Part shown: in pieces, positions 1 through 64,000 of the stretch | Layout of the letters: each line of letters begins with the position of its first letter | Numbering within the stretch: the first letter of the stretch is position 1 | From: Longimicrobiales bacterium | Lineage (GTDB): Bacteria > Gemmatimonadota > Gemmatimonadetes > Longimicrobiales > Gaopeijiaceae | Direction: 5' to 3' | Assembly: GCA_965116905.1 (NCBI GenBank) | Contig: OZ220732.1 | Location: 3,392,001 to 3,456,000, forward strand | DNA length: 64,000 bases | The notes under the pieces: generated by a model | The model's input: the letters and a program-made list of their open reading frames with translations, nothing else | What the model was told of the DNA's origin: nothing | Database searches by the model: none | Translations under genes and position numbers: made by a program

Positions 1-1
1 G

Positions 2-124
2 TTTCCGCTTGCGGCTCTTCTTGGTGAGGATGTGAGACTTGTAGGCCCGCATCCGGACCAGCTTTCCCGACCCCGTCTTCCGGATCCGCTTCGCGGCACC
101 CCGGTTGGTCTTCATTTTCGGCAT
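2..124 (-). CDS. rpmI: 50S ribosomal protein L35 (partial, runs off window start)
   Basis: Hand translation from ATG at 124: [41 protein letters not shown], the typical L35 N-terminus; lies directly downstream of infC. Confidence 0.96.
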
Positions 125-188
125 GGGTCCTCTCCTGGATCCACGTTTGGTTGGTGCGAGAAGGACGACTTCGTCCCGTCGGCAGTCC

Positions 189-701
189 CTACTTCACGGG
201 GGTCAGGATCATCGACATCTGACGACCCTCGAAGTTCGGATACTGTTCGATCTTTCCGAGCTCGCCGAGATCCTCCGTCAGGCGGAGCAACACCTGGCGC
301 CCCAGTTCGGGATGCGTGATCTGCCTCCCTCGGAACATCATGGTCAGCTTGACCTTGTTCCCCTCCTCAAGAAAGCGCCGCGCGTGGCGGAGCTTGAACT
401 CGTAGTCGTGGTCTTCGATCCCGGGCCGGAACTTCACTTCCTTGATCTGGGTCGTGTGCTGCTTTCGCCGGGCCTCGCGGGCAGCGCGCGCCGCCTTGTA
501 CTTGTACTTCCCGTAGTCCATCATGCGGACCACGGGAGGCCTCGAATCGGGGGCCACTTCGACCAGATCCAGTCCCCGTTCGGCGGCCCGGGCGCGCGCC
601 TCGTCCAGCGAAACTATTCCGACCTGTCCTCCGTTTTCTGCGATCAGTCGAATCGGGCTGATTCGAATCTGCTCGTTCACTCGAACACGTCTGTCTGCGA
701 T
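189..701 (-). CDS. infC: Translation initiation factor IF-3, probable non-canonical ATC start
   Basis: RVNEQIR...[22 protein letters not shown]...[13 protein letters not shown] motifs; AAGGAG SD (711-716) lies 9 nt before an in-frame ATC at 701-699. Confidence 0.95.
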
Positions 702-796
702 CTTGGAACTCTCCTTGTCGTTGGGGTGGCCCAAGGGCCCCCGTTTGTTCCCCGCCTATCACCTTCCGCGCTTACGAAACGGATCCGCCGGCTACC

Positions 797-821
797 AAAA
801 AAGGCCCGGAAGACCGGGCCT
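797..821 (-). terminator. Intrinsic terminator/attenuator hairpin upstream of infC
   Basis: Minus strand AGGCCCGG-TCTT-CCGGGCCT followed by TTTTT. Confidence 0.8.
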
Positions 822-918
822 CTTGACCTGGCGGTGAACGCGCATGCGCCCGCCGCCGACCTGGTACCCGGAAGCCCGATAGCTACGAGGGTGAGAGGCT
901 GTCAGTCCTCTGCTTCCT
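797..918 (-). ncRNA. L20-leader-like cis-regulatory RNA of the infC-rpmI(-rplT) operon
   Basis: Minus strand AAGCAGAGG-actgacag-CCTCTCACCC...GGGT...CAGGTC resembles the AGAAG..CTTCTCACC..CAGGT core of L20 leaders; sits upstream of infC and ends in a terminator. Confidence 0.6.
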
Positions 919-960
919 GATTGTCAGCACCGCCGGTCGGCGGAGATGGTACAGATCCTA

Positions 961-990
961 ATAATCGGCGATCAGGGTGGTCCGTGTCAA
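961..990 (-). promoter_or_regulatory. Putative sigma70 promoter for the infC leader
   Basis: TTGACA (990-985) - 18 nt - GATTAT (966-961). Confidence 0.4.
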
Positions 991-1036
991 GCGGCCAGGC
1001 GCGTGTCCGGCTCCCTGACGCCAGCGTCCGGCTCTC

Positions 1037-2959
1037 TCACCCCAGCGCCCGACTCTCCACCTCGCTCTTCAGCCGCTGCAGAAACTCCCCCCGCTCCATC
1101 GTCACCTGTTTCTTCTTCGCGCCCCGCTTGCGCACCGACACGGTGCCCGCCTCCGCCTCGCGCTCGCCCACGATGCCCATGTACGGGATCTTCATGGTCT
1201 CGGCATGGCGGATCCGGTAGCCCAGCGTGTCGCGCTCGTCGATTTCGGCCCGGAGCCCCGCTTCGGTCAGCTGCCCGGTCAGTTCCCGCGCCGACTCGAC
1301 CCACTGCTCCGACACGGGGAGGATGCGGACCTGCTCGGGCGCCAGCCACAGCGGGAACGCGCCGCCGTAGTGCTCGATCAGCCCCCCGATGAAGCGCTCC
1401 ATCGACCCCAGCAGCGTGCGGTGGATGACCACCGCCTGGTGACGCCGGTTGTCCGAGCCCACGTACTCGAGCCCGAAACGCTCCGGCATCAGGAAATCCA
1501 GCTGGAAGGTGCCGCCCTGCCACTCGCGCCCCAGCGCGTCGGTGACCAGGATGTCGACCTTGGGCCCGTAGAACGCGCCGCCCCCCTCGTCGAGCTCGTA
1601 GTCCAGCCCGCGGTTCCGCAGGACGTCCGCCAGGCGGTCCGCGGCCGCGTCGTAGACGGCCGGGTCGCCGATGGCTTTTTCGGGACGGGTGGAAAGGGCC
1701 GTGCGGTACTCGTAGCCGAATACCCCGAGCAGGTAGTCCCCCAGGTCGAGCAGGCGGTCGTACTCCTCCTCGATCTGGTCCTCGCGGATGAAGATGTGCG
1801 CGTCGTCCTGCGTGAACGAACGCACGCGCAGCATGCCGTGGAGAGCACCCGAACGCTCGTAGCGGTAGCAGGTGCCCAACTCGGCAAAGCGCAGGGGCAG
1901 GTCGCGGTACGACCGGATCTGCGAACGGTAGATCATGAAGTGATGGGGACAGTTCATCGGCTTCATGCGAAACCGCTCCCCGTCGTCGTCCATGGCCGGG
2001 AACATGTCGTCGGAGAAGACGTCCAGGTGGCCCGATATCCGGTACAACTCCTCGCTGGCCACATGGGGGGTGAAGACGATTTCGTAGCCGTGGTCGACCA
2101 GCGTCTCCCTGAGGAAGCTCTCGATGGTGTTCCGAACGCGTCCGCCGGCGGGGTGCCACAGGACGAAGCCCGGGCCCACCTCCTCCTGGATGGAGAAGAG
2201 GTCGAGGCGCTTCCCAAGCACCCTGTGGTCGCGCTTGCGCGCCTCCTCGAGGCGGTGCAGGTGCTTGCGCAGGTCCTTCGCCGCGAAGAACGCCGTCCCG
2301 TAGATCCGCTGCAGCATCCGGCGCCGCTCGTCCCCGCGCCAGTACGCGCCGGCCGCGCTCAGGAGCTTGAAGTGCCTGAGGCGTCCCGTGCTGGGTACGT
2401 GCGGCCCGCGGCAGAGGTCGAGGAAGGGGCCGTCCTGGTAGACGGTGATGACCTCGTCTTCGGCAAACTCCTCGAGCCGTTCCAGCTTGAGGGGGTCGTC
2501 GGCGAAGAGCTCCCGCGCCTCCTCGTGCGAAACGACGCGGCGCTCGAAGGGGTGGTCGGCCTTCACCACCTCGTCCATCCGCTGCTGAATCGCTTCGAGT
2601 TGTTCGGGCGTGAAGGGCTCGGGCACGTCGAAGTCGTAGTAGAAGCCGTCGTCGATCGCGGGACCGAACCCGATGCCCGCGCCCGGGATCATCTCGCGAA
2701 CCGCGGTGGCCAGGACGTGGGCGGCGGAATGGCGCAACACGCCAAGCGCCTCCGGGTCGCGCTCGGTGAGGAGGCGCACGGACGCGCCGTCGGCGAGCGG
2801 CCGGTCCAGGTCGACGATTTCGCCGTCGACGACCGCCGCGAGCGCAGCCCGCGCCAGGCCGGGTCCAATCTCGGCCGCGAGGGTGCCCGCGGTGGCACCG
2901 TCGGGGAGCGCGACCGACGTGCCGTCGGGGAGGGTTGCGTGGATGCTTGGAGCGTTCAT
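1037..2959 (-). CDS. thrS: Threonine--tRNA ligase
   Basis: TGS domain, RHSAAHVLA, DLCRGPHV, RDHR, KPMNCP, RYERSG..HGMLRVR.FTQDDAH, AFYGPK, IHR...GSMERF motifs; start at MNAPS. Confidence 0.98.
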   Translation of the reverse strand: MNAPSIHATLPDGTSVALPDGATAGTLAAEIGPGLARAALAAVVDGEIVDLDRPLADGASVRLLTERDPEALGVLRHSAAHVLATAVREMIPGAGIGFGPAIDDGFYYDFDVPEPFTPEQLEAIQQRMDEVVKADHPFERRVVSHEEARELFADDPLKLERLEEFAEDEVITVYQDGPFLDLCRGPHVPSTGRLRHFKLLSAAGAYWRGDERRRMLQRIYGTAFFAAKDLRKHLHRLEEARKRDHRVLGKRLDLFSIQEEVGPGFVLWHPAGGRVRNTIESFLRETLVDHGYEIVFTPHVASEELYRISGHLDVFSDDMFPAMDDDGERFRMKPMNCPHHFMIYRSQIRSYRDLPLRFAELGTCYRYERSGALHGMLRVRSFTQDDAHIFIREDQIEEEYDRLLDLGDYLLGVFGYEYRTALSTRPEKAIGDPAVYDAAADRLADVLRNRGLDYELDEGGGAFYGPKVDILVTDALGREWQGGTFQLDFLMPERFGLEYVGSDNRRHQAVVIHRTLLGSMERFIGGLIEHYGGAFPLWLAPEQVRILPVSEQWVESARELTGQLTEAGLRAEIDERDTLGYRIRHAETMKIPYMGIVGEREAEAGTVSVRKRGAKKKQVTMERGEFLQRLKSEVESRALG

Positions 2960-3055
2960 GGCGCGAAAGCTAACACCCTCGCGAGCACGCGTGGGCCCTG
3001 CGCGCACGCAGGTCAGGTGCTCCTCCGCCCGCCCTCGGCAGCGTCCCGGTGACCC

Positions 3056-3958
3056 CTATCCCGATGGAGGCCAGGGCGTCCCAGTGACCCGCTGCAACCG
3101 CGTCTGGTCCCTGGTGGGACGGTAGGCCTCACGCGCCGCCATGTCGTACTGGTCTCCCGGCGCGAGAAAGTAGAACAGCCCGCCGCTGTCGAGCGTCGCG
3201 TTGGCATCGTAGATGACCGCGTAACTCTGCCCGACCACCTCGAAGCGGTCTCCGCGCACCACGATGGCCGTGTTCTCGTCGATCCCGATGCCGAGCAGCT
3301 CGGGCTTGGCGCGGATCACCTCGATCAGGTCGAACTGGCGGTTGCGCCGGAGCAGGTGCTGGTCGATGCCCACGTCCTTCAGGAAGCCGAGGCCGACTTC
3401 GTGGTCGCCCATCATGATCGTGTTGGTGCGGGTGTCCCCGCGGACCAGGTACGATCCCTGGATGGACGCTCCGGCCGAGGACCCGCCGATGACGCCGCCA
3501 CGGTCGAGAACCCCCCACAGCGCGTCGTGCGTCTTCGTGTCGAGATAGGAATCGGCCAGTCGCCACTGGCGTCCCCCGGTGAACCAGACGCCGCGCGCTT
3601 CGAGCAGCGGTGCCACGAAGGCGTCGGTATCGGCGACTTCGGGGTCGTACGTGTGAAGGACCGTGATGTGGCGCGCGCCCGCCTGTTCGAATCGCCGCCG
3701 CCCCCCGAAGTACTGGTCGTAGCTGTCGCCGCCGCCCGCCGTCGGAATGATCACGATCGGCGCCGAAGGTCCGCCCGCAAGCTCCACGAACTGGCGAAAC
3801 ACCGCCGGATCGGTCAGCGCCCCGCCCGCGACGATCAGGGTGCCGTTCTCGGGGCCGACCTCCTGGGCGGCGGCAGGTGCAAGGGCAAGGATGAAGAAGA
3901 AGCCGAGGAAGGCGAGGCGGGTCGGTTTCACGGTACTTGTCCTCCGGTTCAGGGCCAT
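3056..3958 (-). CDS. Cyanophycinase-like S51 serine peptidase with signal peptide
   Basis: IAGGA, IPTA, FTGGRQ, GGSSAGAS nucleophile elbow, IDQH, GIDENTA motifs; N-terminal signal ...LALAPAAA-QE; the true start may be the GTG near 3931. Confidence 0.85.
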   Translation of the reverse strand: MALNRRTSTVKPTRLAFLGFFFILALAPAAAQEVGPENGTLIVAGGALTDPAVFRQFVELAGGPSAPIVIIPTAGGGDSYDQYFGGRRRFEQAGARHITVLHTYDPEVADTDAFVAPLLEARGVWFTGGRQWRLADSYLDTKTHDALWGVLDRGGVIGGSSAGASIQGSYLVRGDTRTNTIMMGDHEVGLGFLKDVGIDQHLLRRNRQFDLIEVIRAKPELLGIGIDENTAIVVRGDRFEVVGQSYAVIYDANATLDSGGLFYFLAPGDQYDMAAREAYRPTRDQTRLQRVTGTPWPPSG

Positions 3959-4093
3959 TCGCGATGTGGCGGGCTTGCGCGTTGCTCAAGGTGGGCCCGC
4001 GGAGGCTCGATTGGAAGGACCACGCGGCCGGGTTGCCCACTCTCTCGCGAGCCCCTCACATTGACAGCCGACCCCAAAAAAGGACCCTTGGCG

Positions 4094-4843
4094 ATGACTC
4101 GTATCGTCCTCACCGCCGCGGCGCCCGTTCTCCTCGCATTGGCGTGCGCCGGAGAGCGGACCCCGCCAGGCCCCCCCGCCACCGGCCCCGAACTCGTCGA
4201 CGCAGCCATCGCCTATCACGATCCCGAGGGCAACTGGCCCCGGCTGAAGCACACGCTGGTGATCGACCAGTCGCGGCCCGATGGCAGCGAACGCCGGGCC
4301 ACCATCCACATGGACGTCGCCCGCAGCGAGTACAGCTACCGGGAGGACACGTCCGACGGGCTCCTGATCAAGGGGACGGCCGGCCCGGACTGCTTCGCAT
4401 CGATCGGGGGACAGGCCCCGACGGAAGAGCAGGTGGCATCGCACCGTCTCGATTGCGCCGGGATCGAACGGATGCGGGACTACTACCTGTATCTATGGGG
4501 TCTGCCGATGAAGCTCCGTGATCCGGGCACCCACATCGACCCGGTCATCGGCGACGAGGAATTCGACGGCCAGCCGAGCCGTGTGGTCAAGGTGACCTAC
4601 GATCCCCAGGTCGGTTCCGACACCTGGTACTTCCATTTCGAGCCCGGCACGCACCGGATGATCGGCTATCGCTTCTACCACGACGAGGCGGCGGGCGATG
4701 GCGAGTACATTCTGCTGAGCGGAGAGCGAGAGGTCCGGGGAATGAGGATCCCGGTCGAACGCCGGTGGTTCACCAACGCGGACGACCGCTACCTGGGAAC
4801 CGACACCCTGGTCGACGACTTCACGGAGTCACCGGGGGACTAG
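4094..4843 (+). CDS. Hypothetical lipoprotein, DUF6503-like
   Basis: MTRIVL...LALAC lipobox; AIAYHDP..W, YYLYLWGLPMKLRDPG and VGSDTWYFHF motifs. Confidence 0.7.
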   Translation: MTRIVLTAAAPVLLALACAGERTPPGPPATGPELVDAAIAYHDPEGNWPRLKHTLVIDQSRPDGSERRATIHMDVARSEYSYREDTSDGLLIKGTAGPDCFASIGGQAPTEEQVASHRLDCAGIERMRDYYLYLWGLPMKLRDPGTHIDPVIGDEEFDGQPSRVVKVTYDPQVGSDTWYFHFEPGTHRMIGYRFYHDEAAGDGEYILLSGEREVRGMRIPVERRWFTNADDRYLGTDTLVDDFTESPGD

Positions 4844-4859
4844 GGGCCAGGGCCGCGCG

Positions 4860-4899
4860 AAAAACGGGGCCCGGCCGCTCACGCGCCCGGACCCCGCTT
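4860..4899 (-). terminator. Probable terminator after groEL
   Basis: Imperfect GC-rich inverted repeat (cggggcccgg...ccggaccccg) next to an A-run on the + strand (U-run on the minus strand), between convergent genes. Confidence 0.5.
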
Positions 4900-4927
4900 G
4901 CAGCCTGTTCGCGGCGTTGATGCGACC

Positions 4928-6559
<1,632 letters not shown>

Positions 6560-6616
6560 TTTCGCTTGTCTCCTGGTTGTGTTCCCGGAGAGCGCCAGCG
6601 GGCGCCCCCGGCCGGG

Positions 6617-6919
6617 TTAGTGGTTGACGATGGCCAGAATGTCCGATTCCCGGAGAATCAGGTACTGATCCCCATCGACCGTGACCTCGGTGCCGCTGTA
6701 CTTCCCGTACAGCACTCTGTCGCCCGAAGCGACGTCCATCGGGATCCGGTTGCCTTCGTCCGACAGCTTGCCCGGTCCCACGGCGACGATCTCGCCTTCC
6801 TGCGGCTTCTCCTTGGCGGTGTCCGGGATGTACAGGCCACCCCGCATCTGCTCGGCTTCTTCGAGTGCCTTCACCACCACCCGATCCGCCAGGGGCTGGA
6901 TCTTGTTCGCGGCCGACAT
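6617..6919 (-). CDS. groES: Co-chaperonin GroES
   Basis: [45 protein letters not shown] motifs. Confidence 0.99.
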
Positions 6920-6973
6920 GCGCGCTCCTCCTTGGAATGGGTTGGTTTGGAATCGCGGGCGATCTGCCCGCCG

Positions 6974-7000
6974 TTAGCACTCGAAGTAGGTGAGTGCTAA
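6974..7000. promoter_or_regulatory. CIRCE element (HrcA operator)
   Basis: Perfect TTAGCACTC-N9(gaagtaggt)-GAGTGCTAA upstream of groES. Confidence 0.97.
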
Positions 7001-7013
7001 CAAACAGCAATGG

Positions 7014-7042
7014 AGTTTCGCGTATCGCTGCTGAGCGGTCAA
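7014..7042 (-). promoter_or_regulatory. Putative sigma70 promoter of groESL
   Basis: TTGACC-N17-GAAACT just upstream of the CIRCE. Confidence 0.45.
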
Positions 7043-7118
7043 GGCCCCGGTGCCGGCTACGCCTTCTCGCCTGCTCGCGCCCCGGCCAACTGGCCGTCCG
7101 CGCCGACGCCGGCCCCCC

Positions 7119-7919
7119 TTAGTGGTCCAGGTGCGCCCCCGCGATCCCCAGGCCTTCCAGCGTCAGGAACGGTTCGATCCGGTCCACCGTGGCCGCGTGG
7201 GGTCCGACCACCGGAGCGAAGCCGCCGGTCGCAACGACGAGGAGGTCCTCCGACCCCCAGTCGGCCCTGATTCGGCGCACCATCCCGTCGATCGCATCCA
7301 CGACCGAATAGAAGACGCCGCTCTGGATGCACGTCTCCGTGCGGCGCCCCACGACTTCGTCGGGCGGAACCAGTTCGACCGTGGGCAGCTTTGCGGTGCT
7401 CCGCGCGAGCCAGTCGAGACCCGCGCTCAGCCCCGGGGCGATCACCCCGCCGCGGAAAACGCCGTCGGCGGTGATGCAGTCGAAGGTCGTGGCCGTGCCG
7501 AGGTCCACCGCGATCGTGTCGCGCCCGAAGCGGACCTTGGCCGCGAGGGTGTTGACGATGCGGTCCGCCCCAACCGTCAGCGGCTCCTCCACGTCCAGCC
7601 GGATCGGCAGGTCGGAGCGGGCGCTCACGTTGAATACGTTCCCATCGACGAGCGCCGACATCACGCGCCGCAGCGTACGGTCCCCGGACGGCACCACCGA
7701 GCCGATCACACCCCGCCGGATGGGGGCGGGCGGCCCTTCACCCGTCGACAGCCCTGCGTCCGTCGACAACAGCGCCCGCAACAGCACGCCGTATTCCGCC
7801 TCGGTCCTCGGCACCCGCGTGCTGACCCGCCAGTGCCGCAGCACCTCCCGGCCGTCGAGGTCCAGCAGTCCGAATACGGTTTCCGTGTTTCCCACGTCGG
7901 CGACCAGCTGGCAAGCCAT
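7119..7919 (-). CDS. coaX: Type III pantothenate kinase
   Basis: LVADVGNTET, SVVP, VGADRIVN, VDLGTATTFD, GGVIAPG, VATGG motifs. Confidence 0.95.
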   Translation of the reverse strand: MACQLVADVGNTETVFGLLDLDGREVLRHWRVSTRVPRTEAEYGVLLRALLSTDAGLSTGEGPPAPIRRGVIGSVVPSGDRTLRRVMSALVDGNVFNVSARSDLPIRLDVEEPLTVGADRIVNTLAAKVRFGRDTIAVDLGTATTFDCITADGVFRGGVIAPGLSAGLDWLARSTAKLPTVELVPPDEVVGRRTETCIQSGVFYSVVDAIDGMVRRIRADWGSEDLLVVATGGFAPVVGPHAATVDRIEPFLTLEGLGIAGAHLDH

Positions 7920-7921
7920 GC

Positions 7922-8809
7922 TCAACTCCCGGGTTTCAACGCGGACTGCCATGAAACGGATCCTGCGATCAGCGCCAGGCACCGACCGCCCTCGTCCTTC
8001 AGCCCGAGCGAGCCGTCCGAATGCAGACCCGTCGATGTGGCGACGAGCCCCCGGACCGTCCGCGGGCCTCCGGAAGAATGGCGCACGGCGCCGTCAACAG
8101 ACAACCTGCGCCCGCCCAGGGGCGAACGAGCCTGCAGCGCGGCCAGCTCCGCCCGGGGTATCGAATGGCCGGGACGGGCCCACACCTGCTCCAGCGATTC
8201 CATGATCGCCTCGAGCAGCCGCCCGCGCGGCGTCGAGTGTCCGGACTCCGCGAGCACCGAGGTCGGCGCCGGCGCCAGCCCCAGGGGGAGATCGCGCAGG
8301 TGCTGGTTGACGTTGACGCCGATTCCGACGAGTACCGCCCCACCCGCCCGCTCGCACAGAATGCCGCCCAGCTTGCGCCCGGAGACAAGGAGGTCGTTGG
8401 GCCACTTCACCTCGACGCGAAGCCCCGGGGCCGCCGATTCGATCCCGCGCGCCGCCGCGAGGCCCACCCGGAGCGACAGGGGCCCGAGGTTTCGGCCGGT
8501 CCAGCTCCGCACGACCGTGCACCACAGGCCCAGGGGCGTGTCGGACATCCAGCGTCGGCCCCGGCGGCCGCGTCCTGCGCTCTGCCGGTCGGCCACGACC
8601 AGCGCGGGCAACGCGGGGAGCGCGGGCGGCGCGGGCAACGGCGATCCCCGGGCGACCAGGTCGCGCGCACGGTCATTGGTCGAGGTGATTCGCGCGTGGA
8701 GCTCGACCGTCTCCACCGGGAGCCGACGGGCCCATGCTTCGGCGGAGCGGCCCTCCCACAGGGCCGTTGGTCCGTCCGGCGCGGCTTCCGCGGGGCGCGC
8801 CGCGCTCAT
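7922..8809 (-). CDS. birA: Biotin--[acetyl-CoA carboxylase] ligase (no clear N-terminal HTH)
   Basis: STND, QSAGRGRRGRRW, KWPND, RKLGGIL, GIGVNVN motifs. Confidence 0.92.
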   Translation of the reverse strand: MSAARPAEAAPDGPTALWEGRSAEAWARRLPVETVELHARITSTNDRARDLVARGSPLPAPPALPALPALVVADRQSAGRGRRGRRWMSDTPLGLWCTVVRSWTGRNLGPLSLRVGLAAARGIESAAPGLRVEVKWPNDLLVSGRKLGGILCERAGGAVLVGIGVNVNQHLRDLPLGLAPAPTSVLAESGHSTPRGRLLEAIMESLEQVWARPGHSIPRAELAALQARSPLGGRRLSVDGAVRHSSGGPRTVRGLVATSTGLHSDGSLGLKDEGGRCLALIAGSVSWQSALKPGS

Positions 8810-9627
8810 CCCCGCCCCGTGAACACGAGGAAGGCCGCGCCCGCCGCCCACAGGTACGGGGCGAAATAGTGGAAGGCGCGGCGTTCGAGCATCATGCGAA
8901 AGGTGCGAATCGCCAACACCCCCGTCACGCACGCCACCACCGCTGCCACGGCGAGTGCGCCGGCGAGCGCCTCTCCGAGCGCCCCTCCGGGCGCCCCACC
9001 GAGCGCGCCGCCGCCCTCCCAGGCCGCCGTGGGCAGCTTGAGCAGCGCCGCACCCCCGATCGCCGGCACCGACATCAGGAAGGAGAACGCGGCCGCCTCG
9101 GACGGGCTCACGCCCCGCCAGAGCGCGGCGACCACCGTGGCGCCCGACCGCGAAATCCCCGGCACGATCGCGGCCGCCTGGGCGAGCCCCATCACGATCG
9201 CCACACCCGCGCCGGGTCGTCCGTCCGGCTCGCGCGCCAGCGCCCGCCGCGCGGTCCAGATCACCAGACCGGTCACCAGAAGCGCCACGCCCGTCACAGC
9301 CGGCGTGTCGAAAAGGGACTCGAAGAACCCGCCGAAACCGAGCCCGGCGACGGCCGCCGGAACGGAGGCGAGGAGAATGAGCCCCGCGTAGCGCGTCTGC
9401 GCGGGATCAAGGCGCGCCACTCCGGCGAGCAGCCTGGCCACGCGCTCCCGGTACACGATCAGCACCGACAGCAGCGTGGCGAAGTGAAGCACGACCTCGA
9501 CCGTCACTCCCGGCAGCTCGATGCCCAGCAGCGCCTGGCCCATCACGAGGTGGCCGGAACTGGACACCGGGAGGAACTCCGTCACACCCTGCAGCAACCC
9601 GAGCAACGCGCCCTCGTACCACGTCAT
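8806..9627 (-). CDS. uppP: Undecaprenyl-diphosphatase (BacA/UppP)
   Basis: GLLQGVTEFLPVSSSGHL and PGISRSGAT motifs; multiple TM helices. Confidence 0.95.
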   Translation of the reverse strand: MTWYEGALLGLLQGVTEFLPVSSSGHLVMGQALLGIELPGVTVEVVLHFATLLSVLIVYRERVARLLAGVARLDPAQTRYAGLILLASVPAAVAGLGFGGFFESLFDTPAVTGVALLVTGLVIWTARRALAREPDGRPGAGVAIVMGLAQAAAIVPGISRSGATVVAALWRGVSPSEAAAFSFLMSVPAIGGAALLKLPTAAWEGGGALGGAPGGALGEALAGALAVAAVVACVTGVLAIRTFRMMLERRAFHYFAPYLWAAGAAFLVFTGRG

Positions 9628-10772
9628 CGCCCGGCTCCCCCCGCCGGCCCCCCAAGCACCTCCGCATAGTACGCCTCGTAGCGGGGCAGCACGCGCTGCA
9701 CGCCGTACCGCTCGACCGCCACCGTCCGCGCCGCCTCGCTGAACCGCTCCCACCGGACCGCGTCGCCGAGCAGGCCGATCGCCGCCTCCGTCGCGTCTTC
9801 AACGGCGCCCACCGGGACGAGGAACCCCGCCTCGCCGTCCGGCACCACCTCGGGCAGCCCCCCGGCCCGGTACCCCACCACGGGCACCCCGCACGAAAGC
9901 GCCTCCAGGGCGGCCAGGCCGAACGACTCCCGGTCGCTCATCATGAGGAACAGGTCCGCGCACGCCAGCAGCTCCTCGACGGCCGCGTGCTTGCCGAGGA
10001 AGACCACGTCTCGCTCGACGCCGAGCTCCCGCGCCCGTGCGGCCGCCCTGGGCCGGTCCGGACCGTCGCCCGCCATGACCAGACGGGCCGGAACCGCCGC
10101 GCGGAGGCCCGCGAAGACCTCGATCACGTCGACGACGCGCTTGACGGGGCGGAAGTTGGAAACGTGCATCACGATCTTCTCGCCGCGGGGCGCGAAGACC
10201 TCGCGGTGACAGGGATCGCGTCCCCGGTGGAAAACGCCGGTATCGACGAAGTTCGGAATTACGCGGATTCGCTCCTCGGGCACCGAGAAATCCCGCACGG
10301 TGACCTCCTTGAGGAAGCGCGACACCGCCGTGACCCCCTGCGAGCGCAGGATCGAGAAGCGCGTGATGGGGTGGAACGACGGGTGGAGTCCGACCAGCGT
10401 GACGTCCGTGCCGTGCAGGGTCGTCACCAGGGGTGGACCGCCGTTCTCTTCGAGCATCTCCTGCGCGATCCAGGCCGACGTGGCGTGGGGGATGGCGTAG
10501 TGGACGTGAATCAGGTCCAGCCGTTCCCGCCGCGCGGTGTCGTGGATCGCCGCCGCCAGCGCCAGCGTGTAGTGCGGCCGCTCGAAGAGGGGGTACTGCT
10601 CCATCTCCACTTCATGGAAATACACGCGTTCGCGGAAGCCGGAGAGGCGGAAGGGCTGGGCGTAGGAGATGAAGTGGACTTCGTGCCCGCGCGCGGCCAA
10701 TCCGATCCCGAGCTCGGTGGCCACGGCGCCCGAACCGCCGTAGGTCGGATAGCAGGTGATCCCGATCTTCAT
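9624..10772 (-). CDS. bshA: N-acetyl-alpha-D-glucosaminyl L-malate synthase (bacillithiol glycosyltransferase)
   Basis: MKIGITCYPTYGGSGAVATELG, HVHYAIPHA, TTLHGTDVTLVG, HVSNFRPVKR, ESFGLAALEA motifs. Confidence 0.93.
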   Translation of the reverse strand: MKIGITCYPTYGGSGAVATELGIGLAARGHEVHFISYAQPFRLSGFRERVYFHEVEMEQYPLFERPHYTLALAAAIHDTARRERLDLIHVHYAIPHATSAWIAQEMLEENGGPPLVTTLHGTDVTLVGLHPSFHPITRFSILRSQGVTAVSRFLKEVTVRDFSVPEERIRVIPNFVDTGVFHRGRDPCHREVFAPRGEKIVMHVSNFRPVKRVVDVIEVFAGLRAAVPARLVMAGDGPDRPRAAARARELGVERDVVFLGKHAAVEELLACADLFLMMSDRESFGLAALEALSCGVPVVGYRAGGLPEVVPDGEAGFLVPVGAVEDATEAAIGLLGDAVRWERFSEAARTVAVERYGVQRVLPRYEAYYAEVLGGPAGGAGR

Positions 10773-11800
10773 CGCGTCCGCCGCCGCCAGGCGTCGATCA
10801 CCGCGCCCGCCTGCGCCTCGAGGGGCGCCGTCCCGTCGACCGACACGGCCCCGGGCCCCAGCTGGTGACGGAACCACGTGCGCTGCCGCCGGGCGTAGCG
10901 GCGGGTGGCCACCCGGATCCGCTCCTCCGCTTCGCGCAGGGTCATCTTACCGGCGAGGTGTTCGGCCACCTCCCGGTAGCCGACCGCGTTCATCCCGTGG
11001 TCGCCGGGGCGGTAGCCGTCCTCGATCAGGCGCGCCACCTCGTCCACGAGTCCGCCTTCCACCATGTCGCCGATACGCCGGCGGATGCGCTCGTCCAGCA
11101 CCTCCCGCGGGACCTCCAGACGGCAGACCATGCCGGGAAGGGCTTCACCCTCGGTGGGATGTCGGCCATGCCACCAGGATAGATTATGACCCGTCAGGAT
11201 AGTGATTGACAGTACTCTGAGCATGCGCTGGTATCCCCCCGCGATCGCAACCTCGGCGCGGTCGGGATCGAATCTGCGCACCCAGCGCTCCAGTTCAGCG
11301 CGCGGGAGCCGGGCGAGCGCATCCTCGAGCGCGCGCCTTTCGGCAGGGTCCATGGGGGGCTCCCGGAAGAGCGGTTCGGTCAGCACGCGAAGGAAAAATC
11401 CGGTGCCGCCGGCCAGCACCGGCACGCGGCCCCTCCCCTCGATCGCGCCGATCCAGCGACGGGCGTCACGGCCGAATTCTCCCGCGCTGTAGCGCTGGTC
11501 CGGGTTGCGCAGGTCGAGGCCGTGATGCGGCACGAGGGTCCGCTCGGCGGGCGTGACCTTGGCCGTGCCGATGTCCATGCCGCGATAGATCTGCCGCGAA
11601 TCCAGCGAGATGATCTCACCGCCGAGCCTCCGCGCAACCAGGAGCGAGAGCGCGGTCTTCCCGGCGCCCGTGGGCCCCACGATCGCGAGGAAACGGGCGG
11701 GGGCACCGACAGGCGGGGCTTTGCCCGGCGGGGGTTCCTCGGGCGCGGCCGCGGCGGATGTCGGCTTCGCTGCCGCCCCGCTCCGTATCGCCGTCGTCAT
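10769..11800 (-). CDS. miaA: tRNA dimethylallyltransferase
   Basis: GPTGAGKT, DSRQIYRGMDIGTAK, GGTGFF, AVGYRE, TRRYARRQRTWF; exact start uncertain. Confidence 0.95.
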   Translation of the reverse strand: MTTAIRSGAAAKPTSAAAAPEEPPPGKAPPVGAPARFLAIVGPTGAGKTALSLLVARRLGGEIISLDSRQIYRGMDIGTAKVTPAERTLVPHHGLDLRNPDQRYSAGEFGRDARRWIGAIEGRGRVPVLAGGTGFFLRVLTEPLFREPPMDPAERRALEDALARLPRAELERWVRRFDPDRAEVAIAGGYQRMLRVLSITILTGHNLSWWHGRHPTEGEALPGMVCRLEVPREVLDERIRRRIGDMVEGGLVDEVARLIEDGYRPGDHGMNAVGYREVAEHLAGKMTLREAEERIRVATRRYARRQRTWFRHQLGPGAVSVDGTAPLEAQAGAVIDAWRRRTR

Positions 11801-13574
11801 GATCGGCCGAACTTGCGCCTGAGTTCGCCCAGGCCGAGCCTCACGATCGTCGGGCGGCCGTGGACGTCGTGGTACGGCAGTTCGGTCGCAAAGAGCTGGT
11901 CGAAGAGCTCCTGCATCTCGTCGTGCGAGAGGTCGCACCCGGCCTTGATCGCCGCTTTGCATGCGAAGCTCATCGCCACGCGCTCGTTCTGGTTGCGCGC
12001 GGAGTTCATCAGGTCGGAGCCGTGGGTGAGTTCGTGCAGCATCTCGCGCACGCACCGCTCCGCATCGAAGTACCGGTGGGGACTGGGGACCGCCTGCACG
12101 AGGATCGCGTCGTTTCCGAAGGGGGAGATTTCGAAACCGAGCGCCGCCAGCGGCTCGAGAATCGACTCGATGACTTCGACTTCCGGCTTCGTCAGGCGGA
12201 TCGCGATCGGAAAGAGCAGCCGCTGTCCCTCTGCGCCCCCGCGCTCGAAGCTCGCGATGATCCGCTCGTAGAGCACCCTTTCGTGCGCGGCGTGCTGGTC
12301 CACGATGATCAGGCCGTCCCGGGTCTCGGCGAGGATGAAGCTGTTGTGGACCTGGAGCAGCTCGGGACGCGGGGCCCGGCCGGCGGCGCCCTCCTCGGCC
12401 GGCGCGGAATCGCCTTCGCCTGGAGCCCCGCGTCGGAAGAGGTGCATCTGCGCGATGTCGTCCGCGGGATCGCCCGCACGGTCGCTCGCAGGATCGCCCG
12501 CACTGTCGCCCTCGAGGGTCGGGAAGCCCTCGCCCGTGCCCTCGCGGACGACATGAACCGGGCGCGGTCTGTCCAGGGTTGCCGCCGACTCGATTCCCTC
12601 CAGCGCCTTGCGGACGGAGGCCTCGACGAACTTCTCGATCCGGCTGCGGTCGCGGAAGCGGACCTCGGCCTTCCCCGGGTGCACGTTCACGTCCACCTCG
12701 CCCCCCGGCACGGTCAGGAACAGGAAGACCCACGGCCGCTTGTCCCGGGACACGGTGGTGCGGTACCCGCGGTCCGCCGCCCGGATGACCGCGGCGTCGC
12801 GGAACGGGCGCCCGTTAATGAAGAGGCCGGCGCGGCGGAAACCGGGCCGCGCCAGGTCGGGGCGCTGCACCACGCCGGCGAGCCGCATTCCCTGGTGCTG
12901 CGTGGACAGCGGCACGAGCCCCGCGTCCTCCGCGTCCTTCCAGGTCGCGCCGATCCGCGCAGCCAGAGAGCGGTCCGCCGGAAGGTCGAAGACGATGTCG
13001 CCGTTCACCTCGAAGATGAAGCGCGTGCCCAGATCGGCGAGCGCGAGCGCGTGGACCACCTCGGCGACGGCGCGCGTCTCCACCCGGGCGCTGCGCAGGA
13101 AGCGGGCGCGCACGGGCGTGTTCAGAAACAGGTTGCGCACGTCGACGGTGGTTCCCGGACGGCGCGCCGCGTCCTCGACCCCCTGGATCCGGCCGGCGAG
13201 CGACCGCAGCCGCGTGCCCGTCTCCTCGCCGTCCACCGCGGTCTCGACGACCATGCGCGACACCGCCGCAATCGATGGCAGCGCCTCGCCGCGGAAGCCG
13301 AGGGTGTGGATCTCCCGCAGGTCCTCGGCGTGCCGGATCTTGCTGGTGGCGTGCCGGTCCAGGCAGAGCAGAACGTCCTCGCGAACCATGCCGCAACCGT
13401 CGTCGGCCACGAGAATCCGCCCCTTCCCTCCCCTCTCGATCGACACCCGCACCACGCCCGCCCCCGCGTCCAGCGCGTTCTCGACCAGTTCCTTGACCAC
13501 CGAGGCCGGACGCTCGACGACTTCGCCCGCGGCGATCTGGTTCGCCACGTGGTCGGGAAGAACCCGGATCCGAT

Positions 13575-13578
<4 letters not shown>
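11797..13578 (-). CDS. mutL: DNA mismatch repair protein MutL
   Basis: NQIAAGEVVERPASVVKELVENALDAGA, HATSK, GFRGEAL, DVNVHP and DQHAAHER endonuclease motif, ACK, HGRP; GTG start with GGAGGA SD. Confidence 0.97.
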
Positions 13579-14387
<809 letters not shown>

Positions 14388-14391
14388 CCCG

Positions 14392-15351
14392 TTACACCGC
14401 CGCGGCCCTCCGCGCGGCACGCTGCTTCTTCTTGTCCTCGCCGGTGCCGTACCGCTTCTGGATTTCCAGCAGGGCCGGCGCGGCGATGAAGATGGACGAG
14501 TAGGTGCCGATCAGGACCCCGAGAATCAGCACCATCGTGAACGGGCGGATCACCCCGCCACCCAGCACGAGCAGCGACAGCAGCACGGCCAGCGTCGTCC
14601 CGGAGGTCAGCACCGTCCGGGGCAGCGTCTCGTTGATCGAACGGTTGACGAGCTTGTACGGATCCTCGCGCCGCCCGCCCTTCCTGTTGAGGTTCTCGCG
14701 GATACGGTCGAACACGACAATGGTGTCGTTCAGCGAGTACCCCAGGATGGTCAGGATGGCCGCGACCGTGGGCAGGGAGATCTCGACGCGGAAGAGCGCG
14801 AGCAGGCCCAGGGTGATGAGCATGTCGTGGGCGGTCGCGATCACCGATGCCACGCCGAAGCGCATCTCGAAACGGATCGCGATGTACATCAGCGTGAGCA
14901 CGAGCGAGAACATGATGGCGAGGCCCGCCCGCTGCTCGAGCTCGAGGCCGATCTTCGGTCCCACCAGCTCCCGCCGGACGACCTCGAAACCGTCCTCCCC
15001 GTACGCGGCCGCGATCTGCGCCGCGATGCCAGCAGCGACATCGTCGATATCCACGTCCGCGAGCCCGGCACGCACCACGAACTCGTCGTTGCCCTGCCCG
15101 AAACGCGTGATGGATGGAGCGTTGACCCCCCCGAGCGCCTCACGCAATTCGTCGTCGCTCGTGGGCTCCTCGAACCGGATGTGCACGAGGGCGCCGCTGG
15201 TGAAGTCGACGCCGTAGTTCTGCCAGGATCCGATGAGCGCGATGTTGAGGACCATCGCACCGATTCCGAGCGCCAGCAGGATGCCGGACAAGACGTACGC
15301 CTTCCGGCGCATGCTGATGAACTGGTATTTCGCTTCGTGAAAAAGCCACAT
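14392..15351 (-). CDS. secF: Protein translocase subunit SecF
   Basis: GVDFTSG, VGPKIG.EL, YIAIRFE, HD, GYSLNDTIVVFDRIREN, RTVLTS, GTYSSIFIA motifs. Confidence 0.97.
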   Translation of the reverse strand: MWLFHEAKYQFISMRRKAYVLSGILLALGIGAMVLNIALIGSWQNYGVDFTSGALVHIRFEEPTSDDELREALGGVNAPSITRFGQGNDEFVVRAGLADVDIDDVAAGIAAQIAAAYGEDGFEVVRRELVGPKIGLELEQRAGLAIMFSLVLTLMYIAIRFEMRFGVASVIATAHDMLITLGLLALFRVEISLPTVAAILTILGYSLNDTIVVFDRIRENLNRKGGRREDPYKLVNRSINETLPRTVLTSGTTLAVLLSLLVLGGGVIRPFTMVLILGVLIGTYSSIFIAAPALLEIQKRYGTGEDKKKQRAARRAAAV

Positions 15352-15378
15352 GGCTGTGCTGGTCCCTTGCCTTTGCTG

Positions 15379-17073
15379 CTAGATGCTGACGGGATCCGAG
15401 CCGCGCTTGCCCGACAGGTACATCAGGAAGAGCGTGCGGGTCACGTACAGGGCGGAGAAGAACGAGGCCACGATCCCGATGCAGAGCGTCACCGCGAAGC
15501 CGCGTACCGGCCCCGTGCCGAACTGGAACAGGATCAGCCCCGTGATCAGGGTCGTGAGGTTGGCGTCGACGATGGCGGACAGGGCGTTGCCGAAGCCCTC
15601 GTCCACCGCCGTGCGGGGCGCGCGGCGCGCCGCAAGTTCCTCGCGTATGCGTTCGAAGATCAGGACGTTGGCGTCCACGGCCATGCCGATCGAGAGGATG
15701 AGCCCCGCGATCCCGGGAAGCGTCAGGGTCGCGTTGAGCACGGCCAGTCCCCCGAGCACCAGAACCAGGTAGAAGCCGAGCGCGGTGATCGCCAGCATCC
15801 CCGCGACCTTGTAGTAGAGGATCATGACCACGATCACGAGGACGATCCCCACAATACCCGCGATCCTCCCCTGGTCCACGGAATCCTGTCCCAGCGAAGG
15901 CCCGACGGCGCGCTCCTCCATGATCCGGAGCGGAGCCGGCAGAGCACCGGCCCGCAGGACGAGGGCCAGATCCGTCGCCTCGCTCATGTCGGCGGTGCCG
16001 AGGTCGATCGAGCCCCGCGATCCGATCCGGTCACGCACCACCGGCGCGCTGACGACCTCTCCGTCGAGTACGATCGCGATACGGTCGCCGATGTGGGCTC
16101 CGGTCAGCTGCTGGAACGCGCGTCCGCCGCGGCGGTTGAGTTCGAAGAGCACCTGCGGCTGGTTGAACTGCTGGTCGCGGTTGGCCGTGGCGTCATCGAG
16201 CTGGTCGCCGGTGAGGAACGGCTCCTCCTCGAGGACGTAGAGCTCGCGGTAGAAGCGTCCGCCGATGGGGATCGAGTCCCATCCCCACTGCAGGCTGACA
16301 TTCCTGGGCATCGCGCGCTGGAACTCCGGCAGTCCCATGAATTCGACCGCGGTCTCCATGTCGGCCGCATCGACCGTGTATGTGCCGACGTCGCCGCGGT
16401 TGAGGAGACCGGTGAACGGTCGGAGGTTGAGTTCCCCCTCCTCGGGCTGGGCGTCGACGGACTCGTCCTCGGCGGTGGTGGCGTCGGCCGTGGCTTCGCC
16501 CGCCGCGGGATCGCCCGTTGCCGGATCGCCCGCCGCTGCCGCGCTGTCAGCGGCCGTCGCCAGGGTATCCTCCGGGTCGCTGAACAGGAGCTGCTCGATC
16601 GAGGTGCCGGTTTCCGCGACCTCGGTGGCGCGGCCCATCTCGCGCAGCCCCTCCTCGCCGATGGCCGCGACGACGGCCCGGTCCAGTCGCTCCAGCGCCG
16701 GATCGATCTCGGTCGTCTCCAGGACCAGCTTCCACTCGAGGTACGCCTGCTGGTTGATGATCTCCTTGGCCCGGCTCTCGTCGTCCAGACCCGCGAGCTC
16801 CACGATGATCCGGTCCGCGCCGCTCTTCTGGATCAGCGGCTCTTCCACACCGAATTCGTCGACCCGCGTGCGGATGATCCGCTCGGCCCGGTCGATCGCG
16901 TCCGCGCGCCGTTCGGGCGTCAGGGTCTCATCCGGATCGTCGATCTCGAGGACGAGGTGAATCCCGCCCTGAAGGTCGAGGCCCAGCTTCAGACCCCTCG
17001 TCCACAGATAACCCGCCGAGAGGCCGAGCACCGCCAGAATGACGATGATCCGGCCCCGAAATGACTTTAGCAT
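15379..17073 (-). CDS. secD: Protein translocase subunit SecD
   Basis: LKLGLDLQGG, RVDEFGVEEP.IQ, IAIVLDG, LRAGALPAP, VGPSLG.DS, GMAVDANVLIFERIREE motifs. Confidence 0.97.
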   Translation of the reverse strand: MLKSFRGRIIVILAVLGLSAGYLWTRGLKLGLDLQGGIHLVLEIDDPDETLTPERRADAIDRAERIIRTRVDEFGVEEPLIQKSGADRIIVELAGLDDESRAKEIINQQAYLEWKLVLETTEIDPALERLDRAVVAAIGEEGLREMGRATEVAETGTSIEQLLFSDPEDTLATAADSAAAAGDPATGDPAAGEATADATTAEDESVDAQPEEGELNLRPFTGLLNRGDVGTYTVDAADMETAVEFMGLPEFQRAMPRNVSLQWGWDSIPIGGRFYRELYVLEEEPFLTGDQLDDATANRDQQFNQPQVLFELNRRGGRAFQQLTGAHIGDRIAIVLDGEVVSAPVVRDRIGSRGSIDLGTADMSEATDLALVLRAGALPAPLRIMEERAVGPSLGQDSVDQGRIAGIVGIVLVIVVMILYYKVAGMLAITALGFYLVLVLGGLAVLNATLTLPGIAGLILSIGMAVDANVLIFERIREELAARRAPRTAVDEGFGNALSAIVDANLTTLITGLILFQFGTGPVRGFAVTLCIGIVASFFSALYVTRTLFLMYLSGKRGSDPVSI

Positions 17074-17185
17074 GTGCGTCCTGACCCCTTCGTGAACCCT
17101 CGGCGACCGCAGGCGGGCGAGGGCTGCGCGCTCGCGCCCGCGATGACGGCGTCGCAAGCCGCAACCGTCGCGACGCCAGCATGGG

Positions 17186-17214
17186 AAGTTGGCCCGCCGC
17201 GCCGGGAGTGTCAA
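17186..17214 (-). promoter_or_regulatory. Putative sigma70 promoter of the secDF operon
   Basis: TTGACA-N17-CAACTT on the minus strand about 110 nt upstream of secD. Confidence 0.4.
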
Positions 17215-17291
17215 TCATTTTGCGCTTTGTCGGCCGGGTTCCGTCCCGGCCTGGACTTCACTCTTCGTAGGCGACGCCGGGAAAGTGTCAG

Positions 17292-18566
17292 TCAGGGCAT
17301 CTCGGAGCCCGCCGGGGCATCGGCCGGGGCCGCGGGGGCCGGAGTGTGGAGGTCGTACATGACCGCTGTCTCGATGCCGAGTTCGTCGCTGTGAACGCCA
17401 AGCCAGTAGTCCTCGCCGAACTCGAAGGTGCTGAGCCCGCTTTGGGCGCTCTCCAGATGGCAGAGAAAGCTGCCGTCCGGCTCGAACCCCATCCACCGGA
17501 CCCGGTCGGCGCGCGGCCGCTGGTAGGGCAGCACCCAAAGTCGGCCGTCGCGGCCGATCATGACCTTGGACATCGACGGGAATTGATCGGCAACCGGGAC
17601 CTCGGGATCAATGATCGCTTCCTCGCGCTCGCTCCACTCCGGCGAATCGCGGCCTCCGCGGCTTTCGATGTACTCATCTCGCCACGCCTGGACATCGGCA
17701 CCCGTGACATCCCGGTCGGGGTCGGACCACCTGACAATGCGCCGCAGTCGGAACCCGTCGTCCAGCAGCCTGACCTCCGTGTCCCGACCCACCGCAATTG
17801 CGATTGTGCGACCCCCGGCGTCTACGAGGGGTGATGGCGCAAAGATCGGTCGACGAACCAGGCCCGCTCTCTCCGAAATCTGAATCCGGCCTGCGGGACT
17901 CGTCGGGAGGCGGGCAAGCGTGCCCATCATTCGCCCGCCCGCGTCGTGAAGCTCGACGACGAGGGTGTCCGGGGTAGAGAAGTCGTCACGCCGACTGCTC
18001 CTACGCTCCGTCGTGTTGATCGAAAGACCGTTGTCCAGCACGCCGCCCCAGCGCGAAGGACTCGGATAGACGGGATCCAGTCGGGCGGTGCGGACCCAAT
18101 CGCCCGACGCCGTAAAGACCTGGTACCTCCAGGGACGGTAGTCGCCAACCCACAGCGTGTCGCCTGGAAGGATCCAGAGTTTCCACGCGTCGTTGAACTC
18201 GCCAGGCCCCTCTCCCGGCCGTCCCATCGAACGCAGATGCCGACCCGTCTCATCGAAGATCCGGATCTCGGCGCTGGTCCGGTCAACCACGGCCACCGAG
18301 CCGTCCGAGAGGCGTCCCACGCCACGGATGTAACTGAACCAATGCGCCTCGTCGTTTTCGTTGTCGCCGACCCTGAAGATGGGTTCCGCCCCGAGCGAAC
18401 AGACCGCGTCGGAGTTCAACGGATCGCTGGTGACGACCTCTACCCCGGCGCTGTCGATGGCGATCGTGGTGGCCGGCCCGGAGGAGGCGTCGCAGGCACC
18501 GAGGAGTGCGAGGACGGCGGGAAGAAGCGGGACGGGGACGGAAAAGGGGACCGGTCGACGGTTCAT
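17292..18566 (-). CDS. 6-bladed beta-propeller (NHL-like) lipoprotein
   Basis: MNRRP...LLGAC lipobox; DSAGVEVV and IRIFDETGRHLRSMGRPGEGPGEF motifs; the upstream part of the track ORF is shadow sequence. Confidence 0.8.
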   Translation of the reverse strand: MNRRPVPFSVPVPLLPAVLALLGACDASSGPATTIAIDSAGVEVVTSDPLNSDAVCSLGAEPIFRVGDNENDEAHWFSYIRGVGRLSDGSVAVVDRTSAEIRIFDETGRHLRSMGRPGEGPGEFNDAWKLWILPGDTLWVGDYRPWRYQVFTASGDWVRTARLDPVYPSPSRWGGVLDNGLSINTTERRSSRRDDFSTPDTLVVELHDAGGRMMGTLARLPTSPAGRIQISERAGLVRRPIFAPSPLVDAGGRTIAIAVGRDTEVRLLDDGFRLRRIVRWSDPDRDVTGADVQAWRDEYIESRGGRDSPEWSEREEAIIDPEVPVADQFPSMSKVMIGRDGRLWVLPYQRPRADRVRWMGFEPDGSFLCHLESAQSGLSTFEFGEDYWLGVHSDELGIETAVMYDLHTPAPAAPADAPAGSEMP

Positions 18567-18691
18567 ATCTGGTCTCTTGAATGAGCAGCAAGCCGGGGGC
18601 AGCGGCACCTGGCCGATCCAGCCATGTAGGTGCCCCGGATGTCGGCTCAGCTTGAAGCCCCAGTTACCGCCACGCAACCGTGGCACCCAAG

Positions 18692-18826
18692 CGGGGGCGG
18701 TCGCGTCGTGTGGGACGGGTGACGAACTCCTGAACCGCGTGCGGAGCCTGCCGAACGGTTGAAGGGGTCGCCGGCCGGGTGGGCGCAACTCACGCGGCAG
18801 AGGCATGACCCCACACGGTAGCCCCG
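18692..18826 (+). ncRNA. Candidate rod-shaped structured RNA (6S-like architecture, unassigned)
   Basis: Nested helices ggggc/gcccc, cgtgtggg/cccacacg, ccgcgtg/cacgcgg, gcctgcc/ggtgggc, cggttg/cggccg around a central bubble; G-U pairs favour the + strand. Confidence 0.3.
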
Positions 18827-18854
18827 GCACGCCAGCGTCCCTACTCTGGGACGC

Positions 18855-20288
18855 ATGTGCTCCTCGAACATCGCCGGGCCCAGGCCGGCCGCCTTCGCCA
18901 CGGTGGCCATGTGCGCGGTCCTCGCCGGGCTCGCCCTGGCCGCTCTCCCGCAGGCGGCCCCTGGTGGGGACGGGGCAGGTCGTGCGGATTCGGGGGCCGC
19001 GATGGCGGACATCGCGCTTCCCTCCCCCACCGACACCACCCTTGCGATCACCTTCCTCAACGTGGGTCAGGGGGACGCGGTACTGATCCGTGCGCCGGAG
19101 GGCCAGACGGCGCTCGTCGATGCGGGGCGCGGCGACATCGTTCCGCTGCTGCGCGAGATGGGCGTGGACGGGATCGATCTGCTGGTGGCGACGCATCCGG
19201 ATGCGGACCATATCGGGGGGATGGCGGACGTGATCGGGTCGATGCCCGTGCGGTTCTTCATGGACAACGGGCAGCCCCACACGACGGCGACGTACCGTCG
19301 GCTGCTGGCGGCGCTCGAGGCCAAGCCGGAGATCACGTACCTGGAGGCGGTTCCGCGGACGATCTCGCTGGGGAGCGCCGAGATCGAGGTGCTGCCGCTG
19401 CTGCCGCGGGCGACTGCGGATCGGAACAACCGCTCGGTGGCGCTCATCGTGCGGTTCGGGAGCTTCACGGCGCTGCTGAGCGGCGATTCTGGGGTGCGGC
19501 AGCTGACACATCTGGTCGGCCAGGGCGCCGTTCCCGCGCTGACGCTGCTGAAAGCGCCGCATCATGGCAGCGACAATGGGTTCACGTGGCCGTTTCTGGA
19601 GGCCGCGCGGCCCGAGGTCGTGGTGATTTCGGTGGGCCGGAACGGCTATGGGCATCCGCGGCCGGCAGCGCTGCGGGCGTATGCCGAGGTGGGGGCGGCG
19701 GTGCTGCGGACGGACCAGGCCGGGCATGTCGCGATTCTCGGGTATGAGCATGGGGACTTCGGGGTTGTGCGCGGGGAGCAGGTGGCATTGGTGATGCGGG
19801 CGAGTGGGGAGCGGAACGGGATCGGGGGTGCGGTGGTCGCGGAAGCGGAGGCTGTGGTTGGCGCGGGGGCGGCGGGGGGCGTGGCGGAACGGGCGGGGGC
19901 GGCAGGCACGAACGCGGCGGGCGCGGCGGGCGCGGCAGGCGTGACTGCAGCCGGTAGCGGCGCGGACCTCAGACTCAGCGTCTACGCCGATGCGCCGGGC
20001 AACGACAACCGCAATCCCAACGGCGAGTACGTCGTGATCCAGAATCTCGGGGCGGTGGCACAGGCCATCGGCGGGTGGAGTTTGTGCGACCTGGCGAACC
20101 ACTGCTTCGAGTTCCCCGCGGGCGCGGTTCTGGCGGCCGGTGGGACCATCACGCTCTACAGCGGGCAGGGCCGCTCCGACGGCAGCCGATATTACATGGG
20201 CTATCGCAGGGCCGTGTGGAACAACGGCGGGGACACCGCAACACTGTACGACGAACGGAGGGCGGTCGTGGTCGCCTACAGGTATTGA
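18855..20288 (+). CDS. Secreted ComEC/Rec2-like metallo-beta-lactamase fold protein with C-terminal lamin-tail domain
   Basis: LNVGQGDA, LVDAG, THPDADHIGG, NNRS, LSGD, HHGS, N.YGHP; Ala/Gly linker; NGEYVVIQN..GGWSL.D...VWNNGGDTATL lamin-tail domain; start may be 18910. Confidence 0.85.
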   Translation: MCSSNIAGPRPAAFATVAMCAVLAGLALAALPQAAPGGDGAGRADSGAAMADIALPSPTDTTLAITFLNVGQGDAVLIRAPEGQTALVDAGRGDIVPLLREMGVDGIDLLVATHPDADHIGGMADVIGSMPVRFFMDNGQPHTTATYRRLLAALEAKPEITYLEAVPRTISLGSAEIEVLPLLPRATADRNNRSVALIVRFGSFTALLSGDSGVRQLTHLVGQGAVPALTLLKAPHHGSDNGFTWPFLEAARPEVVVISVGRNGYGHPRPAALRAYAEVGAAVLRTDQAGHVAILGYEHGDFGVVRGEQVALVMRASGERNGIGGAVVAEAEAVVGAGAAGGVAERAGAAGTNAAGAAGAAGVTAAGSGADLRLSVYADAPGNDNRNPNGEYVVIQNLGAVAQAIGGWSLCDLANHCFEFPAGAVLAAGGTITLYSGQGRSDGSRYYMGYRRAVWNNGGDTATLYDERRAVVVAYRY

Positions 20289-20338
20289 GCGGGCGAGGCG
20301 GGGCCGCAGGGGGCGGCGGGGCCGAAGGGCGCGGAGGA

Positions 20339-20614
20339 ATGCCGGTGACGCGGATCTGGGTGGTGGACCGCGTGGAGCCGCCGATGGCCGTCGTGGTCGC
20401 GGACGACGACGAGCGGCAGGTGGACGTGCCGCTGGCCCGGCTGCCGGCCGGTGCGCGGGCGGGTGCGGTCCTGCGCGTGCCGGAGACTGACGAGGGGCCG
20501 GACTGGGAGGCCGCGAGGGTGGACGAGGAACTGCGGCGGGCCCGCCTGCAGGAGGCGGAGGCCGCCCTCGACCGGCTGCGCCGCCGGGATCCAGGCGGCG
20601 ACATCGTGCTGTAG
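20339..20614 (+). CDS. DUF3006-like small protein
   Basis: VVDRVE...AVV...VPLARLPAGARAGAVL...DEE..RAR......LDRL; GGAGG SD; usual partner position after the MBL gene. Confidence 0.75.
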   Translation: MPVTRIWVVDRVEPPMAVVVADDDERQVDVPLARLPAGARAGAVLRVPETDEGPDWEAARVDEELRRARLQEAEAALDRLRRRDPGGDIVL

Positions 20615-20626
20615 CCCCGGCTGGGG

Positions 20627-21205
20627 TCAGGTGGGGCCGGCGGATTCCCGGTCGCGAAGGAGCAGCGCGGAAGCCACGCAGATGAACGATGCGACCCAAA
20701 CCCAGTAGCCGACGCGCAGGTGGCCCATACCGTCCCGCCAAAAGTGGGGCCAGCCGAACAGAGCCGACAACGCCCAGTAGAGGTTGAGCACCGCCGCACC
20801 TGCCACCAGCCGGAGCAGCCAGCGGCTCTCTGGAGGCCGCACGCCTCCCAGCTTCAGGAAGGTCAGCAGAATCAGAAGGTTGCTGAGCCCGCTGAGCACG
20901 GCGACGAGATCCTCCACGGAGGACATCGCAGTGACGAGGAGAATCGCCATGAAGGCGGCCTCCCAGCCAGGGACCCCTGGGCGGCGTTCAGCCGGCTCCT
21001 CGGCGCCCCCGGTATCGGCGGGTTGAACCGGCTCGGGGTCCGCGGTTTCCGTGAACGCCGGTGGCGGGGGTGGCGGGGGTGGCGGTAGGCGTGGGCCTAA
21101 CGGGGGTACAGCCGTCGCCGGCAACACGAACGACACCGCGAACATCGCCCATCCCGCAAGCAACAGGCGCCGCCAACTCCTGACCATGCGCTCCACCACT
21201 GACAT
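20627..21205 (-). CDS. Hypothetical membrane protein with Pro-rich loop; paralogue of the C-terminal domain of 21708-22373
   Basis: GGAGG SD; 4-5 hydrophobic helices; aligns motif by motif with 21708-22373. Confidence 0.75.
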   Translation of the reverse strand: MSVVERMVRSWRRLLLAGWAMFAVSFVLPATAVPPLGPRLPPPPPPPPPAFTETADPEPVQPADTGGAEEPAERRPGVPGWEAAFMAILLVTAMSSVEDLVAVLSGLSNLLILLTFLKLGGVRPPESRWLLRLVAGAAVLNLYWALSALFGWPHFWRDGMGHLRVGYWVWVASFICVASALLLRDRESAGPT

Positions 21206-21310
21206 GGCGACCTCCCGCGAGACATGAAGTCCTCCCCGAAGGACTACGGCCTGCGGTAGGCGAACGCAACCCGGTTGCCTCCTTGTCCCGCCGGCCGCCT
21301 TCCTATACAT

Positions 21311-21326
21311 TGTACCTCAAGGTACA
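21311..21326. promoter_or_regulatory. Palindromic putative PadR operator in a divergent promoter region
   Basis: TGTACCT-ca-AGGTACA perfect inverted repeat in an AT-rich patch. Confidence 0.5.
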
Positions 21327-21373
21327 TTGCAGATCAAGGCAACCGGCGCGGTCGAGGTGAAGAAGGGGTCAGG

Positions 21374-21715
21374 GTGAAGAAATCGATTTCCAAGGAACTC
21401 GTGGCCGCCTCGTCGCGGCCGATGGTGCTTTCGATCCTGGCGGGCGGCGAGAGCTACGGCTACGAGATTCTTAAGCAGGTGAAGCTGCTCTCGGACGGAG
21501 AGCTGCAGTGGTCGGACGGGATGCTGTACCCGGTCCTGCACCGGCTGGAACGCGACGGGCTGATCGCCGGCCGGTGGCAGCTGACCGAGGCGGGACGGCG
21601 GCGGAAGTACTACCGGCTCACCAGCCGCGGCAAGGGCCAGCTGGCGAGTGACCGGCAGAACTGGCGAGCCGTGCATGGGGCGCTCGAGATGTCCTGGGGA
21701 GGCAGCCATGTTTGA
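21374..21715 (+). CDS. PadR family transcriptional regulator
   Basis: VLSILA.GESYGYEI, GMLYPVLHRLERDGLI, RRKYYRLT..G motifs. Confidence 0.92.
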   Translation: MKKSISKELVAASSRPMVLSILAGGESYGYEILKQVKLLSDGELQWSDGMLYPVLHRLERDGLIAGRWQLTEAGRRRKYYRLTSRGKGQLASDRQNWRAVHGALEMSWGGSHV

Positions 21716-22373
21716 CCTGGATAGGGCGGTCGGGCGCTGGCGCAAGAAGCTGGAGAGCGAATCCTCGCTGTCGCCGTGCGAGGTGGACGAACTCGAGGAT
21801 CACCTCCGGGCCCACTTCGACCTGGAGATGGAACTGACTCCTGAGCAGACCCGCGTGACGGCGTTCGCGAACGCGAGCGGGGGGATGGGCGAACCGGCGG
21901 ACCTGTCGAAAGAGTTCGCGAGAGCGGGAAGCCCGAGGTGGCGGCAGCTGATCTACGCCGGATGGGCGTTGTTTGCGGTCTCGTTCGTGCTGCCGGCGTA
22001 CGCCGAGGGTCCGGGCCACGGTATCTTCTCCTTCGGGACCATGTCCGGTTGGGGCGCGTTCCAGAGCGCGGTATTCTGGGGCGACTGGCTGGGCAGGCTC
22101 AGTGCCGCGACCAACCTCATCATGCTGGGCAGCCTGCTCATCCTCCGCACCTCCCGGCGCGGGCGCGGCCGCTGGCTCCGATGGCTCGTGGGAGGCGCCG
22201 GTATCCTGAACCTCGCGTACTGGCCGATCTGGGTCGTGACTGAGGGTGACCCGGTGTCGGACCTGCTGCCCGGCTACTGGATCTGGGTGGCGTCGTTCCT
22301 TTGTGTGGCCGCCGGCATCTGGATGTCGGTGAAGGAGCGCACGTCGATCGGTTTCGTGCCGGAGACCTCCTGA
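21708..22373 (+). CDS. PadR-associated membrane protein (permease-prefix-like N-terminal domain + TM domain)
   Basis: MFDLDRAVGRWR...ELEDHL...AF..A...MGEPADLSKEF N-terminus; overlaps the padR stop; TM helices. Confidence 0.8.
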   Translation: MFDLDRAVGRWRKKLESESSLSPCEVDELEDHLRAHFDLEMELTPEQTRVTAFANASGGMGEPADLSKEFARAGSPRWRQLIYAGWALFAVSFVLPAYAEGPGHGIFSFGTMSGWGAFQSAVFWGDWLGRLSAATNLIMLGSLLILRTSRRGRGRWLRWLVGGAGILNLAYWPIWVVTEGDPVSDLLPGYWIWVASFLCVAAGIWMSVKERTSIGFVPETS

Positions 22374-22380
22374 CGCGAAA

Positions 22381-22398
22381 TGTAAAGTAAAGTTTACA
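22381..22398. promoter_or_regulatory. TGTAAA-N6-TTTACA box (TyrR-box consensus), copy 1
   Basis: AAATGTAAA-gtaaag-TTTACATTT inverted repeat upstream of the S9 peptidase. Confidence 0.55.
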
Positions 22399-22511
22399 TT
22401 TTGTGATCCTGGGATGACACGTGACATCGTATTGTCCCTTGCGTAACGCTTGATCATATTGGCGGCGTTGAGACATATGGCTTGTGTCCTCCGGCCAAGG
22501 AGTCGACTCCG

Positions 22512-24896
22512 ATGTATGCCGCCTTTCCGTATTCGCCCACGACCAGGGCCGCCGCTCTGACGGCCACCCTCGCCGCCCTGACGGCCACCCTCGCCGCCCT
22601 CGCCGTCCTCGCCACCCTCGCCGTCCTCCCTGCCCTGCCCGCCGAGGCGCAGCAGCGCCCCTTCACGACTGAGGTCGCGCTCGACGTCAACCTGGTGGGC
22701 ATCGCGGCGGTCACGAGCGACGGCTCCCGCGTGGCCGCGACGGTGCGCACCCGGCGCGACCGCACCGATGTCGACCATCAGCGCTTCGGCGACCCCACGT
22801 ACATCTCGCCCACCTCGACCCGGCTGATGGTGATCGACACGCGGAGCGGCAACCGCACATGGGTGCACGAGGACCCGGCCCAGCTGCGCGGCTTCGCGTG
22901 GTCGCCCGACGGGGAGCGGCTGGCCTACTTCGCCGTCGAGGGCGGGGAGTACCGGCTCCGGATCTTCGACGCGCGCGCGGGCAGCGCCGAGACCGTGGCG
23001 CTCGGCACCGACAACGAGATCGCGTCGTCGTCGCCGCTCGTGTGGGCTCCCGATGCGTCCGGGGTGCTCCTCGGGCTGCGGCCGGCCGGGTGGGCCGAGG
23101 AGGCTCGCGCGGCCTTCGTAGCCCTGACCGAGGCGCCGGTGATCGTGCAGGATTCCCGCAACGACTTCCTGGCCTGGGACCGCGTGAGGAACATCGCCGC
23201 GCGGCAGATCATCGCGCTCGTCTCACTCGAAGACGGCGGCGGCGGCAGCAATGGCAGTGTGCGCGAAGTGCTGACCGGTGCGACGCCTTCCGGGCTGGGG
23301 TTCTCGGCCGACGGCTCGTACGTGACCTATTCGACGGCGACGCGCACGAAGACGTCGTACACGCGGCGGGACGGAACCGAGTACGCGCTGTACCGGCTCG
23401 ACCTTGCGGACGGCGGCGAGCCCGAGTTGCTGCGGGACACCGGCGAGGAGCGGATGGGTGTGACATGGAACGACGCGCGCGATGCGTTCGCGTACAGTGA
23501 GGACGGGTCGGTGTTTGTGCGCAGGCTGGATCAGGACGAGGCGGTCGACGTGACGGCGGCGCACCGGGGGGACGCGGAAGAGGCCGGTGGGGCCGACGCC
23601 GCTGCCGACGCCGACGCCGACGCCGACTCGGACTCCGCCGCCGACTCCGCCCGCATCCGCTTCTCCGTTCAGCGCTGGAGCCCGTCCGGGGACGCGCTGC
23701 TGCTCGCCTCGCAGGACGCCTGGCACCTGCTGGAGCCGGGCACGGGCCCCGCCAGCAACAACCTCCGCACCCTCCTCGAACTCGAGGACGACGAAGACGC
23801 CCGGCCCCGCCGCCAGGTTCAGGGCTGGCGCGACGACGGGCGCCACGTCCACTTTAGCTACTCCGCCCGCGACCGCTGGCAGCGCGGCCTGAAGCGCCTC
23901 GACACCGCCACCGGCGCCATCGAGACCCTGGTCCTGGACAGCAACCTCTACCGCTCCTGGAACGTCTCGGACGACGGCGGAACGGTCGTTTACACCATGT
24001 CCGACGGCGACCGCCCCGACGAGATCCACGTCGCGCGCGGCGACTTCCCGGCGGCTCGCCGGCTCACGACCTCCAACCCGGGGCTCGACGACGTCGCGCT
24101 CACCCGCAGCGAGCTCGTCGAGTACCTGGACGTCGACGGCAACACCCTCTACGGCATCCTCTACTACCCCGCCAACTACGAGCCCGGGCGCAAGTACCCG
24201 CTCGTGGCCGAGATCTACGAGCAGTTCTTCGACAACGGCTTCAACGAGAACATGAACCTGATCACCGCGCAGGGGTGGTTCGGGTTCCGCCCGTCGGTGC
24301 GCTTCGAGGAGGGATTTCCCGGCGAGGCGTGGCTGAAGGCCGTGCCCAACGCGATCAACAAGATCATCGAGCGGGGCCTCGTCGACCCCGACAGGGTGGG
24401 CGTCTACGGGCAGAGCTACGGGGGCTACGCGACCAACCTGCTGATCACCCAGACCGACCGTTTCGCGGCGGCGGCGAACGTGTCCGGCAAGGTGAACATC
24501 ATCTCGTTCCTGGGCGACTCGCCCAAGATCACGACGCGCAACTACGCGGCCGCCGAGGTCGGGCAGGACCGGATCGGCGCCACGCTCTGGGAGCAGCCGC
24601 ACAAGTATATCGAGCACTCGGCGGTCATGTTCGCGGACCGGATCGAGACGCCGCTGCTCATGCTTTCGGGCGAGGGCGACTGGAACGTGCCGGCCACCAA
24701 CCAGCGCGAGATGTACTACGCGCTCCGCCGGCTGGGGAAGGAGGTCGTGTGGGTGCACTACACCGCGGGCGGTCACGGAGCCGGGCGCGCCAGCACGGCG
24801 GCCGATTTCGCGGATCATTGGCAGCGCATGTTCGAGTGGTTTGCCGAGCACTTTGTTGATGAGGAGGAGAGCAGAGCGGCGACATCGGACCGGTGA
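22512..24896 (+). CDS. Secreted S9 family (prolyl oligopeptidase-like) peptidase
   Basis: Signal peptide ...PAEA-QQ; propeller repeats (WSPDG); GQSYGG nucleophile, GEGDWNV Asp, GGHG His. Confidence 0.9.
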   Translation: MYAAFPYSPTTRAAALTATLAALTATLAALAVLATLAVLPALPAEAQQRPFTTEVALDVNLVGIAAVTSDGSRVAATVRTRRDRTDVDHQRFGDPTYISPTSTRLMVIDTRSGNRTWVHEDPAQLRGFAWSPDGERLAYFAVEGGEYRLRIFDARAGSAETVALGTDNEIASSSPLVWAPDASGVLLGLRPAGWAEEARAAFVALTEAPVIVQDSRNDFLAWDRVRNIAARQIIALVSLEDGGGGSNGSVREVLTGATPSGLGFSADGSYVTYSTATRTKTSYTRRDGTEYALYRLDLADGGEPELLRDTGEERMGVTWNDARDAFAYSEDGSVFVRRLDQDEAVDVTAAHRGDAEEAGGADAAADADADADSDSAADSARIRFSVQRWSPSGDALLLASQDAWHLLEPGTGPASNNLRTLLELEDDEDARPRRQVQGWRDDGRHVHFSYSARDRWQRGLKRLDTATGAIETLVLDSNLYRSWNVSDDGGTVVYTMSDGDRPDEIHVARGDFPAARRLTTSNPGLDDVALTRSELVEYLDVDGNTLYGILYYPANYEPGRKYPLVAEIYEQFFDNGFNENMNLITAQGWFGFRPSVRFEEGFPGEAWLKAVPNAINKIIERGLVDPDRVGVYGQSYGGYATNLLITQTDRFAAAANVSGKVNIISFLGDSPKITTRNYAAAEVGQDRIGATLWEQPHKYIEHSAVMFADRIETPLLMLSGEGDWNVPATNQREMYYALRRLGKEVVWVHYTAGGHGAGRASTAADFADHWQRMFEWFAEHFVDEEESRAATSDR

Positions 24897-24963
24897 CCGA
24901 TGCCGCAACGGGGTGGTGGTGAGGGGCGTGCGGGAGGAGGCAGGAGATAGCGGGGGATCCAAA

Positions 24964-25956
24964 ATGAACCACGGCATGTTCGCTGTCTCGGGGCCGAGCA
25001 ACGGCCTCGCCGATCATTACATAGACGCGATTGCCGCCGCACTCGACAAGAGCCGGCGCCCGGCTACGCTGCGCGCCTACGAGCGCGCCTGGGAGCGCTT
25101 CAGGACCTGGGCGGTGTCGGAGGGGCTGGAGCCGCTCCCCGCCGATCCGCTGACCGTGGCGGCCTATCTGGCGTACAGGGCGGGCATCGGGCGTTCCCCT
25201 TCCACGCTGGCGCTGGACCGCAAGGCCATCAGCTACCACCACGGCAAGCTGGGGTATCCGTCGCCCACGGCGTCCGAGGGGGTCAAGGCCACGCTGGCGG
25301 GGCTCCGCAACCAGGCGGCGGAAGACGGCCGCGGCGACCCCAGGCAGGCGCGTGCGCTGACCGGGAGCGCGCTCCGGGCGATCGAGCGGACCGCGCACCG
25401 GCGGCGGCGGGGGCCCACGGGCCGGACGGAATCGCTCGGGGCCGCGAACCACCGGGGCGACGTGGACATCGCGCTGGCCTCGGTCATGCGGGACGCCCTG
25501 CTCCGAAGGGGCGAAGCCGCGCGGCTCCGCTGGGGCGAGGTGGAGTTCTGGTCGGACGGTTCGGCCCGCGTCGTCATCCGGCAGTCGAAGACCAGCAAAG
25601 CCTCTGCCGTCCTGTACGTCGGCACGCGCGCCGCGAAGGCGCTGCGGCACATCCGTCCGGCCGACGCCGACCCGGGCGACCGCGTCTTCGGTCTGCGCTC
25701 CGGCCGCTCGATCGCGAACCGGATCGCGGCCATGGCAAGGGCGGCGGGGCTGGGCGAGGGGTTCAGCGGGCACTCGCCGCGCATCGGCATGGCCCAGGAC
25801 CTCACGGCCGCAGGGGTCGGCCTGCCCGCGCTGATGGTGGCCGGACGCTGGAAGTCGGAGCGCATGCCGGCGTACTACAGCCGCGCGCAATCGGCCGGCC
25901 GCGGGGCCGTGGCGAACTTCTACGGGAACGGCGCGGCGCCGGGAGGCGGGCGCTGA
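24964..25956 (+). CDS. Cre-like tyrosine recombinase
   Basis: SAM-like N-domain (TLRAY...W.RF..W...LPADP..VAAYL); catalytic LLRRGE, SKT, SGHSPRIG, GRWKS..MPAYY with Trp in place of the second His as in Cre. Confidence 0.9.
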   Translation: MNHGMFAVSGPSNGLADHYIDAIAAALDKSRRPATLRAYERAWERFRTWAVSEGLEPLPADPLTVAAYLAYRAGIGRSPSTLALDRKAISYHHGKLGYPSPTASEGVKATLAGLRNQAAEDGRGDPRQARALTGSALRAIERTAHRRRRGPTGRTESLGAANHRGDVDIALASVMRDALLRRGEAARLRWGEVEFWSDGSARVVIRQSKTSKASAVLYVGTRAAKALRHIRPADADPGDRVFGLRSGRSIANRIAAMARAAGLGEGFSGHSPRIGMAQDLTAAGVGLPALMVAGRWKSERMPAYYSRAQSAGRGAVANFYGNGAAPGGGR

Positions 25957-25961
25957 CGGAC

Positions 25962-25995
25962 CTCTAAGTTAGCTAATTATCTAGCTACGTTAGAG
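25962..25995. other. lox-like 34-bp putative recombination site (13-8-13)
   Basis: CTCTAAGTTAGCT-AATTATCT-AGCTACGTTAGAG; arms 11/13 complementary; AT-rich; begins 5 nt after the recombinase stop codon. Confidence 0.65.
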
Positions 25996-26430
25996 ATTGA
26001 GGCCCCTCAGGTAGCCGCGGACTTCCGCGAGGCCTTGACGCAGGGTCTGCTGTTGCCTTCGCAGTGCGGCCTGCTGCCTTCGGAGTTCGTCCTGTTCTCT
26101 CTGGAGTTGGGCCTGTTCCCGGCGGAGGTTGGTCTGTTCCCGGCGGAGTTCGGTCTGTTCCCTCTGGAGGCCGGCGACCTTGTAGCCGATGTCGGCGACC
26201 TCGTGGCGGAGGTCGGAGCGTCGACGCAGTTCCCATGCCGATCGCGGATGGTAGGTGGATGATCTCATCACAAGGCAATCACTTCGCCCGGTGACCTGGC
26301 TTGGGCTCCCCGCCCACCTCTCCCAACCCACTCGGCGCAGTTCTTCGACTTTGTACCGCAAGACCGCCATCCCTGCCAAGGCAGTTCCCACACACGTTCC
26401 CGCTAGAACAGCGAATTGCCACCAATCCAT
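25990..26430 (-). CDS. Small TM + heptad coiled-coil protein (MDWWQ family, copy 1; possibly degenerate)
   Basis: GGAGG SD, ATG; N-terminal hydrophobic helix; L(R/Q)R(E/Q)Q heptad repeats encoded by 21-nt repeats; stop codon lies inside the lox-like arm. Confidence 0.55.
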   Translation of the reverse strand: MDWWQFAVLAGTCVGTALAGMAVLRYKVEELRRVGWERWAGSPSQVTGRSDCLVMRSSTYHPRSAWELRRRSDLRHEVADIGYKVAGLQREQTELRREQTNLRREQAQLQREQDELRRQQAALRRQQQTLRQGLAEVRGYLRGLNL

Positions 26431-26460
26431 AACCGCCTCCCCCCCACTTTGGCCCCTCTC

Positions 26461-26501
26461 CCCGTGCCGGTACTCGGTCCCGACCCACCGAAGGTACCGA
26501 C
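26461..26501 (-). repeat. Conserved leader/promoter element, copy 1 (copy 2 at 44762-44803)
   Basis: cccgtgccggt(act/gtt)cggtccc(c)gacccaccgaaggtaccgac shared; on the minus strand it contains TACCTT (-10-like) and folds as a hairpin. Confidence 0.75.
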
Positions 26502-26520
26502 GAACCACTTTCTTTGCGAG

Positions 26521-29500
26521 GTGGGGACGGTAACGGTGGAGAACATGGGCCTCGCGGGCGTGACTGTCATGCTTTCCGGCATGGCTGATGGTCAGACCAC
26601 GACCGACGACAGCGGCCAGTTCTCCTTCACGGGACTGCGCGCCGGCACGTATTCGGTCGAGATCTCCGGCTTCGACACCAACGAAGTCAGCTTCTCGAGC
26701 ACCTCCGGTGCCGCGACGGTCGGCGTCGGCGAGTCCAAGGTCGTCAGCTTCGACGGCACGTATCTCCGCACCGCGGGGATCCAGGGCCAGGTAAGCGTGG
26801 ACGGCGAGGGCCTCGGCGGCGTGACGGTGACGCTGGTGGGCGAAGGCGAAGAGCGGACCGACGTGACGGATGCGGGCGGGCTCTACGCGTTCTCGGCGCT
26901 TAAGAGCGGCACCTACCAGGTCGCGATCACGAACCCGGATCCCGAGGACTACGAGTTCACGACCACGTCGAAGAGCGCGACGGTCGCGACGGGCGAGACC
27001 GCCAACGTGCCGTTCGAAGGCACGCTGCTGCGGACGGCCGGTATCGCGGGCCGGGTCAGTCTCGACGACGGCATGGGCCTTGACGGCGTGACGGTTACGC
27101 TCGCGGGCGCAGCCGAGGCGACGGCGACGACGTCGAACGGCGGTCAGTACGCTTTTGCCGGGCTGGCGGCTGGCACCTACGTGCTCAGCATCGAGAACCC
27201 GGACGCCAACGCGTACAGCTTCGCCGAAGACGAGATGATGAAGACGGTCATGCTGGAAGACGACCAGTCTGCGATCGTCAACTTCAGCGGGACGCACACC
27301 CGCACCGCCTCGGTGTCGGGCATGCTGTTCGTCGACGAAGTGATGCAGGACAAGATGTACACCGACGGCGAGCCCACGATCGTCGCAGCGCTGGGACCCT
27401 GGTTGGGGTCGCTGGCCGACGATGACCCGGCGAAGATGGCCGTGCTCGGAGCGCTGGCCAAGGCGACGGTGAAGCTGCGCGGCCCGGATCTCAGCGACGA
27501 GCATGACATTCCCATCATGGCGGACGGCAGCTTCACGACGGGCCCGGCGCTGATGGCCGGTTCGTACCAGGTCGAGTTGCCGGTCAACGACGACGACGTG
27601 GCGGCGGGACTCGCCGCGGCAGGCGTCGCGTTTGTGGGCGAGTCGATGGTGGTCAACGTCGAGGCTGGCGGCAACGCGACGGTCAACTTCCCGTTCCGGA
27701 TCACGATGCAGACGGTGGTGACCGGTGCCCGCATGGGCGGCGGCGGCCACTTCGGTCTCCCGGTCGAGGGCGTGGAGCTGGCGCTGTACGCCCGGGCCGA
27801 CGGCACCGACATGCTGGGCGAGGCCACGACCGACGAGATGGGCATGGCCACGTTCAACTTCGCGCGCGCGGACAACACGGGTCCCGTGGGCAACGACAAC
27901 ATCGTATTCGTGAAGGCCATGGATTCGGGGCACCCGGCGCTGCACGTGAGCGGCAACGAGTTCGTCGAGATCAACCATGCGTCGACGGCGCGTCTCTACG
28001 CGGCGGACGCCGAGAAGGAAGTGGCGACGCTGATCAACGTGGCGGTCGCGTTCGACTTCTGGGTCAAGAGCAACGAGATGGCCCGCAACGGCGACGAGGG
28101 CCTCGGCGGCTGGAGCACCGAGGTCTACTTGGGCGATCCGGAGGACGAGGACAACATGCCTCTGATGCTTCCGAATCCCATGGATCCCACGATGATGGTC
28201 AACGCCACCCTGCCCACGGACACCACGAAGGGCGACGATCTGGGTAAGAGCACGTTCGCGTACGTGGCCGACCCGACGATGGTGGATTATCCCGTGACGT
28301 TCACGGTGATGGCGGCCATGGACGACGAGGCCGACTGTAAGGGATCGGGCCTGATGGCGGTATCCGATCAGCCCGACCAGTGCGAGATGTGGGAGCAGAG
28401 CGACGCGCTCACGCACACGCACACGGGGCTTGACCTTCCGCCGGGCAAGGACGACGACATGCTCGACCTCGGCCCCATCCGGATCACGTACACGACGCAG
28501 ACCGTCTACGTCGGCGCGCACCGTGAGCTGGACGACCGGACCGGGTTTACCGACTTCATCGGTGTCGGAGACGGCGATGCCCGTCCCATGGGCACCGGCG
28601 TGGACGAGATCGAGGTCAGCCTGATGGTCGCGGACAGCAGAGGGCGTCTCAGAGCCTTCGAGTATGACCACGACATGGACGAGGACACGGAGGATGTCGA
28701 AGCGACGGCGACCGTCGGCGCTTCGGGCATGGTGTCATTCGCCCACATTCCCGCCGATACCGAATTCACGGTCGTGGCCGATGCGGGCAGCGACATGATG
28801 ATCGTTCCCGACGATCGATCCACGAGGGAGATCGACGCGTTCGGCGATCAGCTGGACGACTATCCCGACGGCAAGATGGTCGGCGCCTTCGGTGACGGCA
28901 GCGGCGCGCGTGCGGACGTCTGGATCTGCCCGCTGTGGAGACTCGACAACGACGATCCCAACGAGAACTGCTCGACCTTCGCCTACAAGTGGGCGACCGG
29001 GACGATCTCGGGCGATATCGACGGTCTCCGCAAGGGCGACAAGGCGTCCGTGATCCTGACGCCGGTCAACAGTAACGAAGACTACGAGGACGACCTCGCG
29101 GACGACGACGAGATCACCGCCGGGACGGGCGGAGCGGCCAGCTACTCCTTCACGGGTGTTGCGGACGGCCGTTACATGGTCACGCTCGAAGCCAAAGCAG
29201 GAAGCTGGGAAGAGGACGAGACCAAAGTGCTCTCCGTCATGCACGACGAGGAAAGCGAAGACGAGGAATACACCGGCGCGACTGCGGGCGAGGACCTGTC
29301 CGCCAGCGACCTGCGCGGCGTGATCCGTGGCCGGATCGCGAACGACTCGAATGGCCGAGCGGGCCTGACGAGCGACGAGTCCAGGGCCGGCGTCGTGGTG
29401 GAGATCTACTCGGCGAAGAAGGTCGGTGGATCAGGCACCACCAAGAACAACTACGTGCCCGACGAAGCCGTGACGGACGCGGACGGCGACGAGGTGATGG

Positions 29501-30963
29501 CCGAGACCGACGGCGAAGGCGTCTTCATGTTCGAGAACCTGGTGGTTGGCGACATGTACTTCCTGAAGCCGGTGGAGACCGACCTGTACATCTCGGTCAG
29601 GAACGGCAACACGAGCATCGGCAAGACGGCCGAGAAGGCCACGGATGTGGTGCCGCACGCGCTCGTGACAGCTGGACTGCCGCCCAGGGCGGGCACCGAG
29701 CCAGGAATCCCGACATGGGACTACCACACGAGCATGGCCACACCCAATGGCGACGCCAACTTCGTACTGCTGTACAAGGACGGCGAGGTCGAGGGTAAGG
29801 TGTCGGATCCGAGCGTGCGTGCCGCGCACAGTCGCTCGGTCGTCGAACTGCACCTGTGCAGGACGTCGAACCAGGTGCTTGATACCTCGGTAGACCCCCC
29901 CACAGTGACCACGGCTGCGACTGGATGCGGCGGGGGCGTAAATGCGTACGAGGGCACGGTTGTGGAAGCCGACGTAGACGAGGACGGCGACTGGAGTGCC
30001 GATGGCCTCCGGGAAGGCCTCTACGAGGTGGTTCCCGACCTGCCGGCGGGCTATGTCGTTTCCGACTCGGCCGGTACGACGGACGGGACCGGCACCAGCT
30101 ACCACGCCCAGCAGTTCGTCGACCTGAGGGGTGGGCGCGCCGATGACGACACCGAGACCATCCACATCAAGGACCGGAACGCGGGTGACGGCGCTACGCT
30201 TACGAGTGTCGAGATCGACGGTACTGCTTGCACCAGGGGCACCGCTACCAACCCCGCGGACAACAACTGCGGCCACGATGCGGCCGGATCGTTCTCCGTG
30301 GTGGCTACCGCGTCCACGGGTGCGGTCGTCCGTCTGAGCTCGAGCGCGACGGATGCGACGCCCACCGGGACGGGGACGTACTCGGTGGTGGTGAGTAACG
30401 GGAAAGCCACGACGGTCACGCTGTCCAAGCCTGGCAGCAGGAGGTTCTTCGTTCACGTCGCGGCCGAGGACGGCTACGCATCCAACGACGCGACCAATGA
30501 AGGCTTCCACGTCCGGCGCGACGCCGACGTGCGCGTGAAGGAAGTCACGATCGCATGGAGCGGCGACAGGATCGAACTGGATCGTGACGCGCTCAATCTG
30601 GATCCCGACGGTGAGACGGATCCGGTCACCGGGACGACGACCCTGAGGGTCACCGTGGACAAGGGTGACAACAATGGGGATATCCCGATTACGGATCTCA
30701 CGGTTACGGCCATGGGCATGACCACGGGATTTGGTGTGGCAGGATTCGGCACCGTCGACGTGACCACGACTCCCATCGCGTGTTCCGCCGCAGACTTCAC
30801 CGGCCTCAGCGGAGACGGCACCCTCACGTTGCCGGCGAACACGGCGACCGACAAGGGGAGCGACGGGGTCTGCTTCCGGATCGCCGACACCGACGGTGAG
30901 TCTGATCCAGACGCCAACGCGGACAACAACCGCGACTACATCCTGATCGTGACCAGGAAGTAG
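26521..30963 (+). pseudogene. 5'-truncated copy of giant surface protein (open frame, no signal peptide or first repeat)
   Basis: Frame open for about 1480 codons; homology to 31123-35910 starts abruptly at GTVTVE (= GTITVE, about residue 120 of copy 2). Confidence 0.75.
26578..28994 (+). repeat. ~2.4 kb near-identical direct repeat (partner 31540-33956, offset 4962)
   Basis: Side-by-side reading shows only scattered, mostly synonymous differences; the last ~1 kb looks identical. Confidence 0.92.
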
Positions 30964-31014
30964 GAACGGACCAACCCGTCGGGATTCTGCGAGGAATCGC
31001 GATGGCGCAGGAAG

Positions 31015-31056
31015 GTTGCCCCCGTCCGGTTCGCCGGGCGGGGGCAACACCGTTTT
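31015..31056 (+). terminator. Hairpin/terminator after surface protein copy 1
   Basis: gttgcccccgtccgg-TTCG-ccgggcgggggcaac then accgtttt. Confidence 0.75.
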
Positions 31057-31122
31057 CGGAGCCCGCGCGGAAGCGTGCCGGATGCCGACCACAGAGACCA
31101 TCTAACGGACAAGGACGACTAC

Positions 31123-34100
31123 ATGGACAGGCTCAGGAGGTTCCTGGGAATGGCGACGTTGCTGGTGCTTCCGATCATCGCCGCGTGCGGAGAGGACGTC
31201 ATTCCTCCTCCGCCGACGGGCTCCATCGTGGGCCAGGTGTCGATCGAGGGCATGGGGATCGACGGGGTAACCGTCTCCCTTAGCAACGGGGCCTCCACTG
31301 CTACGGCTGGTGGCGGGAACTACCGCTTCGACACCGTGGAGCAGGGCTCCTATACGGTGACGATCAGCGGATTCCCCGCGGACGCCAGCTTCGATGCAAC
31401 CTCAGCTCCCGCCAGCATAGGCGACACCGGCGGGACGGTCACCGTGGACTTCCGCGGCACCTATATCCGCACCGCCTCGATCCTCGGAACGATCACTGTT
31501 GAGGGCAGCGGTCTCGGCGGGGTGACGGTGCGCCTTCCCGGCATGGCTGATGGCCAGACCACGACCGACGACAGCGGCCAGTTTTCCTTCACGGGACTGC
31601 GCGCCGGCACGTATTCGGTCGAGATCTCCGGCTTCGACACCAACGAGGTCAGCTTCTCGAGCACCTCCGGTGCCGCGACGGTCGGCGTCGGCGAGTCCAA
31701 GGTCGTCAGCTTCGACGGCACGTATCTCCGCACGGCGGGGATCCAGGGCCAGGTAAGCGTGGACGGCGAGGGCCTCGGCGGCGTGACGGTGACGCTGGTG
31801 GGCGAAGGCGAAGAGCGGACCGACGTGACGGATGCGGGCGGGCTCTACGCGTTCTCGGCGCTCAAGAGCGGCACCTACCAGGTCGCGATCACGAACCCGG
31901 ATCCCGAAGACTACGAGTTCACGACCACGTCGAAGAGCGCGACGGTCGCGACGGGCGAGACCGCCAACGTGCCGTTCGAAGGCACGCTGCTGCGGACGGC
32001 CGGTATCGCGGGCCGGGTCAGCCTCGACGACGGCATGGGCCTTGACGGCGTGACGGTTACGCTGGCGGGCGCGGCCGAGGCGACGGCAATGACGTCGAAC
32101 GGCGGGCAGTACGCTTTTGCCGGGCTGGCGGCTGGCACCTACGTGCTCAGCATCGAGAACCCGGACGCCAACGCGTACAGCTTCGCCGAAGACGAGATGA
32201 TGAAGACGGTCATGCTGGAAGACGACCAGTCTGCGATCGTGAACTTCAGCGGCACGCACACCCGCACCGCTTCGGTGTCGGGCATGCTGTTCGTCGACGA
32301 AGTGATGCAGGACAAGATGTACACCGACGGCGAGCCCACGATCGTCGCAGCGCTGGGACCCTGGCTGGGGTCGCTGGCTGACGATGACCCGGCGAAGATG
32401 GCCGTGCTCGGAGCGCTGGCCAAGGCGACGGTGAAGCTGCGCGGCCCGGATCTCAGCGACGAGCATGACATTCCCATCATGGCGGACGGCAGCTTCACGA
32501 CGGGCCCGGCGCTGATGGCAGGGTCGTACCAGGTCGAGTTGCCGGTCAATAACGACACCGTGGCGGCGGGTCTCGCCGCGGCAGGCGTCGCGTTCGTCGG
32601 CGAGTCGATGGTGGTCGACGTCGAGGCTGGCGGCAGCGCGACGGTCAACTTCCCGTTCCGGATCACGATGCAGACGGTGGTGACCGGTGCCCGCATGGGC
32701 GGCGGCGGCCACTTCGGTCTCCCGGTCGAGGGCGTGGAGCTGGCGCTGTATGCCCGGGCCGACGGCACCGACATGCTGGGCGAAGCCACGACCGACGAGA
32801 TGGGCATGGCCACGTTCAACTTCGCGCGCGCGGACAACACGGGTCCCGTGGGCAACGACAACATCGTATTCGTGAAGGCCATGGATTCGGGGCACCCGGC
32901 GCTGCACGTGAGCGGCAACGAGTTTGTCGAGATCAACCACGCGTCGACGGCGCGTCTCTACGCTGCGGACGCCGAGAAGGAAGTGGCGACGCTGATCAAC
33001 GTGGCGGTCGCGTTCGACTTCTGGGTCAAGAGCAACGAGATGGCCCGCAACGGCGACGAGGGCCTCGGCGGCTGGAGCACCGAGGTCTACTTGGGCGATC
33101 CGGAGGACGAGGACAACATGCCTCTGATGCTTCCGAATCCCATGGATCCCACGATGATGGTCAACGCCACCCTGCCCACGGACACCACGAAGGGCGACGA
33201 TCTGGGTAAGAGCACGTTCGCGTACGTGGCCGACCCGACGATGGTGGATTATCCCGTGACGTTCACGGTGATGGCGGCCATGGACGACGAGGCCGACTGT
33301 AAGGGATCGGGCCTGATGGCGGTATCCGATCAGCCCGACCAGTGCGAGATGTGGGAGCAGAGCGACGCGCTCACGCACACGCACACGGGGCTTGACCTTC
33401 CGCCGGGCAAGGACGACGACATGCTCGACCTCGGCCCCATCCGGATCACGTACACGACGCAGACCGTCTACGTCGGCGCGCACCGTGAGCTGGACGACCG
33501 GACCGGGTTTACCGACTTCATCGGTGTCGGAGACGGCGATGCCCGTCCCATGGGCACCGGCGTGGACGAGATCGAGGTCAGCCTGATGGTCGCGGACAGC
33601 AGAGGGCGTCTCAGAGCCTTCGAGTATGACCACGACATGGACGAGGACACGGAGGATGTCGAAGCGACGGCGACCGTCGGCGCTTCGGGCATGGTGTCAT
33701 TCGCCCACATTCCCGCCGATACCGAATTCACGGTCGTGGCCGATGCGGGCAGCGACATGATGATCGTTCCCGACGATCGATCCACGAGGGAGATCGACGC
33801 GTTCGGCGATCAGCTGGACGACTATCCCGACGGCAAGATGGTCGGCGCCTTCGGTGACGGCAGCGGCGCGCGTGCGGACGTCTGGATCTGCCCGCTGTGG
33901 AGACTCGACAACGACGATCCCAACGAGAACTGCTCGACCTTCGCCTACAAGTGGACGTCGGGGACGGTCTCGGGTGCCGTAACGCGTCTTCAGGAAGGCG
34001 ACGAAGCGGCCGTGATCCTGATGCCGGTCAACAGCAACGAAGACTATGCGTCCGATCTCAAGGATGAGGTCGAGGTGACCGCCGGCGAAGACGGAACAGC

Positions 34101-35910
34101 CGATTACTCCTTCACGGGCGTCGCGGACGGACGGTACATGGTCATCTTGGAGGCCACTACAGGATCATGGCGCGGCGACACCATCCAGGTCGGCGGTGTA
34201 ATGCACGACGAAGAAAACGACGAAGACCACTACACCGGCGACGTCAGCAGCGGCAACGACTTGTCGGCCAGCGACCTGCGCGGCGTGCTGATCGGCAGGA
34301 TCGCCAATGACGTGAACGGGAACGGCTCTCTGAACGGCGACGAGTCACGCGCTGGTGTCGTGGTCGAGATCTACCACGCACCGGGCAACATCACCAGGGG
34401 ATTCGTTCAGGGTGATGCGGTCACGGATAAGAACGGTGATCCGGTTACGGCCACCACTGACGAGGACGGTAACTACCGATTCGAGGATCTTGAGCTTCGG
34501 CAGAGTGACGGCGGTCAAAAGTTCTATCTGGTGAGGGTTCCGGAAACGGATCTGTACAAGGCCGTGAGGAACACCCCGATAGGGCTGAAAGACGTTGAAC
34601 TCCGGGAGGTCGTGGATTACGCCATCCATCCAGCGATCACCGCCGATGTCGCCGATCATGAATGGAATACGCTCTATCCTGACCTCCCCACGTGGGATTA
34701 CTCCACAAGCATGCTCGGTGCTAGCGCGCTGAGCGATTTCGTGCTGCTCTACAAGGACGGCGAAGTCGAGGGCACGGTGTCGGATCCGAGCGTACGGGCC
34801 GCGCATCAGCGCGCGGTCGTAGAGCTGCACCGCTGCAAGGTTTCGAACCAAGTGAGGGGCGGGTGCGACGAGTACTCCGGCGAAGTCGAGGAAGCGTCCG
34901 TGAACTCGGACGGCGAGTGGCTCGCGGAAAACCTTCTGGAGGGCATATGGGAGGTCGTCGTGGACCTGCCGGCCGGGTATGTGCACGTCGACGCGAGCGG
35001 GCGCACCGACGGCGACACCGGTTTCAACGACGACGACAGCTACTTCAGTCAGCAGGACATCGAACTGATGGGCGGTCGTGCGGACGCCGGCACCGAGACG
35101 TTCCACATCAAGGATCGCAACGCGGGTGACGGCGCTACGCTTACGAGTGTCGAGATCGACGGTACTGCGTGCACCAGGGGCACCGCCACCAACCCTGCGG
35201 ACGAAAACTGCGGCCATGACGAGGACGGATCGTTCTCGGTGGTCGCTACCGCGTCCACGGGCGCGGTCGTCCGTCTGAGTTCGAGTGCGACGGACGCGAG
35301 TCCCACCGGAACGGGGACGTACTCGCAGACATTGAGAAACGGCAGAGCCACGACGGTCACGCTGTCGATGCCTGGCAGCAGGAGGTTCTTCGTTCACGTC
35401 ACGGCCGAGGACGGTTATGCGTCCAACGACGCGACGAGTGAGGGCTTCCATCTCCGGCGCGACGCCGATGTGCGCGTGAAGGAAGTCACGATCTCGTGGA
35501 GCGGCGACAGGATCGAACTGGATCGTGACGCGCTCAACTTGGATCCCGACGGTGAGACGGACCCGGTGACGGGGACGACCACCCTGAGGGTCACGGTGGA
35601 CAAGGGCGACAACAACGGGGATATCCCGATTACGGATCTTACAGTTACAGCCACCAGCATGACCACGGGATTCGGCGTGGCCGGATTTGGCACCGTCGAC
35701 GTGACCACGACTCCCGTCGCGTGTTCCAGCGCGGACTTCACCGGCCTCGCCGGCACAGCATCGGGCACCCTCACGTTGCCGGCGAACACGGCGACCGACA
35801 AGGGAAGCGACGGGGTCTGCTTCCGGATCGCGGACACCGACGGTGAGACGAACCCGGACGCCAACGCCAACAACAACCGCGACTACATCCTGATCGTCAC
35901 CAGGAAGTAG
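31123..35910 (+). CDS. Giant acidic surface lipoprotein (1595 aa) with carboxypeptidase-regulatory-like/CnaB-type beta-sandwich repeats
   Basis: AAGGA SD; MDRLRRFL...IIAAC lipobox; repeated G.I.GQV..G..GVTV.L......TT...G.Y.F..L..G.Y.V units; Asp/Thr/Gly-rich. Confidence 0.88.
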   Translation: MDRLRRFLGMATLLVLPIIAACGEDVIPPPPTGSIVGQVSIEGMGIDGVTVSLSNGASTATAGGGNYRFDTVEQGSYTVTISGFPADASFDATSAPASIGDTGGTVTVDFRGTYIRTASILGTITVEGSGLGGVTVRLPGMADGQTTTDDSGQFSFTGLRAGTYSVEISGFDTNEVSFSSTSGAATVGVGESKVVSFDGTYLRTAGIQGQVSVDGEGLGGVTVTLVGEGEERTDVTDAGGLYAFSALKSGTYQVAITNPDPEDYEFTTTSKSATVATGETANVPFEGTLLRTAGIAGRVSLDDGMGLDGVTVTLAGAAEATAMTSNGGQYAFAGLAAGTYVLSIENPDANAYSFAEDEMMKTVMLEDDQSAIVNFSGTHTRTASVSGMLFVDEVMQDKMYTDGEPTIVAALGPWLGSLADDDPAKMAVLGALAKATVKLRGPDLSDEHDIPIMADGSFTTGPALMAGSYQVELPVNNDTVAAGLAAAGVAFVGESMVVDVEAGGSATVNFPFRITMQTVVTGARMGGGGHFGLPVEGVELALYARADGTDMLGEATTDEMGMATFNFARADNTGPVGNDNIVFVKAMDSGHPALHVSGNEFVEINHASTARLYAADAEKEVATLINVAVAFDFWVKSNEMARNGDEGLGGWSTEVYLGDPEDEDNMPLMLPNPMDPTMMVNATLPTDTTKGDDLGKSTFAYVADPTMVDYPVTFTVMAAMDDEADCKGSGLMAVSDQPDQCEMWEQSDALTHTHTGLDLPPGKDDDMLDLGPIRITYTTQTVYVGAHRELDDRTGFTDFIGVGDGDARPMGTGVDEIEVSLMVADSRGRLRAFEYDHDMDEDTEDVEATATVGASGMVSFAHIPADTEFTVVADAGSDMMIVPDDRSTREIDAFGDQLDDYPDGKMVGAFGDGSGARADVWICPLWRLDNDDPNENCSTFAYKWTSGTVSGAVTRLQEGDEAAVILMPVNSNEDYASDLKDEVEVTAGEDGTADYSFTGVADGRYMVILEATTGSWRGDTIQVGGVMHDEENDEDHYTGDVSSGNDLSASDLRGVLIGRIANDVNGNGSLNGDESRAGVVVEIYHAPGNITRGFVQGDAVTDKNGDPVTATTDEDGNYRFEDLELRQSDGGQKFYLVRVPETDLYKAVRNTPIGLKDVELREVVDYAIHPAITADVADHEWNTLYPDLPTWDYSTSMLGASALSDFVLLYKDGEVEGTVSDPSVRAAHQRAVVELHRCKVSNQVRGGCDEYSGEVEEASVNSDGEWLAENLLEGIWEVVVDLPAGYVHVDASGRTDGDTGFNDDDSYFSQQDIELMGGRADAGTETFHIKDRNAGDGATLTSVEIDGTACTRGTATNPADENCGHDEDGSFSVVATASTGAVVRLSSSATDASPTGTGTYSQTLRNGRATTVTLSMPGSRRFFVHVTAEDGYASNDATSEGFHLRRDADVRVKEVTISWSGDRIELDRDALNLDPDGETDPVTGTTTLRVTVDKGDNNGDIPITDLTVTATSMTTGFGVAGFGTVDVTTTPVACSSADFTGLAGTASGTLTLPANTATDKGSDGVCFRIADTDGETNPDANANNNRDYILIVTRK

Positions 35911-35967
35911 GCGCGGACCAACCCGTCGGGATTCCACACCAGGAATTCATGACGGCGCAGTAAGGGG

Positions 35968-36008
35968 GTCGCCCCCGTCCGGTTCGCCGGGCGGGGGCGA
36001 CGTCTTTT
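35968..36008 (+). terminator. Hairpin/terminator after surface protein copy 2
   Basis: gtcgcccccgtccgg-TTCG-ccgggcgggggcgac then gtctttt; one compensatory T-A to C-G change relative to copy 1. Confidence 0.8.
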
Positions 36009-36351
36009 CCCCCTATGCCGCTGCCGCCACCCGGGTCACCCACCTCACTTGCCGCCAGGCCCTGAAAACCACGAACGGGGGCGCTGGGCTCCGATGGGGG
36101 GCACCTAGACCGCCGTGGTGGCTCGTCGCCGATCACGCGCAGGACGTCGCACCCAGGGCTCGAAATGACAACTATGGTTGACATTCTCCCTCTTCCAGCG
36201 GCCAAACTCCCCGCAATCCCCCGTGCCTCCGCGCACGCTGTGCCCGGATTGCCACATCCGTCAGCCATGGAAACCCTGCGCGCGACCCCTCGGAGTATTG
36301 CGAAACCTCGCTATCATCACAATACTATCCTGCTCGTGACACCTACGATCC

Positions 36352-36369
36352 TGTAAACCTTACTTTACA
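36352..36369. promoter_or_regulatory. TGTAAA-N6-TTTACA box, copy 2
   Basis: TGTAAA-ccttac-TTTACA; its reverse complement is 17/18 identical to the box at 22381. Confidence 0.55.
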
Positions 36370-36436
36370 AATCGTGATCGTGATTCGCCTGTCGCTCTCC
36401 TGGCGTCAGCAAAGCGGATTCGAGCCGGGATGCTGC

Positions 36437-36600
36437 CCCTTGTCACGCGATAAATCGGATATACTGTCACGACCAGTGAGTGACACGCAGGAACCGGCCA
36501 CGTCGCGGAGCGCCGGCTCCGGCCGAGCACGAAGACATGGGTGCCTGGCCGTACGGCCCGCAACTCTTCGAACACCTCAGGGGTCTGGGTCGCCCCGACA
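36437..36600 (+). pseudogene. Internally deleted remnant of a paralogue of the hybrid kinase (leader + GAF fragment)
   Basis: 36437-36511 matches 40697-40771; 36525-36581 matches 41047-41102 (EHEDMGAWPYGPQLFEHLRGL vs EHEALVAWPYGPQLFEHLRSL). Confidence 0.8.
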
Positions 36601-36603
36601 TCC

Positions 36604-37758
36604 TCAGTGCCTCGGGCGGGTGTCGCCCGAGACCGAGAGCACGAGCCGCACGAGATCCGCTTGCCGGTTCGTTCCAGTCTTACGGAGAATGCGCTGCACA
36701 TGGGTGCGGATGGTACTGATTCCGCGCACCGTGGACTCTGCGATGTCAGCCACGCTGTTGCCGTCGGCCAGCATCACCGCGACGCGGGTCTCGGCCTGCG
36801 TCAGACCAAAGCGCGCCGCCACGAGATCGGGGTTGATCACGGTTCGCCTCTTCCCCGAATCCACAACCAGCACCAGCGCCGCGACCGGCCACGCGCATAG
36901 GGCAGCCTCCTGCTGCCCCACGGGGATGACATGCAGTTCCACCGGATTACGGTCCGCCGAGCGCCTCAATACCATCGAGCCGCCGGTGCCCTGTCGGCCG
37001 AACGGAGGCAGCGCACGGGTCAACAGTCTCTGCAGATTGGCATTGTCCCTGGGGGAACGGGCAAATAGGAGGCGGCCGGAGTCAAAGAGGGCGTCGCCGG
37101 TCTGCAGGAACTTCCTGGCGCCGTCGCTCGCCGCCACCACCTTTCCCCGCCAGTCGACCTGGATGATGCCCGGCCCGGTGGCCTCGAGCATCGCGGCAAC
37201 CGACGTGCCCAAGGCTCCAGCTCCGACCAGCACCTGCCTGACGCTCACGTACTGGCGAACATGCGGAAGAAGACGGTGGATCACTTCGATCTGGGCCGAG
37301 GACCAGCCGCCATCGTCGATAGGATCGTTGACGACCCAAACGATGCGCGTGCCGGCGGGTCCGGCCATGCGGACGATGAGGCTATTCCCGGCATGGTGGG
37401 GCACCAGGAACTCGTTGTAGGCCGCGGATGTCTTCAACTCCCGGTCGGTGTAGAGCGAAGTGATGGGGGCCGGTTGGCCATCGGGCAGGCGTCGGAGGCG
37501 CGGGACCCGTTCGTCCCTCGGGTAGTAGACATCGAAGTACTCTCGGTCCACCTCTGGACGGGACTCGCCGCGGCTGAAGCTCCGCGCCATGAAGATCCGG
37601 ACTCCCTGGTCGGAGTTCCCGGCTCCGAACACAAGACTGGTGCTGCTTGCGCCCAACTCGTCCTCGATGAGACGCGAGGCTGCCGACCAGTGGACATCAT
37701 CCAACGTGGCTCGATGTATCGATGCAAGTATGCGATCGAACGCGTCTCGTTCACTCAT
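36604..37758 (-). CDS. LuxR-family HTH regulator with N-terminal GAF/PAS-like sensor
   Basis: C-terminal FGLTQAETRVAVMLADGNSVADIAE.....STIRTHVQRILRKTGTNRQADLVRLV. Confidence 0.88.
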   Translation of the reverse strand: MSERDAFDRILASIHRATLDDVHWSAASRLIEDELGASSTSLVFGAGNSDQGVRIFMARSFSRGESRPEVDREYFDVYYPRDERVPRLRRLPDGQPAPITSLYTDRELKTSAAYNEFLVPHHAGNSLIVRMAGPAGTRIVWVVNDPIDDGGWSSAQIEVIHRLLPHVRQYVSVRQVLVGAGALGTSVAAMLEATGPGIIQVDWRGKVVAASDGARKFLQTGDALFDSGRLLFARSPRDNANLQRLLTRALPPFGRQGTGGSMVLRRSADRNPVELHVIPVGQQEAALCAWPVAALVLVVDSGKRRTVINPDLVAARFGLTQAETRVAVMLADGNSVADIAESTVRGISTIRTHVQRILRKTGTNRQADLVRLVLSVSGDTRPRH

Positions 37759-38052
37759 GACTAAAGGTAGCGAATACCGTTTGAGAATGATCGTCTCGCT
37801 GTTGAATCACCTGCTGACCTGGAAGACGACAGTCTCCGTGTCCTCAATTCTGATGATATTTGCGGGGGGTTGTTGACAGACCGCATAACTGATGATTTGA
37901 TTGCTTGGTCTCCAATATCTGGCGTCTCCCGTGCCCGACCCCGAACAGTTGTCCTGCGCCACCGGTACGTCCTTCAACTGCGTCCGCAGCCGGAAAAAGG
38001 GGGGTACGAGCGAGCCGGAAGACACCCCCACCCAACGAAAGGACCCCGACCA

Positions 38053-38469
38053 GTGACCCGCAGAATCACCCTTGCCGCCACAACATTGGCCTTGGCCGGC
38101 TGCGGCCTCTCGGAACCGTCAGCCACCGGCCACATCGAAGGCCGCATCACCGTTTGCACAACAGCCGCGTCGTTGGTCGAACCCGTCTGCGAGTCGGCGA
38201 CGACCAATGTCAAAATCACCTTGGAGGGTGCAGGCCCCGCGGAGATCGCGACACTCGATTCCGGAATCTTCCGGTTCACCGACGTGGAGGTCGGCAGCTA
38301 CACGCTGTACGCTGCCGAAACGCTTGATCATCCGGCCTGCCTGTTCGTGTTCGAACCGAAAACCGTCACCGTCACCGAAGACCAGACCGCGAACGTCGCC
38401 ATCGATGGGAGGGGAAGATGCTGGTATCCCATTCGGCCCCAATCAGTCGATTCAGCAACTCCCTCATGA
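38053..38469 (+). CDS. Small lipoprotein with a carboxypeptidase-regulatory-like domain
   Basis: GTG start after AAAGGA; LALAGC lipobox; TG.IEG.I...G.FRF.DV.VG.YTL pattern. Confidence 0.7.
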   Translation: MTRRITLAATTLALAGCGLSEPSATGHIEGRITVCTTAASLVEPVCESATTNVKITLEGAGPAEIATLDSGIFRFTDVEVGSYTLYAAETLDHPACLFVFEPKTVTVTEDQTANVAIDGRGRCWYPIRPQSVDSATPS

Positions 38470-38483
38470 CGTTCCTCGGCTCT

Positions 38484-39731
38484 TCAGGCTCGGATGCACG
38501 AAAGGGGCAGGGACTGGAGCCCTCGCAGCACGACGCCCTTGCGGAACCGCGGAGGGCCGTCCAACAGCTTGATCGAACGGTAGCGGCGAAGCAGCATCTC
38601 GAGAGCAATCCGCCCCTCCAGCCGCGCCAGCGGCGCGCCGAGACAATGGTGTATCCCGCGCCCGAACGAAAGGTGCGGACCCTGGCGGCGCTCGACATCG
38701 AGGCGATCCGGATTCTCGAATACGGCCGGATCCCGGTTAGCCGCGCCAAGGAGTAGCGCCACGTTGTCGCGTTTCCGCAGCGGAAAGCCATTCACCTCGC
38801 AGTCCACGAGGACACGGCGAAAATCGGTCTGCGCCGGAGCGTCGAAGCGCAGCAATTCCTCCACGGCCGCAGGTATCAGACCGGGGTCGTCGCGAAGCCG
38901 CTGAAGCTGATCCGGATGACGAAGCAGAGCCAGCATGCCGTTACCGACCAGGTTCGCCGTCGTCTCCGTCCCGGCGCTGAGGAGCAGTCGCAGCATGTTC
39001 AGCGTTTCCCGGTCGCTCAGACGCGTACCTTCGGCCTGTGCCTGAACCAGGGCACTGACGATGTCGGTCCGTGGCGAGGCTCGGCGCTCTTCGATGACCC
39101 GTCGGAAATAGGCATCGAACTCGCGCGATGCCGCTTCTCCTGCCTCGCGCTCGCGACGGCTGATCACCGGTTCCAGCAAACGTGCGCGCCGCGCCGCCCA
39201 AACGGTGAATTGGGACCTGTCTTCAACTGGAACACCAAGCATCCCGGCCACTACGATCATCGGTAGCGGCCGGGCGACCGCCTCGATCAGGTCGAACGCT
39301 GCCGGGTCGGCGACGTCATCCAACAGAGCTGCCATCGTCCTGCGGATGAGCGGTTCGAGCGAGTTGATCGCCTTCCTGGTGAAGGCCTTGCTGACCAGCG
39401 CCCTCAAGCGGCTGTGGTCCGGCGGATCGAGGAGCAACATCGTGTATTCGCGCGGCGGCGGCAGCATGGCCAGTTGTCGCCGCGTAAGTGAGCCCTTTCG
39501 CGGGTCGTTGCCAAAGTGCCGATGGTCGCGGAGGATGGCATCCACGTCGACGTAGCGGGTGAACACCCAGGCCCTAAGCAACCGGCTCCGATGCACCGGG
39601 GCCCGGGCCCGGAGGGCCGCATACACAGGGTAAGGATCCTGAGTTGTCCGTGCCGACAGCGGGTTGTACGCGACCCCACTCTGGAGGCGCTCCCGCAGGA
39701 CGATCGCACTGATGGCTGCGGACCGGATCAC
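38484..39731 (-). CDS. Cytochrome P450
   Basis: DPPDH.RLR, AGTETT (I-helix), EELLR (ExxR), ANRDP and SFGRGIHHCLG heme-ligand motifs. Confidence 0.96.
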   Translation of the reverse strand: MIRSAAISAIVLRERLQSGVAYNPLSARTTQDPYPVYAALRARAPVHRSRLLRAWVFTRYVDVDAILRDHRHFGNDPRKGSLTRRQLAMLPPPREYTMLLLDPPDHSRLRALVSKAFTRKAINSLEPLIRRTMAALLDDVADPAAFDLIEAVARPLPMIVVAGMLGVPVEDRSQFTVWAARRARLLEPVISRREREAGEAASREFDAYFRRVIEERRASPRTDIVSALVQAQAEGTRLSDRETLNMLRLLLSAGTETTANLVGNGMLALLRHPDQLQRLRDDPGLIPAAVEELLRFDAPAQTDFRRVLVDCEVNGFPLRKRDNVALLLGAANRDPAVFENPDRLDVERRQGPHLSFGRGIHHCLGAPLARLEGRIALEMLLRRYRSIKLLDGPPRFRKGVVLRGLQSLPLSCIRA

Positions 39732-39955
39732 GTGACGCTCCGGGAACTAGGGCAATAGGGGATGCCTGATGGGATCACTCCGTAAGATGCACAAAGGCGC
39801 ATGCGCGAACGGGCACCAGGCGGACGAATATAACCGGAAAGACAACAGGACCGGAGAATCTGACGAATATCATCAATATTGAGGACGCGGCGGGGATCTC
39901 TCGCGCTTAACGATACATTGTCCATTCATGATCGCGTGAGCGAAAGGGTAAAACG

Positions 39956-40474
39956 ATGAGAGTCCTGCTCGTTGGTTCGGTGCTCGTTCTGGCGTCCTGC
40001 GACCTGATGACGCCGGAGGAAACGATGGAAGTGTGGAAGGGTATCGCAATTCCGGTTACCCAACCGCCGGAAGTGGCCGCCTATGGAGGAACGGACGATC
40101 CGGTCGTGTCGACTGCGGACACAACATATGTAGTGCTCAATCATCAGCGCGATGTCGAGTCCGAGATGGTGTACGGCACATTCGTGATCTGGGAGACCGA
40201 ACCGGATCCTTGCGATCTCGACTGGCTGCCTTCCAGCGATCCGCTGTGCTGGTTCATGACCGACGTCAAGGGGATCGGAATCCCCTTCGAGGATCCGGAG
40301 CATCGAGTGGTCACCTTTACCCTTCCCACCTACGGCGAATGCCAGCTTGTCGGAACGGTTTACGATGATGGTGAAGGCAAGTTCTGGGATGCGGTGGTTC
40401 GCTGCGGTGAAGATGGAGAGTCCCTTTTCTCCGTGGATTTGAGAGAGGACCGTTTCCGTCATCCGGACGCGTAG
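39956..40474 (+). CDS. Hypothetical lipoprotein
   Basis: MRVLLVGSVLVLASC lipobox; several Cys; no recognised domain. Confidence 0.65.
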   Translation: MRVLLVGSVLVLASCDLMTPEETMEVWKGIAIPVTQPPEVAAYGGTDDPVVSTADTTYVVLNHQRDVESEMVYGTFVIWETEPDPCDLDWLPSSDPLCWFMTDVKGIGIPFEDPEHRVVTFTLPTYGECQLVGTVYDDGEGKFWDAVVRCGEDGESLFSVDLREDRFRHPDA

Positions 40475-40815
40475 GCCAACCCACCGCTAGTTGGCATCCT
40501 CGTAGTTCGGAACGACGCTTCTCCCAGGCATCGGGGCAGCGTACACCACGGGGCAGCGTACACCAAACCTGACCGACGGCGGCACGGACATGGCCGGAAC
40601 CCACCGTGACCGCATCCGCCCCGTCGCAGTGGCCACGATGGGGCGACGACCATCGGCCTGGCAATCCCACGGGCATGGCAGTAACGATACGTGCCACCCT
40701 TGTCACGCGACAAATCGGATATATCTTCGTGATAAGTAAGTGACGCGCAGGAACCGGCCACGTCGCGGAGCACCCACGCCGAGCGCGGTTCGCCGGTTCG
40801 GAAAGGGTCAACGAA

Positions 40816-43179
40816 TTGGCGGACAATTCCAGCGAGTTGAGACAAGAGATCGAGGCGCTCCGGGAACGCGTCTCAAGGCTGAGCGCCGCCGTCCTGCGCG
40901 CGAGCAGCAGCCTGGACCTGGACACCGTGCTGCAGGAGGTGCTCGACAGCGCATGCGCCCTGACCGGGGCCCGCTTTGGCGTGATCGTCACCGTCGACAG
41001 CACTGGACAGGCCGGCGAGTGGGTAATGTCCGGCTTCGATCCGGTAGAGCACGAAGCGCTGGTCGCCTGGCCGTACGGCCCGCAGCTCTTCGAACACCTC
41101 AGAAGTCTTGCCGCGCCGATTCGCGTCGGGGACCTGCCTGCCTATGTCCGTGCGCTGGGCTTCTCGGGCGACGTGATGCCGTCGAAGACGATGGTGGGCA
41201 CGCCGCTGCGACACCGGGACATGAACGTCGGCAACTTCTTTCTCGGCGAGAAGGAAGGCGGGCAGGAGTTCACGCAGGCCGACGAGGAAGTCCTGACGCT
41301 GTTCGCCGCCCAGGCCGCTACCGCGATCGCCAACGCTCGCGCGCACCGCGAGGAGCGCAGGGCGCGGGCGGATCTGGAGACGCTGATCGAGACTTCGCCG
41401 GTAGGGGTGGTGGTTTTCGACGGGCCAACCGGCGAGCTGGTGTCGTTCAACCGCGAAGCGCGCCGGATCGTCGACGCGCTGAGCACGCCGGGGCAGGCTC
41501 CGGAGCAACTGTTGGAGACGATCATCTGCCACCGCGCGGACGGGCGGGAGATTGCCCTGGCCGAGTTTCCGATGGCGCAGTTGCTGGTCAATGCCGAGAC
41601 ATTGCGCGCCGAGGAGATGACGCTTTCCGTCGCGGATGGCCGGAGCGTGACCGCGCTGGTCAACTCGACGCCGCTCAAGGCTGACGACGGGACCGTGCTT
41701 TCGGCCATGGTCACGCTGCAGGATCTGGAGCCGCTGGAGGAACTGGAGCGCATGCGTGCGGAGTTCCTGGGGATCGTGAGTCACGAGTTGCGAACGCCGC
41801 TCATCTCGATCAAGGGCTCCACGGCGACCGTCCTGGGCGCCTCGCCGGCGCCGGACCCGGCCGAAATGCTGCAGTTCTTCCGGGTCATCGACGAGCAGGC
41901 CGACCGCATGCGCGGCCTGATCGGCGAGCTGCTCGACCACGGGCGGATCGTGACCGGCACCCTTTCGGTGTCGCCCGAGCCCACGGATGTCGCGGCTCTC
42001 GTGGATCAGGCCCGGAGTACGTTCGTGAGCGGGACCGGCAGGCACACGCTCGACATCGACCTGCCGGAGGACCTGCCGCGCGTGCTGGCCGACCCGGCGC
42101 GGATCGTCCAGGTCCTGAGCAATCTTCTGTCCAACGCCGCCAAGTACTCTCCCGAAGCGTTGCCCATCACGATCGACGCAAAGCGGGACGGCGTGCACGT
42201 CGCGATCTCCGTGAGCGACAAGGGCCGCGGTGTGCCGCCGGACCGGCTGTCGCACCTGTTCCGCAAGTACGCCGCGCCGGTCGGAGGAGACCGCGAGCGA
42301 GGCGAGGCGGGGGCCGGGCTCGGGCTCACCATATGCAGGGGCCTTGTGGAGGCCCACGGGGGCCGGATCTGGGTCGAGAGCGGCGGCGTGGGACAGGGAA
42401 CGCGATTCACCTTCACGGTGCCCGTGGCCGAGGAGCCGGACACCGTGTCCGAGCGCGTCGCCATGGCCGGATCGCGCGGAGCTCCGCAGACGCATGAGAA
42501 GACGCGCGTCCTGGTGGTGGACGACGACCCCCAGATGCTTCGGTACCTCCGGGACGCGCTCACCGGCGCGGGCTACGCCACCGTCGTGACGGGGGACGCG
42601 GACGACGTTGCCGGCCTCGTCGCGCAGCACAAGCCCGGGCTGGTCGTGCTGGACCTGCTCCTTCCCGGTACCGACGGCATTGCGTTGATGGAGCGGGTGC
42701 CGCAGTTGAGCGACGTGCCCGTCATCTTCATCTCTGCCTACGGGCGGGACGAAACCATCGTCAGGGCGCTGGACGCGGGCGCGGCGGACTATATCGTCAA
42801 GCCGTTCTCTCCGTCGGAGCTGACGGCCAGGGTGCGGGCCGCCCTGCGGCGCGTCGCGGGGCCCGAGCCCTTCGTCCTCGGGGAACTGGCCATCCGATAC
42901 GACCGGCGGCACGTCTCCGTCGCCGGCGAGCAGGTGCAGCTGACCCCCACGGAGTACGAGCTGCTGCGAGTGCTGTCGGTGAACGCGGGGCGGGTGGTGA
43001 CACACGAGTCGCTCTTGCGGCAGGCCTGGCGCGGAGGAGATCAGCGCCCGCCGGACCCCAAGCTGGTGCGGGCCGTCATCAAGCGGCTCCGCCGCAAGCT
43101 GGGCGACGACGCGGCCAACCCGGAGTACGTCCGGAACGAGCGCGGGGTCGGGTACTTCATGCCGGCGGGGTCTGGGTAG
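40816..43179 (+). CDS. Soluble hybrid GAF-PAS-HisKA-HATPase-REC-winged-helix (OmpR-type) regulator
   Basis: SHELRTPL, NLLSNAAKYS, D.G.G, GAGLGL; REC VLVVDDD..LDL..PG.DG..ISA..DYIVKPF; C-terminal LTPTEYELL..L...R.KL...ERGVGY; TTG start; no TM helix. Confidence 0.92.
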   Translation: MADNSSELRQEIEALRERVSRLSAAVLRASSSLDLDTVLQEVLDSACALTGARFGVIVTVDSTGQAGEWVMSGFDPVEHEALVAWPYGPQLFEHLRSLAAPIRVGDLPAYVRALGFSGDVMPSKTMVGTPLRHRDMNVGNFFLGEKEGGQEFTQADEEVLTLFAAQAATAIANARAHREERRARADLETLIETSPVGVVVFDGPTGELVSFNREARRIVDALSTPGQAPEQLLETIICHRADGREIALAEFPMAQLLVNAETLRAEEMTLSVADGRSVTALVNSTPLKADDGTVLSAMVTLQDLEPLEELERMRAEFLGIVSHELRTPLISIKGSTATVLGASPAPDPAEMLQFFRVIDEQADRMRGLIGELLDHGRIVTGTLSVSPEPTDVAALVDQARSTFVSGTGRHTLDIDLPEDLPRVLADPARIVQVLSNLLSNAAKYSPEALPITIDAKRDGVHVAISVSDKGRGVPPDRLSHLFRKYAAPVGGDRERGEAGAGLGLTICRGLVEAHGGRIWVESGGVGQGTRFTFTVPVAEEPDTVSERVAMAGSRGAPQTHEKTRVLVVDDDPQMLRYLRDALTGAGYATVVTGDADDVAGLVAQHKPGLVVLDLLLPGTDGIALMERVPQLSDVPVIFISAYGRDETIVRALDAGAADYIVKPFSPSELTARVRAALRRVAGPEPFVLGELAIRYDRRHVSVAGEQVQLTPTEYELLRVLSVNAGRVVTHESLLRQAWRGGDQRPPDPKLVRAVIKRLRRKLGDDAANPEYVRNERGVGYFMPAGSG

Positions 43180-44354
43180 ACCCAGCCCTCACCCGGCAGC
43201 TGCCCGAGAGGCACGAGACCGCCCTGCCCGCCTGATACACACGCTCCTCCATCGACAACGGGGCACAGGTTGAGGTCCAGGCTGTCGAAGTACGCGAGGC
43301 GGTTGGGGATCGCCGCCGTGATCGTGTCCGCCATGCCCTCGGTGATGCGGTCCCTGCGGTGCCTGACGGCGAGCCAGGCGCTGAAGCTCTCGGCCAGGTC
43401 CTCACGGTCAGGGTAATCCCGGGCGTAGGTCGAGATGAACGTGGGGTCGGCTGCCTGCGCCGCCCGCCAGCCGGGCGCGTCCGCGTGCGTCGAATCGAGC
43501 GACGTATGGACACCCTCATGGACAAACGCCTCGGCGAGGAACCCCTGTTGCCGGTATTCTTCGCCGCGGCCGGTGTGTACGAGCAGCGAGCGGTTGCCGC
43601 CCCCGAACGCCTCGTTGCCCCGGTGTATCCAGACGGCGTCCACGTCCTCCCGAAGTGCAGCCGGAATCCGGCCGATCGCGGGCGCGTATTCGCGGGCTGC
43701 CGCCTCGGCCTCCGTCCAGGTGCCGAACTCCGGGTTGACCTGGAACTCGGTGGTCGGCCCGTTGGCAAAGGTGGCGTCGAACAGGTAGGCCTGGATCGTG
43801 ATCCACCTCGCGGGGCGCCGGTCGTAGACGAGCCGCTCGCCGCGGCCGGCCGGCTCGAGATCCACGAAGTCCGTGGTGTCCGATGGAAGAATGATGTCCG
43901 GGTCCAGGAAGACAGTGCCGCGATAGGGCGGAGCCCGGTGTGGGGCGTCCACCGTGAGTCGGGCGGTACCCTGTACGCTCCCGGTTGCGGCTGTGATCGT
44001 CGCGGTGCCGTTACCCACGGCCGCCGCAAGTCCGGAGGCGTCTATCGTCGCGACCGAGGCGTCGGCGCTCGACCAGGCGACCGAGACTCCCGCCAACACC
44101 CGTCCGTTCTGGTCTCGCACCTCGGCCGAGAACCGCACGGTCTCGCCCAGCGCCGTCAGTTCCGCGGTGGACGGGGTAACGGTCACCGTCGTCGCGCGAG
44201 GTGGATCTGTGGGCGGGGGTGCGGGCCCGGTCGCGCCATCGCCGCATGCGACGGTCCAGGCCAGCAGGACCGCCACCAGGGCCGGTCGTGCACCATTCGT
44301 GCCCCAGCCACCCCGTGGCGCCATGGCCGCCCGTGACATCGCCGACGTCATCAT
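43041..44354 (-). CDS. Ig-like (Big_2) domain lipoprotein with HExxH zinc-peptidase-like motif; 3' end probably truncated
   Basis: TVAC lipobox; VTVTP..AEL.ALGETV.F.AEVRDQNG...WSS.D.SVAT Ig domain; HEGVH and REDLAES; frame overlaps the convergent kinase by ~140 nt; start uncertain. Confidence 0.65.
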   Translation of the reverse strand: MMTSAMSRAAMAPRGGWGTNGARPALVAVLLAWTVACGDGATGPAPPPTDPPRATTVTVTPSTAELTALGETVRFSAEVRDQNGRVLAGVSVAWSSADASVATIDASGLAAAVGNGTATITAATGSVQGTARLTVDAPHRAPPYRGTVFLDPDIILPSDTTDFVDLEPAGRGERLVYDRRPARWITIQAYLFDATFANGPTTEFQVNPEFGTWTEAEAAAREYAPAIGRIPAALREDVDAVWIHRGNEAFGGGNRSLLVHTGRGEEYRQQGFLAEAFVHEGVHTSLDSTHADAPGWRAAQAADPTFISTYARDYPDREDLAESFSAWLAVRHRRDRITEGMADTITAAIPNRLAYFDSLDLNLCPVVDGGACVSGGQGGLVPLGQLPGEGWVYPDPAGMKYPTPRSFRTYSGLAASSPSLRRSRLMTARTSLGSGGR

Positions 44355-44539
44355 ACGACCTCTAAGCGATACGTTTGTCGCGATGACAACTTTACATGAC
44401 ATTTTCATGGCCGTCATCGGAGACTCCGGTTCATTCTTTCCGGTCCATATCGGGATCTCCGCGACCGGTCAGCACCCCCAAACCGGTCTTGGGTGCCCCA
44501 AAGGTGTCACCCGGCGGGTCGGTGTCGCGGTCAGCCCCC

Positions 44540-44751
44540 CGCCCCGGCCGAGCCCAGGACGTGCGCGCGAAAGTCCTGCCGAAGCGTGTCCACGGAGCGG
44601 GTCACGCCCCGTCAGTTCTCCGCGAATCTCCGCGTGAGCCTTGCGGTTTTCGCGGCGCAGGTTTTCCACCATGCGCCAGCCGAATGCCCATCACCCCCAC
44701 AATGCTCAAGACGAACGTCCCCATCAGACCCGCGGCCTGCCACCAATCCAT
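44540..44751 (-). pseudogene. Frameshifted MDWWQ family copy 2
   Basis: MDWWQAAGLMGTFVLSIVGVMGI, then in other frames WRMVENLRRENRKAHAEIRGELTG and VTRSVDTLRQDFRAHVLG; homologous to 25990-26430; 3' limit approximate. Confidence 0.55.
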
Positions 44752-44761
44752 CCGTCCTCCT

Positions 44762-44803
44762 CCCGTGCCGGTGTTCGGTCCCCGACCCACCGAAGGTACC
44801 GAC
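44762..44803 (-). repeat. Conserved leader/promoter element, copy 2
   Basis: Matches 26461-26501; TTGCGG-N18-TACCTT on the minus strand. Confidence 0.75.
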
Positions 44804-44994
44804 CGACCGACGGGGGCCGCAACGGAATCGCGCCGATCCAGAATCTCGATGGATCGAGGGGCGCCCGAATAGCGGGATGGGACGGGTCATCGCGGCGGTG
44901 TCCGCGTTTGCGATTGACGGGTGACCGGCTAGGTTGCGGTAGGGGGCGAAACGGGGACGGGCAGGTCGTGCTGCCCAGGGGAAGGGACGGTGTG

Positions 44995-45213
44995 ATGAAG
45001 GAATGGCTGGAGTCGTGGAAGGCTGTCGCTACAATCATGGCGGCGGTGGTAGGCGGTACGCTGTGGATCGCTACCAGCATCGGACAAGTCCGAACCGAGT
45101 TGCGGGACGAGATTCACTCCCTGGAGGTCCGCATGGAGGGCCGTCTCAGCGCGGTCGAAGCCAAGCTGGACGTGCTCATCGACGCTCTGGACATCCAGGC
45201 CGGCGACGACTAA
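44995..45213 (+). CDS. Small TM + coiled-coil protein (72 aa)
   Basis: MKEWLESWKAVATIMAAVVGGTLWIA then amphipathic heptads VRTELRDEIHSLEVRMEGRLSAVEAKLDVL. Confidence 0.65.
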   Translation: MKEWLESWKAVATIMAAVVGGTLWIATSIGQVRTELRDEIHSLEVRMEGRLSAVEAKLDVLIDALDIQAGDD

Positions 45214-45320
45214 TGAGGGGCTACGGCACATAGCGTTAGGTTCAGACAAGCGACCGGCGCGGTTGCCTCGGCAACCCGACTGAACGGTTGCCTGGGGGGC
45301 GGGCGGTTCTCTCGTTCGGC

Positions 45321-45344
45321 GAGAGGCTGCCGCCTCTCTTTGTT
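45321..45344 (+). terminator. Possible intrinsic terminator
   Basis: gagaggc-tgcc-gcctctc-tttgtt. Confidence 0.45.
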
Positions 45345-45391
45345 GCCCAACCTGGAACATCACGGCATGACTAGGGGGTTAGTCAATCCGC

Positions 45392-45870
45392 TCAGCTCTC
45401 CCGGGCACTCGCGAGCAGGTCGGCGCTCGTCTCGCATTCGATGACCCGCTGGCCAATACGGGCGAGGTGCTCTGGATCGGTGACCCCCTCCAGCAGTTGC
45501 GACAGACGCTCGGCCGTCTCCGGCCCGAACTTGAGCCTCGCCTGTCGGCAAACCATTGTGGCACGGCCTTCCGCACTGCCCTTATCCGACCACTGCTGAT
45601 CCCGTTCCTCGTTGCCGAGTCCCCGCAGAATACCAACGGTGTAGTCCATCATCCGCAGCGCCCCATGCGGCGATCGATGGTCGACTGGAACTTGAGCAGC
45701 ACGAACAGGTAGAGCCAGCTGCCTTCGACCGCCAGGGCCTTCCAGAGCATGTCGGCGTGCCGCTGGCCGAGCCGTGTGGCAGCCAGACGCCTCTGACCTC
45801 GTTGCTGTCGAAGCTGGAAGACCGCGTCGAGGCCGTCCTCGATCTCATGAGGGCCAAGCCATGCCAGGGC
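45392..45870 (-). pseudogene. Rpn family (recombination-promoting nuclease/transposase_31-like) remnant
   Basis: Fragments in different frames: QRHADMLWK...WLYLFVLLKFQSTIDRRM / MMDYT / MVCRQARLKFGPETAERLSQLLEGVTDPEHL..IG..VIECET; large internal deletion. Confidence 0.7.
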
Positions 45871-45890
45871 ACGGATGACCACTCCCGCCC

Positions 45891-47219
45891 CTACTCCTTC
45901 TCCCTCAACTCCAGCGGCGGCCGCCATTCCTCCACTCCCGGCAGCCGCCGGCCCCAGGTGTTGCCGTAGGGATCGCTCGCCCCCGACAGGAACCGGATCG
46001 CGAGCCGGTGCAGCATGTTCACCTTCGGTACGAAGCCGTGGAAGCCGGCCAGCCCGGACAGCGCCCGGTCCCTCAGTTCCCAGTAGCCCAGGTCGCCGGG
46101 GGTGACGCAGATGACGCGGGACTCGTTCATGAACGGAGGGATGGCGCCCGCAAGCGGCACGGTGCCGTCGCCGGTGTTGCGCCTGACACCCTGGTCCTCC
46201 GATTCCCAGTCGTTTCGGCGCTCGTCGGAGCTGAGGAGGAAGCGGGGCCTGCTCTCCTCGTCGCGCCCGACCCGCAGCGCAACACGGGTTTCCGTATCGA
46301 CACCCGCGACCGCGAGCCAGTCGTCGTCGCGCAGGATGTTCCCGCTCGACTCGTTGCGGGCTTCCTCGCCCGCCGTGCCGCTCCCGGCCACCAGCCTCAA
46401 CCCCGAGATCCGCTCCCGGTGCGCCCTGGCCGCGTCGAGCATGTCCTTGAACAAGTCCGTGCCTGCCACGCGCCAGCCCCTGACCTGGTGCACGATCGTG
46501 CGGATCACGCTGGGCTGCCAGGCGTCCGGGTGAAAGATGTCCGATTCCATGCCGTCTTCCACGACGAGCGCGCCGTCGAAGCTCGGCAGCAGGTGGTAGA
46601 GCGCCGGCGTCATGCGCGCCATGCGGCGTTCCCGTGCCCCGCCCGAATTGTCGCCCAGGTCGGCCGTGCCGGTGGCCAGCTTGAGAATCGCTTCGTGCGA
46701 CCCCTGAAACGGCGACGCCAGGGTCACCACCTTGTGGACGGCGCCGCCGCCGTGGCGTTCGATGTAGCCAGCGATGATCAGCCCGCCCATCGAATGCCCG
46801 ACCAGGTTGACCGTCGGGTTGCGCCTGTAGTCCTCGTCGTCCCTGTAGTGCTTCAGCAGCAGGGTTCGGTCGATGACCTCCTGGACGAACGCGGCCAGCC
46901 GTTCCTCGATCCGGTCCAGCGGCAGCCGCCAGTCGTAGCCGAAGGGAAAGACCGGCGCCGGTTCGTCTTCCTCACCGGCCAGACCGTCCCGCAGCTCCTC
47001 GGTCAGGTCCTCGTAGATGAGCGGGAAAGGACCGCCGGAAGAGACGCGGGCCGGCTCGAGCAGCTCGTAGCGCTGGTCCTCCGGATGCACGGTGATCCGG
47101 TCGTAGCGCTTGTTGCGCACCGCGGTCCAGACGGCTTCGGGCGGCAGCTCGTACTCGTCGTGCAGAACGGATGCCGTGATCCCGGGGATGACGATGGTCG
47201 GGGATGTAGTGATGGGCAT
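45891..47219 (-). CDS. LCAT/PGAP1-like alpha/beta hydrolase (lipase/acyltransferase)
   Basis: IPGITAS, FGYDWRL, VGHSMGG, TLASPFQGS, GDGTVP and H motifs. Confidence 0.85.
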   Translation of the reverse strand: MPITTSPTIVIPGITASVLHDEYELPPEAVWTAVRNKRYDRITVHPEDQRYELLEPARVSSGGPFPLIYEDLTEELRDGLAGEEDEPAPVFPFGYDWRLPLDRIEERLAAFVQEVIDRTLLLKHYRDDEDYRRNPTVNLVGHSMGGLIIAGYIERHGGGAVHKVVTLASPFQGSHEAILKLATGTADLGDNSGGARERRMARMTPALYHLLPSFDGALVVEDGMESDIFHPDAWQPSVIRTIVHQVRGWRVAGTDLFKDMLDAARAHRERISGLRLVAGSGTAGEEARNESSGNILRDDDWLAVAGVDTETRVALRVGRDEESRPRFLLSSDERRNDWESEDQGVRRNTGDGTVPLAGAIPPFMNESRVICVTPGDLGYWELRDRALSGLAGFHGFVPKVNMLHRLAIRFLSGASDPYGNTWGRRLPGVEEWRPPLELREKE

Positions 47220-47312
47220 GGGGGATTCCAGAATCGACCGCACGAGATTACGGTGGTCGGAGAGGGTTTGCAACCGCGCCGGTCGCATGGCCGAACTTGT
47301 CGCTGGGTTCCC

Positions 47313-48008
47313 CTACCGAACCACCGCCGCCCTCACCGACCCAACCGAAACCTGCTCGTACATCGTAGTCGCCGCCTGTTCCACGGTGGCCACGTAGTTG
47401 TGCAGCTCGCTGATGTCCTCGCTCCAGAAACGCAGCATGACGTCGCTCTGTCCCAGACGCGCTCCCTGGACGGGATTGGCCACGAACGCGCGCAGGCCAT
47501 TGGCGAGCGAAACCTGGTAGGCCGTCAGATTCGGTCCGGCTTGCACGGAGTCGAGGGACGGCCCTTCCACGCGCAACACGACGGCTCCCAGGTCGGGCAC
47601 GGCATCCTGCACTATGACGTGCAGCGGCCCGGGTTTGGCGACGACCGTGATGACCAGTGTCTGCGCTGCTGACAGCCCGCCCGGATCGCTGGCGGTCACT
47701 GTGACTGTCGCCGTCCCCTTCGTCAATGCGACGACGGATACGACCGCGCCCGTCACCGACGCGGTTGCCACGGACGCGTTCGATGTCGTCGCGGAAAAGA
47801 CCAGCCTGTCGTTGTCGGGGTCGTTGAAGTAGGCGGACACATCGACGGTCACCGTATCCGTGGCCGGCACCTCCTGGGCCGGAATGCTGCCCACGGCGAC
47901 CGGCGCCTGGTTGACGGGCGGCGGTGTTACCACGGGTGCGTCGTCCCCACAGGAATAGAGCGCGGCCATGACCGAAACGCCCACCACCAGCAGTGCGATC
48001 CGCTTCAT
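47313..48008 (-). CDS. Ig-like domain lipoprotein
   Basis: MKRIALL...YSC lipobox; NQAPVAVGSIP...YFNDPDND.L.F.A...G.ATVTVTASDPGGL.A.Q; overlaps upstream stop (ATGA). Confidence 0.8.
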   Translation of the reverse strand: MKRIALLVVGVSVMAALYSCGDDAPVVTPPPVNQAPVAVGSIPAQEVPATDTVTVDVSAYFNDPDNDRLVFSATTSNASVATASVTGAVVSVVALTKGTATVTVTASDPGGLSAAQTLVITVVAKPGPLHVIVQDAVPDLGAVVLRVEGPSLDSVQAGPNLTAYQVSLANGLRAFVANPVQGARLGQSDVMLRFWSEDISELHNYVATVEQAATTMYEQVSVGSVRAAVVR

Positions 48009-51000
48009 GGCCGCCTCCCCGCAGAATCGCTCACCGTTCGGGGAGCCGGCGCGGATGTCGGCGCACACCCGCCGCCGGTCCCACCGGCATCGGGCGCGGC
48101 ACAATGGTGGAGCCACCTCAGGACGTCACCGGCATTGAACTTGCCATCCTGGTTGCCGAACCACTCCAGAAAACGGACCTGCGCATCCGCAAGGTGCTCC
48201 TGGCCGAGGAGTTGAAGCGCCGCCGCGTCTACACCGATCGGATCCTGCACGTCGAAGCGGTCCACGATCAGGCCATGCAGGTGTGGATGGTCCCTCACGC
48301 CGATCCTGATCGTGTCTTCATGGATCCCCGCCTCGAGCGCAGCGGCCGACCGGTTCCAGACGATCGGATCCGACCGGCCGCCGGCCGTCTGCTCCAATTC
48401 CAGCCACGACCCGCCGCTCTCCGCAAACCACACCGCCGACTCGGCTCCAAATCCCGACAGGCCGACAGACAGCGAGTCTCCCTGCGCCCGAGCCAGGCCC
48501 GCGACGCCCAGGCCGTCGGCCATGTGTAGGGCGATCAGCGCCAGCGGAGGTTCCACCGACAGGCTGTCCAGAAACGCCACGGGGCTCTCGGCGGCCAGCG
48601 GCCCGGAAATGAGAATCGTATCGACGTAGAGTCCGACACCCAGTTCACTAACGTCGCCGGTCCAGGTCACCGTACCGTCACCTGTCCCCGATGCCTGGAC
48701 GAGGTCGGCCCATCCCGGTCCGGATCGGGTCGCGCTCCACGGCGTCAACGCCGCGCGAGGGCCATCGAATTCGACGTCCACCGAGTCCGTGACCGCTTCT
48801 CCGTGCCCCATGGGCAGGGACCTCTTGCTGCCGGTGCGCGCGGCGGCAATCGTGCTCCAGTACCGCGCTCGAAGTTCAACAGGAATCACGACGGGGTCCG
48901 TTCCCGCAACATCTACGGTAATGGTCCCCTTGTGGTCTCCTGGAAGAAGGTCCGCCCCCGTCGCGATCGTGTAATCGAACCGTCCCCGTCCGACACCCGC
49001 ACCGTCCGCGACCGACAGCCAGGGCTGATCCGCTGTGCGCGCAGTCCACGGAGCACCGTAGTCGCCGCGGCCGCGCGGAGCCACGATCACCGTGCCGCCA
49101 AACGACGTGTCCGTTGCAGCGAACGCCGTATCGGCCACCGTTCCAGGGCGTGTGCTTGCAAGCAGCGGAATGTCGATGGGAATCTCGAACATCCCGCGTC
49201 CGTGCGTGGCCGCAACCAGACGGCCCGTACCCGGCTGGGCCGCAAGGTCGAACACCGCAACCATTGGAAACGCATCATCCAACGGGCTCCAGATCCCCCC
49301 GCCCCTGGCCGAGTAGAACACTCCAAGGTCGGTGCCGATGTAGACTCCGGCCGGGTCGGCGGGATCGTAGAGAACGGCATTGACCGGCATGTCCGGCAGG
49401 TTCCCCGACCGGTCTTCCCACGTCTCTCCGCCATCGGTGGTTTCGAACACATGGCCGGTTCCGAACCCTCCGACGACGGCGTAGGCTTGATCGGGATCGG
49501 TTGGGTGGACGGCCAGGTCGCCGACGTAGCGACTGGGCAGACTGCCTTCTTGCCCGGACCACGTCGCGCCGCCATCGCGAGTGGCGAAGACCATCGGTCC
49601 GCTTCTGGCGTAGGAGAGGCCAATGTAGACGACATCAGGATCTGACGCGGAAGGCGCTATCGCAGATATCCTGGACCGCCCGTCCCCCTCGAATACCGGC
49701 ACCCATGTCTCGGCCCGGTCGTCCGTCCTGTACAGTCGTGTCGTGCCGAAATAGAGCCGCCTTGAGTCAATGGGGTCCATGACGAAAGGCGGTATGAAGA
49801 GGCGTTCATCGTCTTCGTTGATGCCCATGCCGACGAATTCGCCGTTCCTGCGCGGCTGGTCGAGCTGGTACTCCCCGTACCAGATGCTCGGATCTTCGGC
49901 GTCGAAAGCGGTGAACCCGCCATCGCCGCCCATCACCTTGGTCCAGATCGTGGTGCCCGCGGCTGACCGCTGAGTCCCCTGATCCTGCGTACCGCCGAGG
50001 GTGACGGCCGGATCCAACGGATGCAGTGCGATCCCCGAGTAGAACTGGGTGATGGCGAGGTTGGTGGAAAGCGACGTGTAGGTCGCGCCCGCATCCATCG
50101 AACGGTAGACGCCGCCGTCGTTGGCCAGGTAGAGCACGTCGGGGCCGGTCAGGGTATCGAAGACCATCAGGTGCTGGTCCACATAGGTATCCTCGGGGTG
50201 GAACTCACGAAATGTGCGGCCGCCATCTTCCGACAGATACAGCAGCAGGGTGCCCAGGTTGACCCGGTCCGCGTCTTCCGGATGCACCGCCAGCGTCATG
50301 TCGTACCAGCACTGACGATGGCAGCTCGCCCCGGTTGCCTCGACGTGCGTCCAGGTATCGGCGCCATCGTCGCTGCGGTACATCAGCAAGCCCTCTCGCC
50401 GGGCATCCTCCGACCGGTCGTAGATGCTCGCATACAGCACATCCGGGTCCGAGGGCGCCACGGCAAGGTTGACCCGGCCCACCTCGGCATGCTCGGGAAA
50501 CGCCGGCGACACGGAGATCCACGACACGCCACCGTCCATGGAACGGTAGATCACGGGTTTGTCCCTGGCGTCGCGGCGATCTCGTCTCAGCGCAGCATAC
50601 AAGAGAGCCGGATCACCGGGCCTCATGACCAGATCCGTCACGACTCCGTCCAGGACTGTCCTCCACGTTCGGCCACTGTTCTCCGACCGAAAGAGTCCGT
50701 AGGTCGACGCGACCATGACCACCGTGGCGTTCGTCGTGCCGGCCGAACTCGGATCGATATGCACGCGCGAGATCCGGGTCCCACCCCAGCCCTGGCGCTG
50801 GAACACGCTGGATCCGAGCTGCTCCCAGGTGATTCCGCCGTTGGTCGACCGCAGAACGCCGCACCCGTAGTAGCTGTCTCCGGAAAAATGCTGCTCGCCG
50901 GTGCCCGCATAGATGATTTCGGGGTTGACGGGGTCGATCGCGATCGACCCCATCGCAAGCGAACATTCGCTGTCCGTCAGAGGCCGCCACGACGCGCCGG

Positions 51001-51397
51001 CATCGTCCGTCCTCCACACACCACCCTGGGCGGCGCCGATGTAGATCGTGTTGGGGTTGCGGGGATGAATCGCGATCGCCGATACCCGGCCGGATGTGTC
51101 CCAGCCAAAATCATCCGTGCGATCCGGGCCGAGCGAACGCCATCGGGACGAGACCACGGAGCCTGGGAAGGGGCCGGCTCCCGCCATGGCCTCCACCTGC
51201 CTCCGCGCCAACTGCAAGCGCTCCGCCAGGTTAACGCCGACACCCGAATAGAGCCGCAAACGGTCGAACTCCATCCGGGCGATGATACCGTCCGTCGTTT
51301 CGTCCTGCGCGGCGGCAGAGTGCGGCGCCGTGGCACCGTGCAGGATTCCCGCCAGCAGGGTAAGCCGGCACAGAAGGGATCTGAGTCCTTCATTCAT
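48005..51397 (-). CDS. Secreted BNR/Asp-box (VPS10-like) beta-propeller protein with C-terminal beta-sandwich (BACON-like) domains
   Basis: Signal peptide ...SAAA-QD; WRSLGP..SGRVSAIAIHP; many S/T.DGG.TW Asp-boxes; GGTQDQG; ATHGRG. Confidence 0.85.
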   Translation of the reverse strand: MNEGLRSLLCRLTLLAGILHGATAPHSAAAQDETTDGIIARMEFDRLRLYSGVGVNLAERLQLARRQVEAMAGAGPFPGSVVSSRWRSLGPDRTDDFGWDTSGRVSAIAIHPRNPNTIYIGAAQGGVWRTDDAGASWRPLTDSECSLAMGSIAIDPVNPEIIYAGTGEQHFSGDSYYGCGVLRSTNGGITWEQLGSSVFQRQGWGGTRISRVHIDPSSAGTTNATVVMVASTYGLFRSENSGRTWRTVLDGVVTDLVMRPGDPALLYAALRRDRRDARDKPVIYRSMDGGVSWISVSPAFPEHAEVGRVNLAVAPSDPDVLYASIYDRSEDARREGLLMYRSDDGADTWTHVEATGASCHRQCWYDMTLAVHPEDADRVNLGTLLLYLSEDGGRTFREFHPEDTYVDQHLMVFDTLTGPDVLYLANDGGVYRSMDAGATYTSLSTNLAITQFYSGIALHPLDPAVTLGGTQDQGTQRSAAGTTIWTKVMGGDGGFTAFDAEDPSIWYGEYQLDQPRRNGEFVGMGINEDDERLFIPPFVMDPIDSRRLYFGTTRLYRTDDRAETWVPVFEGDGRSRISAIAPSASDPDVVYIGLSYARSGPMVFATRDGGATWSGQEGSLPSRYVGDLAVHPTDPDQAYAVVGGFGTGHVFETTDGGETWEDRSGNLPDMPVNAVLYDPADPAGVYIGTDLGVFYSARGGGIWSPLDDAFPMVAVFDLAAQPGTGRLVAATHGRGMFEIPIDIPLLASTRPGTVADTAFAATDTSFGGTVIVAPRGRGDYGAPWTARTADQPWLSVADGAGVGRGRFDYTIATGADLLPGDHKGTITVDVAGTDPVVIPVELRARYWSTIAAARTGSKRSLPMGHGEAVTDSVDVEFDGPRAALTPWSATRSGPGWADLVQASGTGDGTVTWTGDVSELGVGLYVDTILISGPLAAESPVAFLDSLSVEPPLALIALHMADGLGVAGLARAQGDSLSVGLSGFGAESAVWFAESGGSWLELEQTAGGRSDPIVWNRSAAALEAGIHEDTIRIGVRDHPHLHGLIVDRFDVQDPIGVDAAALQLLGQEHLADAQVRFLEWFGNQDGKFNAGDVLRWLHHCAAPDAGGTGGGCAPTSAPAPRTVSDSAGRRP

Positions 51398-51885
51398 GGC
51401 GCTTCACCTGCGGAGGTGGCGCCCGCGAGTCCGCAGCCAGCGTGTCCGCAGCAGGCGACACGCCAAGCGGTGATCACCTGGGCAAAAGTCGCGATCATAT
51501 TATCGTAGTTGGAGATTAAGAACGATTACATAGCGATAGAATATCCCAACTCCAGGAGAGTATCGTGATGGATGGCGTGCTGCAAGCCTGGATGGCGTGC
51601 TGCAAGCCGGGCGAGTCACCAGGTAGGACGGCCTCGACACGGTCCTGCGTGCTTCCGCCACGGCAACGGCAATTCCGGTGCCCCGGCGGAACGCCCGGTC
51701 GTGCCATTCGACCGATATCCTTACGTTTCGAGAAAATCACGAAATAGTGACGCGTAGCGATAATCTCATACTCTATCGCTCGATACAGTGAGATTACCGC
51801 GATTCCATCTTGCCGCACCTTCGAGCGGCAACTACTTTGCGGCGTTGTTGGGTCGTCAGGCAGGATCCTAAGCAGGAGAAGCGGA

Positions 51886-52887
51886 ATGCGGCAGCATTTG
51901 TTGGGATTGGTCGCGCTACTCGTGGTCAACACGGCATTCCTGGTTGCCATACCCCCCAATGCCAGCGCTCAGCGAGTGCGCGTGATCGCAGACGGGACAC
52001 AGGTGCGACTCGCTCCGGATCCGGATGGCCCAGTCGTGGCGACCATTGACGCGGGCTCCATCCTGGAGCAGGTCGTCAGCGATGGACCCTTCGCTGGCGT
52101 GCTCTTCACGACCGTCGGCGATCACGGACCCGGGCCGCGCAGGGCCTCTTTCGTGCAGCCGCAATACGCCGCGGCGGACGCGATGCAATCGTCTGGCAAA
52201 AGGAAGATCTTTGTGGGCCTCGCGCTCGTCGGCACGTCCTGGGCGGCCCTGCAGTTCCTCCCGTTCCTGTCGGTTCCAGACAAGGATGACTATGCGGACA
52301 ACAGTTCCTATCAGGCCGCGCTGAACAGGCGATCCAACGCCGAGACCGGCCAGAGGGTGTTGGCCGGCCTTGGGCTGGCGGTCTCCGCATGGGGAATTGG
52401 TCAGGTCGTCCGTGCCTCGAGGATGAGAGCCGATGTTGAACTGGAAGCGCGTCGCGCAGCGGCGCCAGGCGTGGAACTGCGGTACGCCATCGCGAGGGAG
52501 CGGATCGGCTCGGGAAGGAAGAAGCTCCTGTGGGGCATCGCTCTCGCGGGCGCGTCCTACGCGACAGTCAACTGGGTCCCCTACCTGGCCGCCCCCGACC
52601 CCCGCGACTACAACGATGATGCTTCGTACCAGGTCGCTCTCGACCGGCGGAAGAATGCCGAACGGGTGCGGAACGGGGCCATGGCCTTGAGCGGGGCGCT
52701 GGGCGCATGGGGCATTTACCAGTGGCGCGCTGGCTCCAGCGAGGTGGCTGCCATTGACGCGGAAGTCGGCGCACGGTCGGCCGCGTTGGAACTCCCGCTG
52801 TCGGCCGCCCACTCGGATGTCGCTGTCGGCTTGTTCGCCACTCCGGTCGGGCGGCGGACCGCGATCGGCTTCCAGTTGGTCTGGTAA
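51886..52887 (+). CDS. Secreted/membrane protein with SH3b-like N-terminus and a duplicated helical hairpin unit
   Basis: AGGAG SD; signal peptide ...NASA-QR; VRLAPD.D.PVVATI..G..L; two repeats SG.(R/K)K...G.AL.G.S......P(F/Y)L..PD..DY.D..SYQ.AL.RR.NAE. Confidence 0.7.
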   Translation: MRQHLLGLVALLVVNTAFLVAIPPNASAQRVRVIADGTQVRLAPDPDGPVVATIDAGSILEQVVSDGPFAGVLFTTVGDHGPGPRRASFVQPQYAAADAMQSSGKRKIFVGLALVGTSWAALQFLPFLSVPDKDDYADNSSYQAALNRRSNAETGQRVLAGLGLAVSAWGIGQVVRASRMRADVELEARRAAAPGVELRYAIARERIGSGRKKLLWGIALAGASYATVNWVPYLAAPDPRDYNDDASYQVALDRRKNAERVRNGAMALSGALGAWGIYQWRAGSSEVAAIDAEVGARSAALELPLSAAHSDVAVGLFATPVGRRTAIGFQLVW

Positions 52888-52910
52888 CTCCGGTGGACCC
52901 GGATGGGCCG

Positions 52911-55463
<2,553 letters not shown>

Positions 55464-55547
55464 CCCTCATGCAATCACATAGCGGGCCCCGGAGCGGGCT
55501 CCAGAACCGACAGCCGGATTCCAACCCAAGGAGGAGGTGAGTACCAC

Positions 55548-56399
55548 GTGTCCAATCGATTCAACGTGTCCGAGCGATTGAAGGTGTCCAATCGGGTCAT
55601 CGTTCTAGGCGTTTCCTTCTTGGCCGGAGTGCTGTGGGTCGCGCTGCTTACGGTCCTGTTGTCCGGAAACCCCGAGAGTACAGCGGCCGATCTGCTCCTG
55701 GACCGGAATACCCGACTGTTTCCGTATCCGTTCACCATCCAGAACCTGATGTGGATCGTCTTCAGCATGGCGGCCGGGGAGCTTGTCGTCAGGCTCATGG
55801 CAGGGCGGCGCGAGAAAGAGCAGCTTGCGCTGGGACTGTTGCCGGAGGACCACCGGACCGTCTTTCGCCAACGGGACATCGGGCCCGTCTACCGGCGTGT
55901 GAGCGAGTCTGACCCCGACGGGCAGTTCTGGTTGCAACGCCTGCTTTCCGGCTCTCTGCTCCAATACCAGAGCACCGGTTCGATCGAGCAGGTCAGCACC
56001 ATGCTGAACATGTCACTGGAACTTTGCCAGAACGAGATAGAGCTGCGATACAACATGCTTCGCTACTACGTCTGGCTCATCCCCACACTCGGATTCGTCG
56101 GCACGGTCATGGGGATCGCTTTCGCGTTGCGGACGGCTGGCACCGTGTTTGCCGGTGCCGACCCGACATCCGATATGGTGTCGATAGGACCAACCATGAT
56201 GGAGGGCATGACGGCCGACCTGGGAGTCGCGTTCTATACGACGCTGCTCGCCTTGCTGCAGTCCGCCGTGCTGATGTTCGCCCTGCACCTGATGCATGAG
56301 CGCGAGGAGCGGGCTCTCAACCGCGTTGGCCAGTACTGCCTGAAGAACCTGGTCAACCGCCTCTACGAACCAAACGCCGGACATGAACAGAAGGCCTGA
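55548..56399 (+). CDS. MotA/TolQ/ExbB family proton-channel protein
   Basis: AGGAGGT SD, GTG start; LIPTLGFVGTVMGI and LGVAFYTTLLAL helices; 4 TM segments. Confidence 0.88.
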   Translation: MSNRFNVSERLKVSNRVIVLGVSFLAGVLWVALLTVLLSGNPESTAADLLLDRNTRLFPYPFTIQNLMWIVFSMAAGELVVRLMAGRREKEQLALGLLPEDHRTVFRQRDIGPVYRRVSESDPDGQFWLQRLLSGSLLQYQSTGSIEQVSTMLNMSLELCQNEIELRYNMLRYYVWLIPTLGFVGTVMGIAFALRTAGTVFAGADPTSDMVSIGPTMMEGMTADLGVAFYTTLLALLQSAVLMFALHLMHEREERALNRVGQYCLKNLVNRLYEPNAGHEQKA

Positions 56400-56435
56400 C
56401 CGGGCAACCCACAACGAACACGGAGGATGACAGAC

Positions 56436-56936
56436 ATGCCGTTGCGACGAGACGACGAAGGGAAGGTAGTTTTCGAACAGACCAAGGCGAACCCGGCCAA
56501 GAAGAAGGGCGGAAGCGCGCCGAGCGACCAGGCCACGGTGCTGCGGCGGAGTGCGGGGGAAACGATCAAGGGCGCCATGGGCGATCCGCCGGTGGGATGG
56601 CTCGTGATCGTGGGCGGCCCCGGGAAAGGCAGTTTCGTAAAGCTCGGTGTCGGCGCGAACGCCATCGGACGGAAGAACAGTGACGAGAACCGGGTGGTGC
56701 TGGACTACGGGGACAAGACGATCTCGCGCGTGCGGCATTGCGTCGTCGCGTACGACCAGGAAAACCGGAAGTTCTTCCTCCAGCACGACAGGGGAACTCA
56801 TCTCGTGTACATCGGCAGCGAGCCCGTCCTTTCGGTTCAGGAGCTGAAACCCGGCATGCACATTCGAATCGGACGGACGGACCTGCGTTTTGTGCCGGTG
56901 TGCGGGCCCGATTTCGATTGGGACGGGGACGGCTGA
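56436..56936 (+). CDS. FHA domain protein
   Basis: GGAGGA SD; PVGWLVIVGGPGKG....L......IGR...D.TISR..H..V.YD motifs; EL..G..IRIGRT.LRF. Confidence 0.85.
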   Translation: MPLRRDDEGKVVFEQTKANPAKKKGGSAPSDQATVLRRSAGETIKGAMGDPPVGWLVIVGGPGKGSFVKLGVGANAIGRKNSDENRVVLDYGDKTISRVRHCVVAYDQENRKFFLQHDRGTHLVYIGSEPVLSVQELKPGMHIRIGRTDLRFVPVCGPDFDWDGDG

Positions 56937-56940
56937 AGCC

Positions 56941-57771
56941 ATGGCAAGCCGGGACAATCCCAGGCGCTACGGCGATCGGGTTGCGGGAGGTCAGATCATC
57001 GGTGCTCGGAAGCGCCAGGAGGATGACTTTCACGTGGTCAGGTTGATCGACGACGGAGATCAGTGTGCGCATCTCATGATACTGGCGGACGGGATGGGCG
57101 GGCATCCTGGTGGTGTGGAAGCCAGCGGCGTCGCGGTCTCGGCCTTCGCCGACGCATTCAAGGCGGCGAAGTGGGAAGGAACGGCCGAGCGTCTACGCGC
57201 TTCTCTCGATGCGGCCGATGCGGCCGTCGCTCAGCATTCGGACCAGCATGACGGCTATTCCGGGATGGGTTGCACACTTGTGGCCTGTGTCGTGATGAAA
57301 GACGGGACAGCGCTATGGACCAGCGTGGGAGATTCACTGCTGTTCCACTTGCCCGCCGGTCGTAGCCGCACCGTAACTCGTCTCAATGAAGATCATTCGA
57401 TGCGGCCAGTGCTGGAGGACATGGTCCGCCTGGGCCGCATGACGCCCGAGGAGGCCGAACACGGCCCGGTCAACCAGTTGCGCTCTGCGTTGACGGGCGA
57501 GGGTCTGACGCTCGTCGACGAAGGGGCGGAAGCGGTCGAGCTGAAGGCCGATGACTGGCTCATCGTGGCTAGCGATGGGCTGAACACGCTGCAGGCGGAC
57601 GAATTACGGCAGCTCTGCGACGAACACCGAACTCCCTACACCGTGGTTTCCGAGCTATTGATGGCTGTCACGGAGCGGGCCAGGACCGCGCAGGACAACA
57701 CCACCGTCATTGCCTATCGGCACTCGCGCGGTTCGTCGAGGTCCCTGTGGCAGCGCCTCTTCAGCCGATAG
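56941..57771 (+). CDS. PP2C/PPM family Ser/Thr phosphatase
   Basis: R..QED, LADGMGGH..G..AS, GCT, VGDS, DHS, ASDGL, QDNTT motifs. Confidence 0.93.
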   Translation: MASRDNPRRYGDRVAGGQIIGARKRQEDDFHVVRLIDDGDQCAHLMILADGMGGHPGGVEASGVAVSAFADAFKAAKWEGTAERLRASLDAADAAVAQHSDQHDGYSGMGCTLVACVVMKDGTALWTSVGDSLLFHLPAGRSRTVTRLNEDHSMRPVLEDMVRLGRMTPEEAEHGPVNQLRSALTGEGLTLVDEGAEAVELKADDWLIVASDGLNTLQADELRQLCDEHRTPYTVVSELLMAVTERARTAQDNTTVIAYRHSRGSSRSLWQRLFSR

Positions 57772-57790
57772 CGCCGGCCCTGGTCCGCAA

Positions 57791-58666
57791 CTACAGCAGG
57801 GACAGCAAGAGGTTGACGGTGAGCGAACCGCCGGTGTCCCGCACGAACTGGCCGCCGCCCACGTTGGCGACACGTTCAAGAAACGACTCCACTGTGCCGC
57901 CGCCAACGCCCGTCTCCACATAGACCGTAGAGATCCGGTAGCCGCCCGATCCGGAGAGATTGTTCGCCAGGGCGAAAGTCTGGGTGACGTCCTCCGGGTA
58001 GCCCGGACTGTCGGTGATCAGCACGATCGCTCGCTCTTCCGCCTGTGGGCGCCAGGACATCCCAACGGCTTGGTTCAGCGCCATCAGGAAAGCCTCGGGA
58101 ACGTCGGAGTTCACGCCGCCGCCCCTTCCCACGCCGATCTCGAGCTCGTTCACGAAGTCCCTGAACGCCGCGAGATTGCCGGGCGACCCGCTTATCTCGC
58201 GCAAATCGAATGTCGTGAGGGGTTCTTCAAAGAACCGGTCGCCAAACGCGACAAGACCGATGCCCAGAGTCGGGGACAGACGGCTCAGGACTTCGCTCAG
58301 CTGGCCCACTTCGGACTTCAGGTCTTCGATCTGCTGGCCCATGCTGCTGGTGATATCCAACGCGATGACCAGGTCGAAGTGCGGAAACTGGGTCCTGGCC
58401 AGGTCCTGAGTGGGTTCGGGACATGTCACCGGGGTGACGACCGGACACACCGGGCAGACGACGGGATCGGGGCAGGGCGTCGGCTCCTCGGGCTCCGCGG
58501 GGGGCGGGCAAACGGGGCAGACGACCGGATCCACGGGCGTCGGGGAGGTATTCGGAAAGTACGGGAAGATCACGACCGATATGAGGATGAACGCACCCAG
58601 CGCGGATGCGAACAGGTCCAGCGCCGACATCCCGAAGATGCTGATTTCCCGATTGCGTCGTCTCAT
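57791..58666 (-). CDS. vWA domain protein with MotB/ExbD-like N-terminal TM and Cys/Pro linker
   Basis: MRRRNREISIFGMSALDLFASALGAFILISVVIFPYF (Asp at TM start); VCPVCP repeats; MIDAS LDITSSM, D.PE, LITD. Confidence 0.85.
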   Translation of the reverse strand: MRRRNREISIFGMSALDLFASALGAFILISVVIFPYFPNTSPTPVDPVVCPVCPPPAEPEEPTPCPDPVVCPVCPVVTPVTCPEPTQDLARTQFPHFDLVIALDITSSMGQQIEDLKSEVGQLSEVLSRLSPTLGIGLVAFGDRFFEEPLTTFDLREISGSPGNLAAFRDFVNELEIGVGRGGGVNSDVPEAFLMALNQAVGMSWRPQAEERAIVLITDSPGYPEDVTQTFALANNLSGSGGYRISTVYVETGVGGGTVESFLERVANVGGGQFVRDTGGSLTVNLLLSLL

Positions 58667-58754
58667 GTTCTGTCTCCGGTGAACGGATTGTTGTTGCGAA
58701 TAGTCGTCGCGCCCTGGGGGATGCGGACGCGAAGCCGGCTGTGCCGGTTCATGC

Positions 58755-60800
58755 CTATGGACATTTTCTGTTGGTGCCGCTTACGTCGTTGACCGCCTGC
58801 AGCCACGCCGCGAAGGAGGCGTTGTTCGGAACGCACAGGTCGGTGTCGTTGAAGTACAACAGCTCAAGTGAGCCGAGGTTCGTCAGGGACAGGGGCAACG
58901 GGCCGGTCAGGTTGGCGTTGTTGTGCACTTCCAACTGTCGCAGGTTGGTGATATTGCCGAGTTCGGAGGGGATCGGGCCCGTCAGATTGTTGTCATCCAG
59001 TTTTAGGCGCCACAGGTCGAGATTGCCGAGTTCAGAGGGGATCGGGCCCGTCCGGTTGCTGGAGGAGACGATCAGGTCCCATAAGGGTAGATCGCCCAGC
59101 CAGCCGGGGATCGGGCCCGGCGTTAGGTCGTTGCGACTGAGGCATAGGCTCCTTAAGCCCCTGAGGTTACGCAGCCAGCTGGGGAACGGGCCCGTCAGGT
59201 TGTTGTTACAAGCCCAGATGGTTCGCAGGTTTGCGAGGTTGCCGAGTTCGGAAGGGATCGGGCCCGTCAGGTCGTTTGCCTGGAGGTTCAGGTACTCCAG
59301 ATTGGCGAGGTTGCCGAGTTCGGAGGGGATCGGGCCCGTCCGGTTATTGCCCGCTAGGTCCAGGGACTCCATGTTGGTGAGGTTGGCCAGCCATCCGGGG
59401 ATCGGACCCACGGTCAGGCGCCAATTCCAGCCGAGGTCCAGGTGTACCAGGCGAGTGAGTTTGCCGAGTTCGGAAGGGACCGGGCCCGTCAGATCGTTGC
59501 TGTTGAGGTATAGAGTCCGCAGATCGGTGAGATTGCCCAGTTCCGAGGGGATCGGGCCCGTCAGGTCGTTTTGGGTGAAATCTAGCCGTTGCAGGTTGGT
59601 GAGATTGCCGAGACTGGAGGGGATCGAGCCCGCCAAGTTGTTGACTCGGAGGTGTAGTGCGACCACTCGCCCGGCGCGGTCGGTTGTAACCCCGTACCAC
59701 CGGTCGATCCGCACTCCCTCGGCCATCCAGTTCTCGCGGTTCTCCCAGCTTGGGCCCCCGGTGGCGTTGTACAAATCTTCCAGGGGCTTGCGATCCTGGC
59801 TGTACGACTCGGCCTCGACCACCACTTGCAGGGATGAGTCCCGCACCCGCGCCCGGAGCCGCTGTGTGCCCCAGATGTCCCCGAGCGTCCACGCGGTCCG
59901 GGCGAGGCCCTGGCCATCGGTCTTCACCGAGGCGGGGCTCGCCGAGCCGTGACCCTGCGACGCACCCTCAAAGACGATCTCGATTCCTACCAGCGGACGC
60001 CCGCTCTCGTCCGCCACGCTGATCTCCACCGGGTTCGGCAGCTTCGCGCCCACCACCGCCCACTGACCGGCGCCCGAAGCCAGCGAGATCCTCACCTCCC
60101 GCACCCGGACCGCAGCGGTCACGGACTCGGCGCCGACCGAGGCAGTCATCGTCTGCGTGCCGCCCTGGGTGCCCACCGTCCACAGGGTACGGGCGATGCC
60201 CTGGCCATCGGTCGTCGCCGCAGGAGGACTCGCCGAACCCGAGCCCTGAGCGGGTGCGAACCGTACCGTCACGCCGGCGACCGGATCCGGGCCCGCACGG
60301 GCCCGCACCGTCACTTCGACGACGTCCCCCGACAGCACCGTCGCCGGCAGGCTCCCCGCCAGTTCGACGCTCACCGGCAGCACCTGGACCGAGGCGGTCG
60401 CGGACGCGGTGCCGACCGAGGCGGTCAGCGTCTGCGGACCGCCCTGGGTGCCGACCGTCCATTGCGTCCGGGAGTAGCCCTGGCCGTCGGTCGTCGCCGC
60501 GGCCGGACTCGCCGAACCGGAGCCCTGAGCGGGTGTGAACCGCACCGTCGCGCCGGCGACCGGGTCCAGGCCCGCGCCTCCCAGGGCCCGGACTGTCACT
60601 TCGACCGACCGCCCCGGCGGCACCGTCGCTGGCAGGGTCCCCACCAGTTCGATCACGCTCACCGCGTCGTTGGGGTCCCACTCGGGGCTGCTGGGGCCAT
60701 CGCCGCCGCCGCAACCTCCCCACGCCGCCGTAGCGACCGCGACGGCAAGAAGGCCGCCGCGCCCCGGCGACGCGAACGAGAAGCTGGCCGCGCCGGTCAT
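58755..60800 (-). CDS. Lipoprotein with three Ig-like (Big_1) repeats and ~11-12 plant-type LRRs
   Basis: WGGC lipobox-like; GSASP....TDGQG..RT.WT.G...G.Q repeats; LYNATGGPSW....NW....I.RWYGV cap; NDLTGPIPSELGNL repeats. Confidence 0.88.
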   Translation of the reverse strand: MTGAASFSFASPGRGGLLAVAVATAAWGGCGGGDGPSSPEWDPNDAVSVIELVGTLPATVPPGRSVEVTVRALGGAGLDPVAGATVRFTPAQGSGSASPAAATTDGQGYSRTQWTVGTQGGPQTLTASVGTASATASVQVLPVSVELAGSLPATVLSGDVVEVTVRARAGPDPVAGVTVRFAPAQGSGSASPPAATTDGQGIARTLWTVGTQGGTQTMTASVGAESVTAAVRVREVRISLASGAGQWAVVGAKLPNPVEISVADESGRPLVGIEIVFEGASQGHGSASPASVKTDGQGLARTAWTLGDIWGTQRLRARVRDSSLQVVVEAESYSQDRKPLEDLYNATGGPSWENRENWMAEGVRIDRWYGVTTDRAGRVVALHLRVNNLAGSIPSSLGNLTNLQRLDFTQNDLTGPIPSELGNLTDLRTLYLNSNDLTGPVPSELGKLTRLVHLDLGWNWRLTVGPIPGWLANLTNMESLDLAGNNRTGPIPSELGNLANLEYLNLQANDLTGPIPSELGNLANLRTIWACNNNLTGPFPSWLRNLRGLRSLCLSRNDLTPGPIPGWLGDLPLWDLIVSSSNRTGPIPSELGNLDLWRLKLDDNNLTGPIPSELGNITNLRQLEVHNNANLTGPLPLSLTNLGSLELLYFNDTDLCVPNNASFAAWLQAVNDVSGTNRKCP

Positions 60801-60810
60801 GCCTGCGACT

Positions 60811-62142
60811 TCAGCGACGTCGCGTGTACACCAGCAGCACGCCGTTCGTGCCCTGGCGTCCGTACCGGGCTGCGGCATCTATGGGCGGAACAAACTGCAC
60901 GCTGGCGATGTCACTGGGCGAAATCAGAGAGGTCAGAGCGAATTCCGTTGCCAACGGGACATCGTCGATAAACACGGCGACGGCGTTCGCGCAGGGGTCG
61001 CCACCACGCACGGTCCCCGCTGATCGATACGTCAGACAAATGCCTTGCCTGCTCATCGTCGTGGGATCCAACATCTGGCCGATGCGCAGCCCCGGGATCC
61101 GTGCGCTTCGAATGACGCCCTCAAAATCAAACACTCGATAGCGCAGCGAATCCATCGAGGCTTCGGTCAAGCCCAGGTAGCGTGCCGCGCCGCCGGCGCC
61201 CCGTTGACGCTGGCCTGTGGCGACGATCGGCTCCAACTCGATGGCATCCACTGACAACTGGATGTCCAATCCCAGGGCGTCGCCGAGGGCCGTCAACGAA
61301 TCGGTCCGGGTAGTGTACCCAAGTTGCCTCGTCTCGATGATCTGTTGACCCGGCGGCACGTTGGTGAAGCGAAACTCCCCGTTTGGACCCGTAAAGGTGG
61401 CGATCCCCGCGCCAACGAGCGATACCGTTACACCCTCGATGCCGGTGCCCGTGGTGTAGTCCGTCACCGACCCCGCCAATGTCACGGGCGCCGAGATGCG
61501 AATCGGCAGATCATGAGTCTGGGAACCGGACCCGGAAACCTGCACGGGATCGCTGCTGTTCGCCCCGAACATGGCTTGAATCGTGATTCCCTGACCGGAG
61601 TCCAGATTACAGAGCCGATACTCGCCTGACGCCCCTGTGCGGGCTGTGGCGATGACCCTCTGATCCTGCGGAAGCTCCGGGTCGTCGCTCAATGCCTGTA
61701 CGGTGGCGCCCAGAAGGGGACCGCCTCCCATGTCCGCGGCAACGGTCCCTTCAAGGTTCAGGTTCCCGCTGCCCTGTTCACCCAGGCACCAAGTCGCGAG
61801 CATCGTTCGCCGCGAAGGCCCGGCCAGGTACACATCCGTTGTCGAATTGGCCGCGACGCCGATTCGCTGCGGCGTGCCGTTCGCGCTGACGGCCGCAAGC
61901 CGGGGGTGGAAGAACGAAATGACGGCGTCCCCCAAGGGAACGTTGTCGATTTGGAACCGCCCGTCGTCTCCCGTCGTGGTCGTCAACCCCGTACCCATGA
62001 TGTAGACCTGGGCGTCGGGCAGCGGTTCGCCGGCGATGCTGTCGTAGACGAGTCCGATGACGGTCTGTGCGCTTGCGAGGCCGGGTGATCCCAAGCCGTA
62101 GGCGATGGCGAGCGCCAGAATTGCTCTTCCGAGCCTGGTCAT
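60811..62142 (-). CDS. Secreted protein with carboxypeptidase-regulatory-like repeats and C-terminal TonB-plug-like domain, no beta-barrel
   Basis: Signal ...LASA-QT; G.V.D...G.PL..A.V...T...G.F repeats; C-terminal VFIDDV....ISPSDIASVQFV....AAARYG..G.NGVLLVYTRR. Confidence 0.75.
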   Translation of the reverse strand: MTRLGRAILALAIAYGLGSPGLASAQTVIGLVYDSIAGEPLPDAQVYIMGTGLTTTTGDDGRFQIDNVPLGDAVISFFHPRLAAVSANGTPQRIGVAANSTTDVYLAGPSRRTMLATWCLGEQGSGNLNLEGTVAADMGGGPLLGATVQALSDDPELPQDQRVIATARTGASGEYRLCNLDSGQGITIQAMFGANSSDPVQVSGSGSQTHDLPIRISAPVTLAGSVTDYTTGTGIEGVTVSLVGAGIATFTGPNGEFRFTNVPPGQQIIETRQLGYTTRTDSLTALGDALGLDIQLSVDAIELEPIVATGQRQRGAGGAARYLGLTEASMDSLRYRVFDFEGVIRSARIPGLRIGQMLDPTTMSRQGICLTYRSAGTVRGGDPCANAVAVFIDDVPLATEFALTSLISPSDIASVQFVPPIDAAARYGRQGTNGVLLVYTRRR

Positions 62143-62353
62143 GATTCCCTCACTTGGTAGAGAGTAGCGTCCTACATTTGGGTCATTCACTTGCGCGCAG
62201 CATTATCCCGTCAGATTAGGGGTCCGCAACCGCTCAACGCAAGATCGGATTATCACTGTGATCTGCCCTAGAACGATAGTTGCCTGATCACTGAACACAT
62301 ACGCATGATAGTATCACGACTCCATTCGACTCTGGCTCCTCTTGCGGGGGTCG

Positions 62354-64000
62354 CTACCGGTTGCCCCTCGACACGGTGATCGTCGCGCTGTGTACCTGCC
62401 GTTGGGCGCCAGCGGCAGTGACGCCGGTTTCGGCATCCTCCACCACCTTCAGTTCGGTTGTGCGGATCAACTGGAGAATCCGGCCTCCCTGTTGCGGTTC
62501 CGTGATCAGGTTGCTGCCGGACACCGCCGTCGCGCGGATGCTGCCTCTGGTGACGCGCCGGTTGACGATCTGGCAGCCGCTGCTGGTCCGGCAACTGTAG
62601 CGAATGCTGTTGTAGACCATGTAGGCGCTGGTGCCGCTGAAGGTGATCGTGATCGTGCCGCCCGAAGACTGGAAGGTGGCGCCGCCGCCCAGCTGGTTGG
62701 GGAACCAGGAGCCGGTCGGCAGCGTTTCGATCGTCTGGCCCGTCGTGTATGTCGTGTCACTGCCGCTGCCACCGTCCTGAATCGTAACCGTGATTGCCGA
62801 AGAGCAGTTGTTGCTCGTGTCCGTTTCGCCCGAAACGGCGTCGACGCAGTCGCCGATGTAGATGGTGCGGGCGGCGGTCCCGGCGCGTACCGTAATCCTG
62901 CTCGTGCCACGGAAAGTCGCGGAAGGAGCCAAGGCGCCGACTGGTTCCGGCTGGCCGATTTCGTTGTCGCTCGTGGTGATGGTGGCATCGTCCGACTGGT
63001 AGGCCCGCCAGTTGGTCGCAGCGGACGCCGCATCGCCCTGGTTGCGTATTGTCACGTCGTACGTGAAGCTGCCTCCCGGCGCGACGGTCACGCTCGACCT
63101 CGAGACACTTATGACCAGATCCGGCCCGCCCGACCCGGTCACCGTCACGCGGACGCCGCGGGAGCAGTTGTTCTGCGTGTTGGATTCGCCCGACACCCGA
63201 TCGGCGCATAGCCCGAAGTAGAAGGTGCCGGAGGCCTGGCTGGACAGCCTGACAGTTGCCGTGATCCTCCTGCTCTGCCCCGCTGGAGTGCTTGAGATGG
63301 ACGTCCTGCCAATCTCCGTGTCACTGGTCGAGATGGACGAGTTGGTGGACTGGTAGACGCGAACCGTGGTAGCGGCCGCCGTGGCGTTGCCGCTGTTCCG
63401 AAGTGTGAACACTGCCTCCACCGACCCGCCCGGCGACCCGGTCACCGACGTAGGCGTAACGGTAGTGAACTGCAGGTCCGGCGCCCCTGCCGACGCCACG
63501 GTGACGCTGATGCTCTGCGTCGCGGTCAGGAAGCCGGGATCGCGGGCGGTCACGGTGATCGTGGCGCTCCCCGCCGTCACTCCCGTGATGGTCACCGTCG
63601 AGCCCGAAACGGAGGCCCTGGCGACGAGCGAGTTGGAGGAGGTCGCCGTGTAGGTGAGCACGTCCCCGTCGGGATCGTTGAAATACAAGGACGCGTTGAC
63701 GGTGACGTTGCGGCCCGGGTTGACCGACTGTGCGGGGATGGTCCCCACCGGTGTTGGCGCCCGGTTGGGCTGCTGAACGGTGACCCGTGCCGTTTGCGTT
63801 GCCGTCAGCCCTTCGGGATCCCGGGCGGTCACGGTGACGGTCGCGCTCCCCGCGGTCAGGCCCGTGATGGTCACAATCGCGCCCGAAACGGACACCCTGA
63901 CCACGGCCGGAGCCGAAGATGTCGCCGTGTAGGTCAGCGCATCGCCATCGGGATCGGAGAAGTACTGCGATGCGACAACCGTCTTGCTCTCGGCCACGTC
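62354..64000 (-). CDS. Surface protein with Ig/cadherin-like and CARDB-like repeats (partial, 5' end outside window)
   Basis: YF.DPDGD.LTYTATSS...TVTARDP repeats; PDL...V...G......RN.G..A.AAT..R.YQS....I..SD.EIG...C.D.VSGE..T.NNCS repeats. Confidence 0.82.
   Translation of the reverse strand, partial: DVAESKTVVASQYFSDPDGDALTYTATSSAPAVVRVSVSGAIVTITGLTAGSATVTVTARDPEGLTATQTARVTVQQPNRAPTPVGTIPAQSVNPGRNVTVNASLYFNDPDGDVLTYTATSSNSLVARASVSGSTVTITGVTAGSATITVTARDPGFLTATQSISVTVASAGAPDLQFTTVTPTSVTGSPGGSVEAVFTLRNSGNATAAATTVRVYQSTNSSISTSDTEIGRTSISSTPAGQSRRITATVRLSSQASGTFYFGLCADRVSGESNTQNNCSRGVRVTVTGSGGPDLVISVSRSSVTVAPGGSFTYDVTIRNQGDAASAATNWRAYQSDDATITTSDNEIGQPEPVGALAPSATFRGTSRITVRAGTAARTIYIGDCVDAVSGETDTSNNCSSAITVTIQDGGSGSDTTYTTGQTIETLPTGSWFPNQLGGGATFQSSGGTITITFSGTSAYMVYNSIRYSCRTSSGCQIVNRRVTRGSIRATAVSGSNLITEPQQGGRILQLIRTTELKVVEDAETGVTAAGAQRQVHSATITVSRGNR

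Follow-up and report, generated by a model that had tools for sequence, protein, structure and literature searches.

The window analysed here is a 64,000-nucleotide stretch of a Longimicrobiales chromosome (genome G000; contig OZ220732.1, positions 3,392,001 to 3,456,000). It carries a recombinase gene, rec1, followed by an AT-rich palindrome, a small convergent ORF, a long open frame without a start and a full-length paralogue of that frame (Table 1).

Table 1. Features of the rec1 region, in window coordinates
Feature	Position	Strand	Remarks
rec1, 330 aa, Cre-clade tyrosine recombinase	24964..25956	+	ORF, alignment, profile, fold
AT-rich imperfect palindrome (34-mer)	25962..25995		hairpin between two convergent stop codons
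Small ORF, 146 aa, MDWWQ family	25990..26430	-	hydrophobic N-terminus, coiled-coil repeats
~50-bp element upstream of MDWWQ-family ORFs	26455..26506	-	repeated in relatives and at window 44756
Candidate site A	26511..26541	+	left arm 26511-26522, spacer GGGGACG 26523-26529, right arm 26530-26541; codons GTVTVE
Silent 3' cassette A, 1,479 open codons	26524..30963	+	Ig-like (SdrD_B / CarboxypepD_reg); start and signal peptide absent
GC-rich hairpin after cassette A, likely terminator	31015..31048	+	repeated at 35968-36001 after copy B
Full-length paralogue B	31123..35910	+	own signal peptide; 94% DNA identity to cassette A, variable part

The rec1 recombinase and the palindrome that follows it

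The original prediction described the product of rec1 as Cre-like with an intact R-K-H-R-W-Y set, and both statements held. In the alignment, R181, K209, H270, R273, W296 and Y305 matched the Cre catalytic set, as listed in the consulted part of PMC10250229, and the six residues were conserved in 120-121 of 121 aligned sequences (the query and its best 120 homologues). Pfam placed a Phage_integrase domain and a weak SAM-like domain. The only solved relatives in a single-sequence search were Cre and Tre, and a 99-sequence rec1 profile matched Cre over its full length at E 3e-43, compared with 7e-11 for XerD. The alignment-based structure model (pLDDT 93.9) gave a TM of 0.76 to Cre and of 0.43-0.60 to XerA, IntI and lambda Int. 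At about 20% identity to Cre, the protein falls within 300-400 aa and has the Cre fold, and Cre is a closer match than Xer or lambda Int; it terminates ~25 aa past the catalytic Tyr, with no C-terminal extension beyond that fold. Judged by alignment and fold model, rec1 is an intact Cre-clade tyrosine recombinase. Full-length plasmid matches were at best about 30% identical to it, and no relatives were found in phage records or viral contigs. Retrieval of related loci gave 50, 40 of them with an Ig-like gene within 6 kb. One related recombinase fragment, in a Rhodothermales record (L047), is bracketed by a 15-bp inverted repeat (5725-5740 and about 12081-12096); no Ig-like gene is present there, and the repeat may be due to chance or mark another invertible unit.

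The 34-mer had been proposed as a lox-like target of the enzyme, and its description was accurate: it starts 5 nt past the rec1 stop codon, is complementary at 11 of 13 arm positions around an 8-bp spacer, and has 22 A+T, a composition reached by 0.13% of 34-mers in the window. Its left end coincides with that of a lineage-restricted ~545-bp insert, which comprises the palindrome, the small ORF and the upstream element, in agreement with the junction position originally claimed; a contig of run X2 likewise skips 25963-26458. The TAA of the convergent ORF does lie within the right arm of the palindrome. These features fall within the rules for mining Cre-type sites in the consulted part of PMC10250229 (arms of 13-15 bp separated by 8 bp, no more than two asymmetries, a distance of at most 1 kb from the gene), which had about 50% success.

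Comparison with relatives gave a different picture from these local features. No second copy had been seen in the window, and none was found in the 4.2-Mb genome at up to 8 mismatches. Half-sites at 2 mismatches gave scattered, unpaired matches, except for a TAAGC-type repeat at 1264321. The genome contains 185 13-8-13 palindromes with at least 11/13 complementary positions, 11 of which have at least 18 A+T. In L001, a 93% identical orthologue, the stop codon is 58 bp from the in-gene site described below, and palindrome and small ORF are absent; G034 also lacks the insert. In L002 (92%) the spacer measures 9 bp and the best 13-8-13 score is 7/13, so that the proposed conservation beside close homologues failed. 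The window and L002 palindromes can each form a hairpin (z -2.1 to -3.3); the hairpin is thus retained and the lox geometry lost. The 581-bp stretch after rec1 was matched in 8 of 52 other genus genomes, across the palindrome only in G041, where it is the form with the 9-bp spacer and the 7/13 score. When homologous recombinases were checked for a similar palindrome on their 3' side, a 13-8-13 of at least 10/13 was present near the stop in 4 of 51 genes; three were GC-rich and the fourth unrelated, and none resembled that of rec1.

It is very unlikely that the palindrome serves as a lox-type site or secondary binding site of rec1, or is a relic of how the small ORF and accessory region were placed. 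Its right 12 nt match the right arm of the in-gene site at 9 of 12 positions, and this likeness, like the position at the insert edge and the agreement with the mining rules, would favour such a role. However, three invariant positions are broken, 9/12 matches to that arm number 2,429 in the genome, and the palindrome arms score 1.9 and -11.3, whereas true sites score at least 16.2. The palindrome is single-copy and absent from two relatives, its spacing and arms are lost in a third, and the in-gene site passes the tests that it fails. On these comparisons it is probably not the rec1 crossover site. Most likely, in our view, it arrived with the small ORF and acts as a hairpin or a stop-rich buffer separating the convergent genes. 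This reading is weakly supported, because a scan for sigma-70 promoters and classic terminators found none; a terminator role thus has no consensus pattern behind it. Rfam gave no match over window 24800-26700 at E up to 1.

Other identities for the palindrome were considered and rejected. The dif site has an 11-6-11 plan and lies at the terminus; the GC-skew turning points are near 0.85 and 2.9 Mb, and the palindrome is at 3.42 Mb. The attC site is longer, with RYYYAAC...GTTRRRY cores; the palindrome measures 34 bp, has one core broken whichever strand is read, and is absent after other small MDWWQ-type ORFs. Its central 21-mer had 13 matches in metagenomes, all from one 35%-GC repeat that had neither the outer arms nor a recombinase, and these were set aside as chance.

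Pfam gave no convincing family for the MDWWQ ORFs, copies of which are scattered among relatives. The ORF occurs with its conserved 50-bp upstream element at window 25990-26506, at window 44700-44803 and in L146, and six copies lie within 10 kb of G055. The 50-bp repeat was rejected as a cassette site, being the upstream element of this family. Another 13-8-13 palindrome family, with TTGTC...GACAA-type ends, has three members within 12 kb of G000 (1612463, 1623030 and 1624308) and one directly after the L035 recombinase; it may represent an operator or the site of another recombinase.

A candidate recombination site inside predicted lipoprotein genes

The start of headless cassette A, ~560 bp past the palindrome, coincides with candidate site A. 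The site plan comprises a variable left arm, the 7-bp spacer GGGGACG and a conserved right arm, GTAACGGT. Copy B lacks the site because its junction codons are recoded. Beyond the window on the minus strand, 54 kb from A, lies a complete gene, D, which encodes 1,624 aa with SdrD_B and CarboxypepD_reg domains and a lipobox-like IIAAC (assigned by eye) and carries the site at codon 123 (G000 3472526). A further headless cassette, E, has the site at its first codon (G000 3605172), 133 kb from D, and adjoins rec2, a paralogue 67% identical to rec1. Both A and E are inverted relative to the gene D site. The first 1.2 kb or so of the cassettes consists of similar repeats, and the cassettes look mosaic.

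Several other features occur in the same region. Headless cassette C (G000 3463300-3467416) is convergent with the expressed tail of D and 83% identical to it, and has lost the site. Inside the D-E segment, beyond D, G000 3482000-3493000 holds an integrase, VirB-like genes of conjugation type (by eye) and small mobile genes. The ORFs at window 52893-60878, all named by eye, include a Ser/Thr kinase that carries EAERQA and leucine-rich repeats, MotA/ExbB-like, FHA-like, PP2C-like and vWA-like ORFs, and another LRR protein.

A search of 53 genus genomes with the pattern GGGACRGTAACRGTVG returned 85 sites in 28 genomes; the reversed control returned 4. The 73 sites fetched came from 21 genomes, the other 12, on fragmented assemblies, being left out. 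All 73 lay at the same gene junction and none elsewhere: 45 started a headless cassette, 21 joined a gene start to a cassette, and 7 joined a gene start to a dead end of 10-27 codons. Five spacer positions were fixed by the search pattern and two were free, and the genomes are kin, so these counts are not independent. For silent sites the best dyad placed a 7-bp spacer before GTAAC, and the left arms were partly symmetric (mean 3.8-4.4 of 7, compared with a median of 1.6 in other registers).

Codon usage at the junction was followed in 31 junctions found by protein homology, with the motif unused. GTA encoded the site Val in 30 of the 31, and the equivalent Val of repeats 2 and 3 in none of them; the genome-wide frequency of GTA is 5.5%. 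Among 15 hand-picked stand-alone full-length copies, GTA occurred in one. By this measure the constraint at the junction acts on DNA, not on protein.

Motif and recombinase occurred together: 25 genomes had both, 4 the recombinase only, 3 the motif only and 21 neither (Fisher p 6e-8, a significance exaggerated by the relatedness of the genomes). The discordance of G003 is due solely to a variant spacer. Of the 53 genomes, 49 have the gene start. A site lay within 450 bp upstream or 800 bp downstream of 34 of 49 recombinase genes; the other 15 had none nearby. The expectation of a Cre-type enzyme with a nearby site was borne out, and the choice of the palindrome, single-copy and not conserved, as that site was not. 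With a relaxed pattern, five genomes yielded further spacer types, matched within each module (variants in G003, G009 and G055), and G055 has four modules with four spacers. In viral contigs the motif had 29 matches, none with an Ig-like gene or recombinase, and these were discarded.

Variant arrangements were also seen. In L027, L031, L033, L037, L042 and L045 a second recombinase paralogue with no site nearby lies ~9.5 kb from ON/OFF modules. The expression sites of L087 (G041), L129 and L128 (G056) have five G in place of four, and the reading frame is shifted as a result. In G041 and G056 the extra G is also present in the site that follows the rec1 orthologue, whereas other G056 sites lack it, and it recurs at a junction in G034; it is possibly a second, slipped-strand OFF switch. 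G049 and G008 have no close recombinase and gave 19 and 15 gene-start matches, mostly with long open frames. The eight copies read from these two genomes lacked the site, and gene expansion may there be an alternative to shuffling.

Orientation, spacer matching and signs of crossing-over

Of 45 silent cassettes, 44 had a gene-start site on the same contig. Within 200 kb of that site, 36 of 38 were inverted to it, at distances of 1.7-197 kb. Cassettes lying the same way as the nearest gene-start site made up 2 of 38 near cassettes and 3 of 6 far ones. The two free spacer positions were identical between partners in all 38 pairs (shuffling gave means of 27.5 and 30.8 and did not attain 38 in any of 5000 rounds), and the base just outside the spacer matched in 7 of the 38.

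Both orientations of one segment were observed in a paralogous module, whose enzyme is about 60% identical. In L046 a 1.85-kb segment with the recombinase, promoter region and gene start is reversed compared with L030, L083, L084, L025 and L039. The breaks fall at two sites, the left and right flanks are exchanged, and the junctions are reciprocal. One such module was ON and seven, by the strict pattern, were OFF. In orientation comparisons, the module interiors of G057, G059, G047 and G064 showed duplicated flanks.

The rec1 locus itself is tied to an expression site in G034, where the gene start reads across the spacer into the downstream flank of the rec1 orthologue, in reverse-complement orientation. 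The C-terminus of that orthologue is readable at the junction, which lies about 120 bp from a contig end. This junction fixes both spacer edges, so that the spacer is 7 bp, and would represent a wrong-way (head-to-head) product linking the rec1 locus to the expression site. The rec1 locus carries three different cassette types in G000, G041 and G056. On a cassette tree (quick method, 64 rows, 11 of them under half filled), expressed cassettes did not group (their 19 rows needed 19 label changes, compared with a mean of 16.6 after shuffling), and one clade of 9 cassettes, E included, was silent in every genome.

The contig that spans rec1 in run X1 stopped at 26537, the final base that the sites have in common, and other records began at the shared edge of site D, leaving the A left flank as a loose end; the E junction appeared unbroken. 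Breaks at both shared-site edges suggest mixed junctions in the population. For inversion of the 54-kb A-D segment of this genome, the contig evidence is suggestive only.

A proposed mechanism of tail exchange

Taken together, the site, orientation and spacer data make it probable that a Cre-type recombinase drives shufflon-type exchange of tails at the in-gene site. In this scheme rec1 and its paralogues would bind the conserved right arm and the loosely symmetric left arm, and strand exchange across the 7-bp spacer would invert the segment between two sites, joining one fixed gene start to one among several alternative tails. A 54-kb inversion would thereby provide tail A with the promoter, signal peptide and first domain of D (122 aa); rec1, which lies outside that segment, would catalyse it alone or with rec2. 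Spacer identity would select partners, and differing spacers would insulate modules from one another, as with heterospecific lox sites. At any time the cell would make one chimeric lipoprotein or, in the dead-end state, a ~135-aa stub. We infer the assignment of individual enzyme paralogues to individual sites. Such exchange would probably serve to phase-vary a surface protein, as a defence against phages or a host; both surface location and phage/host role are proposed from domain content and analogy.

The same sites might be attachment sites at which small mobile elements, each a cassette plus its recombinase, integrate or copy themselves, inversion being secondary. Most cassettes have their own recombinase within 200 bp, tandem cassette-recombinase units occur in L004, L005 and L009, identical cassette segments stand at two places in G014 and in G045, and the head-to-head G034 junction is not an inversion product. 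We nevertheless give this account little credence: integration into an expressed gene would leave direct repeats, whereas 36 of 38 cassettes are inverted, reciprocal inversion junctions exist, and the recombinase has no relative in phage records or viral contigs. Mobile-unit integration may be the route by which new cassettes arrive. Least probable is RecA-type homologous recombination with the recombinases as bystanders: the long similar repeats and mosaic appearance of the cassettes would suit it, but dead-end partners have only the short site in common, spacers co-vary, and fixation of the rare codons is confined to the junction and largely to genomes that have a recombinase.

Site-specific tail exchange by inversion has its closest parallel in the R64 shufflon (Rci/sfx). 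There, according to the consulted part of PMC11852207, inversion swaps C-terminal segments onto the constant 5' part of pilV, and the sfx site is asymmetric, with a 7-bp spacer, a conserved spacer and right arm and a variable left arm. The genus system resembles it in having a constant 5' part, alternative inverted 3' segments at repeated in-gene sites, and a proposed site with the same asymmetry, spacer length and arm pattern. Unlike R64, whose locus is compact, plasmid-borne and terminal in a pil operon, it is chromosomal; its cassettes are 4-8 kb long and 2-200 kb apart, with several recombinase paralogues and spacer types per genome. Unlike Rci, the enzyme belongs to the Cre clade and appears to lack the extra C-terminal domain, as judged from the end-to-end match to Cre. 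The orientation bias would fit an Rci-like, inversion-only outcome, and the G034 junction points to at least one other.

The enzyme matches Cre and the mined Cre-type recombinases (Vika, Nigri, Panto, the YR series) in full-length sequence and fold. It also shares with Cre-type pairs the six catalytic residues and a site adjoining the gene, as far as the consulted part of PMC10250229 describes them. Unlike loxP, the proposed site is asymmetric, has a 7-bp spacer and lies in coding sequence. Inversion switching by a recombinase beside a set of surface-lipoprotein genes is shared with Mycoplasma vpma, vsp and vsa (Xer1, Mbr, HvsR). For vpma, the consulted part of PMC2268961 reports a tyrosine recombinase beside surface-lipoprotein genes that switches expression from one promoter by inversion, with sites in the 5' untranslated region, a 9.6-kb locus and one enzyme. 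The system described here has its site at codon 123, dispersed cassettes and an enzyme of the Cre clade. Intragenic invertons have breakpoints inside genes that widen coding capacity, according to the abstract of bioRxiv 10.1101/2023.03.11.532203. Compared with them at the level of that abstract, the present system differs in its dedicated site, enzyme family and cassette library, which recur genus-wide. A literature search, with subscription journals mostly outside its reach, found no paper on this Cre-clade tail-switching system. Neither the taxon nor the arm was found in one supplementary text file of PMC10250229; a table of ~500 pairs possibly lies outside that file.

More broadly, a Cre-clade family may have been recruited across the genus as a genome-scale shufflon, with asymmetric 7-bp-spacer sites, no Rci extra domain, inversions of up to 200 kb, tails of 1,400-2,700 aa and up to four spacer-insulated switches per genome. 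We regard this wider proposal as evenly balanced. If correct, it would be a natural counterpart of heterospecific lox designs.

If tail exchange operates as proposed, an uncultured Longimicrobiales (Gemmatimonadota) lineage would gain a defined surface-variation system, whose switch states could be counted in existing long-read data. A Cre-type enzyme acting on asymmetric, shufflon-like sites would also bear on how inversion bias arises without the Rci extra domain. Genome engineering would gain dozens of naturally occurring enzyme/site pairs, in several spacer types. The case of the palindrome is a warning that searching for palindromes beside Cre homologues can pick the wrong site. Relatives are present in one sponge metatranscriptome, which points to a possible sponge habitat.

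Identical expressed and silent cassette segments were found in G014 (52827 and 4603980) and in G045 (1712668 and 919978). They may reflect copying, or the merging of two inversion states during assembly.

Follow-up and report, generated by a model that had tools for sequence, protein, structure and literature searches.

Eight open reading frames were confirmed, at their positions and on their strands, between 51886 and 62190 of the window, i.e. of the whole analysed stretch of 64,000 nucleotides. The + strand carries the genes of an SH3b-like protein, a kinase, a MotA/TolQ-like protein, an FHA protein and a PP2C phosphatase, and the − strand those of a plug protein, an Ig-LRR lipoprotein and a vWA protein. 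As read from the sequence, the likely true starts are 56941 for the PP2C gene, about 60800 for the Ig-LRR gene and 62142 for the plug gene. The source genome is a single contig of 4.2 Mb and 97% complete, and the convergent layout is no assembly error, as contigs from a run of a second study are letter-identical over 56216-58003, where PP2C and vWA genes meet, and over 58565-60922, which contains the vWA/Ig-LRR/plug junctions. With all eight reading frames, the Pfam matches and these identical contigs at hand, the layout and the domains that the first-pass annotation had named can be taken as given. Promoter and terminator scans of the locus reached chance level only, and the NCBIfam matches of the locus proteins were below cut-off.

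The TolQ/ExbB/MotA-like motor subunit (55548..56399, +; Pfam MotA_ExbB) has 283 aa with four predicted TM helices; it had no sequence match in the PDB and has no ZorA-like tail. Its channel threonines are invariant in the family or close to it, with Thr186 kept in 68/68, Thr231 in 69/69 and Thr232 in 68/69 cases. The trans-pore-helix vWA protein (57791..58666, −; Pfam VWA) combines a TM helix, in which Asp17 is conserved in 61/61, with a Pro/Cys-rich linker and a vWA domain that carries the motifs DxTxS, NxDxPE and TD of an integrin-beta-I-like MIDAS, and we take the NxDxPE pattern to resemble that of integrin beta. The MIDAS residues D104, S108, E191 and D219 do not vary among 30 sequences, the predicted fold of the domain is confident over residues 91-291, and its top structural matches include BatB, the anthrax-receptor vWA and integrin beta I domains. 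For 5:2 motors, the available text of PMC11946911 describes ZorA Thr147/Ser184 as filter and ZorB Asp26 as essential residue, and by helix position these probably correspond to Thr186, Thr231/Thr232 and Asp17. Judged by sequence, the MotA-like/TM-vWA pair thus carries the residues expected for a 5:2 ion motor, in line with the ion-channel pair that had been proposed from the first reading of the locus, and together with a published model of related proteins these residues point to a 5:2 assembly and to the use of protons.

With the MotA-like protein as query, 70 loci were obtained from Gemmatimonadota, Pseudomonadota, Acidobacteriota, Latescibacterota, Rhodothermota/Bacteroidota and Binatota, the closest motor relatives of the window protein being Longimicrobiales records. 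Neighbours were sought by tblastn within up to 10 kb. The N-terminal helix of the vWA protein was found in 67/70 loci, the kinase in 66/70, FHA in 58/70 and PP2C in 56/70, and this co-location of the core genes, which had been named as the point on which the idea of a system could fail, is far above chance. The SH3 protein occurred in 9/70 loci, all of them of Gemmatimonadota, and only 1/70 contained the Ig region of the lipoprotein, so that the lipoprotein, originally counted as a member, is outside the conserved core. Each of the 67 loci has exactly one helix-bearing vWA gene and none has two, and no ExbD/TolR/MotB family is among the gene clusters that occur in at least three loci. A trypsin-like gene, mostly TM-anchored and FHA-fused, is present in 49/70 loci; none was found in the Longimicrobiales loci, nor was a trypsin-FHA fusion found in the source genome. 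One could suspect a chance meeting of two unrelated operons, as the vWA gene lies on the opposite strand and as synteny with the closest relative (L001) stops ~25 nt upstream of the vWA gene start, but a helix that accompanies the motor in nearly every locus argues against it, as does the orientation of the vWA gene, which is co-directional with the motor gene in most phyla and convergent in 8/18 further Longimicrobiales loci. We give this reading practically no weight: it is refuted for the core and holds for the Ig-LRR gene only.

The receptor Ser/Thr kinase (52893..55463, +; Pfam Pkinase, PG_binding_1 and LRR) has an intact Hanks domain with the motifs GAGGFG, VAIK, HRDIKPAN and DFG, i.e. 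with Gly loop, beta-3 Lys and catalytic-loop Asp, followed by one TM segment (321-339), a PG_binding_1 domain (359-412), a helical stalk of ~206 residues and a plant-type LRR head. The hexapeptides of the stalk are encoded by an 18-bp tandem repeat of 33 copies (54170..54772, +), and if it forms one helix, the stalk would be ~30 nm long. In Gemmatimonadota, whose envelope we take to be diderm, the LRR head is predicted to be located in the periplasm, and it would thus sense either the outer membrane itself or a ligand in the periplasm and not host cells directly, so that any contact with a host would be indirect. The surface sensing through LRRs that had been suggested at first has therefore to be narrowed: the LRR is present, but it is a lineage-specific solution, since kinase ectodomains at other loci are of the Sel1, ankyrin, FGE, PEGA or RDD type, and its predicted position is periplasmic.

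The FHA protein (56427..56936, +; Pfam FHA) has N-terminal Thr motifs with T19 and T37 as candidate phosphosites; Thr37 is conserved in 46/46 and Thr19 in 39/46, and 50 acidic-x-Thr-hydrophobic motifs were seen in the FHA tails of 43 related sequences, as compared with a mean of 13.5 and a maximum of 25 in shuffled tails. The PP2C phosphatase (56941..57771, +; Pfam PP2C_2, longest reading frame from 56890) has its metal-binding residues Asp45, Asp67, Asp229 and Asp269 conserved in 63/63. A search of the genome with Pfam FHA missed even the FHA protein of the window, and FHA was therefore sought with family-specific profiles and with protein queries. The window FHA was the sole FHA that these profiles found in the source genome, the window PP2C was its sole PP2C_2 match, and the window receptor was the sole kinase with canonical motifs found there, so that the complete circuit of kinase, substrate and phosphatase is open to testing at a single locus.

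Among the 55 loci of at least 19 kb, to which the tally of the phospho parts was restricted, an active kinase, FHA and PP2C are found together in 42, none of them in 10, and a mixed set in 3. Two of the three mixed loci keep Gly loop, Lys and DFG, and L029 lacks PP2C but has kinase and FHA. Where FHA and PP2C are missing from Longimicrobiales loci, kinases of full-length type have lost the Gly loop, the beta-3 Lys and the DFG Asp and kept the catalytic-loop Asp, and in the others the kinase C-lobe is lost or the kinase is deleted. In 18 further Longimicrobiales loci, of which five repeat earlier loci and two are cut by contig ends, the kinase domain is full-length without canonical motifs in 6, truncated in 2 and absent in 10, and an FHA or PP2C gene as well as an intact kinase were found in 0/18. 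At the level of genomes, FHA was found in both window-type genomes and in 0/17 of the related ones that carry these further loci; PP2C is present but unlinked to the locus in 2/17 of the latter and linked in none. In a quick tree, the phospho-less copies of Gemmatimonadota form one branch (support 99) that is sister to the window type, and they thus represent one loss event, to which L011 adds a probable second, independent loss; the counts of joint loss therefore overstate independence. Kinase, FHA and PP2C, which the first-pass annotation had taken as a unit, are in any case conserved with the motor and gained or lost together. As the 17 related genomes keep the motor while the phospho parts go, the switch is coupled to the motor but optional.

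The receptor ectodomain is kept in related genomes whose kinase is inactive, truncated or altogether deleted, and it probably has a structural role in the machine as well. The motor is found in 15/23 genomes of the same genus, in each case 61-66% identical to the window copy and mostly without the phospho-layer, so that the window represents the rare complete form. The source genome itself has a second motor copy (C1:1013584-1018022), in which the kinase is deleted and FHA and PP2C are missing. Related genomes and second copy together form a natural series that leads from the active kinase via pseudokinase and truncation to deletion.

These data bear on the direction in which the system works. 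The motor could serve as input, with the vWA channel probing tension or envelope integrity and triggering the kinase, so that the output would be cytoplasmic phosphosignalling. Many loci in other phyla combine a single motor with several kinases and as many as five FHA proteins, which would fit, and a 5:2 motor serves as a sensor in Zorya, as far as described in the available part of PMC11946911. Nevertheless, we regard this direction as improbable, as the 15/23 same-genus genomes in which no live kinase or FHA was found still have the motor, the SH3 protein and the receptor ectodomain, so that the motor must do something there without phosphosignalling, and as there is no recurrent regulator among the gene clusters of the loci.

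Outside the core, the first gene of the + strand encodes an exported SH3b-like protein (51886..52887, +) with signal peptide, a Longimicrobiales-specific member with two helical hairpins with acidic loops and a C-terminal beta-hairpin that ends in Trp. The window protein had no Pfam match, while an orthologue matches SH3_3 just below cut-off; the model of the L001 protein aligns with solved SH3b domains (Z 11.3, rmsd 2.8, 68 aligned), and the domain in the window is shorter than that of L001 by ~32 residues. The family is narrow (15 representatives at E<=1e-30), the ESM Atlas gave no usable match, and the helical part resembles generic coiled coils only.

The − strand gene 60811..62190 encodes an accessory protein with CarboxypepD_reg (Pfam) and a TonB-receptor plug but without a barrel, the plug being supported by ESM Atlas matches to PF07715 clusters at 0.97, with a SusC match below cut-off. 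The scan of 70 loci found the plug protein in 0/70, and the gene was at first regarded as unrelated to the locus; this was overturned by the finding that a plug-only gene adjoins the vWA gene in 4/23 Longimicrobiales loci of three genera. L154 has two plug copies upstream of the vWA gene with overlapping stop and start, and in L170 the plug gene sits between the motor and vWA genes. Since each of 12 genomes encodes only 1-3 plug-only proteins, adjacency to the vWA gene is unlikely to be due to chance. The closest relative L001 has no plug gene at its locus. The kinship of the window copy with the other linked plug genes is judged differently by BLAST, where its best matches are unlinked paralogues, and by quick trees, where monophyly of the linked genes is supported by 93-100 after removal of each long row.

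The lipoprotein of this strand, with three Big_1 domains and LRR (58755..60878, −; Pfam), is a variable neighbour or possible cargo and one of 15 plant-type LRR reading frames in the source genome. An alternative reading of the locus would be a surface adhesion or gliding-type machine for life in a host matrix that passes force across the envelope to Ig/LRR lipoproteins, similar to Agl-Glt of Myxococcus with its vWA adhesin. A further plant-type LRR reading frame lies within 16 kb in 8/23 Longimicrobiales loci, as compared with 11/262 tiles of the source genome (without the row of L154, which is the split half of its own receptor), relatives of ~90% identity were found in a run labelled as sponge metagenome, from which a host association of the source genome itself may be deduced, and the available text of PMC12204202 proposes that vWA transducers act in a way similar to gliding. 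On the other hand, the LRR neighbours are not orthologous, which makes the Ig-LRR gene at most a variable cargo; several of them derive from one ancestor, and surface proteins are in any case abundant in the region. In addition, the gene clusters include no recurrent outer-membrane barrel or track gene, and free-living gammaproteobacteria have the family as well. Although host interaction, as it was originally envisaged, is possible, such an adhesion or gliding machine by analogy appears quite improbable to us.

We therefore favour, at somewhat better than even chances, a proton-driven envelope motor with vWA heads and an optional LRR-kinase/FHA/PP2C switch. Direct support comes from the gene content, the co-inheritance, the invariant channel and metal-site residues, the intact kinase and phosphatase motifs, and the joint loss of the phospho parts. 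In such a machine, five TolQ-like subunits would surround the two Asp-bearing helices of the vWA protein, and its integrin-like heads would take hold of a partner in the periplasm and move it; the likeliest candidates for this partner are the plug-only and SH3-hairpin proteins here and the tethered trypsin-FHA proteases in other phyla. The receptor would bind peptidoglycan just outside the inner membrane, with the stalk holding the LRR near the outer membrane. Engagement of the LRR would activate the kinase, which would then phosphorylate the Thr motifs on the FHA protein, and the resulting FHA-phosphothreonine contacts could assemble or release the motor, while PP2C would reset the system. 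The output would be envelope work, e.g. the placing or remodelling of surface proteins. A phosphorylation-gated machine, as claimed at the outset, is thus supported insofar as the phospho parts are conserved with the motor, but the gate is optional, as the majority of the genomes of the genus retain a motor that lacks it. A far more specific picture, which we consider rather unlikely in this full form, would see here the bacterial equivalent of integrin adhesion, powered by protons and controlled by a receptor kinase: in a sponge symbiont, a periplasm-spanning LRR receptor would read the state of the outer envelope and the assembly of FHA with phosphothreonine would start a rotary motor, whose integrin-beta-like vWA heads would pull the plug protein and thereby deploy LRR/Ig lipoproteins for host contact, and lineages without kinase, FHA and PP2C would run the motor constitutively.

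5:2 ion motors power flagella, Ton, Tol, gliding and Zorya, and we know of none that is shown to be gated by Ser/Thr phosphorylation. The vWA-headed class of motors has so far been predicted only, and the window locus is a minimal, closed version of such a motor combined with a likely phospho switch. The wider family is carried by named isolates, with records of Microbulbifer, Aliiglaciecola, Pseudidiomarina and Alishewanella, and its function is therefore directly testable.

How does the locus relate to described systems? With Zorya, as far as its ZorA5B2 motor is described in the available text of PMC11946911, it shares the MotA-like Thr/Ser filter, the essential Asp in the partner helix and the logic of envelope-coupled signalling, but the window subunit lacks the 70-nm ZorA tail, and its partner has a vWA fold in place of the peptidoglycan-binding OmpA-like domain of ZorB. 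PADLOC, applied to the 8 locus proteins, gave no match to ZorC/D/E and none for the vWA partner; the PADLOC matches of the receptor (MAD6, PD-T4-6) are confined to the kinase domain. A Zorya- or TerY-P-style anti-phage function, in which an envelope breach would be sensed and answered by phosphorylation or proteolysis, could be seen in the weak match of the motor subunit to the ZorA profile (E 2e-4, TM part only), in the patchy spread (3/150 family genomes, 3/39 genomes of an Idiomarina-centred genus set), in the integrase and restriction genes that adjoin L001, and in the defence role that the accessible part of PMC10542128 considers possible for TerY-P-like triads. However, PADLOC matches at E<=1e-10 among flanking proteins (15/118, one being the system's own PP2C fusion) are as frequent as among control proteins (15/113, from 10/27 genomes), and the cluster encodes no nuclease or toxin-like effector. 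Defence, one of the two roles proposed initially, is thus disfavoured, finds no enrichment in the gene context, and has in our view a low probability.

With TerY-P, as far as covered by the available text of PMC10542128, the locus has vWA, PP2C and Ser/Thr kinase in common, but the TerY-P vWA is soluble, whereas that of the window is membrane-anchored with a motor helix, and the TerY-P kinase has a zinc ribbon or OB fold, while the window kinase is a TM receptor with neither. The window locus adds FHA and a motor to such a triad. In the PpkA/Fha1/PppA pathway of T6SS, a membrane receptor kinase, an FHA reader and a PP2C gate an envelope machine. The switch parts are the same, and the gated machine in the window would be the predicted 5:2 motor; VipB/TssC, the one family searched, had no match in the 97%-complete source genome, with a positive E. 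coli control. The earlier statement that Zorya and TerY-P do not match fully and that T6SS genes are lacking nearby thus agrees with the PADLOC results, the domain features and the VipB search, and the locus is none of the three. Ton/Tol and Agl-Glt belong to the same motor superfamily as the TolQ-like protein, and the TM segment and long helical stalk of the receptor resemble TolA. A TonB-receptor plug domain is also encoded near the motor, yet the plug protein has no barrel, and ExbD/TolR are absent from the window locus; with regard to the SHLS motif, no His was found in the TM segments of receptor or vWA protein, and there was no TonB_C/TolA Pfam match. Three canonical ExbB/TolQ-type genes are present elsewhere in the source genome.

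The closest counterparts are TPH-vWA motors. In the available text of PMC12204202 (Mol Biol Evol 2025), pentamers of TolQ-like subunits are predicted whose TPH-vWA partners carry the Asp and mostly come in heterologous pairs, and their function is given as unknown. These motors share with the window locus a TolQ-like gene that is tightly linked to a gene for a TM-tethered vWA protein without tolR/exbD/motB, and the conserved helix Asp and the channel Thr ring occur also in the window family, which differs from the mostly heterologous vWA pairs by having one vWA gene per locus. The main text of PMC12204202, as available, does not mention kinase, phosphatase or PP2C, the matches in its supplement are other loci, and its Fig. 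4c may show neighbouring kinase/FHA genes. MotA/ExbB are not mentioned in the available part of PMC7159879, and a literature search, which covered neither bioRxiv supplements nor most subscription papers, returned no paper on a combination of motor and phospho-layer. In the Idiomarina-centred genus set, 2/39 genomes contain a paired-vWA form (L135 and L136) that is 24-26% identical to the window motor protein, shares Thr186 and Thr232, and has a vWA helix that aligns with that of the window (E 9e-6); its neighbours are FGE-type, and no FHA, PP2C, kinase or SH3 match was found in the fetched stretches. As this paired form is closer to the description in PMC12204202, the window family is a sister subfamily. 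The phospho-layer is described in none of the papers searched, whereas the motor pair has a precedent, since such a motor had already been predicted for related proteins in that paper. Altogether, the locus is a genuine, uncharacterised system of several phyla and a variant of the predicted TPH-vWA motors, and what it newly contributes is a protease-free Gemmatimonadota variant with a kinase-TM-wall-binding-helical stalk-LRR receptor, a phospho-layer whose parts were lost jointly and in steps, and the link of the plug gene to the vWA gene.

The genome from which the window was taken harbors a second copy of the system (G000:C1:1013584-1018022, corresponding to 8444-13290 of the extracted stretch L071), which is phospho-less and consists of genes for an SH3 protein, a kinase-less TM-PG-binding-stalk-LRR protein, a TolQ-like protein and, in convergent orientation, a vWA protein. 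This copy belongs to the pseudokinase branch and not to the branch of the window. Together with an HNH-like ORF, it is apparently flanked by genes that, judging from their translations, are putatively imuA-like (L071:14092-14757) and imuB/dnaE2-like (L071:1171-about 5950), and this apparent position suggests that the second copy and the HNH-like ORF were inserted into a mutagenesis cassette.

An intermediate layout was found in the related locus L154 (8320-10710), where the gene order is window-like and plug genes accompany a pseudokinase, without FHA or PP2C. Its receptor is encoded by two ORFs, and the break falls within the repeat stalk. Within the window-type branch, the SH3 protein varies: the SH3b domain of the window copy (51886-52887) has an in-frame deletion, and differing in-frame deletions occur in P0123, P0124 and P0125, whereas the domain is intact in L001, the closest relative.

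The locus lies in a region rich in surface proteins: it is surrounded by a series of exported proteins of the Ig-domain, LCAT-like hydrolase, sortilin/BNR and CARDB types (window 43041-51397 and 62354-64000). Further upstream, a phage-integrase gene is followed by two large, mutually related SdrD_B/CarboxypepD_reg surface proteins of 1515 and 1611 aa (24841-35910), and a cytochrome P450 gene is found at 38484-39731.

Elsewhere, the surroundings of two related loci include a ZorB-like gene and a viperin-like gene (L054:3786-4595; L009:3160-4182). Two gammaproteobacterial loci additionally carry a second PP2C and a fusion of FHA domains with a thermolysin-like M4 peptidase (L034:17211-19775; L036:17725-20295), and in the paired TPH-vWA (trans-pore-helix vWA) subfamily of Idiomarina-genus genomes (L135:7616-15814; L136:7190-15094), an FGE/GldK-like membrane protein is encoded upstream.
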